Part shown: positions 1-64,000 of the stretch, piece by piece
Layout of the letters: every line of letters begins with the position of its first letter
Numbering within the stretch: position 1 is the stretch's first letter
Origin: Yuukianura sp. NJ FZ-2021
Taxonomy: Eukaryota
Assembly: GCA_046563655.1 (NCBI GenBank)
Contig: CM102284.1
Location: 2,728,001-2,792,000 of the forward strand
Direction of reading: 5' to 3'
DNA length: 64,000 nt
Program-made: the position numbers and the translations under genes
The notes under the pieces: generated by a model
Told to the model about the DNA's origin: nothing
The model's database searches: none
The model's input: the letters and a program-made list of their open reading frames with translations, nothing else

Positions 1-89
1 ATACAAAAGCAAAAATAAAATATAAAAACTTATTGTAGCCCATTAGGAAACCTGAACAAATTACATGTTGCAAAAAAAAGTTAGGAAAT

Positions 90-1403
90 CGTACCGCAAA
101 GAATTGCCTTGTGTACCATGAAAGTTTTTGTGGGAGTGGAGAGAGCAACATCGGCAAATTGACAGTCTACTAATAAATCATGCATGTTCTGCGAAAGTAG
201 TTCGAAGCGACGACGTTTGATGACGGCGGCTGCATCTTTATCGAGAGATGCGCCTCCTTGCCCAACGCGATGTCTCAACTCTCCCTCAATCCAAACACGG
301 CAATGAATTTTCAGAGTGTCGTCTTCCACAAGGCGACGGGTGGGTGAAGTGATATCCACGGTCTGAAGGAATTTGTCATAACCCCAGACACTGTACTTCT
401 TGAATTCACAAACGGTCATAGTCGGACTTCCTATAAAGAATGACAGTGAGGTATGGCTCATCAGTAAACAAATTGAAACTTGGAATTCCTATCGAATAAA
501 TGTAAAGTTAATAATGTCAACCTGCTTGTTTTAGTGGACGGCCTTCAGGATCCAGGAGACTGATTTGAAAGCGAACTTTGAGCTTTCTTCCCACAGTTGT
601 GTCCCCATCTCCAAACGCATTGAGAATCAAATGAACTGCAAAATACTCCGTCTCGTCAATCTTCTTCTTTGGACACATCTTCATTTGCCTAAATAACACA
701 TGCCGTCAGTATTATTCAAGTCTCTCATGATTATAGCTCATGGTTCAACTGATTAACAGTTTAACCATGTTGGATTTAGCTTTAACAGAACAACTTAAGT
801 TTGCAAGACGATATGTACATTAAGGCAAAGTAAGGGTTTGTTACCACTGGTGACAGCTTTTCGGGCCTCCCTTGAATGTGGGTGATTTGATCTCCTCGCT
901 GCCACTGCTCATAGCTGCATAGTTCTTAATTGACCAAAGAAAGGAGAAGGTCTCTTGCTCCAGCTGACGTGATAGGAATACATTAGGGAAACAGATTAAT
1001 TATTGTTTATCCAAACGGAACCTTCATGCTTAAATTGAAATATTGACTTGCCTCTGTCGAAGCCCACTGTTCCACCGTTTCTGGACCAAACGCCGTTTCA
1101 ACCTTACGTTTAATCCCATGGGGAGAACCTCCTCCGCTTCCTCCTGATCCAGATGATCTCGGCGAAATGGCTCTATCAAAAATACGAACTTCACCTCCTG
1201 CCCCACCAGCGCCAGCAGCTCCACCGCCACCCACTACTCCGGCTCCTACACGAACTCGTTGCTGTTGCTCCGCATGACGTCGAATTGCAGCCATAACAAT
1301 GGCGTCTTCTCTTCCGCGTTCACGTTCTCTGAGGCGTTGTTCACGATCTCTATCCGTACCGTTATTATTAGGGAGATTGTTGTTGCGAGCGCCTCCTCCA
1401 GAA
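90..1403 (-). CDS. MATH-BTB protein (SPOP/roadkill-like), partial; first exon not located and 3' end lies beyond the window start
   Basis: Spliced exons 1403-1052, 963-~846, ~688-521 and ~430-90 give WASTE|LEQETFSFLWSIKNY (matches SPOP MATH start [20 protein letters not shown]), WGYDKFL...DDTLKIHCRV and a BTB start FADVAL...FMVHKAIL. Confidence 0.85.
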
Positions 1404-1733
1404 CTGGCAAATAAAAACAATAACAAAGTTAGTTAATTTTAAAGTACATTTGAACAAGTGTTGGCAAGGTGATTTTACAGATTTTATTATCCAAGGTATT
1501 ATTATTAGCCGATGTCATGATTCTCAGTCTACCGGCTTGGTTGGATTGGATTAGTTTATGAAAAATTACACTTCGTTATCTTATGCTCGTTTTCCCACAA
1601 AAGCTTTGATCATGCGTCCCATCCCCGCACGTAGCAACGGTAGTAAAGTTGTTAAGCTAACATAACAGAAAAAACTAAGTTAGTCAACCAGTCAGGAGTA
1701 GTGTGGTCGTGGTGTTAACTTTAATTAGACATT

Positions 1734-1756
1734 GATAGTCCTGTCACAGGACTATC
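1734..1756. repeat. Perfect 11-bp hairpin inside a small inverted-repeat (MITE-like) region ~1535-1770
   Basis: gatagtcctgt-c-acaggactatc; ggttggattggat at ~1539 is inverse to atccaatccaacc at ~1754. Confidence 0.55.
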
Positions 1757-2518
1757 CAATCCAACCCCGGGGGGCTAACGATCCGACTAACGTATAGAAT
1801 AGAGGACTTTTTACAATATGAATTAGCTTACGTTAAGTTCTCTTTCTAAGATTTTGTGCACTCTCAGTGGGTCAACAAAAAGTACTACCAAACCAAAAAA
1901 TGCAATAGAAGGTCAATAAGTTTCGGACAGTTTACCTCATTATCGTGACGGAAGACTGTGTGACCTTTACCTTTTCGTTTGTCGTTGCCAATATTATTTC
2001 CTTACCCGTACGCTCCTACACCCACAACTGGACTTGCGGGCTGACTGGCTTATTTTTTCAGATTATGGATTGTTTGTGTGTGGGATATATGGTTAATACT
2101 GAGCAATGTATACAGAAGGAGGGGTGCCATTCCACGGAATTAGCAGATAATCATGATTTAACGCTGGGAACATGCTACAGCCGCGATTTTGGGATACGGT
2201 TTATACTGTTCAATGTGAGCAACACTTCATAATGTTGCGAAACTTTATTTTCGGAGCTTAAAAATGAAAAAAAAACGTATAGAACGTCCGTTGCTGATTC
2301 TTCCTCAATTTAAAATACTTCGGTGAAGTTTTACTATCGGGCTTCGGGCGGTATCTAGAATTTTTATCATTTTTTTTTTTCGAAATGCTTTATTGACCCA
2401 TGATACGAAATGAAAAAAAATATTTTTTCCCGGAGTTGAAAAATTTCGAATTGTGGTAAATTTGTAAAATTTCAAAAATTCCCATAAAGTTGCATGTTAA
2501 TTTTTTTTAAAAGATAAA

Positions 2519-2561
2519 TATGAAATATTATGAAATATTATGAAATAAGAGTTATGAAATA
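2519..2561. repeat. Short tandem repeat (tatgaaatat)n
   Basis: Four copies of tatgaaata. Confidence 0.7.
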
Positions 2562-3024
2562 GATATTAACTATACTGTTTCGAAATATGCAAAGAAAGTT
2601 AAACTTTGTAAAGGACAAGCTATTTCTCTTGTAATTTGAATTAACCATTCCAAAAGCAATTTTAAATAAAGTGTTTCTTTTTTTTTTACAGGTTCCACCT
2701 TTAATTAAGTTCCACATTAATCATAAAAGAGACGCCCCCTGTTGTTGCGCTTAATTAGGATTATTCCTACCGATAACCACGGAATGCGTGTGATGAAACT
2801 TTGTTAATGTAAAAGCTTCAGATTTGAAAAATTGTTAACTTCAACTTCAATTTCACATACGCCAACTAACCAACATGTAGGGAACCTCCCATTTCAGATA
2901 TTACACAAATTAAGTTTATTTCGCGGCGTTGATAGCAAGCCGAACTTATAAGCGTAGAATTTTGCGTATTAGAACACAAACAGGGTTCAAATGCGGGCAG
3001 CGTTGCAGTAGCCGCTGTGAAAAC

Positions 3025-4375
3025 ATGGTTACAGATAGAAGCAGCAGAATTGATCACATTAACGCCGTTGTACAGTACATTCGATTTTTGTCAAAGTTGA
3101 ACATTGTTCCACTTACATTTAATTCTAATCTCCAAGTTGTAGTTACATCGACGGTAAAACAAGGTGTTTGGTTGTTCTTGCTAGTACTAACATATTGTAG
3201 ATTAGCGTTGTTAGGTTTTGGTCTAAGTTGCTACTATTTAGGCATCATACAAGTCAAAGTTGCAGATGTAGTCATCACACAGTTCTACACTTTAACATTC
3301 ATTATGTCGGTGTCAATTCATTGTGGACTAATATTTAAACGTCATGACTTTGCTTATTTGCTCAACCAGATTATATTTCTCCATGCTCAATTTGAAGGTA
3401 CTCGTATATAGTAAAAAAAAAGAATCAATTTCTGCTGCAATGATGTCCGAAAAACATCTGACAATGCTTTTTTAAAAAATTTACGTTTCAGCACTGTACC
3501 CTAACAAATTCAATCTCCTATGGAAACAGATTTCGTGGTTTGCAAAATTTTTGAGCGTTTCCAGCGTTCTGAACACCTTCGTTGCATTGGCATTCCAACT
3601 GGCGTTCCCGCGAAAACTTTTTCATCCGTTGTATTTTGTTCCAATGTCCTTTCAACTACATTTTTACCTCACGTTTTTGGTGGCCGTAGTGGATGGTTAT
3701 ATTCTCTACTTCTTTCTAGCTTTTGGTATGTTCTTGGTAATTTTCAGCGTCATCTATGTCATTCCAATCAACAAATCACTTAGATTACTCAGGTAAACAC
3801 TACTTAACTTTTGGTAGTTTAGCTACTAAATTTTGTTACTCATTTCTAGCTACTTTGTTTAAGCTGTAGTCGAACTCGGAATATTTCATGGAATACTGTA
3901 ATTAATTTATGTACTATTGTTTTAATGGAGACATGACAGAAGACCTGCTATTGATCTGTATCGTCAATATCAGTTGGTGGATCAGTGTTACCGAAATTGC
4001 AGCGCCTCAGTTCATGCTACTAGCCTTGTTTCACTTCTCGGTCTGTCATGGATCTTGCAAGCCTATTTTCTTATAACGGATAAACACGGAGACTTGGGCG
4101 TTCACTTGTACTTGATTTTTGCAATGGCTCTGATTGTTACAACTGGAGTGTTACTGGTCTGTATCATTACGTTTTCAGCACTCAACAGCAGAAGCAAATC
4201 GTTGATTGCAAATTGGAAGTGGCACACTACCACCACTGAACAAATCCGGGTTGTAAAAAGTCTGCGACCCCTTCGAATTTATGTTCGAAAGTTCTATTTC
4301 TTCAAAAAATCCACTCCTGCTATTTACTTTCAGTTTTTACTCGAGTCTCTAATAGACGTTTTGCTGTCAATGTAG
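3025..4375 (+). CDS. Divergent 7TM chemoreceptor (gustatory/odorant receptor-like)
   Basis: Exons 3025-3398, 3491-3792, 3940-4375; many hydrophobic segments; C-terminus KSLRPLRIYVRKFYFFKKST...FLLESLIDVLLSM resembles the GR/OR-superfamily TM7 region. Confidence 0.65.
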
Positions 4376-5376
4376 TACTATGATACATTCATTAACTTTT
4401 ATAGACACTCATTTAATCGTGTCCCACGTATTAAAAAACATTTCTTTTTTTTTATACCTTGGGAAGAATTAGATGCAACGCGTAGGTTTGAAGTGGTTTT
4501 TCGACAAGGCTTCAATTTAAGATGGTTGATTGATCTGATCAAATAAGTCTAATCAAAAACTTGTTAAAACTATAACACCTTTTAGCGGTAATTGAATCAT
4601 AAAGTTTTTAATCATTTGTCCTTCATTTGCCTCCATGTTCTTCGTGTGTAGCCAAATTGCATTAATTTTTTTTCAGATATGCCGAAGAATTTCAAACCAC
4701 TAAACAAAATGCTTTCCTCAATTTTTTTTTACTTCTTTGCTGCAAACATAGTCGGCAAAAAAAATTAATACGTCATAATACCCTAGAGTGGACCTAACAA
4801 CGTCTTCAGAAGAAAAAAAAACGTTGAAGTGTTAAATTGTTAAAACGTAATTGGAAAATCGACCTTTTAGATCAAAATTACAATATACAAAATTATTTGG
4901 AATCCGCTGAAACTTCATAGAGTGCTTATTAAGTGGGGGAATAATTACTGAGTATGTTTGAAATGGTGTGAATACATAATTAGAAGTGCCAACACTTCTA
5001 ATCAAAATTGTTTCCAGAATTGAATTATATAGTATAATAGTAATACCAATTCAAAATGAAGGATTCCTGATTTGAAGACCCAATATTTCCTTTCTTAAAT
5101 AGCTCAAATAATAAATAACTGAAAATCCTATATAGGACTCAACTACTTATTAACGATAGTCTAATATTATTCAGAAAACACCATGTCGGCTGTTAGATTT
5201 AACATCACTACAATTTACACTTAACTAGTTAAATATTGTCCTAGTTCGAAATATTGAATACAATAATTACACGTTTACCTTTTGTTATCATAAATCTAAT
5301 TCTCGACAAACATCATATAAAAGTGAATGTTTTCAACGGATAGAGTGTTTTAAAAGAATCGTGGTCAAAATTTGAA

Positions 5377-6783
5377 ATGTTGAGCAACTACGAACTCAGA
5401 GTCCTAAAGTTGTTTTTAGCTTTTGTCACCAAATTGAATTTGGTTGGACTGCAATCACCAGATCTTGGCGGAACTCGGTTAGTTGAGAGAAGAGGCCTCA
5501 GATCATGTATTGGAATAGTTGGGCTATTTTGCCATTTTGGAAGTGTTGGAGTCTGTTTGCTTCGGGTTCTTACGGCAGATTCAGTTTCCGTAAAAGTTTT
5601 GATTGGGTTTCTTGGAATTTCATTGTTTGCTGCAGTAGCATTTCGTATTCCGCTAATGCTCAACGGGAATGAAATCGTTGCCCTCGGTAACAATGTTTTA
5701 GTCATCAGTGATGCGTTGAGTAAGCTATTTTAACCAGTTTTTTTAGTACATTGTTATCGATGTATTAGTTGTGGTACTGAATACGGTATATTGGATAAGG
5801 TAATCTGTTGTATACGTCTATATACCATTTCAATTCATATATGTAGACTTCCGTTTGGAAGACGCGATAGACAAACTAAACCCGAAAGCAAACGGGGAGT
5901 CTTCTACAATGCGTGGGAAGTTGTACTTCGCCCTCGTGGTTGGTTTGTCCGTTTGCTTAATTGCTTCAACGTCGGAAATTGTAGCAATCAACTTTGTAAT
6001 GTTTCCTACGTGGTGGGCGCGAGCGATGTATGTTTTGGCATCAGCCTTCTCAATGATAACTTACTTGTGCTACTTAGCCGTTTCAGCTGGAATATTCATA
6101 CCATCCATTCTCGTGCTCAGAACTGGGATGAAAATGGCGTGGTAATGTGTAAAACCAATTGCAATTTTCATTTTCAATAGAAGGTTGAAATTTAACTTTG
6201 TGTAGCATTGAAGGCCCAAAAAATTTGGAAACGTCGGAAAGTTGCTGCATCTACATCTACCGCTGTATGCAACTTTTGAACCAACTCCACAACACTGTTT
6301 ATGGAACAGTTTTAATGCCACTCTTCAAAGTAACCATAATCCTCTGCATCTACTTAGCCGTGTTGTGTGTCGTGCGTTTGCGCGAATCCCTGCACGTTTT
6401 TGTTTACGCTTTGTTTTTCATCTACTTGTTTACCTTGATCCTAGTCATCATATCAGCTGCACTCCTCATGTCAACCGTATTTAACGTTGCGTCCAAATTT
6501 CATCGCAATATGAAAAACCGTATGCGACTAGCTGAAGCTCGGGATGTACAAATCCAGAATTTGCTGCGCTCAATTCCAGTTCTCAAATGTACCATTGGCA
6601 ATTTCTATCACATGGAATCGGTCAGTCCTGCGCGTTCAACCTTACATGAATTGTGTTCACAACATAATTTAACCTAGCTGACTAAATCTATTTTTGCAGG
6701 AAGCAAAACTAACGCTGTTGGACAACGTCGTTCATGGAATAGCGTTTTGTTTATTATCAACTAGAGGCATTCGTGTGGCGTAA
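5377..6783 (+). CDS. Divergent 7TM chemoreceptor (gustatory/odorant receptor-like)
   Basis: Exons 5377-5719, 5848-6141, 6206-6620, 6700-6783; multi-TM; C-terminus LRSIPVLKCTIGNFYHMES|EAKLTLLDNVVHGIAFCLL. Confidence 0.65.
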
Positions 6784-7414
6784 CCATTCTTTGGAGTGCT
6801 TTTCAAGATTAGAAGATTGCCTATATGGTGCTTTGGCACTTTCGTTCAACAAAATCAGCAAAAATTTACCACGGCTTTAAACGTACACCGCTGCAAACTT
6901 TAAATTTTGTCCTGCTCAATGCATGGTTAATACTTAATATATGGATATTAATGTGAATCATCGGATAACGTTATTAAAAATTTAATTAGCATACCTAATA
7001 AAGCTACTAACCTAATAAAGCAAAAAGAACGTAGTGATTCACGTGTAATAAATTTAGGCGAGAGGAACCCAGCAACTTTAGTTAAATTACTAAAGCCAAT
7101 TTTTTTTTCGAGTTTCCAGTTTTTCCGTTGAAAAAAAAACTCAGTCAACAACAAGAACACGTTCGTCGTGTTCATTAACGCTGAATATTTTTCATACCCC
7201 ATCAACTCGTAAGTTCTGCCCACTAAAACATATGTTCCACCTCGCTTAACGAGAAGCATTGCTTATTATGGATTTGATAGAATAATTTCTACTTAAGTTC
7301 AACAATAACACACAGAAATAAACTTTTCTGCATTAAATCAACGCCGAACTTTGTTCGATTTTTTGTCGCTTAATTTTATAAGCAGCATTTAATTAACCTT
7401 AATTCACTTAATAC

Positions 7415-7973
7415 GGGGCGACTTGGCTCAGTGGTTAAGACGTCAATGTTTTCCACTGGCCGACGTGAGTTCGCAACCAGCCCGTGGGAAAGGAAAAAAA
7501 GAAGTCGAGGCCGTGGGTTCTCCGTGTCCCGAAGCAGGGAGGCAAGTGCTGGACTTCTCTCCTTTGCTCGGGCTGCTCTGTGGACACCCCAGTATAAAGG
7601 AGTGTGTGTTGGGGCGACCGCTTCTGCAAGAACTGCCTGCTGTGGTTACAGTACCAGGCTGACCTTGAGTCAGAGGTCTGTAATCCTCTGGAGCAGCAGT
7701 TAAGAGTTCGCAGATTGCGGTGGTTGCCGATTACTACTCCTTGAACCAGTCCATTAAGCCAAAGATACTCATTCAATCTGATTGCTTATCAGAATACGGA
7801 CGACCTCCGTAGGGGGATGGCATTTAGATTGCCATAATGTGTGTTTGCTCAGAAAGGACAAAAAATAACGCTGTTTCTAAACGGGTTATGTTGAAATATT
7901 CCGCATATAAAGCGAATGCTAAGCGTGAGTCAGTCACCTAAATATAGGTGACTGCTCCCCCCAATAAACATAG
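7415..7973 (+). mobile_element. tRNA-derived SINE with target-site duplication
   Basis: GC-rich island starting ggggcgacttggctcagtggttaaga (A box) with gagttcgcaacc (B-box-like); A-run at ~7860; flanked by aaccttaattcactt(t)aata at 7395 and 7974. Confidence 0.75.
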
Positions 7974-8278
7974 AACCTTAATTCACTTTAATAGCTTTTA
8001 ATGACACGGCTTTTAATTAAGTTTTTAGCGATATATTAAAAAAAGCTCATGAGAGATTAGGGAGTGAAAGTTCATGGACGTTTTTGAAACAGTTTCTCGT
8101 ACTGGTATGCGCCTCCCTCGCATGTCTGTTAGATATTTAGTTTTAATCAGCTCGCTTAAGTGTAACGTTATCAAGGTTGTGGTTTTGTTTTAGTAACAAA
8201 AGGCAACTTAACTTGTTATATCAAAGTCTTGGCTCAAAATTGTTAAGAATAAGTGTTTATTTTAACAATTTTTGCTAA

Positions 8279-10484
8279 ATGATTGGGTCTATTTTTGTCT
8301 TGACTGTAGCCGTCCTACTTTTATGCATATTGAAACGTTTTCGCGATAACGGGAATTTACCACCAGGTCAGAATTAAATCCAATTAGTAGTGGATTAGTT
8401 TTTTAATTATTTAACAATTTAGTCTTATTAGGACCCATTCGATGGCCAATTGTGGGAAGTCTGCCACAAATGCTCTACGAACAACCCGTGCATCCGCATT
8501 TGCAATTTGATGGTCTCGCAAAAAAATATGGCGGAATTATGTCTATTGGGTACGGCGTACATTACGCAGGTACAATGTTCTACACTACAATTTCAAAAAA
8601 AAATTCGACTCAACAAATTTCAATAAAAAACATACTTTAAATATTTTGAAGTGGTATTATCAAACTTTGAAATTATGCGAGAAATGCTACGGCGTCCTGA
8701 AGCAATGGATAGAGGCAGATTTGAATTTATGGAACAGAGAAACAACTTCAAAAATTTAGGCAAGTAGCATCGACGTTTAGGTACGATAAACCTAACGTAA
8801 TTAGTATCACAGCTTAGCGCTTAAGAACAGAGTTACCAACTTATCTTTTAGATATTATAAAAAAAGATACAACGTTAAATTAGAGTTAGAAACTGTCCGA
8901 TTTTGGGTCCGCACTGTTTAAAATGTTACAAATGTGAACTCGCAGGAATTATTTGGGGCTACGGCGATATTTGGCGGGCCCAAAAAAAATACACAGTAAG
9001 ACTCCTGCGTCAGTTTGGGTTTGGCAGAAAAATGACAATGGACGAAGCAATTCAAGCGGAGGTCAATGATCTTTTGAACCTCTGTCACGAAATTACGACT
9101 TCTGACGGTGTTTGGAATGTAGACATTACCCGAATTTCGGCTCTCACTATCAACGTCGTTTGGGCCTCTGTTGGCGGCTACCGATTTGATCCAAACTGTT
9201 CAAAAATGAAGCGTCATATGTACTCCATTTACAAAATATTTGAAGCGATGGGAGTAAAAAGCTATCTAGCTTATTTTCCTTTTCTCAAGGCGTTTCCGGT
9301 GTGGAGTGGATACAGAAAGCATTACAAAATACACCGAGACATGAGAGACAGTTTGTTGGTCAGTAAAAATTCCAACCTTACTTTTCTTTTTTTTTAAATG
9401 GAACTGGTTCTACGTTTTCTAACTCCGATTTTTTAAAACTAAATTATAAACAGAAGTTGGTAGAAGACGCCAAAGATAGAAGGGCTGAACGTGTTGAACC
9501 TGAGAGTTTTATTGAAGCATACTTGGACGACATTGAGAAAAACAAAGGGCAACCAAGCGACGTACTCAATGGTATGGGTTTTCTTATTCACTGTTAGCTA
9601 GGTAGAGTAAAGTACTTAATAAACTGAAGTAAATAAACTACTAAACTAAAGTCCAATAAGGCAAGGCATACTTGTATTATTGTGAATTCATATTTTAAAT
9701 GTTCTCAATTCCAGAGGACCAGCTTTTACTGACCCTGATGGATTTGTTTCTTGCTGGAACCGACGCGGTAGCTACGGCAATCCAATGGGTTATTTTGTAT
9801 CTGACGACGTTTCCTGATGTTCAGAAAAAAGTTAGAAGCGAGATGGAGTGGCATGCACAAAGTGGATTCATTCCATTTCCCTCAACAATTATGTCAGCGT
9901 GAGTGTTTCAATTTCATAATATAAAATTAAACATTGCGTTGGTTATATCTGAACACCATTAAAATTATCCAGAATGCATTACACCAAAGCAGTGCTTCTG
10001 GAAGTGATGCGTCATGCTCCCTATATTACCGTTCGAACGCCGCGCCTAGCAGTAGAAGACTTTGAATGCGCTGGTTACAAAATACCCAAAGGTGCTCTGC
10101 TTTTTCCCAATACTTGGGCGGTTCTTCACGACAAATCCTATTGGGGTGATCCAGAAAACTTTCGACCGGAACGCCTTCTTCTGCCGGACGGAACTTTCGA
10201 CAACTCCAAGTCGGAACGCGTCGATCAGTTTGGCATTGGTAAGAATGCGATAACAATTTCTTTCAGCTATTTCTGGGTTTTAATGTTAAAATCAAATTTA
10301 AGGAGGGAGGGTTTGCCCTGGCGAAAGCATGTCAATGATAACACTGTTTATGGTGACAACGGGCATCCTTAACAAATATTATCTGGAGATCGTCGAGGGC
10401 AGAGAGCCGTCATTGGAACCCGGTAGGCCGTCGCTTACTGTCAAACCGCTTCCTTTTGTCGTCAAACTCATTCCCATCCATTGA
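8279..10484 (+). CDS. Cytochrome P450, CYP2 clan (copy A)
   Basis: 8 exons; N-terminal anchor then LPPGP; WxxxK-type C-helix WRAQK; I-helix DLFLAGTDAV; EVMR; FRPERL; heme motif FGIG|GRVCPG. Confidence 0.93.
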
Positions 10485-11454
10485 CTGTTTCGTAACAAAA
10501 CAAGGTTATTGAAATCGAAATTTTATGTTTTCTTAAAAGGTTATGTCATAACTCCTTTATTTTATTTTTCAAAGGTTTGAGCCGAACTTCTACACTACCC
10601 TGACGCAGTTCCGTTGCGTTAGCAATTCGAAATCAAAACTATGAATCAGCAAGGTGAAAATTTCAGTAATTTTTTAAATTACTTGAAAATTAAAAAAATT
10701 GGTCCAAATGTTGTTTTTTTCGTTTTTTTTTTCTTTGAAAAATCGGATTTATGACATAACCTCTTACGGCATTTGTAGAAATGGTAGCTATAGCAACCTT
10801 GTAACAAAACAAGCAGTTTTTCTTACTGTCACTGTATCTGTAGCATTTGGTATTGGAAATAAATTAATGGTGTCGGGATTTGAAGTTTACTCACATCTCA
10901 AAGATGGGAGCATACGACAGAAACGTGTCCTTAGAATGGTATCAATATTGTATCACACTTGTCCTGGACTCGATTTGTAGAATGCTCACGGTCATGAAGT
11001 ATTAAATGGAAGGACGCAACTTATGCGAAAAATTTGACATGTTCTTGCAGCCGTGCCAAGAAGTAACCTAACCTTTCTTTCATTGTTTAAATAATTTCGT
11101 CTGTTTTTTCGTCATCCGTGGATTTGGATAGCTGTCCCGATGTCTGAGGAGCGCGTACGTGCGTAGTTGGCCTTACGGGCACTTTAGTTAGAATTATGAA
11201 ACAGGATTCTTTCTCGACTTGCTATACTTGTAAAACTGCTTTTAACACATTGAAAATGTCGACATTTTTTGCTGACAGTTCTTCAGCATCAAGTTTTTCT
11301 TGTAAAGAGCGGCAGGGAGGTACATCACTTCAAGTGTTCCATTCGCCTTTATTTGAATCGCATGGTACGGAAGTGACGTTAAAAGTTTTCGAAAAATACT
11401 TTTTAGATTAACACTTTAAAGTGTGTTCAATCGTTTTTCAGTCGAAGTTTCAAA

Positions 11455-14305
11455 ATGAGCAAAACTTCTGAAGAAGACGAACGTGTTTTTCTGTTGAGCA
11501 GTTCATCTTCAAAGAAATCTTATAAATCTTCTAGAGTAATTTCGTACAGTGACTTCTAGAAAATAAACTTTCTCTTGGATTTTGATTAAAAATTTTTTCG
11601 TCTTCAATTTCAGGACTTGTGTGACAGCGCTTCTGTGTCACTTAAACCGGAATTCGGAACTGACTACACAATAACTTACTCCTGGAACAACATCAGCGTT
11701 TGGACGAGTGCTGAAGATCGCAGCGGATCACTAGAAGGTCACACGTCGACGAGCAAAAGTTCACCTTCAGGAAGTAGTTGGTCATTCAAAAAGTACTCCA
11801 GTCCAATCTCAAAACAAATTCTATCAAACGGTAATAAAAATCGCGTGACCTTCCAATTTTCAGGCTTACGACGAAAATTAATAATGAATACTTACCAAGA
11901 AAAAATTACAAATTAATATAATTTTGAATTTTAAGTTAGTGGGGTCGCTCGCCCGGGAGAACTGTTAGCAATCATGGGAGCTTCCAGTTCAGGAAAAACT
12001 ACTCTGCTCAATACACTCACCTTCAGGAACCTAAAGAACCTAAGGGTTTGTGGGTTTCGGCGGGTCAACGGTATCCCAGTTGATCTTGACATGCTCAAGG
12101 CCGTTTCAGCATATATTAAACAAGATGACCTCTTCATCAGCACACTGACTGTCAGAGAACACCTCACTTTCCGAGCACTTCTGTGCATCCCACACACTTC
12201 CAAATCCAAACGCTACCAGCGAATCGACGAAGTCTTAGAAGAGGTCAGAGTTTGCAACCGAATTTGAAAATTTCAAATTCAAACTGAGTTTCTCGTTGAA
12301 TGCCTTTTTTTTTAGTTTGGACTTACAAAATGTGCTGACACTTTCATCGGAGACGAAAGATTAAAGGGCAAGCTTCCTAAATTTTTAATTTGACGGCACC
12401 TTTAACATAACACTTGTTGCCTAACGTCTGACTTTTATGATGTAAGTTGACCATTGCGTTGGAATTCTTAGGAATTTCTGGTGCTGAAATGAAGCGCGTC
12501 GCTTTTGCGTCAGAAGTCCTGACGGATCCACTTCTGATGTTCTGTGACGAACCCACGTCAGGATTGGATTCCGTCACGGCACTGACGGTCGTCAGCGTGT
12601 TACGCAGTATGGCTCAACGTGGAAAAACCGTCATTTGTACAATTCACCAACCTTCGTCAGAACTCATCGCGATGTTTGACAGAATCCTGCTAATGGCGGA
12701 AGGCCGGACAGCATTTTTAGGAACCACAAAAGAAGCTATTGACTTTTTTAACGAGTAAGATTGGTTTTTAACTTTTCCAAAACGTTTCTAAAATTTCTAT
12801 GATTTTTAGCCACGGATTTGAGTGCCCGATGAACTTCAACCCAACGGATTACTTCATTGAAACACTAGCGATTCTACCTGGGAATGAAGAGGCTTGTTTG
12901 AACACAGTTTGTCAACTTTGTGACGCTTTTGTAGAAAGTGACAATGGTCAACAACTTCAAACTGTGTCCCATCTCGAAACTACTGAAGCAGCTAGAAGAC
13001 TTCGCGCCAAAATGACTCTAGCATCGTCAAGGTCACGACGCTACAAAGCGTCCTGGATTGCCCAATTTTCAGCGACACTTTGGCGATCATGGCTAACCAT
13101 CATCAGAGAACCGATAATTCTGCGCACGCACTTTATACAAACAATGGTACTACTTTTAAAAAGAAAATGAAATTTTAGTTGTCTTTTTTTTTAATTTGAA
13201 AGCATTTTTAACTTTTTTTTTGTTTTAAGATCACTTCGTTACTGCTGAGTGCGTTTTACTGGAACCAAGTCACCGATCAAGACGGAGTCATGAACATCAA
13301 CGGAGCTATTTTTCTGTTCCTTATAAACATGACCTTCGGAAATGTTTTTGGAATCATTGATGTATGAGGTCACTGACCTTTGACCTTTAAAATCAAAATT
13401 TGAAACGTTTCGTTTTGTTTTTAGGTTTTCTGTAGAGAAATTCCAATATTTTTTCGTGAACACAATGATGGACTGTACCGAACGGATGTTTACTTTTTAT
13501 CAAAGACTGTAGCAGAACTTCCGCTGTTCACAATTTTTCCCGCCATTTTTACCTCAATTTGTTATTATTGCATTGGACTTAATCCCGAACTCAATCGCTT
13601 TCTCATTACTTGTGGAATTGTCATCCTGGTGGCAAATGTCGCTTGCTCGCTAGGTAAGTTAAGCTTCAAATTCAATTTGTTCAAATTCACTTTTACAGTT
13701 TTTTTTTAATTGACATCCAGGATACTTGGTGTCATGTGTCACTCCGAACCTGACGACGTTTGCCTTAAACCTGGTGGCTTCCATCATTATTCCATTGATG
13801 ATCTTTGCCGGTTTTCTTCTCAATCGAGCGTAAGAAGCGAGCGGAGTTTAAAAAATTGACAATTTGCACACAAAAAAACGGACAACTTTTGAATTTTGAA
13901 TGGCCTTTTGCGATTTCAGAATTTTATAAATTGAATTTTGAGATTGTCTGAAATTGTTTACCTTGGTCACGCATTTATTTTGTAGGTCAGTTCCAGTGTA
14001 CTTTTTTTGGGTTCCATATTTGTCGTGGTTTATGCACGGCAACGAAGCACTTTTAATCAACCAATGGGAAAATATCGATAGTATCCTGTGCAAGACGACT
14101 TGCCCAATCAATGGAACAGTTATACTGGAAACATTCAATTTCGACAAGGTTGGTGACCACAATTCAAGAAGCTCCAACCTTCAATTTAAAACTATTTCTT
14201 TTCTAGGCCGATTTGACCTTTGACATTGAAATGCTTGTGGTTTTGGCAGTTGGCTATAGACTGCTAGCCTACTTCGCCCTTCTGGTCAGAACCTACGGAA
14301 AATAA
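11455..14305 (+). CDS. ABCG half-transporter, white/scarlet family
   Basis: Multi-exon; [21 protein letters not shown] (Walker A), ISGAEMKR (signature), [13 protein letters not shown] (Walker B/D-loop), [18 protein letters not shown]-terminal TM domain with [15 protein letters not shown]. Confidence 0.93.
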
Positions 14306-14609
14306 GTGTTGCATCGGCGAAAATTGAAATAATAATTCAACATTTAGAAATGCTAGACTTTTTTATTATTGTTAAATCCTAAATGTTAACCTATAAATAC
14401 ATAGTGCAAAATAGTAATGTTGATAAATCAAAAAAAGAAAAAAAAAGATTTTCAGCATAATTTTTTGTTTATTCTTTAGTTGCGTTTACATTTATTGCCC
14501 CAAAAGTCTTTCGGGTTAATTTCTTGCCTCACCGCAACAAATATTTAAAAAAAGATTTTTTCCATTTTTCCAAATGTTGGACGACATTTCTACATTTACT
14601 TACACTTCC

Positions 14610-17600
14610 GACTTGCATTAAATTATTGCACATTGCTAATCAAGGTAAAAGATCAGACCAAGTGAAAGCTCTCAAGGCATGACTATATCACATCCACTAA
14701 TGGGAACAAATGTGTCGTACACAAATAAAATTACCCTGAAAATCTTAATTCTCACCTCAAATTAGTTTTAGTTGATTTTTAAGATTAGTGAATTTGAAGA
14801 TACATATTTAATTCTGCCATATACTATTTCTTACGCCGTAGACAGGTTGAAAGTTTATGGTGATCTGAAACATGACTGCAAATCTTTTCGTGGTGGCGGT
14901 GGGGGTGCCCTTATGTAGGCGCATTTCGGACTTGGACAATGGTAAATTTTTGTTCTACATTTAGCACAAATCCCCTTCAGGCACACCGTGCATCTTGAGC
15001 GGGTGTTGGTTCTCTTCGGGCAAAAGTAGCATCTTGAGGTTTTTGCCAGGAGTTTGGGCTTTTCAGTGTCAAGGGCGCCTGTTATACGACTTTCCAGTGT
15101 TTCATCCTCAGTTCTACCGTAGCCAACCTTCTCAAGGACACTGTCAAGGTACCTTGACGGCATAGGCATTCTTTGAATTCTAGTTGAAAATAGAGGATGC
15201 ATCAGTCCTTCAGAAAGGCGTCTCAAGAACATTCTTCGCGTAGTGCGATGGAAGTCAGCCGAACTTTTGTGCATTTTGTAGACAACGTATGCGTTGAGAG
15301 CAGCTATGTCCAGGAGAGCTTGGAAGATCTTTACCGGCCACCTAAATAGCATTAATTGTCTAATCGGTTGCTAGGCTGGAGCAAATGAAAGTATATTAAT
15401 TGGCATGGGAAACTCTACCTTCCAGTTGTCCTCTGGCAAGAATAATTAGCAATCATTTGATCTGCGGTGTCTACGCCTGCTTTGGTCATGTTGTAGTCCA
15501 AAATAATTTTGGGTTTAAATGGACGCAGCGAATCTATTTCAGCGGCATGGTGCTGCGTCGATAGCAGTAGCACTGCTCGATTCTTTTTCGGAACATATGA
15601 AACCTTCCAAATACAACAATTCACCTTTCTAAAATTTTTCATATTTTGTTGTATAGTTATGGTGCGTTAAAAAAAGTTCCTACCATTGTAAAATCTCCTT
15701 GAAAAGCAAACACTGAAGATAAAGGCTCCCGTCCTTTTGGATTGACGAACTGCGGAATGACGTCCATACGATTGTGGTTGAGCGTTCCCAGCATCGACAT
15801 CTTTTGCTTAATCAGTTCTTCGCCCAAGGATTTAGACGTGAAGAAACTGTCCATTGTCACCCCACGTCCAGAACCAAAATATTTTTTAACCAAATTCAAA
15901 ACAACTTTTTTCCCATGTTCCCGCTCCACCTTGTCACCAATTTTCCCTTGGTAGAGGTCAACCTTCAAAACATATCCAGTTTCAACGTCACAGACAGCCC
16001 ATAGCTTCATTCCAAACCTTAAAGAAACATAATATTATTAACTGACAAACAATGGATTTAATAATGTTGCCCATACTTTCCTGGCTTGGACTTCATGTAA
16101 ACTCGGAATTTGGAACTCCCATGAAATCTGACCAACATTTCATCCACAATGAGAGTGTCGTAAGGACGCAAATGTTTTTGCATATTTTCTACGAACGGCT
16201 CAAGTACTTCCGAGATGTAAGAAACCTTGGAACCAACGTCATCTTCGGCTTCGGATTCCTTAGTTGTTATGCGTGCTACTTTGTCATCAAACCTCAGAAA
16301 ACTGCCTATTGATCTGAATCTGCCTATGCCCATTGTCGCTATTATTAATGGAATAGAATAATGTTCATTCATCATCCACGCCTCCTTATAAGCTGTATTG
16401 CTGAAAAGAATAACAGTATTCAAAACTTAAATTCAATTCAAAACTCTAAAAGTTTTAAGGTTTACCGCAACTTTCCAGTTCCAAAATAGAGGAGTATTCC
16501 AATGTAGGCATACATTTCATCCAAGGTTAGTGGTTTCCACTTTATCACGATACCGGCTTTGTTTTTTTTCGGTTTCACTTCAAATACATACGTAGCATAG
16601 GCATTCGTGTGTTTCACAATCGTTTCTACAATGGCGGGTGGGAACATCAGTTTAAAGATCTCAGTAGGAGTCAATGTGCTGTCCTTCGCTTTGCCGACCA
16701 AGCCGCCTTTTTCTCTCAGGACTTCATACGCTCTTGTCTGTCTCTTGTGGTTCGGTTCCATGGTTGTCCATACTGTTTTATCTTTTGCCGTAAATGTTGC
16801 TTCTTCTTGAACGACTTTAACAAAGGTTCGTTCCTTTTCTTCATGTTTGGAGGTAGGGTGAAGAGAATGCTTTGGTTTGAAAGTGTGCTTTTTGCAAAGC
16901 TCTGCGACTGAATCTGCCGATTCCTCGAATATGACTTTCGTCTCTTCATTCTTTGCATCGTAGTCAGATTCTGGACTATCATTTTCACTGTCACTTGACT
17001 TGGAATCGGACACTTCGGAGTCGCCTTTCTCCAGCTCCCAATCTGAACCATTATCATCGTCAGCTTCAACTTCCTCTTCTGAGTCCGAACCTAACAAGAG
17101 TTCAGAATTAAAATTTTACTTTTTTCAGATTGTTTGAAACGGGAGTTTTAATATATAGAAATTCTTTTAGATTTTTTTAATGAGAAAGTGTTTCAGAATG
17201 TATTCAATCTGCTTCTTTCAGTGTTTTTTTTCTTTTTTTTTTTTGCAAAAATTATTTGTAGCAGGTGATTAGTGCGACAATAATTAGCGCAAATTAAGCA
17301 ACAGATGGGACAGGTTTCATTAGAGTTTAGATTTACTGTTGACAACTTGTGGGATTCGCGTTAATGACCCTTAAGCAAACCAACACTACTTTTGTTGAGA
17401 AAATTCTTTGTTTATATGAAATAAAAGTGGTTCAAACACTTACTCAGAGCTTTTTGGCACTTTGAACTACCAGGGATATCACGTGCTTTAGTATGCTCGA
17501 GACGCGACGACTTTTTGACAAATGGAGAAGTTGACGAGTTTCTTCTGTTTTTGAGCTTCGGTTTCAGACTCCTATCAACTTTCTTTTTTATTGGGAAAGA

Positions 17601-19418
17601 GACGGCAGTTTCTCTTTCTTTTTCAATTTTTTGTCGTGGTGAAGTTGCACTCATGATTATGTCGGTTCTTGACTTTTTGCTGAAAAGAAAATTTAGATTA
17701 CAACATCTCAAGTCCCAACGTCGTAAGGAAGGAATGTTTTAAAATGTAACAAGGTTTCTGAATCCCGCAAGGCAAAACAAAAATTGCGTTTGCCTTCGCA
17801 GATTACAGTGGAACCGGATTACATGGTTAGGAATAAATGTTCCAAATTGAAAAAGAAAAGAAATAAATTGTTTTTGGAAAAAGGAAACAAAATTCTCATA
17901 AATTTTTCATCCAATATTCTGATTTTTATCTAAAAACAAGGAAAAAATATTTTCAGTTTCTCGAGAACTTCCTGCTATTGATAAGAGCTGACAGCTTTAA
18001 GCAGAATTAATAGAAGCGCCAAGAATTGGCATGGGTTGTTTTAAAACATTAAGTTTTTTTTTAATTGAAAATTATCATTTCATATTATTAGAGAGAAAAT
18101 GTTTTACTACCTCGGAGAACCATAATCGCTGTCATCACTGGTGTTTGTATCATGACGAATAGGAATCAGTGTAAAGTCTTCATCATCACAACGCATTACT
18201 GGAATAATTTCACAAGTCCCTTCTGCCTCAAGCACTGGTGGCATTTCATCATCTTCATCACTGATAAACTCAACTTCACGTTTGAATTGCACTAAATCTT
18301 CTGTAGCCATATATAGATCTATGGTATCGGTTGATGCGTCATTCATCATGGCTGGGAAGTCAATTTCTTTGACTTCCCAAGATGACTTTTCGTCACTAAT
18401 CGAAAAAACGTTCTTCTCAAAATGAAACTGAACCATCGACGGCAAGGACTCCGAAATCACAGGATGTCGATTCTTATCCATCTGCATGATTTTCTGCTGA
18501 AGCAATTCCTTATTCAAGTACTCTAGAAAAACAATTTTTGAAATTAATTTTCAAAATTTTTCTTATTTTATCATCGGATGAGAGGACGAGATGCGTTTGA
18601 CATTTACCCACCTTCCAGCACTTGTTTTTGGAAAATACTTCTGAGCTCATCGTACTGACCGGAACCTTTGTTAGGCGTCTTCTTGTTCATTTTGCATTCA
18701 TAAGTTTCTAAGCACTCAGCCACAGAAAACTCAAGTTTTTTGAGCTTTTCTCTAATTTCAGCTTCAATTTGAAACAATTTCTCCCGGAGGATGATGACTT
18801 CTGTGATGGTTTTGAGGCAGGATGGACAAAATGGTAGAGTTCCATCATCCAGTTTAAGAGATTCCATTGACCCCCATTCAACTCTAAGTAGCTGACAAAT
18901 GACCTGAAAAATGTTGGATCTCGTAGCAACGTTGTTGTTTAAATTTTGTAATTCCAGAACAACGGATGTGCAATCGACGACCGCTCGTATTTTTGAACAA
19001 GTGAAGCACATAAATGAGACAAAATTTTGCTGAACTCCGTTCGGAGAATGATAGCTAAGAATTTGACCTCTCTTTTGAAACGCTGATGCCATTATAGTAA
19101 ATTTTATTTTTGAAATGTTTTATAACTAAATACCTAATAAAAATACTAAATCTTCTGAACTTGGCTTTACACTGTGAAAGTTTCATGTAAAACGGTACTT
19201 GCTATACTTTGGCCCTGTCCTTGGAGTGGCCCATACTTTTAACCACGTCTGCAATGATACTATACGCATTCGGCTCCGTTCGTGTTTTATTTTGATGCGT
19301 AAAGAGTCTATATGTAGTTTGACTGAAACGTGCTCATCCCTTTCCCCTACTACGACTGGTTCAAAACAAACACAAATTCTCGCATCGTCTCAAGTCACTA
19401 CAAAACCGAAAAGAGAAA
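14610..19418. repeat. Tandem segmental duplication, unit A (~4.8 kb)
   Basis: Colinear with 20076-24738 including UTR/promoter; both start gacttgcat.aa.tattgcaca and end aaaaccgaaaagagaaa. Confidence 0.9.
14855..19092 (-). CDS. ZAD-like zinc domain fused to piggyBac-derived transposase (PGBD-like), copy A, 1027 aa
   Basis: Exons 19092-18612, 18522-18111, 17679-17444, 17090-16466, 16400-16077, 16017-15684, 15603-15419, 15341-14855 join in frame with GT-AG introns (3084 nt). N-terminal CFTC...LPFCPSC plus coiled coil; transposase motifs IVDEMLV, KPGK|FGMKLW, TMDSFFTS, YNMTKAGVDTADQ, R|WP; C-terminal Cys-rich domain. Confidence 0.88.
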
Positions 19419-19594
19419 GTAATTCTAATTGCTAAATCTAACTTTAGTAATCTGCGGTAGTTCGTTCGGCTGACGTCATTTACATCATTTTCCTCATTTT
19501 AGCCCAAAAATACCTTAAAAACTTTGATAAACCTGTATTTTCTCGCAGCGAGAGCACTTTGTTTACATTTTACATTTTAAAAGAATTACTGGGA

Positions 19595-19975
19595 CCTGGA
19601 CGCCACATTGTTTTCTTCACTAATTCGAGGGTGCTGAACACGAATATAAGAAAAAATTTCACAGGAAATGAAAGGAAGCATTCGTAATTAATTTTTGAAT
19701 ATTTTGAGATCACGCGTAATCTTAACAAAAAAAATTTCCGAACGTTATTTTTTTTGTTAGGTTGATTAAATTAAATTAGATTCAGATAGACTAGGTTAGG
19801 CTAAATCCACTGAAGGTTATTCTTTCACAAATTCTTTTAACATTACGCCTGATGGCAAAACAACGATTTTCAAAAATTAACTACAAATACTTTCTTTCAT
19901 TTCCGGTGAAATTTTTTTTCATATTCGCTTTCACCACTCTCGAGTTAGTCTAGAAAACAACATGGCATCGACATC
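19595..19975. mobile_element. Foldback/MITE element with ~140-bp imperfect terminal inverted repeats
   Basis: Left arm ...ttgttttcttcactaattcgagggtgctgaacacgaatataagaaaaaatttcacaggaaatgaaagg... is the reverse complement of right arm ...ttctttcatttccggtgaaa...atattcgctttcaccactctcgagttagtctagaaaacaa; centre has TTAGG/TTAGA-like pentamers. Confidence 0.8.
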
Positions 19976-20075
19976 CAAGCCGCTCCGTAATACCCAGATT
20001 TTTCGCCAATTTTTTAATTCAAACACTGAGGTAAACCTCGTATTACAAATATGAAATGACTAACAATACATTTTT

Positions 20076-23000
20076 GACTTGCATAAAAATATTGCACACT
20101 GCACACCAAAATCAAAGATCCGACAAGTGAAAGTTCTCAACGCATGACTGTCACATCAACCCTTAAACACAAACAGTACACTCATAAACTTATGCTGCAA
20201 ATCTTAATTCTTAACGACGTACCTCAAATTAGTTTGAGTTAATTTTTAAGATTACTATAGCAAATTTGAAAATAAATTTTTAACTCATCCCTTTACTTTT
20301 TCCTACGTAGACAGGTTGAAAGTCTATGGTGATTTGAAACTCGACTGAAGATCTTTTCGTGGCGGCGGTGGGGGTGCCTTTATGTAGGCACATTTTGGAC
20401 TTGGACAATGGTAAATTTTTATTCCACACGTAGCACAAATCCCCTTCTGGCATACCGTGCATCTTGATCTGGTGGTTTTTCTGATTCCTTTCGGGCAAGA
20501 TGCGCAAGTTGTGAAAAGTTGCTGCACGAGATTCGGTTTCTCAGTTTCAAGGGCGTTTGCTATTCGACTTTCCAGGGTTTCTTCTTCAGTTCTACCGTAG
20601 CCAACTTTCTCAAGGACCCTGTCAAGATACGTAGTTGTTGAATACATCCTTTGGATTCTAGTTGAAATTCGGGGTTCCATCAGTCCTTCTGAAAGCGTCC
20701 TCAAGAACTTTTTGCGACTAGTGCGGTGAAAGTCATTAGTACTTTTGTGCAGCTTGTGGACGACGTATGCGTTGAGAGCAGCTATGTCCAGGAGCGCTTG
20801 GAAGATTTTTACTGGCCACCTAAATATTATTAATCTTCTAATCAGTTGCTATAGGATGGATCAAATTAAAGCATAGAAATTGAAATAGGAAACTCTACCT
20901 TGCAGTTGTCCTCTGACAAGAATACGTAGCAATCATTTGATCTGCGGTGTCGATGCCTGCTTTGGTCATGTTGTAGTCAAGAATCATTTTGGGTTTAAAT
21001 GGACGCAGTGAATCTATTTCAGCGGCATGGTGCTGCGTCGATAGCAGTAGCACTGCTCGATTCTTTTTTGGAACGTAGGAAACCTTCGAATGACAATAAT
21101 TCATTTTTAAAAAAATTTTTCTTACTGTGTTGTGGGATAATGTTACGTTAAAAGTAAGTTTTTACCATTGTAAAATCCCCTTGAAATGCAAACACAGAAG
21201 ACAAAAGTTCCCGTCCTTTGGGATTGACGAACTGCGGAATGACGTCCATACGCTTGTGGTTGAGCGTCCCCAGCATCGACATCTTTTGCTTAATCAGTTC
21301 TTCGCCCAGGGATTTGGACGTGAAGAAATTGTCCATTGTCACTCCGCGTCCAGAACCAAAATACTTCTCAACCAATTTCAAAACAACTTTCTTCCCATGT
21401 TCCCGCTCCACTTTGTCACCAATTTTCCCTTGGTAGAGGTCAACCTTCAGGACATATCCAGTTTCAACGTCACAGACAGCCCATAGCTTCATTCCAAACC
21501 TTAAAGAAACATAATATTACTAACACATAAGACATAACAAATGGATTTAGTAACATTGACCATACTTTCCTGGCTTGGATTTCATGTAAACGCGGAATTT
21601 GGAACTCCCATAAAATCTGACCAACATTTCATCCACAATTAGGGTGTCGTAGGGACGTAAGTGTTTTTGCATGTTTTCTACAAATGGCTCAAATACTTCC
21701 GATATATAGCAGAACTTGGAACTCTCGTCTTCTTCTATTTCGTTTTCGTTGGTTGACTTTATGCGGGCTACTTTGTCATCGAACCTTAGAAAACTCTGAA
21801 TTAAAGAGAATCTATCTCTGCTCATTGTTGCAACTACAGCGGGGAGAGAATATAGCTCCTTCGATGTCCATGCCTCTTTTAAAGCTGTATTGCTGTAATA
21901 GAATTAACAAAGCAATAAATAGTATAAAAAGAATAGTTTTAAAAAAGAAACATATTGTGCCAAAGTGAATGTTAAAATTCCCAAACGTTTTTTCCCGTTT
22001 GATTTACCGTTTCTTTTCTGTGCCCAAGTACAGTAGTATTCCGATGTATGCATACATTTCATCCAATGTTATTGGCGACCACTTTATCACGACACCGGCT
22101 CGGTTCTTTTTCGGATTCGTTTCATATGCATACGTGGCAAAGGCGTTCGTGTGTTTCACAATCGTTTCGACGATGGCGGGTGGGAACATCAGTTTAAAGA
22201 TCTGCGTTGGAGTCAATGTCTTGTCCTTCGCAGCGCCTATCAACCCACCTTTCTCTCTTAAAACCTCATAAGCTCTTGTCTGTCTCTTCTGGTTGGGTTC
22301 TACGGTTGTCCAAACTGTTTTGTCTTTTCCCGTAAATGTTGCTTCCTCCTGAACGACTTTAACGAAGGTTCGTTCATTTTCTTCATGTTTAGAAGTGGGG
22401 TGAAGAGAATGCTTTGCTTTAAAAGTGTGCTTTTTGCAAAGCTCTGCGACTGAATCTGCCGATTCCTCGAATGTAGCTTTCGTCTTTTCAATCTTTGAAT
22501 CGGATTCTGGATTTTCAGTGTCACTGTCACTTGATTTGGAATCAGACATTTCGGAATCGCCTTTTTGCAGGTTCCAATCAGAACCATTATCCTTCGCTTC
22601 AACTTCCTCTTCTGATGAGTCCGAATCTAACAAGAATTTGGCATTAAGATTTTATTTTTCTTTCAAAGTGTTTGAAATTAAAGTTTACGTCGAGAAAAAT
22701 TCTGCGACGCACGTTTTGATTTTTTTAAGCTAACAGAGTTCTAAATGACGTTTTGAGTTGGGGTAATTTTTTTGTGAATTATAGTGTGACGTTTTTTTTT
22801 TCAAAGAAATAAGTAACTTTTGATGAATTTCAATTTTTTAAGCGAAAGGACATGAAGGACATGTACACTCACCAATTGCCTTCTGTCGTTTCGAAATAGT
22901 ACCAGGAGCATTACTTGTTTTACGACGTGAATTAAATTTGGCGACTGCGGAAATTGACGAATTTCTGTTTTTCAGTATCGGTTTTACACTGCACGCAACT

Positions 23001-24738
23001 TTCTTCTTTATCGGAAAAGATACGGAAGCTTTTCTTTCTTCTAGATTTTTTTGTCGAGGAGATGTTGCACTCAGGATTATGTCGTTCCTAGACTTTTTGC
23101 TGAAAAGAAAATTGACATTACAATTCCTGTTGCAAAGCAAAGCAAATCTCGACTTTATACTAAAATACTTAAAGATTCTGCAACTCGCAGGACAGTTAAA
23201 AAAGGAGAAAATCTTGCAGCTTATAAAAAATCTAATAATAATAGTAATAATAATAATCTCAAATAAATCTAATTTAAATCTAAAGGTAAGAAATTTTTCA
23301 GTTTCTGGAAAGCTTGCCTACTATAAATATAAGTTAAGAATTAGTCCATGTTAGTATATCAGTATAGCTTTTTTCAATTGAAAATTATCATTATTTCACA
23401 AAATTTCAGAAAATAGCTTTTACCTCGGAGACCCGTAGTCACTGTCATCACTGATGTTTGAATCATGACGAACAGGAATCAGTTTAAAGTCTTCATCATC
23501 ACAAGGCATTACTGGAATAATTGCACATGCCCCTTCTGGCTCAAGCAATGGTGGCATTTCATCACCTTCATCACTGGCAAACTCAACTTTACATGTGAAT
23601 TGTACTAAATTTTCCGTAGCCATGCCTAAATCCATGGTATCGGTTGATGCATCAGTCATTATGGCAGGGAAGTCAATTACTTCGACTTTCAAAGATGGCT
23701 TTTTGTCATTAATCGAAAAAACGTTCTTCTCAAAATGAAATTGAACCATCGATGGCAAAGACTCCCCAATGACAGGATAATCATTCTGATCCATCTCCAT
23801 AATTTTCTGCTGAAGTAATTCCTTATTCATGTACTCTAGAATAACAATTTTCAAAGTTATTTTTCAAAATTTTCCATATTTTGATTGGACGAGATGCGTT
23901 TGACCTTTACCCACCTTCCAACACTTGTTTTCGAAAATTGCTTCTGAGGTCATCGTACTGACTGGAACCTTTGTTAGGCGTCTTCTTGTTCACTTTGCTT
24001 CCATAAGTTTCTAAGCACTCCGCGACAGACAACTCAAGTTTTTTCAGCTTCTCTCTAATTTCAGTTTCAATTTGAAACAATTTCTCCCGGAGGATGATGA
24101 CTTCTGTGATGGCTTTGAGGCAGGATGGACAAAATGGTAGAGTTCCATCATCCAGTTTAAGACATTCCATTGACCCCCATTCAACTCTAAGTAGTTGACA
24201 AATGACCTGAAAAATGTTGGATCTCGTAGCAAAGTTGTTGTTTAAATTTTGTAATTCCAGAACAACGGATGTGTAGTCCTCAAGTGCTCGTATTTTTGGA
24301 CAAGTGAAGCACAATTGAATACACGGTACAAAATTTTGTTGAACTCCGTTCGGAGAATGGTAGGTAAAAGTTTGACCTCTTTTTTGAAACGCTGATGCCA
24401 TTATAATAATTTTTATTTTTGAAATGTTTTTATAACTAAATACCTAATAAAATTACTAAATCTTCTGAACTTGGCTTTACTCTCATCTGCTGCGAAAGTT
24501 TCATGTGAAACGGTACTTGCTATACTTTGGCCTTGTCCTTGGAGTGGCCCGTACTTTTCATCTCTTCTGCAATGATACTATATGCATTCGGCTCCGTTCG
24601 TATTTTATTTTGATGGGTAAAGTTTGACTCTATAGTTTGACTGAAACGTACTCATCCCTCTCCCTTAATACTACGAATGGTTCAAAACAAACACAAATTC
24701 TGGCTTCGTCTCAACTAACGACAAAACCGAAAAGAGAA
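20076..24738. repeat. Tandem segmental duplication, unit B
   Basis: Paralogous to 14610-19418 over exons and flanks; introns more diverged. Confidence 0.9.
20324..24401 (-). CDS. ZAD-like zinc domain fused to piggyBac-derived transposase (PGBD-like), copy B
   Basis: Same 8-exon structure and intron phases as copy A; IVDEMLV, TMDNFFTS, KAGIDTADQ and Cys-rich tail CASC...CTVC...CATC...HCPSPKC; no stops seen. Confidence 0.88.
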
Positions 24739-24744
24739 AATAAA

Positions 24745-25024
24745 CCTGCTGGAGATATGTATGCGAGGCTGATGAATGTTCCAACGCTTTCAACGGAAGC
24801 TGATTATGAAATCTGATTTGTCGATTACGCAGTCAAGACGTAATATTCACTTTCGTCTAGGAGCTGCTTTTCCGCACGGGGAAATTTGGACGTTCAAAGG
24901 AATCGAATTTGATCGAGCAAAAATGATTTTCAAACGAATTCAGATCATGATCAATTCTCGAATTGCTAAATTGAACACAATTTTTAAAGAATTTTCCAAT
25001 GCCAAAGAAAACAAAGTTTTCTAA
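24745..25024 (+). pseudogene. Possible degraded third copy of the papain-like domain
   Basis: KLIMKSDLSITQSRRNIHFR ~ DLIGFRCDLGPSQNPNSVHVK and FDRAKMIFKRIQ ~ SVQAAKIFQRIE of the 25961 gene; other motifs would need frameshifts. Confidence 0.3.
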
Positions 25025-25960
25025 AACAAAAAAAAATCAAAAGTTTTAACGCTCAAAAATAATCCTTTTATTTCAGTTTTCATAGTTTCAGCTATAAGCC
25101 GTTCGTTCGGCTTTGTAACACTTTTAAACGGGTTTCCAATTGCATAGTTTTCCAAACGATGTAATCAAAAGTGAGTCACGTCTCACGTGACCATTAAAAG
25201 TATTAAAAGTCAAAATAATCTATATTACTATTGTTATGCTATACAATTTGTAATATTTATAAGTGTATGCATATTGTTTTTCGCTTGTCCAATTTAGATT
25301 AACTTACTTTCAAGCGCTAAACACTAAATGAATAGCAAAACTGTAATATCAATATGATAAGTGGAATAGTATGTAAGCAAGGTACGGTTATTTGAGATTT
25401 TATTGAAACTTTAATTGACTCCATTCTTAAATTTTTAAAACCGTGTTTCAGTACATTTAGCAGGACTGGAGTTCTCTTAGCTCTTATTAGTCCAAGGAAA
25501 TGATGCTTTGTGGCAATCTTCAGCTGTGAACTTTGACAAACCTATCATGCAGACACCTCTGAAACATAACGTCAACAAAGCTGCTAAGATTAAAAGCTGA
25601 TGTTGACATCATTGAATTTGAAATCTTGTCGTGGATGTGGAATTGTGGCTTGGCTTCGATATTTGATGTCTCCTGCCTAAACTCATCACTATCATACATG
25701 ACATGTCAAAGGTGTTGCGTAATTTACTTGTCCAGACACAGAAAAATGACTCATTTTTCAAGATCTTTCCCCATTCGCTGAATTAAAGACGATAACTCCC
25801 GCATCACTCCAGTTACTCACACTACAAACACGGATAACAGTCTATTATTGACTCTGTTCGTTAAAAATGATGCAAAGACAAACTAAGATAACCTAACTAA
25901 CTAACCTAACAAAACACTTATTAGTCCTCTGATTTGTCAACTGAAGAACGAAGTAGCAAT

Positions 25961-27421
25961 ATGGGCAAACTACTGTCCAAACTTATTCCAGTTACTCCTT
26001 GCGACAAAACAACGAAAACTTTAGCAGAAATTTTCGAAGAAGCTGGCAAAATACAGGATTGGCTTGTGACTGTCGTTTGCGAAGAAAAACGCGCAGCAGG
26101 CTTTGGACACGCCTTTTTACTTTTCAAACCGTCGGGTAATTCGCAATATTTTGCTCAACGACAATTGAATTATATGCGTCTTCTATTATTCGTAAATTTT
26201 ATGTAGTTTAAATTCAAATTCCCAAAAAATTTTAATATTTCTAAAAAGAGCAATCACCTATTTGGTTTCAGCTAACGTATTGGTGATTCATTTGCCTAAC
26301 GTAATGTAATATAATAGTATGTTCCAATACAACGTAACATGTAGTATCCAAAGACTATAGTCTTGGATGAAATGCAGCTTTTCTACTTTACTATGAATCA
26401 TGAATCAAATTGCAATAATTTTGAAATGTGACAATTCAAAACTATATTGAACCTGAAATCTCCTAGTGTGAAGTGCCTCTTGTCGCTTGAATTGTGTGAT
26501 AGGTCAGTGTGTCAATAATACTTGACGATAAGGATATCTGGGTGTTCTAATTTTGTCCGCTCACCGTATCTCTTTTTTACAGATTATTTCTCTGAGTGTT
26601 TCAAAATTTCAAATTATGAAAACATAGTTTTGCGTCGAATTGTCTCGATGTCTTCTCAGCTTTCTCGCATAAAAATACACAACGTCAATTTGGCAACTTG
26701 CTTAAGGTGTCGTTTTTAAGAAAATGATATTGTGTATTTTTTTTGCCATCAGCTCATAAATACATGGGGCACCATGAAATTAGCGGGGGTGAGAGGAAAG
26801 ACGCCATTAGTTCAAAATCTAATTGGTCAAAGAACTTAAAGGGTTAAAAAAAAACATTAGGTTCAATGTGTATGTAGGTTAGGTATTTGAGCTAATTTTT
26901 CGAACCAGTTTAGTTTGAACCAATGTTATGGAACCGCGATTTCCTAATTTTTCATTTTGATGTCCACAGGCGAAGGCGAACTCCCCCGTGATCTGATTGG
27001 CTTTCGCTGTGACCTTGGCCCTTCTCAAAATCCAAATTCAGTCCACGTAAAGAAGCTGGGAATCACTTCGGCAGAAATTACATTGGAAAAAGTAGATTTG
27101 AGCGAATACAAAAATCCGCGTTGCCTTAAACCATATCCACTTACATCTGTTCAAGCCGCTAAAATATTCCAAAGGATTGAATCTGACATTCGGAAGCAAA
27201 GTTCGGGGACACCAATTTTGTACAATCCAGCCGGATTTCACGAGTCCTTTGAAAGCTCTTTTGGAAAACTTGAGCATCAAAATTGCCTGTCGTATTGCAT
27301 GGATGTGCTGAGGGAGTTGGACATTAAAGTTGGAAACAAAAGAGACTTGATTAAGTTGCCGAGAAGAACGATTCCACGTGTGCCAATGGAAACGCAAATT
27401 ACAATTACTTCAGACTCGTAA
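25961..27421 (+). CDS. 208-aa permuted papain-like (NlpC/P60, PPPDE/LRAT-type) protein with predicted N-myristoylation
   Basis: Exons 25961-26135 and 26970-27421 (phase-1 GT-AG); starts MGKLLSK; His motif FGHAFLL precedes Cys motif YN...NCLSY. Confidence 0.65.
26806..26924. mobile_element. Small MITE-like inverted repeat in intron
   Basis: attagttcaaaatctaattggtc vs gaaccagtttagtttgaaccaat are imperfect inverse complements; central taggttagg. Confidence 0.4.
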
Positions 27422-27580
27422 GATGGATAAAAGCTTATGTAAATTGTAGTTTAACTCAAAATTAAATAAGGTAGTAAAAATGTATTAAAATGAGCATAGA
27501 AAAAGTAAACTTATAAAATTAAAACAACTCAATTTATAAATTTTTACGAAATTGTTATATTTTTGTCAGGTAAAGTCAAG

Positions 27581-30500
27581 ATGGACTCCCAGTACTTGGA
27601 CGAAGATTGGCAGACGCTCGCTTCTAACTTTAAAGATTACTATACGCAATATTTTCTTCAAACTTTACCACTGTTCCAAAAACAAAATATTTTCATCGAG
27701 CAAAATGGTTTGGCGGCAAATTCAAACACAAGCGTCCCACTTTTATCGGCTTTGGCTCAACAACTCTCCAGCCCCGAAGATAGCATGAAGTACTTTGTGG
27801 TGATGGCAGATTCTGGAATTGGTAAAACAACATTGGCACTTCAACTTACTTTTAAACTTTGGGAAATGTATGAGTTGAGTGCTGAACATGAACACTACAT
27901 ACCCGTATACATCTACATAACATCCACTACTAGTGTCGTGGAATTGAATACAATCTTAAAGGCGTACCTAACGTATCCCAGAGTCATTCTAATACTTGAC
28001 TGTTACGAACAACGTTTAAATGAGGTCAGAGATTTCGTAGAGGCAGATTTAATTTTTTTGCACGAAAACATCAAATTTGTTGTAATGTGCAGAACCGTAC
28101 CACACTTGTTCTTTGGAAACCTTGTCACACAATTTCAATCGCAATTGTGCATTTTCCGACTTCAAAAATTTACCACTGATCAAATGTTGCAGTACGCTGA
28201 CAAATTTGACCGTGTTGACAGTGATACTGAGCATGTACATTTGCAAAATGAAGGAGCGGTTGGGAGTAGCGCGAAACTGGAATTGGCGTCGGCACCATGT
28301 GCTAAAAAGTGGCTGCAGGAATTGCTCATTTTGGTACCTGCGTTGAAGGAATTGGCAAAAATTCCACTTTTTCTGTCCATTCTCTTTCAAATTTCTCCCA
28401 GGCTTTTAGAAAAATTTAAAAAGTCAGGTGAATTAAGTGAAACAGCCTTATGTTTATCAAAGGCAGAAATTTTTGATTACTTTGTTGAGTATTGGTTTGA
28501 TTTTCAAATTGAGCGGAACCTACTGAACTCACGGGATCAAGATTCTAACATTCAGCTACTCCACAACGAAAATCGTTTAAAACGTTATATGTTTGCGTAC
28601 ACGCAGAATTTGGCTGAAACACTGGTTGACTCTGAGAGTGGCATTTTGTATGATGATCCTATTTCAGACACTGATTGCATTTCCTCTGAGTTGGCAGAAC
28701 CTTACTGTGACCGTGACCTATTAAATCACTATAAAACACATTTTCTCAGTCAATCGCAATATATTTCAGACGAATTGGCAAATCTTTTACAATTCCTTCG
28801 AAATTGTTCGTTAGTTGTACCAGAGTCGAATGGGCAAAGCTATCGCTTTTTGCACAGGTCCTTTGCTGAGTATTTTATTACGAGAAAAATATTTGTGGGG
28901 CTTAAAAGTCGTTTTGAATTTGGATCACGTGGTTTGACTGTATCAACAAACGGTGAACAAAATTTACTCGACACAAGGTCACCTAAGTGCTTTGAAGTTG
29001 GTTTTCTACAACTATTGGCAGATCGGGCAGTTGTGAATACTGATTTTGCAGACGTCCTGTTTGCAATTATCGAGTCTTCCCGAGAGAATCTGACTCTTAC
29101 AAATTTAGCAGCCAATTCCATCACGATTCTGAATTTGGCTGGAGCGAGTTTTGAAGGAAAGAACTTTATAGATGTTCAAATTCCAAACGCAATTCTGATT
29201 GGAGCTAAACTTGCAAATGTCAATTTCCAAAAAGCAAATCTGGGAAATGTCGATTTTTCTCAAGCGTGGCTGTCTGGCGCTAATTTTGAAGGAAGCAATT
29301 TAAATGGTGCCACATTTGGCCAAATAGAGATTTCCACTGGTGCGATAAACACAGGTCTTGCCATTTGGAAAGACTGTAGGCAACCTGCAGAACCTGTAAA
29401 TATTTTAGTCGGATGTCGTAACGGTTCTATTTACTTTTACAGACAGAAGTCGGGAGAGTCCAAATTCGAAATTGCGAGGGAACTCCGTCACTCTAAAAGA
29501 AAAATAGGCTTTATAGATATCCATGTTTCTGGAAATTTGTTATTAAGCTGTATGTCAGGCATGGAGTTAAAATTTTGGAATTTGGTTTCCGGAAAAATGC
29601 TTTTTAAAATGTCGATGGATGTTGAAATGGCTTCGCTAGACAGTCTGGAAATTCAGGAAAAGATAAAGCAACGTTTCGAATCTTCAGTTTTTGAGTTAAC
29701 TGCAGACAAAGTCGGAAAATTTCTGGCTATGTTGACATTTTTCCACGCACACAAAATTTTATTGTATTCTTTGGAACAAGTTTTGCTGAAAGAGAAACCG
29801 AAGTTATTCGCATGCCTTAGTACTGACGTTCCAGTGCTAAGGGTTATGATTAATAGTCAAGGAACATATATAGCATTGAGTACTTTACAAGCCTTGGAAC
29901 TTCGTGACATCACCAATCCGCATCACCGACTTCTTGTCCTGTGCCAACCTGAAAAAGACTTTTCAATTATACGGTTCAGTCCAGATGGAAATTGGTTGAG
30001 CTATACACAAACGAAGTACGTTAAAATTTGGAATTTACAAAATGTACATGCGCTTAGCAAAGCAGAAACCAATGTAACAGAGACGTTGAAGATAGGAATA
30101 CGCAACAGGGATACAGTTATTGATGCTAGTTTTACCTCCGAGAATCAAAATTTTATTGTCTGCACTAGTGACTCAATGTTAAGCTCGGCTAACCAAGGCT
30201 GTTACCTTAACGTTTACTCTTTGTCAAGCGGACAGTTGAGACAAGTCATTAACACTGGTGTTGAAATCAGATCCTTACAACCCTTCAACGGATTAGTCGC
30301 CACCATTTCACAGGATTTCCGATCCGCTCACGAAAGCTTCAAACCAAAACTGTTACAAATTTGGTATATTTCTGATTGGGCAAAAGAAGCTGTGGATATC
30401 TCAGACACTGTGAATGACCGTCCGTTCTTTCATGTGGCCATTTCACCTGCCATAGATTGGTTAGCTACTGCGCATGTCAGAAGGAATGCTGATGGTGCAG

Positions 30501-32254
30501 AGAGCATGTACGTGTATTTGTGGAATTTGGTTACTGGACGTTATATATCCATGATAGATGTGGGTGATGTTGGAAAATTAGTGTACATGGGAGTTTTGCA
30601 TAATGGAAGCATATTGGTACTCGGTAACCGCGGAGAAATCAAAGGCGGCAAACCTTATCCGCATGAAAATTTAAAAATTTTGTCTGTCGTCAATTCAGTT
30701 GACAAGACAAGTGAATCAAGCGAGTACAAATTAAATGTGGAGTTCAGTTGTAGGTTAGCTGTACGTGAGGAAGAAACTGATCCATATCGTAAACACATAA
30801 AGTTTGGTACTGACTACAACTTTTCAGTGATGTATTCGGCAGAACTGGATAACTTTGGAACTAAATTGGCAGTAGCCGATTTTCATGATGTCAAACTCAC
30901 CGTGTACGGCGTTGATTCAATGTTCAAAGATTCAACAACTTACAGTTGGACACCACCAGCTAATCAACCACAGTTCAAGTGTGATGAATATATGAATATT
31001 GGTGACATTTGTTTTCATCCCCAATCTAGTTCCTTATTGGTTACCACGAATCGCAACCTGGTGTGTTGGAACTTTCATGATCATACCGTAGTTTACTGGA
31101 TTCCAGGTTTCAGCCCAAATTTTGATCTAGTTGATACATCCGTAGGGTCTCGGTTGGTTGTTGGAGACTCTGCGGTATACACAGCTACGGCAGAACAGAT
31201 TAAAGTGTATCATCAATCCAAAGATGAACTAACTTATGTGTCTAAGATTACCGTCTCGAATATGTTTGAATTCAATCCTGGAATTGTACAATTAGGTTTT
31301 GCAGCCGAATCTAAAATGTTATTTGCAGCGCTGTCCGTAGACAATGAAATACTCGCTTGGAAGGAAGTAAAGGGCTTCTTGGATCCGGTTCTGCTGAAAC
31401 CGCCGTTAAAACTTTGGTCCAAAATTTGGAACATGCATATTTTTTGTAATAATGATTCCAAGCACATTTCAATTGTGCTTACGGATCTGCACGATAAGTT
31501 GTCACTGGTTAAGTTAAACACATACACCATGACTTGGACATTAGCCTGGTCAAATTCTCCTAGTTTTCGACTTTTTGTGCAAAATGCTATGATAAATGAA
31601 ATTGTTTCACCTACTCCCGCTACAGTAGAATTACTAGCAAAGAAAGGTGCTCAAGGAGTTCCCGCCTCCAAACTCCAAACTTACTTACGTTCCACCACTT
31701 TTAAGTTTGGGTTGCCGGGAACTGCATTTTCTGGAGTAGAGTACTCGATTTTTTGTGAATTTTTAAATAAACAGTCGGTAAAAGGCAGTGGATCGGAGTC
31801 TCTTGAGTTATCTGAAAACGTTTGGACAGTTTCTGCAATTAGTACTCATACTCGGAGATTAGACCCATTTGAGCACGTATCCTTGCTCATAGAAGGCATT
31901 AAGGATACCCGCAGATTCGTTTTTAGAGCAGAATTGATCGCGGAACTTGATTCAAAGAGAGTGGCAATTCGTGTACGGCCGTTTAGAAATCGAAATGATT
32001 TGGAATATTTCGTCGCCCGTGTAACAAAATGTAGGTCTTGGTCAGTTTCTAAAGAAAGAGGAAACAAACTGATCATGTCAATTAGGGATAGTCAACTGAC
32101 TCCAATGGAGTATAACGTACGAGACAAGAACTGCGTTGTCTGGTCACTAGAAACACTTAAGGAATGTGGAGTAGAAGTGCATAGGTCAAAATATAACTCA
32201 TTGTTTGTTCTGCCTAAAAACATTTTCGAAAACGCCTATACTAAGCGTACATAA
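27581..32254 (+). CDS. NLR-like STAND protein: NACHT NTPase, pentapeptide repeats, WD40-like propellers, C-terminal permuted papain-like domain
   Basis: Uninterrupted ORF (1557 aa from ATG 27581). ADSGIGKTT (Walker A), VILILDCYEQ (Walker B), KFVVMCR, ELAKIPLFL, YRFLHRSFAEYF; AANSITIL followed by pentapeptides (ANLGN, AWLSG, ANFEG, SNLNG); WD-like FSPDGNWL..VKIWNL, VYLWNLVTG; tail FEHVSLL...YNVRDKNCVVW. Confidence 0.88.
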   Translation: MDSQYLDEDWQTLASNFKDYYTQYFLQTLPLFQKQNIFIEQNGLAANSNTSVPLLSALAQQLSSPEDSMKYFVVMADSGIGKTTLALQLTFKLWEMYELSAEHEHYIPVYIYITSTTSVVELNTILKAYLTYPRVILILDCYEQRLNEVRDFVEADLIFLHENIKFVVMCRTVPHLFFGNLVTQFQSQLCIFRLQKFTTDQMLQYADKFDRVDSDTEHVHLQNEGAVGSSAKLELASAPCAKKWLQELLILVPALKELAKIPLFLSILFQISPRLLEKFKKSGELSETALCLSKAEIFDYFVEYWFDFQIERNLLNSRDQDSNIQLLHNENRLKRYMFAYTQNLAETLVDSESGILYDDPISDTDCISSELAEPYCDRDLLNHYKTHFLSQSQYISDELANLLQFLRNCSLVVPESNGQSYRFLHRSFAEYFITRKIFVGLKSRFEFGSRGLTVSTNGEQNLLDTRSPKCFEVGFLQLLADRAVVNTDFADVLFAIIESSRENLTLTNLAANSITILNLAGASFEGKNFIDVQIPNAILIGAKLANVNFQKANLGNVDFSQAWLSGANFEGSNLNGATFGQIEISTGAINTGLAIWKDCRQPAEPVNILVGCRNGSIYFYRQKSGESKFEIARELRHSKRKIGFIDIHVSGNLLLSCMSGMELKFWNLVSGKMLFKMSMDVEMASLDSLEIQEKIKQRFESSVFELTADKVGKFLAMLTFFHAHKILLYSLEQVLLKEKPKLFACLSTDVPVLRVMINSQGTYIALSTLQALELRDITNPHHRLLVLCQPEKDFSIIRFSPDGNWLSYTQTKYVKIWNLQNVHALSKAETNVTETLKIGIRNRDTVIDASFTSENQNFIVCTSDSMLSSANQGCYLNVYSLSSGQLRQVINTGVEIRSLQPFNGLVATISQDFRSAHESFKPKLLQIWYISDWAKEAVDISDTVNDRPFFHVAISPAIDWLATAHVRRNADGAESMYVYLWNLVTGRYISMIDVGDVGKLVYMGVLHNGSILVLGNRGEIKGGKPYPHENLKILSVVNSVDKTSESSEYKLNVEFSCRLAVREEETDPYRKHIKFGTDYNFSVMYSAELDNFGTKLAVADFHDVKLTVYGVDSMFKDSTTYSWTPPANQPQFKCDEYMNIGDICFHPQSSSLLVTTNRNLVCWNFHDHTVVYWIPGFSPNFDLVDTSVGSRLVVGDSAVYTATAEQIKVYHQSKDELTYVSKITVSNMFEFNPGIVQLGFAAESKMLFAALSVDNEILAWKEVKGFLDPVLLKPPLKLWSKIWNMHIFCNNDSKHISIVLTDLHDKLSLVKLNTYTMTWTLAWSNSPSFRLFVQNAMINEIVSPTPATVELLAKKGAQGVPASKLQTYLRSTTFKFGLPGTAFSGVEYSIFCEFLNKQSVKGSGSESLELSENVWTVSAISTHTRRLDPFEHVSLLIEGIKDTRRFVFRAELIAELDSKRVAIRVRPFRNRNDLEYFVARVTKCRSWSVSKERGNKLIMSIRDSQLTPMEYNVRDKNCVVWSLETLKECGVEVHRSKYNSLFVLPKNIFENAYTKRT

Positions 32255-32315
32255 GTATGACATGGAAATAATTAACTAATGCACTAGCTGGTAAAACTAG
32301 GTGGGTTGCCACACC

Positions 32316-32415
32316 TATAACCATGAATATTATTATAACCATGAATAATATTTGAATGAACGTTACATGATTATTGATTACATGAATGAATGTGTTTATA
32401 ACCATGAATATTATT
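32316..32415. repeat. Short repeats of tataaccatgaata
   Basis: Three copies at ~32316, ~32334 and ~32397. Confidence 0.6.
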
Positions 32416-32816
32416 GGTGTTATAATGTTGCAATTTCTTGAGTTTACATATAAACCTCTAGTAAAATTAAAAAAAATTATAATGGCAATAATGATGACAG
32501 TGTATGATTCAAGAAAAATGTTTCATCTTATGTAATAATACGTTAGGAATTTATATACATCAAATACAATTAAATAAAAAAAGTTACAAGTTCGCAACAA
32601 ACTTTAAATATCTAGCCGTAGATTGTGTGGACTAAGGCGTTCGTATTTCTTCAAAATTCGAAAGAAATATAGTCTACAAATGTTTCGCGGGGATTCTGTA
32701 CTTCAATGTTAAAATCATTGTTAACGCTTAATTTAATCCAGTTACTTTCTCAAATCGTTTAGCATTGAACTGGTTTTATTGAAGTTAAGTTAACATGAAA
32801 TTATTCTGATTATAAC

Positions 32817-33086
32817 CTATTCTAAAAGCGTCAAAAACTCTTCAAAGCTGAGTGATCTGCTTCCATCTGCGTCTGCGCGGTTAAATTTGGCTTCCACTTG
32901 TTCTTGCATCCCAGGAGTCGATGGAATTCCACCGTGCGCGTTCCAGACTTCGCCCAGTGTGACTTGACCTTTTGGCGCTTCCGTGTCCATCTTTTCGAAT
33001 ACTTCCTCTGCAATTTCCTGATCAATCGCGGACAACTCTCCAGCGACTATTCCCACAAGTACAAGCACTAAAACAACCAACCGCAT
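32817..33086 (-). CDS. Small secreted EF-hand calcium-binding protein (89 aa)
   Basis: Signal peptide MRLVVLVLVLVGIVAG; canonical EF loop DADGSRSLSFEEF plus a degenerate loop DTEAPKGQVTLGE; TATA-like tataaa upstream (plus-strand tttata ~33138). Confidence 0.8.
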   Translation of the reverse strand: MRLVVLVLVLVGIVAGELSAIDQEIAEEVFEKMDTEAPKGQVTLGEVWNAHGGIPSTPGMQEQVEAKFNRADADGSRSLSFEEFLTLLE

Positions 33087-33922
33087 TTCCTTAGTTTAGG
33101 TCAAACGCTTCAGTATTACTGGCAGAAGTAACAAAATTTTATAGACGTTTCCAACTTTGATCATTGATACTCGAGTAAAGTGAATCAAATTGAGTACAAT
33201 TGGTAATTGACTCGAAACCAAAGTCCATACATAAAATCACATGTACGTAGTCTTAATTCTCAGGTTCCTTTTAATAAGCCACAAACCTTCTTTACCAACC
33301 AGTAAATTGTACACCCACACGAAGTCCGCTTTGGCGTCACTTGAAGAATCCTTGTTGCATACGCTGCGCGTGCGTTCATGTAATGAAATGGAAATACCAA
33401 GTCTAGTTATGTTATATACATAACCCAAATCCCAAATTCGTGATTAATTTTTTTTAGTTGCTAAAATTCTTTCTGATTCTAGGCGTTGAATTCAAGTAGT
33501 GATTGGAATTTGGTTCCGAATATTGAATTCTTCAAGTTTGAATATTGAATTATTTAGTTTATTCTACGAATATATAGTGCTTAAGACTATTCCACTAAGG
33601 CAATTGAAACAATTAATCAACGTATTGGCTAAAACAAAAAGCTGTGTAAACTATTCTGATTGAACGAGTAAACGTAATTTTTAAATGGGAAATTTTTGCA
33701 GTAATTTTAATTGCAGTAAACCAGCGCAGCGTCAACATCTCTCGTCATTCTACAAATATATCAATAGATCATCTTATGCTCATTTAATTTTAATTTCGAG
33801 TCAGCTTGAAACCAATAAAATCACAATGCCAGAATTTAATTCCATCATCAATTGCATATCCAGATGTAGTAGCCAGGAGATTTGGGGAAATCTGAATCTG
33901 ATTGCTATTGCTTACGAAAGAG

Positions 33923-36195
33923 TTAGTGTACAGGAATCAATTTGACAATAAAAGGACGCGGTTTTATGGTCAGCGACGGCGAGCCTGGTTCCAATGATGG
34001 CTCTCTGCCTTCGACGATATCCAGATAATATTTGTTAAGGATGCCCGTTGTCATCATAAACAGTGTTATCATGGACATGTTTTCACCAGGACAAACCCTT
34101 GCTCCTTAAATTCGATTTTAACATTGTAAATCGCAATATAACTGACTGACAAATTTTACTCTCATTCTTACCAATGCCAAACTGATCGACGCGTTCCGAC
34201 TTGGAATTGTCGAAATTTCCGTCCGGCAGAAGAAGGCGTTCCGGCCGAAAGTTTTCTGGATCACCCCAATAGGATTTGTCGTGGAGAATTGCCCAAGCAT
34301 TAGGAAATAGCAGAGCACCTTTCGGTATTTTGTAACCAGCGCATTCAAAGTCTTGTATTGCTAAGCGTGGGGTACGAACGGGAATGTATGGAGCATGACG
34401 CATCACTTCCAGAAGCACGGCTTTGGTATAAGGCATTCTAAGCACATTTCATGTTTTTTATAGTGTTAAGAAATAAAAGTGTATTCAATTGTTAAATTGG
34501 AACACTCACGCTGCCATCATCGTCGACGGAAATGGAATGAATCTACTGTGCACATGTTGCTCCATTTCTTTTCGTACTTTTTTCTGAACATCAGGAAACA
34601 TCGTCAAATACAGAACAATCCATTGGATAGCCGTAGCAATAGTATCGGATCCGGCAATAAACAAATCCATCAGCGTCAGTACAAACTGGTCCTCTATAAA
34701 TGAGATAAATTAATATAAAGTATAATATGCTAATAAGTATTTCTGCCTATTTAATTTATAAACTCCGTTCGCCCTAAATGTTCACTCTGTCCATTCTCTC
34801 TGGGAAAAGGAGGCGGAATATTTATAGCGAACGGTGTATAATATGTCATATAATCTAAGCTAAGCTAATACAACCTAAGAGACAATTAGAAAACCCATAC
34901 CATTTAGAACTACGTTCGGTTGCCCTTTGTTTTTCTCAATGTCGTCCAAGTAGGCTTCTATAAAGCTCTCAGGTTCCACACGTCTAGCCCTTCTTTGTTT
35001 AGCATCTTCCACCAACTCCTGTTTATAATTTATCGTTGGTTTTAAAATTTAGAGTTAGAAAAAGTTCCATTTGAAAAAATTGAAACTAAAAGTGGAAATT
35101 TTTCTAACCAACATAAACTCCTTCATGTCTCGATGTATTTCGTAATGATTTCTGTATCCACTCCACTCTGGGAAAATTTTTAGAAAAGGAAAAACAGCTA
35201 GATAATTTTTCGCTCCTGCTGCTTCAAATATTTGTTGAGTGCACTGTAAATGGCGCTTCATTTTGGAACAGTGTGGATCAAATCGGTAACCACCAACAGA
35301 CGCCCAAAGGATGTTGATACTCAAAGCGGAAAGTCGAGTAATGTCTACGTTCCAAATACCGTCAGAAGGAGTAATTTCGTGATCAACTTCATTCAAAAGG
35401 TCATTGACCTCGGTTTGAATTGCTTCATCCATTGTCATTTTCCTACCAAATTCAAATTGACGCAGGAGTCTTACTGTGTATCGTTTTTGTTCTCTCCACG
35501 TATCGCCGTAGCCCCAAACAATTCCTGCGGAGTTTACATTTAAAAAAAAATTCTAAACGGTGTACCACAGTTGACATTTGGTGTGGAGAAGCTGGTCTTA
35601 TTTTTAACTTTAACTTAATGTTAGCTTGAAATATATACGATAAGTTGATTACTGCTTATTAGTGGTAAGGTGCATTAATTGATTGCGTTAGGTTAAATTC
35701 GATGTCGATGTTACTTACCCAGATTTTTGAAGTTGTTTCTTTGTTCCATAAATTCAAATCTGCCTCTGTCCATTGCTTCAGGACGCCGTAGTATTTCTCG
35801 CATAATTTCAAAGTTGGATAAAACCACTTTAAAATATTCAAAACATTTTTTATTGAAATTCGTTTTTTTTCAAAATTCTTTTTTTGAGTATGGTACCTGC
35901 GTAGTGTACTCCATACCCAATTGACATAATTCCACCATATTTCCTTGCGAGACCAGTCAATTGTAAATGCGGATGCTCGGGATGTTCCCTGAGCATTTGT
36001 GGAAGACTTCCTAAAATTGGCCATCGAAACGGCCCTGAATACGGCCAAAAAAGATTAAATTGTTAAATTGCTAAACAAGTAATTAACTAACCTTATTTAA
36101 TTCTCACCTGGTGGTAATTTCCGGTTATCGCTAAAACGTTTGAGCATCCATAAAAATAGAACTGTTAATGTAAACACAAAAATAGCCCCGACCAT
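33923..36195 (-). CDS. Cytochrome P450, CYP2 clan (copy B, inverted paralog of 8279-10484)
   Basis: Same intron positions and near-identical exons; I-helix DLFIAGSDTI; EVMR; FRPERL; FGIG|ARVCPG. Confidence 0.93.
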
Positions 36196-36873
36196 TTTGT
36201 TACTGCCTTTGTCAAACACTTCTTAACAACTTTGAGCTACTACTGATATAACACGTTGAAGCTGCCTTTTGTGAAAAACAAAACCACAACCTTGGTAACC
36301 TTGCACAAGAGAAGAGGTTTCAAACTAAATCTTTCAACATGCGAGTAAAAGTACGAGAAAATGTTCCAGGAACGTTCATGACCTTGACAATATCTTGTCT
36401 CGAAAGTCCATATGCCTTCACCGTAATCAAAAACTCAACATTATAAGTTTACGCAATTTCATGAGCTGTTATTTTTTCTTGGAGTGCTAAAAACTTAATT
36501 CAAAGCCGTGTACAATTTCTAATTAAGCAATAGAAAACCGCATAAGTCAAATCTATGTTGTCACGTATACAGTTTTTCTGCTCTTCTGTCAAATGCATAA
36601 AGAAGCAATGAACCATTAAGCGAGGTGTGGAAACGTATGTTATAGTGGACAATAAATAGCTCTCAGTTGATGAGGTTGTGCTAAATATTCAGCGCTATTG
36701 AAAACCACTATGTTTTTGTTGTTCAGTTTAGCTTTTGTTTTTTTTCTACCGGAAAACTCGAAATAAGAATTTGGTTTTAGTAATGGATTCTTGGAAAGAG
36801 TATGGCCGCAAACATTTAATTTATTCACAGGTTCAAAATTTTAAAATCAGGTTTGTTAAAAAGGTTTGGAGTA

Positions 36874-39174
36874 TCATATTTCAGTCTTCTTTATAAGGAG
36901 AAGGTGCCACCAGGATCAACTTCTGAATGAATTGAGTTACATCACCTGAAAGCAGTTTTTCGAATATTTTCAAAATCGACCTTCCACAAATTATTATTTA
37001 AAATCCTGCAAAATGTTGTCGTACGCATGAATCCGAGTTGATGTTTTTTGTAAACGAAAGGGTAGTAAATTGCAATTCCTATTCCGCATAGTACTAAAGG
37101 GTAAACGTGTTCAAAACCAGGAGAATCTACGAGCGGTGTTACAACCAGAAACAACGACATGGCGAGGGCAATAAGAGGAAACAGTATCGGAGTCTGTACA
37201 GAGGTCAAAGGTCAAAATTGTCACAATATTGCTGAGCATCTGATAAATTTTCTATGAATCTAACCTTGAAGGGTCTAACGGCGTCCCGTTGTGTGTGACG
37301 CAGGATGAAAAACGAAATCATTGTGAGAGCATAAAAAATCCAGGCAGAGATTGTTGTAGAATCCAGAAGTTTGCCGATGTTATTGTGGTAGATGAACAGG
37401 ATTCCAAGAATGGTCTGAAAATGTCGACAGGTTAAACTTTTAGAATTTAGGAATTCAGAGGTAAATACAGTATGTAGTATCAACAAAATTACCTACATTA
37501 AGCGAAATGGCTACCGCAGGAGTGAGTCGTTGTATATGGACATACGACAAGACGTCTACTAGATGTCCATCGCGAGCAGCCACGTACGAAATTCTATTTA
37601 AAAAAATATAAAGGAAATTATGTATTGATTTTTTTTTAAATTCAGATAAAATCTTGCCTTCCTGCGGTGAACATGCTTCCATGTGCCGTTCCGTAAACTG
37701 TTAATGCCACCAAAACTGGAATTACAAAACTGTAACTTCCAAGCATTCGATCTCCTAGAAACTACCAAAACAGTGTAAAGTTTTGATCTCTTTTTTGGAA
37801 TCCTGCACAAAATGTGATATGTACTAAATACTTTGATGAACTTACGGTCCCGACCGGTTCGTTACTCAATAAATCTTCGGGAATAAGAACCGTAAAATAG
37901 GCTATGTTCATAAATGAAAACAGAAAAGTTACAAGAGGCATTCCAATAAAAATTGCCAGTGGAAGATTCCTGTTTGGGTTGATGATCTCTTCCGTCAAGT
38001 AGTTTAAACTGTGCCAACCTAAAAAAAGTAAATAACTAATTAAACTTATGTTTTCCTTCAAATGTTAAGCAAAATCAAACACTACCATCGTATGACCAAA
38101 GTCCGCAGTACAGCGATAACGCTATTCCAGACGCAGAAATATCTCCTGATTGGTCAAATCCGTCTGTAGGAAGTGACCCAGTTTGGCCAATACTTAAATT
38201 GTAAATTCCAATTGCAATTATGAGACCACAAGCGATCAGTTTGGCTATCGTGAATACAATTTGAATTCGAGCAGCCATCTTTACGCTTAAAATGTTCGTG
38301 ACGCCGATTAGGACTGAAAAATCCAAAACAAAAATGAAATGTTTCTGAAAAATTCACTTTCAGGTTTGTCCTCACCCGCACAAACAACAGCAATCAGCTT
38401 TTTGGTCAAGTCGTAGTCGTCGGATTCTGATTGTGTCCATACGGGATCAATGCCATTGAGCTTGACGATTGGCAGAATCGTGTACTGAGCAAAACTTAAA
38501 CTTAGAATTGCAAGATTCGCAGGCTTAATGAGTATCACAGTCATGAAGGAAAAGAGGAATGCTGGAATTTCACCCCAGAATGGATGAAGCGGCTTGAACG
38601 CTGCTTGCAAATAGGCATGCTCGCCGCCACTTCGGGGCACAACAGTTCCAAGTTCACAGTATGTCACTGCAGCTAAAATTAATGAACATTTTACAAATAA
38701 TTTAACTAAAGGTAATTTGAAATTCAAGGATTTCTAAAGTTCGTAGGAGTTTTACCTGCAGTACTCAGCAATCCAGATGCAATCCAAATTGCTATACTCA
38801 AATACACAGAACTTCCAGCTCGCTCATACACTTTCATTGGAGTAATGAAAATTCCGCTACCTGTAACAAATCACGTTCGAATTATTAAGTTTTTCTAGAG
38901 TTTACATTAAAAAAAAAAGATTGTTGTTACCTATGATTGTTCCTAAAATCATTGCAACGGCCCCAACAAGCCCAATTTCCCGCTTCATGTGCACCGTGCC
39001 ATCGCTTTTCTGTTCCTTAAGCACACGCGCTTTAGTTTCACTTCCCTCATGGTCTGGAAACGTTCCAAAGGTCACTACTGAAGCTGGGTTCAATTTCGCC
39101 GTTTGTCTGGACAGTCGAGTCCAAGAAATTGACAATGGAATTTTCCCATTGGACGAAAATCCTCCATTCTTCAT
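36874..39174 (-). CDS. SLC7 L-type amino acid transporter light chain (b(0,+)AT/y+LAT-like)
   Basis: MKREIGLVGAVAMILGTIIG|SGIFITP, YCELGTVVPRSGGEHAYL, GLWSYDG|WHSLNYLTEEIINPNRNLPLAI, YVAARDGHL; the start may extend upstream. Confidence 0.92.
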
Positions 39175-40473
39175 GTCCAGCAGAATTAAAAGTGGAACTG
39201 CTTCTTGACTTTTCTTGATTGCAAAACGTTGCCCTGAAAAGGCAAGAGATGAAGTAACACTTATTTGAAGTTTGAAGTGAGCAATTAGCGATGTGACACC
39301 GAGTTTAAACTAGGTATCTAAAATGTGGTTAGGACTTAATTTGGTAAAGATAAAGTCGTCAATACTCCTGTCCAAATGTCAGTTCCAGAAGTCAAGAACC
39401 TTTCTGATGTTTTTCTTCAGATAGTACTTATACCTTTCAGTTTCCTTGTCACGGAAAACTTCTAATTGTAAGCCTACCATCCAAGATGAACAAAAGCATT
39501 TTGAAAAAATGAAAAGGTTTTGTTCTTATCATGTAAAAATTTGGAAATTATCTGTTAACATTCATTCGCTTGATGCTCTACTTTTCGTTTAAAATGACGT
39601 AGGTAAAAAGGCGTTAGTAAACACGGAGTGCTAAAGTGCGAAACTTGTGAGTTTTTAAGTGAATCAGAGAATTGTCCATCAACTAACTTTCAAAAAACGT
39701 TTATAAAAATTTTCTGCCTTCGACTTTACTAAAAGTAACAACTATAATTGCGAGCATGCTAAAGTTATTTTAGGCTTTTCATTGGAAACTTTTTCTATAA
39801 GCTCAATGCTCAAACTTGACTGACCCACCTAATGAAAAAAAAATTCTACACTTCTTCTTAACATTTTAACCTAAAAACAAGAACGTTTCGCCAGATTTCG
39901 TCAAAGCTAATAATGCTTTGCTTTAAAGTTCTTCTGTAAACAACAATGAAATCGAGCAGAAGAGTTTTCGAATATCAATTTAAAGAAAAAAGTTTATTAT
40001 TAGTACGCGAACCATATACTACCATTAATGAAATTGTTTTTTGTCATTTGTTGCCGTAAGCGTAGCCTCTAGCCTGCCTCGCTGCAAACTTGAGTGATTA
40101 GACGAGTGATATTAAAACTAATTACGGTTTGAAGCTGAGTACTTCTTTGGATGATTAATTCAGTTCTTAATTTAAATCCAATGAAAACTCTAATAAAGCA
40201 GTGGGAGAGGTTCCCAGAAAGTCACGATTCTGAAACGCTAAATTGGAATTGGGAATCTTATCACAGATCACGATCACCAAATGAAAATAAGCACTTAAGC
40301 ACAGTCCATTTCACTTTATTTGTGGTACTGTTGTCAAAGTGCTTTTCGATGTCAACTAACATAAATTGGGCGGAAATTAATTAATCACTTGTTAGTCGAA
40401 AGAGGAGTCATGATTTGGAAAAGCATTTCGCCAGTTTCCGGAGGATCCATTTCTCCTGGAAGTCCATTTGTTC

Positions 40474-43400
40474 ATGATGTCTGCTAAGTTCAAGTCTATC
40501 TTGATAGCTTTTGCAATCGTAGGGAGTCGCTCGACCTTTGGCACCTCTGTTGGGAAAAATGTGCAGGGTCAAAATGGATACTTATGGAACACCGAGACCT
40601 CGTTTCTCGGATGCTTCGCCAGTTGGGAGAGTTTGGACAAGGTCATAGGTCAAGGATTCGTTGAAAAACGTGTTGGAGTCAGCGGATGTGCTCTATTATA
40701 CTCCAATACGGTAAGAGTGTCAAAAAAAGTGTTGCCTTTTGGAAAAAAAAGTCAAACATTTCTTTTTTTTTTAATTTTTAGACCAACCAGAACGGGATTG
40801 TTTTAACCCGGGGAGGCTTATGTATTTTGACTAGCTGGGAAAAGCTGCTCCAGGAAGTGAAGGATTTGACCCGAGTTCAGGAAGACTTATGTGACGTTGA
40901 CTGTCCTGTGACTATCATCGGTCCAGCGACTGTTGGCGACCAACTATCTGAACGTGGACACTGTGGCGGAAACTACTTCTTTTCAGTATTATGTGCCAAG
41001 TCGGCTTCTGACAACTTCCTTGATCACAGTCCAGAAGAACCAGCTTGTTCCATTCCCGAAGAAATCCGATTCGATCCGAATTATGTCCTACCAGAAAATA
41101 CTGTTGATGAAGACTCGCTGGAGCATAGATGTGTACAAATAAAAGTCAGCGACCTTGCGCCACTTCCGGTAACCTTTTTGGTCAACAATTCACCAATCAA
41201 CTGTGCAGGTTTTTGTCAGCATTTTTACTCCTTCAAGAAGATAATATTCAATATGAAAACCTTCGGCGTCGGCTTGCTACAGGCAAAGATACAGACAGTA
41301 CGGATGTCATATTACAACTGTTTTTGTCTAAATTCATTTGATTTGGTCATGTGGGGCAGCAGAACTGTGTCTGACGACTACTGTCTCCAGCAACCCTGTG
41401 TCAATTGTTCCGAAACGACCAATTACATCAGTTGGTACAAAGTGGCTTTCGACAAGGAGCCGAAACATTCCAACCGCAGATTCGTTCCGACCGAGTTCGA
41501 CATTGTCCTGGATACTTCAACTGACACTACTGATTGGGAAATTGGGTGTCCATATTTTGACACTTACGAGAAGTTTCAAGATGAATGCTACAACAGAAAT
41601 GAGCACGAAGTTAGACCGATACATCGGCAAACTATCGGTGTATGGTCTCCTTGTCAAAGCAGCTCGTGTCTTCTCCACTATACAAAAAATTCTCCAGTTT
41701 TAGTTTCTTTAAAACGAATTACCATTCATTACTTCATGAACGCTTCCAAAGGTTGTAAAGCTCCGTCTATTGTACTTAATTATCGAAATGGACCAAGTAA
41801 CGGATGGAAACGGGAGACCATCACAGGAGCATCTGGAACCGGATCCGGTTGGCGCAATTACACATGTCCAGTTAACCAAAAAGGGACTGAACCTGTAAGC
41901 AAATCCACCTACTGTAATCTAGAATTCATTATACTGTTAAGTTCACGAAATTTATATAACCTTGGCTTCCATATTTGTAGGAAGTGGAAATTAACTTGGT
42001 ATCAAGCTCAATACGGTGCAAGGAAGCACATGTTGTAGTACTAGACAAAGTTACGATGATCATGACTACTTTTGAGGAGGATCCCAACCACGGTGAAGAT
42101 CAAGTCACTTTGGACTTATGGGGTGACATGGTTAATGGATGGAAGCACAACAGGAGGTGTGATTACAGAAATAAATTGAAGGATTTAAAAAAATGTGGAA
42201 CACATCTACCCATCGACGATTTCAGCCGTTCTGGATTTTGGACTAACTTCTGCCCTAGACCAGTATCACGCACACGCTGGTCCGTCGACTATTGCGTGCT
42301 CACGTACATTGTTTCTGAAGAAAACAAGATCCCGGTGACACTTGCACTCTCCGCGTACTTCCCACCGAAGGAAATGTGGTGTCCGCACACAGAATTCAAC
42401 ATTAGCTTTGGACCTTACGAGAACTTGACTTCCATAGCTGTAAATGGGAGCTACGGAAGCTGGACAGATCCAGACCACCAGAATACCTGGATTTTAACGT
42501 TCCACCCACCTTTGGAAGTAGGAGACGTAAGTTTGAGGCCAACTGCAAAACTAGGAAGAATAAACCGGAGGGTACGAAAGTTGCGTACGATACAGCTGAA
42601 TTCGCGATAAAGTCAAAAAAAGTAGACGTTTTATACGGAAAGAGTCCTCTTAAGGTCACATGATGTTCACAAAGGTTGTTTAGCCTCGACGAGATGAACA
42701 ACTTTTTCATAAGGCACTTTTCATGTTAACTTTGATGAAACAAGCTGACCTGACGATGTTTAACACTGAACATTTCCGGTTTTCGACAAATTGCAGCCAA
42801 CGAACACAAACAGTCAAGCTAGATGCATAAATTAGCTTTCGCTCTTAAATATATTAGTCGATTAACTGAGATCAACAAGGTTTGTTTGGACAAATTCTTT
42901 TGGTTTCAGGTTGTAATCGTGAACTTCAGTTCTGGCCATGGTCGTGGCTTAATACTACTAGACAAAATTGTTCTCGATGTTCTACCGCCAGGCCCTGGTG
43001 AACCGACTGATCCAGAACCGTCGAGTACAACCATTACCGTGATCACGACAACAACAACAACAACAACAACAACAGAGGTCACGACGTCCACAACGACAAC
43101 GACAACTCCAGCGCCATTCAATTGCCCTTTACACAGTACAAGCAGAACCTTTACAAAAATTTCAATATGGGGAGAGATCGGAAACAAAACCTCTGAAAAA
43201 ATATGAAATGAAAATATTTACTACAGCGACTTAATTTTTTACAGCAACTGGTAGTCTTTGTAAGGAAAATCAAAGCACCAGCTACAAATGTAATCAAACC
43301 AGCTAACTGTTTTGATTGCAACTTTTTCAAATGTTTTTGCTGGTGTTCTCCCCTCATAAATTGTAGGGCTCAATTCTAATTTTGATCTAAACTAGTTTTG

Positions 43401-46400
43401 ACTTATTTCACTTGTTACAGCTATGTGTAATGCGACAGACTACCGAGGAGTCACATGGTCCATGTGTCCAGGAGAAATACAGCATCAACCTTGTCCTAAC
43501 GGCACTTCCGGAACTGCCAGTTACGAATGCCTCGAAGTAGGATACTTGGATCCCTATGGGCCGGACTACAGCAAATGCTCGAGTGGTTGGTGTTACCAAA
43601 TTGATGCGGAGGTCAATGCAGCTGAAGAGTTGACTGAAGCGGCTGCTGCCGACTATCTTCTACAAATAGAACGCGAAACCGACATTGCGACAGCGTCAAT
43701 TGGATACTTTGGGCACGAAATGAACTACATTTTGACTCTGGGAGCTGAAATTTTAATCAAAGTTAACAAATCAGCCGGACTCGAAGTTATTGAGAATCTA
43801 ACGCACATAGCAATGGGGATTTACCGAAACGTTCTCATAAATTCTCCAGGTTGGAACGACCTAACTGAAGTAAAGTTTCACAAACGAACTTAAAATTTAT
43901 AATTTTTTGAGAATTTATTAAAATTTTAAATAAATTTGAAAATTCAATTTTTTTTCTAGCGCACTGAAGTGCAAGCAGGAGCACTGCTGATTCATTGCTT
44001 GGAGATTTCTGCATTTGAGCTAACCGGAAGAGCAATTACCAAAGGTGTTGGGGAACACTACCAAATGCCATTCAACTCGTTTCCAGAAATCAGTTCTACT
44101 GCTAGTTCGACTCATAAGTTTCTTGGTAAACTGGTTTATCCACCGCCATCCAATGCTTCGTCGCCGACATTGTCAGTATCTGTAGAAATTCCAGAAGATT
44201 GGGCTTCGTATTTTCCAACTGACGATCTTGTAGACTTTGTTGGAATGACAATGCAATCGAGCTATGCCAATGAAATATTTATGGGCAAAATCCTGGCAGA
44301 AGAGCATAGTCATCCTGTTGTCAACGGTCATTTGGTGTCATTCACTTTTGGAAATGGAACGGATTTCTCGAAAAGCCGGATCAATTTTGAAGGTAACTTT
44401 TTAGATCAAAATTTCGGATAAATGTGCAAGAAAAAACACTTCGATACCAATTTTTATTGCAGAAAACGGCGTGCGAATTACTTTCAAGCATGAGTCGCCT
44501 GCATCTGGGTCAGAGGTCAAAACAATTCGGAGGAGACTTCATACAGAGACAGGCGAAAAACCGACTGTGGCTCTAGACGGAACAAATCCTTGCCATTTCT
44601 TGGACGTAACACAAATGTAAGCAAGTTTTAGAATTTAATATTTAGAACAATATTTTATTTTATTAGCATTTTATTTTATTGTGTCTAAATTTCAGGAATT
44701 TTTCGTCGTACGGATGTGCCTTGATTGAGCAGACGAAATACAAAACAGTTTGCGAGTGCAATCATTTAAGCTCTTTTGCCATTCTGATGAACACGAACAA
44801 CTACGTTGTAAGTTTAATCTCAATAAAATAATAATAAAAAAAAGTAAACAAAATAAATTATTATAAATATTTTAGGGGAAGGACTACTATTTAGAAGTTC
44901 TTACTTTGACGCTGTGTTCTATTTCCATCATTTGCTTAATTCTGTCTATTGGAGTTTACTCCATGCCAAGCATTAAGGCAATTCGGGGTCAACGCAGTGT
45001 CATCACTCTACACCTCTGCATTTGTCTTCTCGTTGGAAACATTTTGATGGTGGCCTTTGTGGACAGAAATTATTTTCATCTCACCCTGGTCAAAAAGCAA
45101 ACATTTTTCAAAATTTAGTGTAAATTAAAATTTTGATTTTATTTTCCAGGGATTTTGTACAACTTTTGGAATCATGGCCCACTACTTCTTCCTGGCTGCC
45201 TTCTTTTGGATGGCCTTTGAAGGCTACGTTTTGTACAAAGTGCTTATTGTTGTATTTGATGATGGGAAGGACTACTTTGCAATGCAGTATGTCGTGTCAT
45301 ATGGTGGTCCAGGAGTAATTGTTCTAGCTACTGGACTCACTGCTGTTGCCCTACGACATGACGCCTACGAATCAGACATGTAGTAAGGAATTCAAAATTT
45401 TGAATGAAAAACTCCACAAATGAAAATTTTAGGCTCACATAATACAATATAATTTTTCGTTTGGAGCTCTTTTTGAAAATGTGCTGTTTTTTAAAATTTC
45501 TAAACAGTTGTTGGCTGAGTGGAGACTACATTTGGGCTTTCATGGGACCAGTGGCACTGATTCTGATAGTACGGCTGCTTTACATGTTTTCTAAACCTTG
45601 TTCAAAACAAAGTTTCTAGCACAGTTTGAAATTATATTTAGGTATCAATTAATGATAAGCTTAAATGTTTTTAGGGAAACACTGTGATGTTGGTCATATC
45701 GATACGGAAAGCAAGAAATTTGTCGAAGAATTCTGTCGTCAAATCCCACTCTCAGCGTCATACTAAATCGTTCATGTAATGTATTGTTAAGTTTTTTACT
45801 GCAAAAACATTTTTGAAAATGTTTGCTTTACTTGAAGCATTTTTTCATTTTTGTGTGACTTTTGCCAAATAGGAAATGGATCAAAGGATGTGCTGGACTG
45901 ATGTGTTTGTTGGGAACTACTTGGATTGTTGGCTACTTCATGCTCATTGAGGACGCAGTAGTCTCCAACATTGCTGCATATGTATTCACTATTCTGAATG
46001 CATCCCAGGTATATTACTTAAGTTTTTTTTAACTCACATATTGTTTTGACTTTGTTTTAATTTCTTTTTAACTTTTTTTCTTGTTTCACTCAAGGGGGTT
46101 TTCTTATTCGTCTACCACATTTGTTTGAACAAGAAAATTAGACAGGTTTTGATGAGTCGTCTGCCCAAATTTTTATTTTCTACGCAAAAGACAACGACTT
46201 CTACTGCAAGCGGAACTCCAGCTATTCCTGTACGTGCCCGTTTAAGATTCTCAGCTTCAAACGATTCATTTTGAGTCTTAGGTTAGCTTATTAGTTTACT
46301 CTTTTAAGAAATTTTTTGAAAAAATATCTTAATTCTCAATAATTTCCAAGGACATGACCTTAACTTTTGGAACGAAATGGAGCCGAAGGAGAGCAAAGTT

Positions 46401-46521
46401 TCTGGAATATTTCTTAGAACAAGGGTCAAAGGACATGCGAGATAGAATTATGCCAGAGTCAGATGCTCCGGCAGCTCGAAAAGTCAAGGTCAACATAGGT
46501 AAGCGGAAGGGTGGACTTTGA
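40474..46521 (+). CDS. Adhesion GPCR (latrophilin/Cirl-like 7TM) with WSC-like ectodomain, Thr-rich stalk, HRM and GAIN/GPS; 3' end approximate
   Basis: Signal peptide; FLGCF and CGG WSC-like motifs; poly-Thr; HRM QPCPNGTSGTASYEC...GPDYSKC; GPS CECNHLSSFAILM; family-2 7TM motifs HYFFLAAFFWMAFEG, CWL, WAFMGP, LLGTTW, FTILNASQG. Confidence 0.87.
43045..43107 (+). repeat. (ACA/ACG)n coding trinucleotide repeat (poly-Thr)
   Basis: acaacaacaaca... encodes TTTTTTTTTTEVTTSTTTTTT. Confidence 0.9.
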
Positions 46522-46883
46522 AATTTCTTGAACCAGCAAACTAATGACTATTGTTGTTATTCCTTAATTACTATGATTACTTACTAAGTATTACTATTAA
46601 TTACTGAAACTTAACGACTGCACTTTGACCAATCAGTCACGCAACTGGAAATAAATTAACCCTTCATCCAAAATGTTAATTTTCAGTCACTCTCTGTAAA
46701 TTTCAGTTTCATTAGAAACGCGATTTAGATTTAGCCTGGAGTAACCTTTTCATAACCAAAAATCATCTACGATCAGAAAGATCAAACGTCTTAGCGTTCC
46801 ACTGAAAAAGTCTGCTGATTTTTTAAAATTCAAACGGAAATCAAACATAAACCACTCGTGCCATCGTCAATATCTTAAACAAG

Positions 46884-46973
46884 CATCATCATCACCAGTA
46901 TCACTGCGGCTTTCATCAGGATCATCATCATCCACAGCGTCACTGCTCATCATCATCATCATCATCAGCATCA
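46884..46973. repeat. Degenerate (CAT)n microsatellite
   Basis: Interrupted catcatcat runs. Confidence 0.8.
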
Positions 46974-47556
46974 ATTTTAAATGAGGTCGATATGGTGTTG
47001 GTAAGCAAGTGTCTTGCTTCTTATCTCTAACATTTCAGATTTCAGAATCACGTTATCAGTTTTTTTTACCATATTTGTATACTAATAGTTTTTGCAATTA
47101 AACACTTTATGACTTACTTATTAGTATACTAATATTAAGTGATGATGACGATCTAATTGTAAGCTATGGATATCCCACGTGGATCAGTTGATAACGGCCC
47201 AAGAGTAACAACTTCTTCAAAAATTCATTTCGTATTACGTCATTTCATGTTTACAGTTTGATATGATGATGCCCTTCTTGTCACGTATACTTTGCCCTTG
47301 TCCTTCTACATAACAACTTGAAAACAAGCACATCCATATCATGTCACAAAACAAAACATCTAACAAGTCAAGTCTCACAAGCGTAACTGTCTGGAAGTTC
47401 TCCTTCCAGTATAAAATGGACTCCGGACATTGCCTCAAATGCAATCGAATTTGTACTTCCGAAGGAAATAGAAAAAATACAACTTCCAAAACTTCAGCAT
47501 TTTAAAATTTACTTAAAACGTTCGCACCAAACTGATAAATAACCTAATGCTCAACA

Positions 47557-49061
47557 ATGGGTTCTCTTAGCTCATCACAAGTGCAGGAGGAGGTTATTTC
47601 AACCGAAAATGACAATTTGAAAAACAATGAACAAAGTACAATGGATGTTGGACATGTTCAAACAAAAGCGGTCGGAGGATTGCTTACACCAATCAACTCC
47701 ACGACGCCAAAATTGTTCACGCCATTCGCAATCCGCGGTGTTACGTTCAAGAACAAGTTTTTCGTAAGTTTAAACTTTTGAAAAAAAAAATCTTCTTCCT
47801 CTAATTTTTTTCAAAATTGGGTTTCACCTTTGACCTAACTTTAATTTTGTTGCTTTCAGGTATCTCCAATGTGCATGTACTCATGTGACAAACAAGATGG
47901 GATCATGACTGATTTCCATTTGGCCCATTACGGGAATTTGGCACTTCGTGGGCCAGCATTGGTAGTGATCGAAGCGACATCGGTTGAACCGCGTGGACGC
48001 TTGTCGCCACAAGACACTGGAATTTGGAGTGACGAGCATATCGGACCGCTTCGACGCATTGTGAACCTCGCGCATGCTTCCGGAGCTAAAATAGGAATTC
48101 AAATTGCTCATGGCGGGAGAAAAGCTGGAACAAGACAGCCATTTTATATGTTTGAAGAAAATGGCGGGAAATTGAGCCGTGATGGAGCTGTAGTTCCAAA
48201 ACATGAAGGTGGATTTCCTGATGACTTCGTAGCTCCAAGTCCAATTCCCTGGAAAGAAGGAGGTCTATTTCCGACTCCACACGAACTTACGACGGAAGAA
48301 GTCGAAGAAATTGTTCAGAAGTTTGTTGATGCTGCTAGAAGAGCTGTTGAAGCTGGAGTTGATGTTATTGAGGTGATCATCCGCCTGTAAAACGACTTTC
48401 AAAAGTGAATTTACAGAATTCTGTTTTAAAATTTTCGTTTTTTTTTTAGATTCATGGTGCCCACGGTTATTTGATCCACAGTTTCCTCTCAGGAAACACA
48501 AATAAGCGAACAGACAAGTATGGCGGGACACCGGAAAAGCGACAGCAGTTCCTGATTGAAATCGTCGAAGCTGTTCGCGCCGTCATTCCAAAGGAGATGC
48601 CTCTATTCTGTCGTGTGTCCGGCAGTGACTGTGTTGGCAATGACATTCTATCGCCAGATCCAGAAGGTTGGGATGTTTACCAACTGACTGACCTCTGTCA
48701 TAAGATTGCCCCCTTGGGGGTTGACCTCATTGACATTTCTTCTGGAAACAACTTGTCCACTCGCGGAGGTGTGTTTTTGGGGGGACATGGATATCATCTT
48801 CCTCTATCTGAAGAAGTGAAGAAAGCCAAGATTCATGGACTTTTAGTTGGATCTGTTGGTGCTTTGCATGAAGGTCAAGTAGCAGAAGGAGCACTGCAAC
48901 AAGGAAAAGCTGACGTGGTTTTCGTCGGGAGAGGGTTTGTGAATGATCCGAACTTGGTCCAAACAGTTGCCAAGGAACTGGGTGTCTATGCTCGATGGGC
49001 TGATCAGTATTCGTGGTTCCATGATTTTCCACAGCTCAAGCTGGACGCTAACATAATGTAA
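47557..49061 (+). CDS. NADH:flavin oxidoreductase / Old Yellow Enzyme (YqjM/NamA-type)
   Basis: Exons 47557-47763, 47860-48372, 48450-49061; KLFTP..IRGVTFKNKFF|VSPMCMYS, EATSVEPRGRLSP.DTGIW, GIQIAHGGRKA, E|IHGAHGYLIHSFLS..NKRTDKYGG, GKADVVFVGR. Confidence 0.92.
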
Positions 49062-49528
49062 TCTAACAAAAAAAAACGGGTTAATTAAGGTTGGTATTTA
49101 GTGTTTTTTTTTTCGCTTAAGTTTTGTCCATCGGTTTTGGTTTTTTATTTTATTTTAACAATTTTCGCGATAATAATTTTTGGGAAAATTCAACGATTTC
49201 GAAGAAAATTTTTAAAAATAAAGGTGTTGCTTACAAATAATAAAACTTTCTTCCACTGTAGTAACTCTTGAGTATTCTCTTTGTTTTGTTTTTTTTTAAT
49301 TCAGAATTTCGAAATTTTATTTCAAATGACAGAAATTGTAAGGAAGTCAGGTACACTTTCGCAAAAACAAGTTGAAAAAAAAAAATGGAGAATGTTTTTA
49401 CCGTACAGGCGCTCGTGTTCTTGAGCTACGAGACTCTTATGTTGGGTTACCGCTTGGTAGTTCAGTTGCAATTTTTTTATGTTTATGAAATTTTGTTTCT
49501 TAGCTAGGAAGTGGTTCGCTTTCATAGT

Positions 49529-49601
49529 TGTCTCGGTAGGATTTGAACCCACATCTCCCGTAGAACGGAAAACACTCATTCTCCACTGTGCTACGAAGCA
49601 C
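49529..49601 (-). mobile_element. tRNA-derived SINE head / tRNA pseudogene
   Basis: Reverse strand gcttcgtagcacagtgg (A box) ... gtgggttcaaatcctaccgagac (B box/T arm); anticodon arm not formed. Confidence 0.6.
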
Positions 49602-49920
49602 GAACTTAGATCAGAACAGAATTTTGCAGTCAAAAGCTGAGGGAGATGCGCATTGCATTACAATTGAGCGCTTGTGAAAGTGTATGGTGTGAAGTGGTTA
49701 AGTGGGACGAGAGCAGCAGATGACGTGTGGTGGTGAGGTGGTGGGAGAATGATGAGTCGGCGTCTCTGTAGGTCTTATCAATACGTAAAAAAATTTGAAG
49801 TATCACCGCATTGCATTTTTGTTTGAAATCTTTACACAAAGTTAATTATTCCTTTTTTTAAATTTTTAAATTCTCCCAGCAAAATGTTTAGGCAAAACGG
49901 TGGTATTGGAAATTTTTTGG

Positions 49921-50360
49921 CCACACAGTCGCTTTTACTTAAGCTACGTGCAAGACAGGCAGGCACTGGCGCTGTTGCGTTTTTGCGAAACAGGCACTGG
50001 CACTGCAAGTCTCGGACGGTGGGAATCGAACCCACATCTCCCTGCTTAGTGGGAAACTCGCATACCCCCGACCTCTCACCCCAACAGTATTATTTTTCAG
50101 GAATTTTTTAATCCTTCTGATTTAGTAAGGCAGCGGCCAATTAGTTCTGTATTTTAATAAAATAGAAAAAATATAATAAAAAAAAATTGGTGAGTATTGC
50201 TCAAGCCACACAGACGCTTTAACTTAAGCTACGTGCGAGAGGGAGGCTGCCGGCACCGGAACTTACGCTCCTCTCTGACGGTGGGACTCGAACCCACATC
50301 TCTCTGCTAAGTGGGAAACGCAAATACCTCTGACCTCTCACCCCACTACTATTATTTGCA
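49921..50360 (-). mobile_element. Two tandem tRNA-derived SINE-like copies (49921-50100, 50206-50360)
   Basis: Both carry acttaagctacgtgc and gacggtggga(a/c)tcgaacccacatctc...gtgggaaac...gacctctcacccc (B box GGTTCGA on minus strand). Confidence 0.65.
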
Positions 50361-50626
50361 GAGAAAAAAAAATTTAAATAGCCGAATTTTTATTCTCCGA
50401 ATAATTTTCTTCCGAATAGTTATTATAGAAAGCACAATAAATTAAAATAAATAAGCAACAAATCCAACAAATAAATATTTTTTAGGTTATTTTTTCCTAA
50501 CGCTTTTATGACAGTAGTTACCGATTGCAAAGCAAAACAAGATTGCGGCTGTACATCCAACCTGAAATGGTATCTACGACTAGACCCGTTGCGAGGTTAA
50601 TTTTTAATTACTAATTAGTAATTAGT

Positions 50627-52098
50627 TTAGTCGTGGCTCGAAGTTAGAGAGAAGAATTGTTCATCAAAGTAAGCTGGAGCAGATGAGATGACTCCATCAT
50701 GACTGCGCTTGTGCAGCATAAACAGACCTTGAATCATGGCCATGCTTATTGGCTTCTTCAGTCCACGAATGACCTTGACAAATTCAACTCTATCTTGCTC
50801 GGGTGCGTCCGGATAGAATCGGCTAAACATTCTCTCAATTTGATTATCAGTGGGCAAGGCAATGACGACCTTCATGTCCACTCGTCCTGGACGGGTCATG
50901 GCAGGGTCAAGTCGATCCACATAATTTGTAGTGAGGAATACAATTCGTCCTTCTGTTGAAGCCACTCCGTCCAGAGAGTTGAGGAGTCCACGGAGTGTGA
51001 CTTTTCCAGAAGAAGTTTCGCCTTCGGGTGACCTTAAATCTTTCTTCTTCTTGTCTTCGTCATCTTGGTCAACAATGTCACGACTCGGAAAGGCAGCATC
51101 AATATCTTCTAGCAAAATAATACTGTTCTCGGGTGTACTGTTCATCAAGTTGTTCAAACTGTCGTCGTTCATGTTCTTTGAAGAGGAGAGCGACAGGATA
51201 CAAATGTTATATCTGAATACGAGAAAAAAAGCGTTTAAAAAAAACCAAAATCCAGCTTTGTCAATTTTTCAAAAATTCAAAATTTTTCAAATCTTTACCC
51301 AAATTCTCCTGCGATGGCCTTGACGAAAGATGATTTTCCGTTTCCTGGAGGTCCGTACAGAAGATATCCTCGGCGGTATGGAATTCCACGATCACGGTAC
51401 CAGTCTTCGCTGTTTCTGAATTCCGTGACATCTTCGACCAAGCCGGACAGCGTATGTTCATTCAAAATGACCGAATTGAGTGGTCGCTTTCTCTTGGCAT
51501 TTCCAAATTCAGCCCAGTAAGTTCCGTCATGTGCATAGTAGAATCTGGTTCTCGTTTCGTCTGGCTCTTCGTCTTCAAAATTAGAATGGATTTCATCCAG
51601 AATTGAATTGAGAACAGAAGCGTTTGACCTCCACGTTCGAAACGTAATTGATTCAATCGGTTTCATGTCCTCAATAATGCCTACTTCTCCAAGCCGCTTG
51701 CGCTCTACCTTGATCCAGGCTCCTTTGTGCTGGAAGTAGTGCGGTGTGGCTTCAAATCCTGGTGGCTTGTTGAGTAACGTCGTGACTCTGCCGGCTTCAT
51801 CGCGATGCCGCTCTGTCATGACTTGGTAGTGCTTCCAGTCCTTGACGTTATCGTAGAGCCACTTGAGAGAATACCTGTACAGGTCACCGCAAGGGTCCAT
51901 GACCCCTGTGACCTCAAATGAAACTGTGAAGGCATCTAGCACTTTCTGCTTCAGACGAGCACCAAATTTAAATGTGAGGTAGGACAGGAGAGCGACAATG
52001 CTCAGGACGACGGCGGATACAAAAACGGCGGAATTTCGCGGTAGAGCTAAAAATTCAGTGCCGGCTTGGCAGTAACTGTCGTGATGTGGGGACTCCAT
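50627..52098 (-). CDS. BCS1: BCS1-like mitochondrial AAA chaperone
   Basis: Two exons; N-terminal TM; KRPLNSVIL, WYRDRGIPYRRGYLLYGPPGNGKSS, ILLEDIDAAF, VTLRGLLNSLDGVASTEGRI, TTNYVDRLDPAMTRPGRVD, ISMAMIQG. Confidence 0.9.
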
Positions 52099-53153
52099 GC
52101 TTTTTGGTTGTTTCAAAAGCTTGTCCAATGTGAAACTGATGATCTTCTGGAACAGAGAAAGGTTTTTATAGTCCTCTTGACGATGTCGACTGACTGACTA
52201 ACTTAATCTGACTGACTAAAAGCCAACGTTTCGTTTCGTTTTTGAAGAATCACTATTAGTCACTCTGAAAGTTGCAAATCCAAACGTGTCGTTGTCGATT
52301 TGTGTAAAAATGGGCTACCTTTTTAGCAAATGTGGTCTTTGCATGTCTCTCCCACCAACAACAAAAGTTGGGAGAGTCATGCAAAATTCAATGAAAAAGA
52401 AAAACTCGTCATGAAACTCTTTTTGCAAAAAGTGAAGCACGAAGCTATTGCAAAAACTTAGCGTGGGGTTCGTTTAACATACTGCAGTGTTTTTGCGCAT
52501 GACTCATCATTGCGAATTCTCTTTTTTGGCTCTTTCTTTCCTTTCCAAGTCGGCCTCGTTCCCTTCCATGGTTGTAGCATTTTCCCAATGTCAAAGTCAA
52601 TGTCACGGACGTTCAGAACTCAACAGATGAGTCGATCGATACGGCGGAGGTCTTGGATAAACTCAGCATTATGAAAGGCAACTTCGATAACGTTTTTCCG
52701 ATTCATGTAAGTGGAAAACACTGAATGAGATTTTGAATGATAAGATTACATTTTTACAAAAAATCACAGAAACTATATCTGGTAATGTGTAACATCCATT
52801 TCCACTTTATGAAATTTTTAGAATGATGTCAAAAATGGACATTTCGAAATTCGCAATGAAATTAGCCCATACACAAAGTTTGACGAAATATGAAAGTGTT
52901 TAATAGCCTTGAACTGAAGGGCGTTGGCTGTGACACGTTCTGTATGATGATTCGAAAATCATGTTTTTAGTTAATTGAATTTTGGAATTCTTTTCTCAGA
53001 AAAAAATTCTAAATTTGGGAAATTTGGGAATATAATTTTCGAAAGTGTCTCATTTCCTAAACAGAGTTTACCCGGGTTAAGGTAAACTTTGTTTTTCGGC
53101 ATTTTTTTAAACTTTTCATTTTCTTTAAACTTAACAGAACATTAGAAACAGAG

Positions 53154-56100
53154 ATGTTGTTTGATTGTTCAATTTTGTTCGTTGGCATTGGGTATTTGGT
53201 TAATTGTCCAAAGATTTGGGCTCAATATGGGACAGAGGAAGCGACGCAAGTTGAGGTTAATCGTGTCCCGATGTACTTGGGATGTTACAGTTCTGCAAAC
53301 GTCACAAGCAGGTCGTCAAAGGCCAATTTGAGTGACTTTGTGGCAAGAGAGGTGAAAGGTCATACAGTGTCAAGTTGTCTTCAATGGTGTTTGGAGCAGG
53401 TATTTGTATTTTTACGCCTCATAAAAATAAACACCAACAAAAAAGCAATGTAAATAGTTTTCATAATTCAATTCATTGTTGAGTTTTCTTCACCGGATTT
53501 TTTGATTTGCTTTTATTTTTTATTTGTTTCAAATTTCAGAATTTTGAACAGAAGTTACGAATAATTTTTGGAATTCAAGCGGACTTTTGTATTTGTACCA
53601 ATTGGACATATTTGAATTTGACCTACGTTGACCTCTATGAAGTTGATGACAAGTACTGTTCCTCTTCTCCAAAAAATTTAGAACTGGAAACGCTGTCACT
53701 TTCGGATGGAAATTTCTCTCTTTTCACGTTCTGTCCCCACGTCAAGGTCAACATACAAGATTCTGAAATTTTAAAATTCAGCGTCGACTCTGAAATAGAT
53801 GTAGTCAGTCACTGTGCTACGTTAACTTCGGAGTATCCAACTTCAAAATGGAATTTTTCTGGAGTCGTTGAAACGGCGTCTGGTCAGCTAATGCTCTACC
53901 AAAGTTTTAATGAAATTTTGAATCAAGTCAGGCTGACCTGTGAAGAACATTCAGATGCCGACATAAGGTCAAAGGTCATTGACATTTTTGTAATTCTGAG
54001 GTCAAACACTTCTTCGACTTACTACAACTTCGATGGACTGGCGTACGACAACGGATTAAAATTCAACTTAACTTACTCCAGCGTAGACGCTGAAAATTGT
54101 CAAGAGTGTCTAGTTACCCAAACAGAAAGAAAAGAATCTAAAGCCGTTTATTGCGGAAATCTTGACTGGAGCAACATGACATTGGTGAGCATCTACAGCC
54201 AAAGGCGGCAAATGTCAGATGTGTGTGGGTTGTGTCCGATTTCGGATGAAATCAACTGGAATTTACCAAATTCAAATTCGGAAGGTCCATGGACTATTAT
54301 GATCTCTACAGCAGACAGGAACAGAACACGACCGAAGATTGAAGTTACTGGTGGGGGATATAGCGATCAAACTGACGACGGTGACATTCCAGTATCAGAA
54401 GCTCCAAGTCCAAAGGCTGTTGATCACCCATGTGACCATGGTAAGCACTAAATTAAAAAAAAACAGCTGAGAAAATAAGTTCGGAAAAATTTTTTTTTAA
54501 ATTTCACAAAGAATATTTTTGTACAATTGTATCATAGCGGATTGCCGACAAGTTGATAAGTACGGTACAGAGTGGTGCGGTAGTGCTGGCCAGACGGTAC
54601 AAAAACTTTGTCCAGGAAAGGCTACTGGAACAGCATTTTGGACATGTACAGCTTCCAATTCCTTTGATTCAGAGTACCCCAACTTTGTCAACTGCAGCAG
54701 TAACTGGCTCCGCGAAATTCAAAAATATGTTGAAACGGCAAGTCGACATTTGATCTTTAAGCGCTGACCTTTGACCTTTGACCTGCAAAATACAATATTG
54801 AATTACTTTTATAGAACGAAACTCTGACTACCGTAGCTGCAATGCATTACCTTGAACTGATCAATGTCAAATGCAGAGATTCAGTAGCCCAAGGTATGGA
54901 TCCGCTGCCACCACCGTACTTCTCACATGAAATTCATCCCATTTTTGACCTAGCGGCGGAAACTGTAGTTAAAATTGACCCTAGCGTTGCATTTGCACAT
55001 TACGAAGCAGTCAGTTTTCGTGCCGTGGACATCATGCGACATGTTTTCATAAACCAGTACCCATGGAAAATCCTTGGAGCAGTAAAGTTTTGAAATTTTA
55101 AATTCAAATTGAAAAAAAAAACAGAAATAATTTTAAAACACTTTTTTTAAATCACTTGTTTCAACTTTTTTTCTAGAGATACTGCTCCCAGGCTGGCACA
55201 GCGTTTATTCTAGGGATTGAAAAAGTCACAATGGAACTGACTTTTCGTGTGGCCAGTGACAACGCTTGGATGAGAGAAAATACACGATATTTACATGACT
55301 TTGCACGATTTGAGATGAACACGACCTCTGCAACACAGGTCATCAGTACCACCAGCAACGAATCCATTTGCTATCCATTTCCATGTAACGAAACCAGCGG
55401 TAGTTACATTCGTCTTCCAGGTAAAAATTACATTCATCTATGAATTTAGTTGCGACCTTTGACCTCTGACATATTTTTTCCAGATGACTGGGCAACATAC
55501 TTTCCGCAAAAACAGGATATCCAGTTCATCGGAATGGCCATTATGGCCAACTACACCAACTCCGCGTTTCCAAGTACTTTATATAACGAGTGAGTTTTGA
55601 GTTGGGAATGGTCATAAGTTGACACCGCCGCGGGGCTTGTCAACATTGGGCGCTACTTTGAAGATTTACTTTTACCTAGGTCAAACCATGGCAATATGAT
55701 CATCAATGGGAAGATGATGACTTTTAGCTTCGATTCTACCGCGAGGGAGTTATTACAGAAGCATGCAACCAATTTTTCGGGTCAGGATTCTACAAATTCA
55801 AAATTTTGATTTTAAAATTTCGAATATCATTTTTGTTTTAGTAGGAGACGGAATAATGATACAGTTTGAGCATGAAGTTATTGCACTGGATACGGAAAGA
55901 AAACAAATTCGACGTGACCTGCGGCCCGGAGAACTTCCAGAACCGATACTCGGCACCGCCGTGTGTGTCTACTGGGATACCACAAATTTGTAACTACCTG
56001 AATTGAAAAACTTTGAAATTTTTGATTTCTGAAGTATGACAAAATTTTGAACTTTTTGTAGTGTGTGGTCAGGAGTAGGCTGCGAAGTAGTTTCAAGTAA

Positions 56101-57668
56101 TAGTACGTTCACACTGTGCAAGTGTTTCCATCTGAGCTCTTTTGCTGTTCTCTTTTCAGTTCATGACTACATTGTAAGTTAAAATTTTGAAAATTGGATT
56201 TCAAAAAATTCACAGAAAACTTAAACTTTTTTTTTTTGAAAAACAGGGTAGAAACAAAGCTTTGGGAATTTTGACATGGATTCTCAGTTCACTTTCTTCA
56301 ATTTGCCTCATGATCTGTCTACTGATTTTGTGTTCTTCAAAAACGAAGTCCGGAAGGTCACCTCGGAACGAAGTTACGATCCACCTCTGTGCCAATCTGC
56401 TTGCGGGAAACGTTGCTCTGCTGATCTTCATGGACAGACACTTCCTGGATCTTGATACAGTATTACATAAGCTTCTGCAATTAATTAGTAAAATTTAACC
56501 AATGCCATTTGGTAAATTGATCCTTGAATGCTTTTAGACAATGTGTGCCATTGGCGGAGTGCTGATCCACTTCTTCTTCCTGGCCGCCTTTTGCTGGATG
56601 ACAATCGAAGCACTTCAGTTGTACCGTTTAGTAGTCGTTGTGTTTGACAGTGGACGAGATTACGACTGGGCACAAAGGATTTTGGGCTATGGCATTCCCA
56701 CGTTCATTGTATGCGGTACTCTCATTGTTGGAATGGCCCATAACCACAATTCTTACGGTGGAGAAGAATTGTACGGCTTCGACCTCTATTGACCTCTGTT
56801 CTATTGGTTTCATGCCATTTCATCGAATGAATTTGACTTTCGTTGTATTTGGTTTCGAGGAAATTCTTTCGGAAAAGTACGCTACGTTGTAGTTCATTCG
56901 ATGAAATGGCGTGCTCCCGTTGTATTCCACTCAGACAATGAAGTTTTTGATTCTGATTTTTTTGTAGTTGCTGGCTACATGACGAACATATTTGGGCCTT
57001 CATTGGGCCGGTTGCCATCTTGTTAACAGCAAGTTAAAAATATGAAAATTGAATCCCCGAATGGTAAAATTGGCCATTGTAAAATATGATTTTGTTTTGG
57101 AATTTTCGGTTAGATCAATCTGGTGATTCTGTTGTTGAGTTTGTACATGGCACACAAGCTGAAGAAGCGTACAAATGCGTACGGAGGACTGAATAAGAAG
57201 CCGATTGGGTAAAGGTCACGAGTAAACATCGATAGAAGTCAAAAGTTAACTTTAATTTCATTTTCAGATCATGGATAAAGGGTACAGCTAGTTTGACGTG
57301 TCTGTTGGGCTTGTGTTGGATATTTGGATTCTTCATGTTGGTATCACCCGACTCCAGGATTACGGAAGTGTTTGCATTTTTATTCACGATCCTAAATGCG
57401 TCACAGGTCAGAGGGCAATTCTCCAACCAGTAAATGATTTTGAATTTTCTGAATTCAAGGTCTATTTAATCATAAAATTTCGAAATTTAAGGGTTTCCTG
57501 CTATTCATCTTCCATTTCCTGCTGAATTCCCAAGTCCAACTCCAAATAAAACAGACCTCCCAAAAATTAAAATGGAAGATCTTATCCAAACGTTCCCGTA
57601 GAACACAATCTGTGTCAACGCTGAAGTGCAGTAGCGATTTTACCAGCACTTCAACAACCAAGCCATAA
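53154..57668 (+). CDS. Adhesion GPCR, paralog of 40474-46521 (WSC-like, HRM, GAIN/GPS, 7TM)
   Basis: YLGCY...TVSSCLQWC...FCIC (WSC-like); CPGKATGTAFWTC...PNFVNC (HRM); CVYWD..WSGVGC..CKCFHLSSFAVL (GPS); HFFFLAAFCWMTIE, WAFIGP, FTILNASQG; shares intron positions with the first aGPCR. Confidence 0.87.
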
Positions 57669-57994
57669 GAGCCAAGGTGCTCCGTATATATGCTGCCTCC
57701 CAAACAACACAAAATGTGACCCCGTCGGTAACATAAAAAGTGTGGCATTACGTTGCCTTTGACCTTTCGTTGAATTTTACCATTTCAACTTAACTTCTTC
57801 GACAATTTCAACTTTTCACTTCTAAGTCACACGCCACGCGCCTTCAGGAAAATATTTAAAGTTTTTTGTTCAAGATCAAGTTAATTAAAATGTAAGGTTT
57901 TATGGTTTGAAGAAATTTGGAAACTTGCTCTTTAACGTTGTTTTCTATTCAAAAATGTTTTATTCAATTTTAATCTCCTTGAAATTATATATCT

Positions 57995-60900
57995 TTATTC
58001 AATTTTGTCTTCATTAACTGTCACTGCAACAGCATGAACTAAAGGAAAATGAAATGGATTTTTCTCTTTTTTAAGAAGACTCAAAGAAGTTGATCTTTGC
58101 ACTGTAACAAAGTCTCCCAAATGTGTCAGCAAGAAATCTATAATTCCTGCCCTGCTAATCACCTGCAGAAGAAACTCTTCTTTAAAAAAAGTTTGCAAAA
58201 GCTTATAATCTATGACGTGGAGGCCACTGAACTTCCACTTTAGTGGCAGAACGTCATTTTGAAGCAGATCGTATCTGGCTTTCAGTGTCGGTGACACACG
58301 CTGCAGTACATGAGTTTTAGGCAAATGTGATATAATATCTAAAACAAGTTTCTGAAACTGGCGGATTTCAGCCAGCGATGTATCTAAAACATAAATTGTA
58401 CTGTCGTTGGGAGTTAGTCTAATAGAGTTGATGTTGACAAAAGCTTCGTGTAGAACGTTTGTGTGTTTTAACTTCGTCAGATTCTGAAACGGAATGATAA
58501 CAGCTTCTAGTCGGTTGTCCACAAATTCCGAAACATATCGGAAAATTCCTTGACTTGTATTCAGACTTTGAAGCCGAAGTTCAAATTTGAGATTTCGTAC
58601 TTTTTCGTACTTCCGATTTGTAATGTCTGCTGGATCTCTTTGTTGAGCGTTGGCAAAACTCCAAGGGCGTCGAGACAGTTGAACTGCCCTGTCATGTCGA
58701 CCGAGTATTCGTGACAAAGTAAATGACTGCAGGTCAGGACAATACTTAGTAGTGGCAGCTAACGTCTGTGGACTAATTTCAACAGTGGTAAGGTTAATAA
58801 CCTTCAGCCTACTCTGAACCTTGGCGGGAATTGGTTTGAATTCATCAAAACCAAACGGCGTTTTATCTCCAACAAAGTTGTAAGTCTGTGTTCTCCATGC
58901 CGTTTTTTCAAAAGATTTGAGTCTGCGCAGAGCCTGAAATTCTTCCTCCGAAGTCCAAAAATATGATTGCTTTGTGCATAAGTAAAAATAATTTTTGCGT
59001 TCGTTGTCGCTCGGAATAGTGGAATTCCATGCATCGTTTTCCTTTTTTAGAACAATTGCTTTTCCAGGCGAAGGAGTTTGCGCCAAAATACTTTTCAGGA
59101 AAGCGTTTGAATCGGGAAATTGATCTTTACTTTCAATATAAATTGATTCCGCGTTTGGAAACATTAAACTTGCGTGTTCAATTGAAAATTGGCAATTGAA
59201 GCAGCAGAAGGTTTGCAGTTTATCAAACAACTTTTGACCGCTGTTCAGGACTCTCACATTTGACAGTGACAGATGAGTCATGTCCGGTGGCAAGTCACTT
59301 AAATTTACCTCAAATTGACTGTCCACTTTAGCAGGATTCCAGACCAATGTAGTTAGTTCTGTCAGATTTTTAAGCAAGCTTGACAAGTGCCGAACATCAA
59401 TAGAGACGCGATCCAGAACCAGTTCTGCCAATGTGTCAATGCTGCTGATTTTTTGTAAATTCAATTCACATTTATGTAAAGCTAAACGTCGAAGTGTAAA
59501 ATCCAAGTTTTTTGAATATCTTTCCAAAATGTTGTCAACGAGTTTGGTTTGCTGAACAGTTAGTTCTCCAGTTCTGGTTCGGATGCGTAGAATTCGAAAA
59601 ATGTTGACCACAAGCTCAATGTCAACATTCATAGTCAGCAGCAGTTCTGGGCTCCAGTTATCCACGTTCTTAAAATTTTTATCAAAAAATAACAAACTTC
59701 TCAAAAATGACTTGCCAATTACATTCGGGAAAGTTCTGTCCACTGGAATTGATCCGAATTCTTTCGTTTCGTTCAAAATGTCCAAAGTAAATGAAGATAG
59801 CAGCGGAAGAATTATGGTTTGTGCATGCGTCGTGGTTGTCAAATTACTGATATCTACATTGGTGAGGCTGATGGATTGGATTGCTTTTGAACTCTGTAAA
59901 GCAGTCAACAGCGTTTCAAGGCGAAGACGCACATGATCCAATTCAAGTGACGTTAGGCGTTGGTACCACTCCCGCGGTAGGGCTCCAAATTCGGCAAAAT
60001 TTGTTTCCGTTCCATGAAGAGCGTAAGGATAGGCCGGATTTTGGAGCAAGTCGCGAGCAATTTCCCCAGTGATGGCTTCAATGACGTCACGAATCCAAAA
60101 AATGTAGGGGTAAATTCGTGTGAAAACGGCAAAATTTTTGCAGACTCCTCCAACTTCTGTGTCTGGGTCACCGGAACTCACAATTCCCTGAATTTTTGAA
60201 AAATTGGTACAATTACCAAATCATTATAAAATCACACAATCGGATTTTTCCTTTACTCCTGCCAAGGTTGCTATAGCGGCTATATATACAAATGCGCTAA
60301 CAGGTTGTGCCATAACTCATTTTTTTGAAAAAAGTACGGAATGGCAAGTTTTGTACAAATTCCGTTTGAGTTGTATGGCGCAAGGTTCACAAATTGAAGA
60401 GAAAATTCAAAACATTTTTTTAAAACAGGAGTTATGTCATAACCTGTTAAGAAAAAACGAACAAAATTTCGATTTAAACAACCTTGAATCCACTCACATG
60501 AATGTAGAATTTTTCGTGAATTAACGATGAAACAACAAGTCCGCCTCCGGAGTCTCCATTACACAGAGTATTCCAACTAGTGCCTAAAACATTTAAAAAA
60601 AAAAAACAGTCAGATTATACAAAGATTTTGGAAATAACTTTACTGAATTGAGTTTTTACCGTTTCTACTTCCACCACAAAATTGAGACTCTGTAAGCACT
60701 CGCCCGAGGGCACTGCGGCACTCCGCGTGTGAATTGACCTGGAGCGTTAATGACCTCAGCGTTTTAGAAACTTTTCCAGTTTCGGTTATTCCGAATCCTG
60801 AAACCTGGACAAATTAGTTTATACAACGTTAGTGAAAGTTAGGCTAATCATGATTCGGATATGTAAGCATAAGATTGACCTACCTGTGCTGCACTCCCTG

Positions 60901-61772
60901 TTTTGAGTGCATTCACATCCGATTTATAGTCACTTGGTAAACAAACTGGTAAAATATTTTCATTAAACTCAATGTTATCTTTGAGTTGGATTATTGCAAT
61001 GTCCGATTGGAAGCCTTGGTTCGGGTTAAAATTTTCGGAAATATGAATACTTTGAATCTTGTGTACTTGGATTCCATCTTCAAATACGTTTTGAGAGTAT
61101 GTGCTACTAACAGATCCGAGTATGACTCGGAACTCGTCAGGATGTCGTAGATTTTGAAGATCTTGAGCAAAACAATGAGCTGCGCTTATAACAATTTGAT
61201 TTCGTATAATTGAACCTCCGCAGATATAGGTCCAAGTATTTTTGGAATTGCGGAAAATGTTGGCATGCCAGGGAAATTGGGATCGGTTTGACTCCACTCC
61301 ATGAATTATTAAGGGTTTCGCGTTTCCTACAATCCGACCGCATTCTAAGAAAAACACAATCGTAAAAAAATATGACCGAAAAGTTCCATATTATAACTAC
61401 GATTTTTAGTAGTATATTACAGCAAAATTTTTAAAAATATTACATGCTACCTTCTTTGCAGTGGAATCCTTCAAAACGTTGTAAACCGTGCCAAATTCCT
61501 TTGGAGTCGCACTTGAGCTTATTGTCTACTACAGAACTTCTGTAGGAATTTTCAAAAGGCGTAAAGTAACTTTTGCATTTGTATTTGATTGTTGTTCCAG
61601 TTTGCTGAAGTCGACCTATGTCGCAGTCGTTTTGCTTGATTCCATTTTTGTGGCAACTGACTTCAACATTTCTTGCCAGTGTCAAAGGTGAACAACTCTC
61701 TTTCAGTTGTGTCGTGACTTCTACAATGAGTGTCCAAATCAAAATAAAAAATATGGATTGAACAAACTCCAT
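57995..61772 (-). CDS. Modular serine protease-like protein (signal, Sushi/CCP, trypsin domain) with ~690-aa LRR-like C-terminal extension
   Basis: Exons 61772-~61451, ~61345-60883, ~60804-60660, ~60583-60498, 60187-57995; CG...PL-IIHG activation site, SAAHC, SDIAII, CNGDSGGGL, H|GIVS, FTRI..YI.WI, then an open frame with LxxLxL repeats. Confidence 0.82.
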
Positions 61773-62671
61773 CACTGAACTACTTTTAAGAAAACGAAAA
61801 TTAAAGGATTTCCAAAGCACACTGATCAAATTATATTTTGGAGAAGCCAAACTGATTTTGATATTTTGTGATAACGTTAAAGTGTCCGTTTAGTTTCTTG
61901 ACCAATTTGGCAATACTAACGACAACCACAATAGTCTGAGTGCGAGACAGGAATGAAAACTGGTTGTATAATTGCAAACTGCAAAAAATCACCTTCTGTA
62001 AAAACCACGCTGGTTTTGATATTTTTATGATCAACGAATTGCGTTGTTTTTCGTTTTGAAAATAACTTGCCAAACTACATTTTTCACTAAATTTTCAATT
62101 GCAAGGAATCAGTTTTTTCTGTCTCATAGTTTTTCTCAATTTCTTTTGTATCTTTTAATCTTTTGATGCTTGACTTTGCGTTTGTGGGTTTAGAATGCAA
62201 TGGCATCGGACTTATTGAACAATAATTATAAAATTTTGTCCGGAAATTGAGCAAAAACTTTGAAAAATTGACATTTTGATTAACAAAGCGGGAATTTTCG
62301 ACACACGTGAAACAATTGGGCATACGGAATTTGGATTTGAAAAATATTTTGCAGTGAACCGTTTACAAATCTTTAGGGCCAAACCTCGAAAAACCTAGTC
62401 GGTAATTTGCATTATGAAAACCAAAACAACAACAATGAAACCCTTGAAAGCTTGATATTTAAAATTACAAAATTTCGAAAACATTTGAAGTATCGTGACA
62501 ATTGGATCTACTGCGGACCTTATTCAAGAGTTTCGACTTGATGACAACCTTCCTTAAAATGTTGCTGACCTTGGCTATTCTTTTAGTCTTCTGGAGACGC
62601 ACGTCTACGACGTGCTGAAGAAGACTATTGATACGACTTTGTCTGTCTGTCACATTTTTTAGGAATTTTTC

Positions 62672-63363
62672 CACTGAAACATAAGGCCTATCCCGTTCGG
62701 GGGGTTATGTATCGCTAAAGTATTTTTAGTAGGTCTACATTTCATTAAAAGTGTTATATTAACAACATGAAAATTAGCGGCTACTTCCCATTACCGACTC
62801 TTCTGACTTAAATTTTTTTGATACCTTTGCATTGCACTGAAAATATTTTTAAACAACGACTTTTTGATCTGGTCATTTTCTGATAGTTAGTTTAATTACA
62901 TTGTTAAACTAAGCCTGGTTAGAGGTTAGAAATTCCGGCTTAAATTCGTAATACGTAAACAGTGCTTAGCAAGGTTCAAATTTGCCTTTGACGACTTTCT
63001 CTGTCTGTCCGTCCGTCCGTTCGCTTTTTTAGTATCTTTTGCACTGAAACATAAGCCCCATCGCAGTCGGGGGGTTATGTATGGCTCAAGTATTTTCATT
63101 AGGTCTACATTGCACTCAAAGTCTTACATTAACAACTCACAAAGCTTGCCTCTGCATCGCGTTGCTGTTTCTTAAGTCCTCAAAATTTTTGTGTTAGGTC
63201 TGCATTATACTCAAAATGTATTTAAACAACGAAGTTTTGATCTGGTCATTTTCTGGCAGTGTGTTTAGTTACGTTGTTAACATAAGACTGATTAGAGGGT
63301 AGAAAATGCGGCTTAAATTCGTAACATGTAAACAGTGCATGACAGTGTTCAAATTTGCCTTTG
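62672..63363. repeat. Two ~320-bp direct repeats with hairpin and (GTCY)n microsatellite (Helitron/DINE-like non-autonomous element)
   Basis: 62672-62990 and 63042-63363 both run from cactgaaacataag to ttcaaatttgcctttg; stem cataagcccc...ggggttatg; each preceded by acgacttt.tctgtctgtc. Confidence 0.7.
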
Positions 63364-64000
63364 CAAGAAATTTTTATTATTTTGATTTTACACAAATGAT
63401 ATTCGCCTCTATTACTTATGCACTTGATTTAACACATGGTGCATGTATTTTGATTTTTAAGAAGCTATAAGTTACACCTGCCTCTCAACGTTCAATTTTG
63501 TGCACACTTATAAGTAGATGCACATAAATGTCAAATTGCGCAGTTATTTTGAAGCTGGGTAATGAACGTTGTTATTTCAACATTTGTGCATACTTGAGAA
63601 CAACTGCACATACATATTTTAGAATGTTGATTACATCCGAATAATTGTGCATTTATATGAACAGATTTAATGGAATTCTAATTTTGTTCATTCTTGAGAA
63701 CAATTTGATGCGGAAATGTTGTGAATCAAAATAATTTTCAGGAGAGTGAAAACGGTTCAGGGCTAAAGCTGAACAACATTCTTATGCAAACGGTTTTTTC
63801 ACATTTTGGTGCAATTGTGCACAAAAAGGCCCACATCTGCACTGAAAGTTATGAGCGACGTTTCGGTGCATAAATCTCGTAAAAACGGTTTCTCTGTTCC
63901 TCTACAGTTTTGAGGCAGGCCGGTTTAAGTCGTATCAATTGCCAACTCCCTCCAGAAGACCTATGCTCAACCCTTGAGCATTGCCCTATACCTTGTTTTT

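Follow-up and report, generated by a model that had tools for sequence, protein, structure and literature searches.

Results

The window, by which we mean the whole 64,000-nucleotide stretch of Yuukianura sp. DNA that was analyzed, contains a small gene and a large gene side by side on the forward strand. Exon 1 of the small gene (25961 to 26135; 58 codons plus one base) encodes an MGKLLSK start, a conserved Trp, and a His (codon 26108), and exon 2 (26970 to 27421, including the stop) encodes an acidic residue after the His, a Y..NC motif (Cys codon 27284), and an LP motif. The predicted intron between them (26136 to 26969; 834 nt, phase 1, GC 0.33) is of the spliceosomal GT..AG type, with the donor CGG/GTAATT and the acceptor TCCACAG/GC, and its predicted removal restores a single frame of 208 amino acids. 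N-myristoylation calls for Gly2 with Ser/Thr at position 6, and MGKLLSK fits this rule as a sequence motif. An AT-rich spacer of 159 bp (27422 to 27580; GC 0.21) with three ATTAAA signals separates the two genes. The large open reading frame (ORF) starts at 27563 (TTG) or at 27581 (the first ATG) and ends with its stop at 32254. Counted from the first ATG, it runs uninterrupted and without an intron over 1557 codons to encode a protein of 1557 amino acids, and its GC3 of 0.37 compares with 0.35 to 0.51 for other coding stretches in the window. The coordinates first given for both genes held on re-checking, and Rfam and tRNA scans of the window found no matches.

The large protein begins with a NACHT-type STAND NTPase module (amino acids 1 to 519; 27581 to 29137), placed by motifs and by alignment to relatives. 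Pentapeptide repeats follow (29138 to 29332), then a β-propeller or WD40-like repeat region (29399 to 31804) placed by alignment to relatives. The last ~145 amino acids form a C-terminal domain (CTD; 31805 to 32254, including the stop), with a His (codon 31874), an Asn-Cys pair (32129 to 32134), and a Y-to-C loop of six residues. The pentapeptide repeats exceed the Pfam cut-offs (PF00805, 45.8 bits against 20.2; PF13599, 39.1 bits against 38), give weak matches to NCBIfam pentapeptide models too, and put a repeat domain C-terminal to the NTPase, as in NLRs. Matches of the propeller region itself lie below Pfam cut-offs, and WD40 or propeller families are present in 6 to 7 of the 11 aligned members. 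The initial annotation had read the order as NACHT-pentapeptide-WD40 with the additional domain last; the order and the pentapeptide repeats stand, but NACHT and WD40 are both below cut-off in the window protein itself. It had also counted about 75 amino acids before Walker A, with no effector ahead of the NTPase, and both points agree with our results: GIGKT occupies residues 79 to 83, and the 75 residues upstream of Walker A match no family. Because only this stretch precedes Walker A, the protein does not have the N-terminal effector of an NLR.

The Walker A motif ADSGIGKT (amino acids 76 to 83; 27806 to 27829) is of the GxxxxGK[ST] type, and G79, G81, K82, and T83 within it are unchanged across 11 sequences. 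Walker B, at approximately amino acids 139 to 144, reads LDCYEQ in the window versus LDGYDE in the family, and D140 is invariant. The window NTPase falls under the Pfam NACHT (PF05729) gathering cut-off and matches only nSTAND3 (16.3 bits versus a cut-off of 27.2) and AAA_16, but among the 11 aligned members PF05729 is matched by 10 at E ≤ 0.01 (best 3.9e-11). Alignments of the window protein to its relatives show 24 to 30% identity over ~500 to 700 amino acids (E 8e-31 to 6e-63), and a word-indexed search with the whole large protein returned a single match, a fungal NACHT-WD40 protein at 25% identity. These relatives indirectly support the original identification of the large protein as a NACHT ATPase, which would be a divergent one. 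Walker A and B, the NACHT match in relatives, and the C-terminal repeats are common to it and to NACHT-WD40 STAND proteins (NWD, TEP1, and NPHP3 types; bacterial NACHT). Unlike them, it has no N-terminal effector, carries pentapeptide repeats between NTPase and propeller, and has an enzyme-like domain after the repeats.

Judged by profile comparison, the small protein is a divergent stand-alone copy of the CTD. BLASTP of the small against the large protein aligned only the NC..LP block (8 of 31 residues identical, E 0.016 to 0.025) and gave no match when exon 1 alone was used. Alignment of the small protein with the CTD reached z = 4.3 by the gapped local method (0 of 500 shuffles reached the score) and z = 3.4 globally (4 of 500 did). 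An HMM of 25 relatives, from which the window's own CTD was left out, gave the small protein, once spliced, 20.9 bits (E 1.7e-5 in a set of 1856 sequences), against 6.1 bits for the best of 1000 shuffles. With an HMM of 14 bacterial stand-alone proteins, the score rose from 14.6 bits for exon 2 alone to 20.8 bits for the spliced protein, exon 1 contributing ~6 bits. With hhalign, the small protein matched 64 CTD sequences at 98.5% probability (E 3.5e-15) over 147 columns and its residues 33 to 194. These HMM and hhalign scores settle the homology despite the weak pairwise similarity. They bear out the likeness first noticed between the small protein and the end of the large ORF; the alignments pair the same blocks, and the His (26108 and 31874) and Cys (27284 and 32132) codons named then are correct by frame arithmetic.

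Both window copies keep the His, an acidic residue, and Asn-Cys. The Y-to-C loop of the small protein is 20 residues long, as in the bacterial copies, versus 6 in the adjacent CTD. Among single sequences, the small protein matches best with the partner protein of bacterial genome G001 (E 4e-5). Approximately unbiased (AU) tests rejected neither its placement as sister of the window's CTD (P = 0.238) nor its placement inside the clade of that CTD (P = 0.29). A word-indexed search with exon 2 found no homologue.

Among 1.84 billion proteins, the CTD family has 24 representatives at E ≤ 1e-3, half of which (12) are 1026 to 1673 amino acids long with the CTD at the C-terminal end; the domain also occurs fused to an LRR protein. 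Window-type CTDs and bacterial small proteins match each other at 99.5% hhalign probability (E 1.9e-22). Across 65 CTD sequences, the Cys and an Asn/Ser directly before it are kept in all 65, and Glu30 in 63. A His upstream of the Cys, the order expected of permuted papain or NlpC/P60-like enzymes, is likewise kept in 63. Column 43, 19 residues after the His, holds D/E/H in 61 of 65, a candidate third polar residue. The His-Cys distance ranges from 82 to 255 residues and is 86 in the window CTD, which belongs to a six-residue-loop clade that contains 0 of the 38 sequences from bacterial genomes. The family matched none of the models in the Pfam, NCBIfam, and PADLOC copies that were searched. 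A word-indexed search with the CTD found no homologue, PDB sequence searches returned nothing meaningful, tblastn against plasmids gave no match, and a search of metagenome contigs turned up neither P0001 nor P0022. Its sequences mark out the CTD as a family of its own, in which the Cys is invariant and the upstream His nearly so.

No papain-like family was matched by the CTD at significance in Pfam, hhalign, or PDB sequence searches. The permuted papain fold proposed at the outset agrees with the His-before-NC order and with PPPDE, Lnb_N, and LRAT signals, but all of these sequence signals are below significance. Crude propensities suggest four strands followed by helices, with NC at a helix start. 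PPPDE/DeSI (Peptidase_C97; cut-off 29.2 bits) is the sole Pfam family matched repeatedly, with sub-cut-off matches in 7 of 20 members (best E 0.0026) over profile positions ~57 to 128 of 151. It shares the His..NC order of the CTD, and its Tyr-to-NC spacing is similar. LRAT and Lnb_N each matched 1 of 20 members, also below the Pfam cut-off. Among 300 gammaproteobacterial genomes, PPPDE (PF05903) was found in none, and no control matched either; Lnb_N (PF13387) was found in 0 of 5 CTD-bearing genomes. Together, these weak signals indirectly support a candidate place among circularly permuted papain or NlpC/P60-like enzymes.

Named Atlas look-alikes at 0.94 to 0.95 were IcsB_M (0.95), TseH, and Lnb_N. 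TseH and DUF4105/Lnb are described as lipid-directed permuted NlpC/P60 enzymes with catalytic His and Cys (PMC12994826). With this wider group (LRAT/PLAAT, YiiX, TseH, Tox-Act1, and DUF4105/Lnb), the CTD shares the His upstream of the Cys and a polar third residue after the His, as well as a small domain size (~140 to 230 amino acids) and contexts in conflict systems (PMC12994826). It differs in sitting behind a NACHT-repeat protein, a layout that the accessible text of that paper does not describe for these families. By hhalign, the CTD matched Lnb_N at 4% probability (E 0.01), the non-significant best path pairing the Y..NC motifs. For IcsB and RID N-epsilon-lysine fatty acyltransferases, an inverted papain-like fold and a His-Asp-Cys triad have been reported (PMC13059803). 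IcsB_M (PF27349) is carried by the named top Atlas look-alikes, some of whose clusters are mostly eukaryotic, with Mollusca the commonest. The hhalign probability against IcsB was 0.3% or less, and the best path, itself non-significant, puts the CTD Cys on IcsB Cys306. The IcsB catalytic domain is ~237 amino acids long with a His-Cys spacing of 161, compared with 86 in the window CTD, and its catalytic region was found in 0 of 400 gammaproteobacterial genomes, CTD holders among them. We consider the lipid-directed branch of permuted NlpC/P60 enzymes at least as likely for the CTD as PPPDE.

The CTD family, together with the adjacency of large and short CTD genes, also occurs in Gammaproteobacteria with a Dot/Icm type IVB secretion system, which the initial annotation overlooked. 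DotI/IcmL exceeded its Pfam cut-off in five of five holder genomes versus 0 of 14 controls. Of the 16 large genes in bacteria, 5 have a short CTD gene (263 amino acids or less) immediately next to them on the same strand, 7 if a looser count is used, and 9 to 11 lack the pair. The gene pair claimed for the window recurs in genomes G001 (both of its two large genes), G118, and G253. Where the pair is clear, the bacterial short gene mostly lies downstream of the large one, whereas in the window it lies upstream. The small proteins of the bacteria and of the window consist of the CTD alone, with no other Pfam family matched. Because the adjacency recurs in bacteria, the pairing in the window is not a local accident, and this recurrence supports a coupled module. 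Fic and patatin genes lie beside one bacterial locus (L001). A three-gene cassette was considered and rejected, since the 280-amino acid ORF upstream of one of the two G001 loci is unrelated to that upstream of the other.

Discussion

We propose, with a probability of about 0.5 for the explanation as a whole, that the locus combines a permuted-papain CTD, NACHT-driven clustering, a free paralogue, and exchange between bacteria and their hosts. [quoted passage not shown] Ligand binding by the repeats would lead to NACHT oligomerization and bring the CTDs together. The clustered CTDs would then either be activated by proximity or recruit the free paralogue through like-with-like contact. The paralogue, from its N-terminal motif, would probably be N-myristoylated and membrane-bound, and the next step could be an attack by the enzyme on membrane lipids or on proteins modified with lipid. 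Probably, the module has also been exchanged between intracellular bacteria and their eukaryotic hosts.

Comparable arrangements exist. In the fungal NWD2/HET-S pair, the NTPase protein carries a domain of which the adjacent gene supplies a second copy. The same domain is present on the NTPase protein and on the adjacent product in the window, G001, G118, and G253. This is also the layout described for the EAD pairs of NTP-dependent conflict systems, in which recruitment is homotypic (PMC7159879). In EAD pairs, the second copy serves as an adaptor and is joined to an effector of another kind, whereas the partner here is the domain alone and the shared domain looks catalytic. A literature search of main texts found no paper with both NACHT and a permuted papain, and nothing relevant joining IcsB or PPPDE to NACHT.

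Other explanations can be offered for the same two genes. Both genes might be eukaryote-like effector genes of Legionella-like bacteria, either host-derived and then copied or transferred into the animal, with a role in manipulating host membranes or trafficking rather than in immunity; the animal copies would have another role or none. DotI/IcmL in all holder genomes, the Fic and patatin genes beside L001, the CTD-LRR fusion, and the absence of an intron from the large gene all fit this account, as does a Legionellales symbiont preprint in which NACHT/NLR-like and WD40 proteins are listed among predicted effectors (10.64898/2026.04.11.717937). We nevertheless consider it unlikely: the window ORF is intact over its full length with host-like GC3, the small gene has a canonical intron, and the clade of the window CTD holds none of the bacterial-genome sequences. 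An integrated decoy, in which the free small enzyme is what pathogen effectors really target in the cell and the CTD behind the repeats is bait that triggers the NACHT switch when modified, would account for a CTD placed after the repeats rather than N-terminally, for a paralogue encoded next door, and for the strong divergence of the two copies. It seems decidedly improbable to us, given that both copies, like nearly all 65 members, retain the Cys and the His and that the same pairing is found in bacteria, where decoy logic is less obvious.

Two further accounts concern the genes as neighbors. They could form one transcription unit, a possibility that the initial annotation did not raise, in which exon 1 splices either to exon 2 or to a strong acceptor-like site in the spacer (..TTTTTGTCAG/G at 27569/27570), or in which the mRNA is dicistronic; with a shared exon, the NACHT protein would gain an MGK... 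N-terminus. The exon-1 donor and this acceptor are in frame, both being phase 1, and their joining gives an open frame of 1619 codons. The spacer is just 159 bp long and has a pyrimidine-rich tract followed by CAG. We give this little credence, since the spacer holds three ATTAAA signals, an ATG belonging to the large ORF follows 11 nt past the site, and AT-rich DNA produces such sites by chance. Alternatively, the genes might not be functionally coupled, the small one being an old local duplicate of the large gene's 3′ end that has since drifted. Local duplication is a candidate, as the AU tests reject neither placement, but as the whole explanation it is very improbable: three or more bacterial genomes show the adjacency independently, none of the candidate catalytic residues has been lost, and the small protein has the long loop of the bacterial copies rather than its neighbor's and finds its best single match in the G001 partner protein.

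The preferred reading of a clustered CTD with a free paralogue can be taken a step further, to a two-gene death or defense module that Legionella-like intracellular bacteria and animals have exchanged, in which an NLR-type switch, through like-with-like assembly, fires both a free, membrane-anchored paralogue and its own executioner, a lipid-directed permuted-papain thiol enzyme that lies behind the sensor. In this full form, we regard the proposal as doubtful. NLR/STAND proteins almost always place the effector ahead of the ATPase. If true, a conserved enzyme-like domain placed after the sensor and paired with a free paralogue would be a different wiring of an innate-immune switch, and would add to the NLRs a new effector-domain class as well as a new signaling layout. 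In bacteria, the nearest look-alikes of the CTD, acyltransferases and phospholipases, serve as toxins and injected effectors. The occurrence of the CTD pair in an animal and in Dot/Icm-bearing bacteria offers a concrete case for gene traffic between hosts and intracellular bacteria.

Gene models and genomic setting

Both genes lie on the forward strand. The small gene starts with an ATG in exon 1 (25961-26135, +), continues through a phase 1 GT..AG intron (26136-26969, +) into exon 2 (26970-27421, +), and gives a predicted 208-aa product after splicing. The large gene is an uninterrupted ORF (27581-32254, +) of 1557 aa, from its first ATG at 27581 to its stop at 32254. The two are parted by a 159-bp AT-rich spacer that has three ATTAAA signals. 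Within the region 27418-27583 there is also an acceptor-like site, a pyrimidine tract followed by CAG/G, at 27569/27570. This site is phase-compatible and in frame with the small gene's exon 1 donor, and a splice between them would yield an open frame of 1619 codons. It is thus possible that the two genes form one transcription unit with alternative splicing. The stop codon of the small gene is overlapped by a GTAAGA donor-like site.

The surrounding sequence is animal DNA. Ordinary animal genes flank the locus (34083-36048, -; 8903-9397, +; 47869-49061, +; 50627-52128, -; 60848-61357, -), comprising cytochrome P450 exons to either side of it, together with genes for an old-yellow-enzyme-type oxidoreductase and a BCS1-like AAA protein and one exon of trypsin type. 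The GC3 of the large ORF (0.37) is inside the range of the window's other coding stretches (0.35-0.51). Two ORFs of ~210 aa (16462-17097, -; 22004-22633, -) both match DDE_Tnp_1_7, a piggyBac-type transposase model, at its beginning; they are probably two copies of one element upstream of the locus. The window's second long intronless ORF (57995-60181, -; 728 aa, uninterrupted) matches only an F-box-associated LRR, weakly and below cut-off (25.9 bits). A same-strand run of ORFs at 40468-44421 (+; 112, 403, 208, 127, 156, and 150 aa) includes a match to a hormone-receptor (HRM) domain at 43423-43893; no family match was found for its 403-aa member.

A domain shared by the small and large proteins

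Pairwise similarity between the small protein and the C-terminal domain (CTD) of the large protein is marginal. BLASTP of the small against the large protein recovers only the NC..LP block (E = 0.016 to 0.025), and exon 1 alone has no BLASTP match to the large protein. A gapped local alignment gives z = 4.3, a score reached by 0 of 500 shuffles. When 1.84 billion representative proteins were searched with the last 164 aa of the large protein, 24 were found at E ≤ 1e-3, three of them at E ≤ 1e-10. With an HMM of CTD relatives, from which the window's own CTD was left out, the score of the spliced small protein was 20.9 bits (E = 1.7e-5 among 1856 sequences; best of 1000 shuffles, 6.1 bits). With a second, independent HMM made from 14 stand-alone proteins of bacteria, the spliced small protein reached 20.8 bits and exon 2 by itself 14.6, so that part of the signal comes from exon 1, in further support of the splice model. 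Furthermore, aligning the small protein with 64 members of the family in hhalign gave 98.5% probability (E = 3.5e-15, 147 columns). The proposal in the initial annotation that the two proteins share one domain is borne out by these three profile tests, and we consider the observation confirmed.

The positions earlier assigned to the His codons (26108 and 31874) and Cys codons (27284 and 32132) were right, and His before Asn-Cys is retained in both window copies. Among 65 aligned sequences, the Cys, an Asn or Ser directly before it, and a Tyr or Phe upstream of it are each kept in all 65. The His, 82 to 255 residues ahead of the Cys, is kept in 63 (both exceptions are fragments), as is Glu30 (63/65), and column 43 holds Asp, Glu, or His in 61. 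All conserved residues are kept in both window copies, with Glu30 of the small protein ambiguous in the alignment, at the intron position. By a crude propensity profile, four strands are followed by helices, with Asn-Cys starting a helix.

The CTD is covered by no library model searched (Pfam, NCBIfam, and PADLOC). Sub-threshold Pfam matches were to Peptidase_C97 for seven of the 20 members examined (lowest E = 0.0026), and to LRAT and Lnb_N for one each; NCBIfam and PADLOC models and PDB sequence searches yielded nothing. Protein-language Atlas look-alikes (0.94 to 0.95) fall in clusters with IcsB_M, TseH, and Lnb_N; in some of these clusters eukaryotes predominate, most often Mollusca. TseH, Tox-Act1, LRAT, YiiX, and DUF4105/Lnb are described as circularly permuted NlpC/P60 enzymes that target lipid acyl groups with a catalytic His and Cys (PMC12994826), and IcsB-like lysine fatty acyltransferases as having an inverted papain fold with a His-Asp-Cys triad (PMC13059803). 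Profile comparisons were not significant for either an alignment of 25 Lnb_N sequences (4% probability, E = 0.01; the best path pairs the Y..NC motifs) or IcsB (probability ≤0.3%; one path sets the CTD Cys on Cys306), and the IcsB catalytic region had no match in 400 gammaproteobacterial genomes. The best reading of the CTD is a candidate permuted papain-like thiol enzyme.

The NACHT module and repeats

The large protein had been described as a NACHT-pentapeptide-WD40 sensor. Its pentapeptide repeats are above Pfam cut-offs; its propeller and NTPase matches (nSTAND3 and AAA_16) are below them. Nevertheless, its N-terminal 500 to 700 residues align with large relatives at 23 to 30% identity (E = 8e-31 to 6e-63), and Pfam NACHT is matched by 10 of 11 aligned members, the sole miss being the window's own protein. 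Walker A is invariant across these aligned members. Walker B (27986-28012) reads LDCYEQ versus LDGYDE in ten relatives; it lacks the Gly and has Gln in place of the final acidic residue, an alteration that may affect ATP hydrolysis. Only 75 residues precede Walker A, and the protein is therefore without an N-terminal effector, as first proposed.

Bacterial relatives and origin of the pair

One large relative, P0011, is encoded by the MAG of an uncultured gammaproteobacterium, on a contig of 2.9 Mb. This genome has two large CTD genes, each with a stand-alone CTD gene of 220 to 226 aa directly downstream on the same strand. At E ≤ 1e-3, 9 of the 64 genomes from the same order have CTD matches; at E ≤ 1e-5, so do 11 of the 401 genomes sampled from the class. 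We surveyed both flanks of 16 large genes (≥900 aa) from six genomes. Five have as their direct neighbor a short CTD gene (≤263 aa) on the same strand: two in G001, one in G253, and those in G118, where one short gene lies between two large ones. A looser count of seven adds a weak convergent 291-aa ORF (G165) and a 417-aa CTD ORF (G222). The pair recurs in bacterial genomes but is not obligatory.

Other arrangements were also seen. In G118 (L069/L070, G118:C2:192000-225000), four large NACHT-propeller-CTD paralogues of 1417 to 1570 aa lie within ~25 kb, together with one 263-aa CTD gene. In G222, the CTD forms the C-terminus of a 935-aa LRR_6 protein without a NACHT match (L075:5845-8649), 216 nt downstream of the 417-aa CTD ORF; the CTD is therefore a C-terminal module on differing repeat scaffolds. 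Elsewhere in this genome, a CTD match split by a TGA stop into frames of 52 and 116 aa (L034, G222:C1:1764307-1764708) is probably a decayed copy. Stand-alone bacterial CTD genes are often tandem or neighboring pairs with no large gene nearby (L007, L011, and L009/L014). DotI/IcmL was above the Pfam cut-off in all five CTD-holder genomes tested versus none of 14 controls, and locus L001 adjoins Fic and patatin genes. In a preprint on a Legionellales symbiont, the predicted effectors include NACHT/NLR-like and WD40 proteins (10.64898/2026.04.11.717937).

Twelve proteins of unknown source share with the window's CTD a gap of exactly six residues from Tyr to Cys; the gap is 12 to 167 in all 38 CTD copies from bacterial genomes, and 20 in the window's small protein. 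In a quick maximum-likelihood tree (63 rows; fragments P0020 and P0021 left out), the six-residue group is recovered as a single clade (11 of 12 rows, SH-aLRT 89), sister (SH-aLRT 90) to the clade that includes the large protein of G001. The small protein, on a long branch, groups with the G001 partner protein (SH-aLRT 84). Approximately unbiased (AU) tests reject neither a position as sister of its neighbor's CTD (P = 0.238) nor one inside that CTD's clade (P = 0.29). Co-inheritance of the pair is therefore only suggested.

Proposed mechanism

The MGKLLSK start of the small protein presumably fits an N-myristoylation signal. We propose that the repeats of the large protein would sense a ligand, upon which the NACHT module would oligomerize and draw the CTDs together. 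The gathered CTDs could then turn active, or recruit the free paralogue through homotypic contact, and the candidate thiol enzyme would attack membrane lipids or lipid-modified proteins. Such recruitment of a free copy may be likened to the effector-associated-domain pairs treated by Kaur et al. (PMC7159879). We regard the finding as real, and as more interesting in context than the initial annotation could see.

Follow-up and report, generated by a model that had tools for sequence, protein, structure and literature searches.

A NACHT-type gene and its small Cys-His partner, likely of bacterial origin and co-transcribed in an animal genome

Two adjacent open reading frames, ORF A and ORF B, lie on the forward strand of the window, by which the whole analysed stretch of 64,000 nucleotides is meant (Table 1). 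The same sequence carries exons of adhesion-type 7tm_2 GPCRs, an HRM domain, trypsin, P450s, ABCG and piggyBac; from the adhesion-GPCR exons, the HRM domain and trypsin it follows that the host is a metazoan. ORF B is the longest of 54 stop-to-stop reading frames of at least 120 amino acids in the window, with 1581 amino acids between stops. Those next in length have 741, 418, 322, and 300 amino acids and most of the frames have 120–220, which fits short exons. In the frame of ORF B a stop is found 26 codons 5' of the ATG, and there is no ATG further upstream. An earlier note on this DNA, made from the sequence alone, had claimed a 4.7-kb coding sequence without intron among genes split by introns. 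The reading frame was found at exactly 27581..32254 with its coding sequence unbroken in an intron-rich region, and joints in the neighbouring genes give introns of 64–207 nt. The absence of introns holds for the coding sequence of ORF B but not for its transcript, which has two introns upstream of the ATG.

The 208 amino acids of ORF A make up a permuted NlpC/P60-type Cys-His domain that stands alone and has an H-box and an NC motif. One 935-nt X3 contig joins 25947–26134, 26969–27417, and 27570–27867, with both introns removed and 287 nt of ORF B included; ORF A and ORF B are co-transcribed on one RNA with two spliceosomal introns, the second of which takes out most of the 159-nt spacer between them. 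Both introns are retained at the DNA level, intron 1 in the X1 contigs 25955–26632 and 26603–26983, and intron 2 in X1 26954–27867 and X2 26990–27867. Fourteen of the 15 listed joints occur in X3; their ends are GT..AG or CT..AC and they are spread over several genes, the X3 contigs being cDNA-like but recorded as 'DNA?' and each joint being supported by one contig. X3 contigs at 28139–29541 and 29605–30606 are collinear with ORF B. The profile alignment of ORF A spans the exon joint, and a profile built from bacteria only scored 39.0 bits on ORF A (E 7e-14), the best of 500 shuffles yielding 2.1 bits. In BLASTP searches ORF A was matched best by the gene that precedes the NACHT gene in the bacterial locus L020 (E 8e-10); with the C-terminal domain of the neighbouring ORF B it gives an E of only 0.45. 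Its N-terminus MGKLLS we take to be a possible N-myristoylation site, going by the N-termini of neuronal calcium sensors.

Table 1. Features of the ORF A/ORF B locus (positions in the window)
Feature	Position	Strand	Residues	Basis and remarks
Exon 1	25947..26134	+	ORF A aa 1-58	X3 contig joint; ATG at 25961 (MGKLLS...); H-box His50
Intron 1, 834 nt, GT..AG	26135..26968	+		X3 joint 26134->26969; splits ORF A domain between aa 58/59
Exon 2	26969..27417	+	ORF A aa 59-208	X3 joint; NC-motif Cys164 at 27284-27286
Intron 2, 152 nt, GT..AG	27418..27569	+		X3 joint 27417->27570, 255 nt on shorter side
11-nt mRNA link	27570..27580	+		Last Ser-codon base, ORF A stop TAA (27571-27573), 7-nt spacer, then ORF B ATG
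ORF B, ATG to stop, 4,674 nt	27581..32254	+	1557 aa + stop codon	
NACHT-type STAND NTPase module	27743..29080	+	ORF B aa ~55-500	Homologue Pfam matches, structure model, motifs
P-loop ADSGIGKT	27806-27829	+	ORF B aa 76-83	
Walker B LILDCYEQ	27989-28012	+		
FLHRS of NACHT module	28847-28861	+		
AANSITIL signature helix	29108..29131	+	ORF B aa 510-517	Motif; AANAITIL in most relatives
Pentapeptide repeats	29138..29332	+	ORF B aa 520-584	Pfam PF00805 E 4.3e-12; PF13599 E 8e-10
Degenerate WD40-like beta-propeller region	29378..31570	+	ORF B aa ~600-1330	Weak matches + alignment to homologues
Permuted NlpC/P60-like Cys-His domain (H-box/NC motif)	31583..32251	+	ORF B aa 1335-1557 (223 aa)	Family profile + structure model; His1432 in 31871-31897, Asn1517-Cys1518 in 32126-32143
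Possible polyadenylation signal ATTAAA	32466..32471	+		Pattern match; 212 nt past ORF B stop; inferred only

ORF B is a STAND/NLR-like protein in which a NACHT NTPase is followed by the AANSITIL helix, pentapeptide repeats, degenerate WD40 propellers, and the C-terminal Cys-His domain. The order of NACHT, AANxITIL motif, pentapeptide repeats, and WD40 had been claimed before, and all four were located in that order. The Pfam search gave no NACHT match for ORF B itself, and 20 of its 22 aligned homologues match this family; the top Foldseek matches of a model of residues 1–600 are NOD2, NLRC4, and NLRP3 (best E 3.6e-9). The module has a sensor arginine, Arg171, and its Walker B motif is D-C-Y-E-Q as against D-G-Y-D-E in the family, the second acidic residue being changed to glutamine. 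Pentapeptide proteins in the PDB match the respective segment with an E of 9e-10. Weak matches to Pfam WD40/beta-propeller families and to WDR5 fall at residues 607–855, and the propeller region aligns with the WD40 part of the homologues, 18 of 22 of which have strong WD40 matches. The region probably comprises two propellers; a FWNLVSG / LWNLVTG repeat occurs in it with a spacing of 315 amino acids. In the homologue alignment the whole architecture is conserved, with the C-terminal domain included.

Both the C-terminal domain and ORF A are absent from the earlier note. The Pfam search found no family matching the C-terminal domain, and a family profile of it matches 48 of 151 homologues. Its structure model (pLDDT 71.8) aligned with TseH (VIA-align Z 10.2), CLN5 (7.6), DeSI (7.4), Aichivirus 2A (6.4), and PLAAT4 (5.9), and with a best Foldseek E of 0.031 the predicted fold match is a moderate one. 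CaaX-like ends (C-x-x-x) occur in 17 of the 48 homologues which carry the domain versus 4 of the 103 other matches, and in nine of 12 C-terminal-domain ORFs in bacterial loci; unlike many of these bacterial copies, neither ORF A nor ORF B has such an end. Judged from these sequences, the ends suggest that the relatives may act inside eukaryotic cells rather than against phage.

By analogy with NLRs, the propellers of ORF B would bind a ligand, and the NACHT module would then oligomerise in a nucleotide-dependent manner and gather the C-terminal Cys-His domains. The gathered domains, possibly together with ORF A recruited via its like domain, may act as hydrolase or acyltransferase. Because their nearest folds are TseH, CLN5, DeSI/PPPDE, picornavirus 2A(H/NC), and PLAAT, a membrane lipid or a lipidated protein would be the most likely substrate.

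Sequence searches with ORF B gave 7936 matches at E <= 1e-3, the best with an E of 3.9e-52 and 34% identity, and nothing more than 34% identical was found among 1.84 billion representative proteins. The best homologues are 25–34% identical, with BLASTP identities of 22–30%. ORF B falls in a clade of 29 rows with a support of 100 (FastTree, 140 rows) or 99 (IQ-TREE, 78 rows), which includes P0061, P0105, and L020. All labelled rows in this clade and its sister groups are bacterial, the labelled relatives being uncultured Gammaproteobacteria. The eight rows nearest to ORF B (P0002, P0004, P0010, P0026, P0047, P0029, P0034, and P0095) come from contigs of 3.6–11.7 kb without taxonomic label and could be eukaryotic. 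The branch of ORF B is long (1.4–1.6) and was flagged 'long branches meet', and in a tree of 46 rows no strongly supported set contains ORF B. Placement of ORF B in the Linnemannia (Mortierellaceae) clade was rejected (AU p 0.0139). This large clade of Linnemannia-type eukaryotic sequences is itself nested among bacterial rows.

Phylogeny, which the earlier note had proposed as a check, groups ORF B with genes on chromosomes verified as bacterial. A gene 100% identical to P0061 lies on a 2.92 Mb contig together with PolA, GlmS, KdoO, WaaA, a TolC-like protein, and GyrB/ParE, P0105 is located on a 2.45 Mb MAG chromosome, and P0039 on a 2.0 Mb contig; the gammaproteobacterial MAG chromosomes carrying genes of the 29-row clade measure 2.4–2.9 Mb. 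In seven of nine bacterial loci inspected a standalone H/NC gene adjoins the NACHT gene, upstream in L013, L008, L018, and L020 and downstream in L033, L044, and G006:C4; none adjoins it at L024 or L069. This tight pair, with varied copies of the small gene on either side in several bacterial genomes, looks like an operon. Sequence comparison shows the animal pair to be homologous to cassettes on the chromosomes of Gammaproteobacteria and to share their gene order. The distribution of the family in bacteria is patchy: the H/NC profile matched seven of 41 relatives of G006, and with strict cut-offs the N-terminus of ORF B matched two of 63 genomes of the order of G006 and none of 203 genomes of the Tatlockia order.

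Elsewhere, relatives of this kind and the side-by-side arrangement occur in uncultured bacteria, so that a transfer of the genes from a bacterium is likely, and 25947–32254 is probably a two-gene cassette of bacterial origin which is now resident and expressed in an animal genome. Horizontal acquisition from a microbe, as claimed, has the best support among the readings, given a metazoan host, identities of at most 34%, a bacterial clade, and a two-gene layout that has been kept. It is best read as an old transfer with introns since gained and expression continuing. An ancestor of the host would have acquired the two genes jointly from a gammaproteobacterium that was intracellular or lived in close association with it; they would then have drifted to the base composition of the host, and the cassette would have gained two introns, one within ORF A and one in the spacer.

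Rather unlikely, but the most serious of the alternatives, is a eukaryotic origin of the family, the animal pair deriving from another eukaryote (protist, fungus, or other animal) or from ancient inheritance with wide loss, and intracellular bacteria having taken the family from their hosts as eukaryote-like effectors. Effector genes of this sort sometimes stem from eukaryotes, and the transfer could therefore have run the other way; the enrichment of CaaX-like ends in the bacterial homologues, the unlabelled rows nearest to ORF B, the patchiness across bacterial orders, and the presence of the large Linnemannia-type clade within the same family all point this way. They have to be set against the exclusively bacterial labels in the 29-row clade and its sister groups, the nesting of the Linnemannia clade in bacterial rows together with its rejected union with ORF B, the recurrence of the operon-like pair in several bacterial genomes, and an ORF B coding sequence which is intronless despite the intron-rich genome.

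With a transfer accepted, the pair might still be a transcribed relic without function, or ORF A alone might be translated with ORF B as an untranslated tail, which we regard as improbable. ORF B sits behind a 208-codon reading frame with a gap of 7 nt, a poor position for translation in most eukaryotes, its WD40 repeats are degenerate, and glutamine stands for the second acidic residue of Walker B; its 1557 codons have nevertheless stayed open, the chance of which is about 1e-45 by our own arithmetic (about 0.065 stops per codon expected at 39% GC), the P-loop lysine, Walker B Asp140, Arg171, His425, His1432, and Cys1518 are all kept, and the bases at -3 and +4 of its ATG are A and G. Contamination, or an assembly chimera fusing a bacterial or fungal contig to animal DNA, to which the microbial relatives of an ORF without introns might point, is hardly credible, as the X3 contigs lack two spliceosomal introns, one of them within acquired coding sequence, X1 and X2 DNA contigs (X1 possibly being the source of the assembly and hence not independent of it) tile the borders of the locus and continue through both introns and 620 nt beyond the ORF B stop, the composition is like that of the host (GC3 0.37 in ORF B, 0.31–0.51 in host exons), and no bacterial gene was found flanking the locus in the window.

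A transfer of this kind has a parallel in Mortierellomycota, which are reported to have gained NACHT-PPR-WD40 NLRs from Mycoavidus (Ciach et al., bioRxiv 10.1101/2021.12.02.471044 / PMC11291939). The order of NACHT, AANxI[ST][IV]L helix, pentapeptide repeats, and WD40 is the same (P0001, Linnemannia), and in both cases the architecture would have passed from bacterium to eukaryote. The link to Mortierellaceae and Mycoavidus drawn in the earlier note is real for the architecture, but ORF B belongs to another clade and its host is an animal. It also has a standalone partner gene and a C-terminal NlpC/P60-like domain, the mark of which was found in none of the 47 Linnemannia-clade rows. The gammaproteobacterial cassettes (L013, L008/L033 Tatlockia, L018, L020, L044, and G006:C4) share with the animal pair every part of the architecture, down to the C-terminal H/NC domain, as well as the adjacent small gene, which in four lies upstream as in the window. 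They differ by their identity of 22–30%, by the CaaX-like boxes of many copies, and by the introns and the MG... N-terminus of ORF A found in the animal copy.

With the animal NLRs NOD2, NLRC4, NLRP3, and NAIP, which are its top Foldseek matches, ORF B has in common the NACHT fold of NBD-HD1-WHD-HD2, and no sequence match of ORF B to any solved NLR was found at E <= 1. Unlike these it has WD40 and pentapeptide repeats instead of LRRs, no CARD, PYD, or BIR, and its effector at the C-terminus. Bacterial antiphage STAND proteins (bNACHT, Avs) likewise have a repeat sensor and an effector fused to a STAND NTPase, and Avs4 is the fold match at rank 34 for the model of residues 1–600; none of six proteins tested matched a PADLOC model, and the CaaX-like ends of the relatives would suggest eukaryotic targets instead of phage. 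The Cys-His domain resembles the permuted NlpC/P60 enzymes (TseH, CLN5, DeSI/PPPDE, picornavirus 2A(H/NC), PLAAT/LRAT) in that histidine precedes the cysteine of an 'NC' motif, but its identity to them is 8–14% and it has no Pfam match to these families. In animal dicistronic genes and operons, too, a single spliced RNA carries two reading frames separated by a very short spacer; in contrast to these, the pair of ORF A and ORF B appears to have been inherited from a bacterial operon.

The reading frame reported in the earlier note was found exactly at 27581–32254 of the forward strand, running from ATG to stop and coding for 1557 amino acids (ORF B). Among 54 stop-to-stop frames of at least 120 amino acids it is the longest, the next ones having 741, 418, 322 and 300 amino acids. 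The frame of 741 residues is a second long intron-less one, with a weak match to F-box-type leucine-rich repeats (E 1.3e-6), and no usable look-alike for it was found in the Atlas. Directly upstream of ORF B lies a frame of 208 amino acids (ORF A), and the pair is called the cassette here. GC content is even along the cassette locus (0.36–0.40); GC3 of ORF B is 0.37, with neighbouring exons spanning 0.31–0.51. The cassette is flanked on both sides by animal genes. The window contains 7tm_2 exons, the best solved relatives of which are adhesion GPCRs such as latrophilin, together with an HRM exon, trypsin, P450s, an ABCG transporter, an amino-acid permease, BCS1 and pieces of piggyBac-type transposase, and we regard the host as a metazoan whose introns are short. 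Neither ORF A nor ORF B has a paralogue elsewhere in the window, and searches for Rfam families and tRNAs gave no match.

Several neighbours deserve mention in their own right. Some 12 kb separate two adhesion/secretin-type GPCR genes (HRM and 7tm_2 exons), which are probably tandem paralogues. A two-exon Old Yellow Enzyme gene, with fungal afvA and bacterial YqjM, chromate-reductase and XenA types as best solved relatives (E 3e-42 to 1e-21), is an unusual find in an animal and possibly another transfer candidate, one that has gained an intron. Two piggyBac-type copies about 5.5 kb apart are broken into pieces at identical profile positions; as one of them contains a splice-like joint in run X3, at least one copy is spliced, and the transposase could be domesticated.

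Coordinates of the features, in nucleotides of the window or in amino acids (aa) of ORF B
Feature	Position	Strand	Remark
piggyBac-type transposase, first copy	15418–17115	-	
piggyBac-type transposase, second copy	20898–22651	-	
Joint in X3	21081->21164		CT..AC, inside second piggyBac-type copy
Inverted repeat around the whole cassette	24396–24440 / 32443–32487		45 nt, 73% complementary
Joint in X2	25046->35841		10,794 nt omitted
Cassette	25947–32254		ORF A and ORF B
Segments of one X3 contig	25947–26134, 26969–27417, 27570–27867		935 nt
ORF A start codon	25961		ATG
ORF A stop codon	27571–27573		TAA
ORF B	27581–32254	+	1557 aa
GPCR gene	43402–45380	+	HRM and 7tm_2 exons
GPCR gene	56178–56789	+	HRM and 7tm_2 exons
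Old Yellow Enzyme gene	47845–49061	+	two exons
Second long intron-less ORF	57998–60220	-	741 aa
Walker A	aa 76–83		ADSGIGKT, pattern [AG]xxxxGK[ST]
Faint P-loop matches	aa 55–122		nSTAND3 E 0.014, AAA_16 E 0.07
AANSITIL helix	aa 510–517		
Pentapeptide repeats	aa 520–584		Pfam, E 4e-12
WD40/propeller	aa 607–855		Pfam, weak

Contigs from three sequencing runs of one sample (X1, X2 and X3) were aligned to positions 21000–40000. Of the 15 joints listed, 14 occur in X3; these belong to several genes, skip 64–834 nt and end in GT..AG or CT..AC (once CT..GC); the skipped segments are present in the contigs of X1 and X2. Although the type of X3 on record is 'DNA?', a guess, the simplest reading is that it derives from cDNA, since genomic DNA would require intron-less DNA copies of many genes at once. 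From a single X3 contig two GT..AG introns of the cassette are removed, and its joined exons translate to ORF A with all 208 amino acids, the stop codon of which follows immediately after the second joint. Seven bases separate this stop from the ATG of ORF B, which has an A at -3 and a G at +4; in the frame of ORF B a stop occurs 26 codons 5' of this ATG with no other ATG between them. Both frames are thus carried on one RNA. As contigs cannot reveal RNA start sites, a transcript with ORF B alone may exist besides the dicistronic one. The earlier note had described a coding sequence with no intron, and while that of ORF B is indeed uninterrupted, the gene has two introns. With animal genes at both flanks and two introns removed in X3 contigs, the cassette is physically linked to host genes and processed as they are. 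A joint in X2 across the cassette was rejected as a deletion allele because its shorter side has just 22 nt, the sequence being A/T-rich and without GATC. The inverted repeat around the cassette is probably fortuitous: at random, 10 kb of AT-rich sequence should already contain a 12-nt seed.

The order NACHT, AANxITIL motif, pentapeptide repeats and WD40 claimed for the protein was confirmed for ORF B in all its parts. The Pfam NACHT family itself (PF05729) gave no match to ORF B at E ≤ 0.1; among 22 aligned rows 20 match NACHT, 21 pentapeptide and 18 WD40 families. The entire architecture is kept in this alignment, with G79, G81, K82, D140, F423 and H425 among the invariant residues. ORF B retains the conserved Arg171 and the WHD histidine 425. 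In its Walker B motif Asp140 is kept, and the family sequence D-G-Y-D-E is replaced by D-C-Y-E-Q, its Asp-Glu being represented by Glu143 and Gln144; from these substitutions it is possible that the hydrolysis step is slower or lost. A structural model of residues 1–600 (pLDDT 76.7, pTM 0.78) yielded NOD2, NLRC4, NLRP3 and NAIP5 as top Foldseek hits (E 3.6e-9 to 1e-5), followed by Avs4 at rank 34 and Apaf-1 at rank 48, and the predicted fold is the NBD-HD1-WHD-HD2 arrangement of solved NLRs. PADLOC defence models matched none of 6 proteins.

The last ~223 amino acids of ORF B (1335–1557) are kept in its closest relatives, with H1432, N1517 and C1518 invariant, and a profile of this C-terminal domain matches 48 of 151 homologous proteins (P0001–P0151) at E < 1e-10. 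Neither the domain nor any of four bacterial copies matched a Pfam family, LRAT, NLPC_P60 and PPPDE included. A model from a 16-row alignment (pLDDT 71.8, pTM 0.68) gave TseH as best match in VIA-align (Z 10.2, rmsd 3.5, 128 aa), then CLN5 (Z 7.6), DeSI-1 (7.4), Aichivirus 2A (6.4), PLAAT4 (5.9), YiiX (5.9) and a Bacillus cysteine peptidase (5.7), so that ranks 1 to 7 are all permuted NlpC/P60/papain-like proteins; Foldseek was weak, with a best E of 0.031, again for TseH. By this modelling the domain is predicted to have a permuted NlpC/P60 papain-like fold. A histidine followed by a cysteine recurs in both proteins (His1432 and Asn1517-Cys1518 in ORF B, His50 and Cys164 in ORF A), and we take the His-then-NC pattern to be the H-box/NC signature of the PLAAT and picornavirus 2A group. 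By analogy the putative activity of this H/NC domain is that of a hydrolase or acyltransferase. ORF A scored 39.0 bits (E 7e-14) against a profile built of 14 bacterial rows only, the best of 500 shuffles reaching 2.1 bits, which identifies it by sequence comparison as a standalone copy of the C-terminal domain of ORF B. Since the alignment to the profile spans the joint of exons 1 and 2, intron 1 lies within the acquired coding sequence. Used as a single-protein query, exon 2 of ORF A found nothing in five bacterial genomes, four of which were matched by the profile A3.

Searched against 1.84 billion representative sequences, residues 1–1200 of ORF B gave 7936 matches at E ≤ 1e-3, 21 of them reaching E ≤ 1e-30 and the top one having E 3.9e-52 and 34% identity; no protein with a higher identity was found in this library. 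By BLASTP the top 30 are 22–30% identical to ORF B, and a word-based search found solely P0001 from Linnemannia. WD40-rich cyanobacterial proteins dominated a search with alignment A1, which returned no member of the family; A1 lacks a conserved stretch on which a search for loci could be based. Nothing was found with P0008 in genome contigs or metagenome contigs, nor with A2 in genome contigs; A2 found 23 distant loci in metagenome contigs, mostly 21–28% identical. A back-translated AANAITILN pattern, searched in prokaryote contigs with one genome per species, found 43 loci, 33 of which are matched by ORF B in tblastn. Going by record titles, twenty-six are gammaproteobacterial (Tatlockia 3, Coxiellaceae 1, a single 2.28 Mb MAG chromosome 11, others 11), and the other 17 include Chlamydiae, Myxococcota, Bdellovibrionales, Acidobacteriota and Bacteroidota. 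The 11 loci on the 2.28 Mb chromosome (L010, L011, L014, L019, L022, L025, L028, L035, L037, L039 and L040) are a large family expansion in a small genome. In genome G002, P0039 has 23 matches, of which many are WD40 repeats. Three homologues could be assigned to bacterial chromosomes. One contig, of 2.92 Mb, has a gene with 100% identity to P0061 and also encodes PolA, GlmS, Fic, patatin, KdoO, WaaA, a TolC-like protein and GyrB/ParE; P0105 is found on a MAG chromosome of 2.45 Mb and P0039 on a contig of 2.0 Mb. Look-alikes in the Atlas are clusters with NACHT, pentapeptide and WD40 parts from Mucoromycota, Pseudomonadota, Cyanobacteriota and Actinomycetota. The family is patchy in bacteria: the H/NC profile matches 7 of 41 relatives of genome G006, the N-terminus of ORF B matches 2 of 63 genomes of the G006 order (one genome unscored), and it matches none among 203 from the Tatlockia order (E ≤ 1e-20, three genomes unscored).

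Trees of the NACHT region were calculated with FastTree (140 rows) and IQ-TREE (78 rows). ORF B falls into a clade of 29 rows (support 100 and 99, respectively), almost all of which carry the C-terminal domain. This clade holds three verified bacterial genes (L020, P0061 and P0105); the eight rows nearest to ORF B have no taxonomic label, ORF B sits on a long branch (1.4–1.6), and the tree software warns that long branches meet. In a tree of 46 rows the base is unresolved, and added genes of genome G027 are not near ORF B. The earlier note had linked the domain order to Mycoavidus-like endosymbiotic bacteria, Mortierellaceae and ciliates; for Mycoavidus and Mortierellomycota the architecture is the same and a transfer between them has been published (Ciach et al., 10.1101/2021.12.02.471044 / PMC11291939), but ORF B lies in another clade than P0001 of Linnemannia, which belongs to a separate group of 47 rows (13 sampled in IQ-TREE). 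Forcing ORF B into this group worsened the likelihood by 51.6 lnL units (p-AU 0.0139, the group having been set post hoc from the tree), and a grouping of ORF B with the Linnemannia-type sequences was rejected. The Linnemannia clade is itself nested among bacterial rows, beside a Chlamydiae MAG sequence (L032/P0140), in keeping with the bacterial source published for the fungal receptors; the tree sample contained no Mycoavidus sequence, and the nearest labelled bacterium is not Mycoavidus.

Gene order in bacteria bears on the history of the pair. At L020 a 419-aa H/NC protein, which is the best match of ORF A, ends 60 nt 5' of the NACHT gene. A standalone H/NC gene adjoins the NACHT gene in seven of nine bacterial loci examined, upstream in L013, L008, L018 and L020, downstream in L033, L044 and G006:C4, and it is absent in L024 and L069. 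ORF A might have arisen by local duplication of the end of ORF B; however, it matches the bacterial partner genes with E 8e-10 and 9e-5 and the neighbouring C-terminal domain of ORF B with E 0.45. This sequence comparison speaks for a transfer of both genes together and against duplication on the spot. The proposal of a microbial transfer is supported and sharpened to a two-gene cassette which is linked to animal genes, spliced, and related to bacteria by clade and gene order. Most likely it came from a host-associated gammaproteobacterium and acquired its introns later; it is expressed.

A C-terminal C-x-x-x (CaaX) end occurs in 17 of the 48 homologues with the C-terminal domain as compared to 4 of the 103 other matches, and in 9 of 12 such frames in bacterial loci, in large and small proteins alike (the count drew on L013, L008, L033, L018, L024, L076 and the P proteins). 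Two further small genes of G027 end in this way. ORF B has no such end, and ORF A starts with MGKLLS. Prenylation is a eukaryotic reaction which some Legionella effectors use, so the bacterial relatives probably act inside host cells. The enrichment suggests prenylation of NLR-like bacterial effectors by the host cell; for the direction of transfer it cuts both ways. A joint reading of these data, which we consider rather improbable as a whole, would see the relatives as effectors mimicking NLRs, delivered into eukaryotic cells by host-associated Gammaproteobacteria and anchored, together with their partner enzymes, to membranes through prenylation by the host. The animal would have taken the entire operon of sensor plus enzyme, replaced the CaaX end by a signal for N-terminal myristoylation of the small protein, and preserved operon-like dicistronic expression through a newly evolved intron in the spacer. 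The pair might now serve as the animal's own membrane-directed immune or cell-death switch.

In the abstracts returned by full-text literature searches, neither a transfer of NACHT-PPR-WD40 proteins into an animal nor a sensor-plus-partner cassette co-transcribed after intron gain was found. If confirmed, the cassette would be a dated and dissectable case of a bacterial NLR-type module acquired by an animal, and of a natural operon converted to a spliced dicistronic gene. It would also open a way to study a so far uncharacterised Cys-His domain which occurs on NLR-like proteins of many uncultured bacteria, often accompanied by eukaryote-type lipidation signals. As to known systems, effector-like proteins with NACHT/NLR and WD40 parts are listed for a Legionellales symbiont in a preprint, and Ciach et al. 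report that Mortierellomycota gained NACHT-PPR-WD40 receptors from Mycoavidus.
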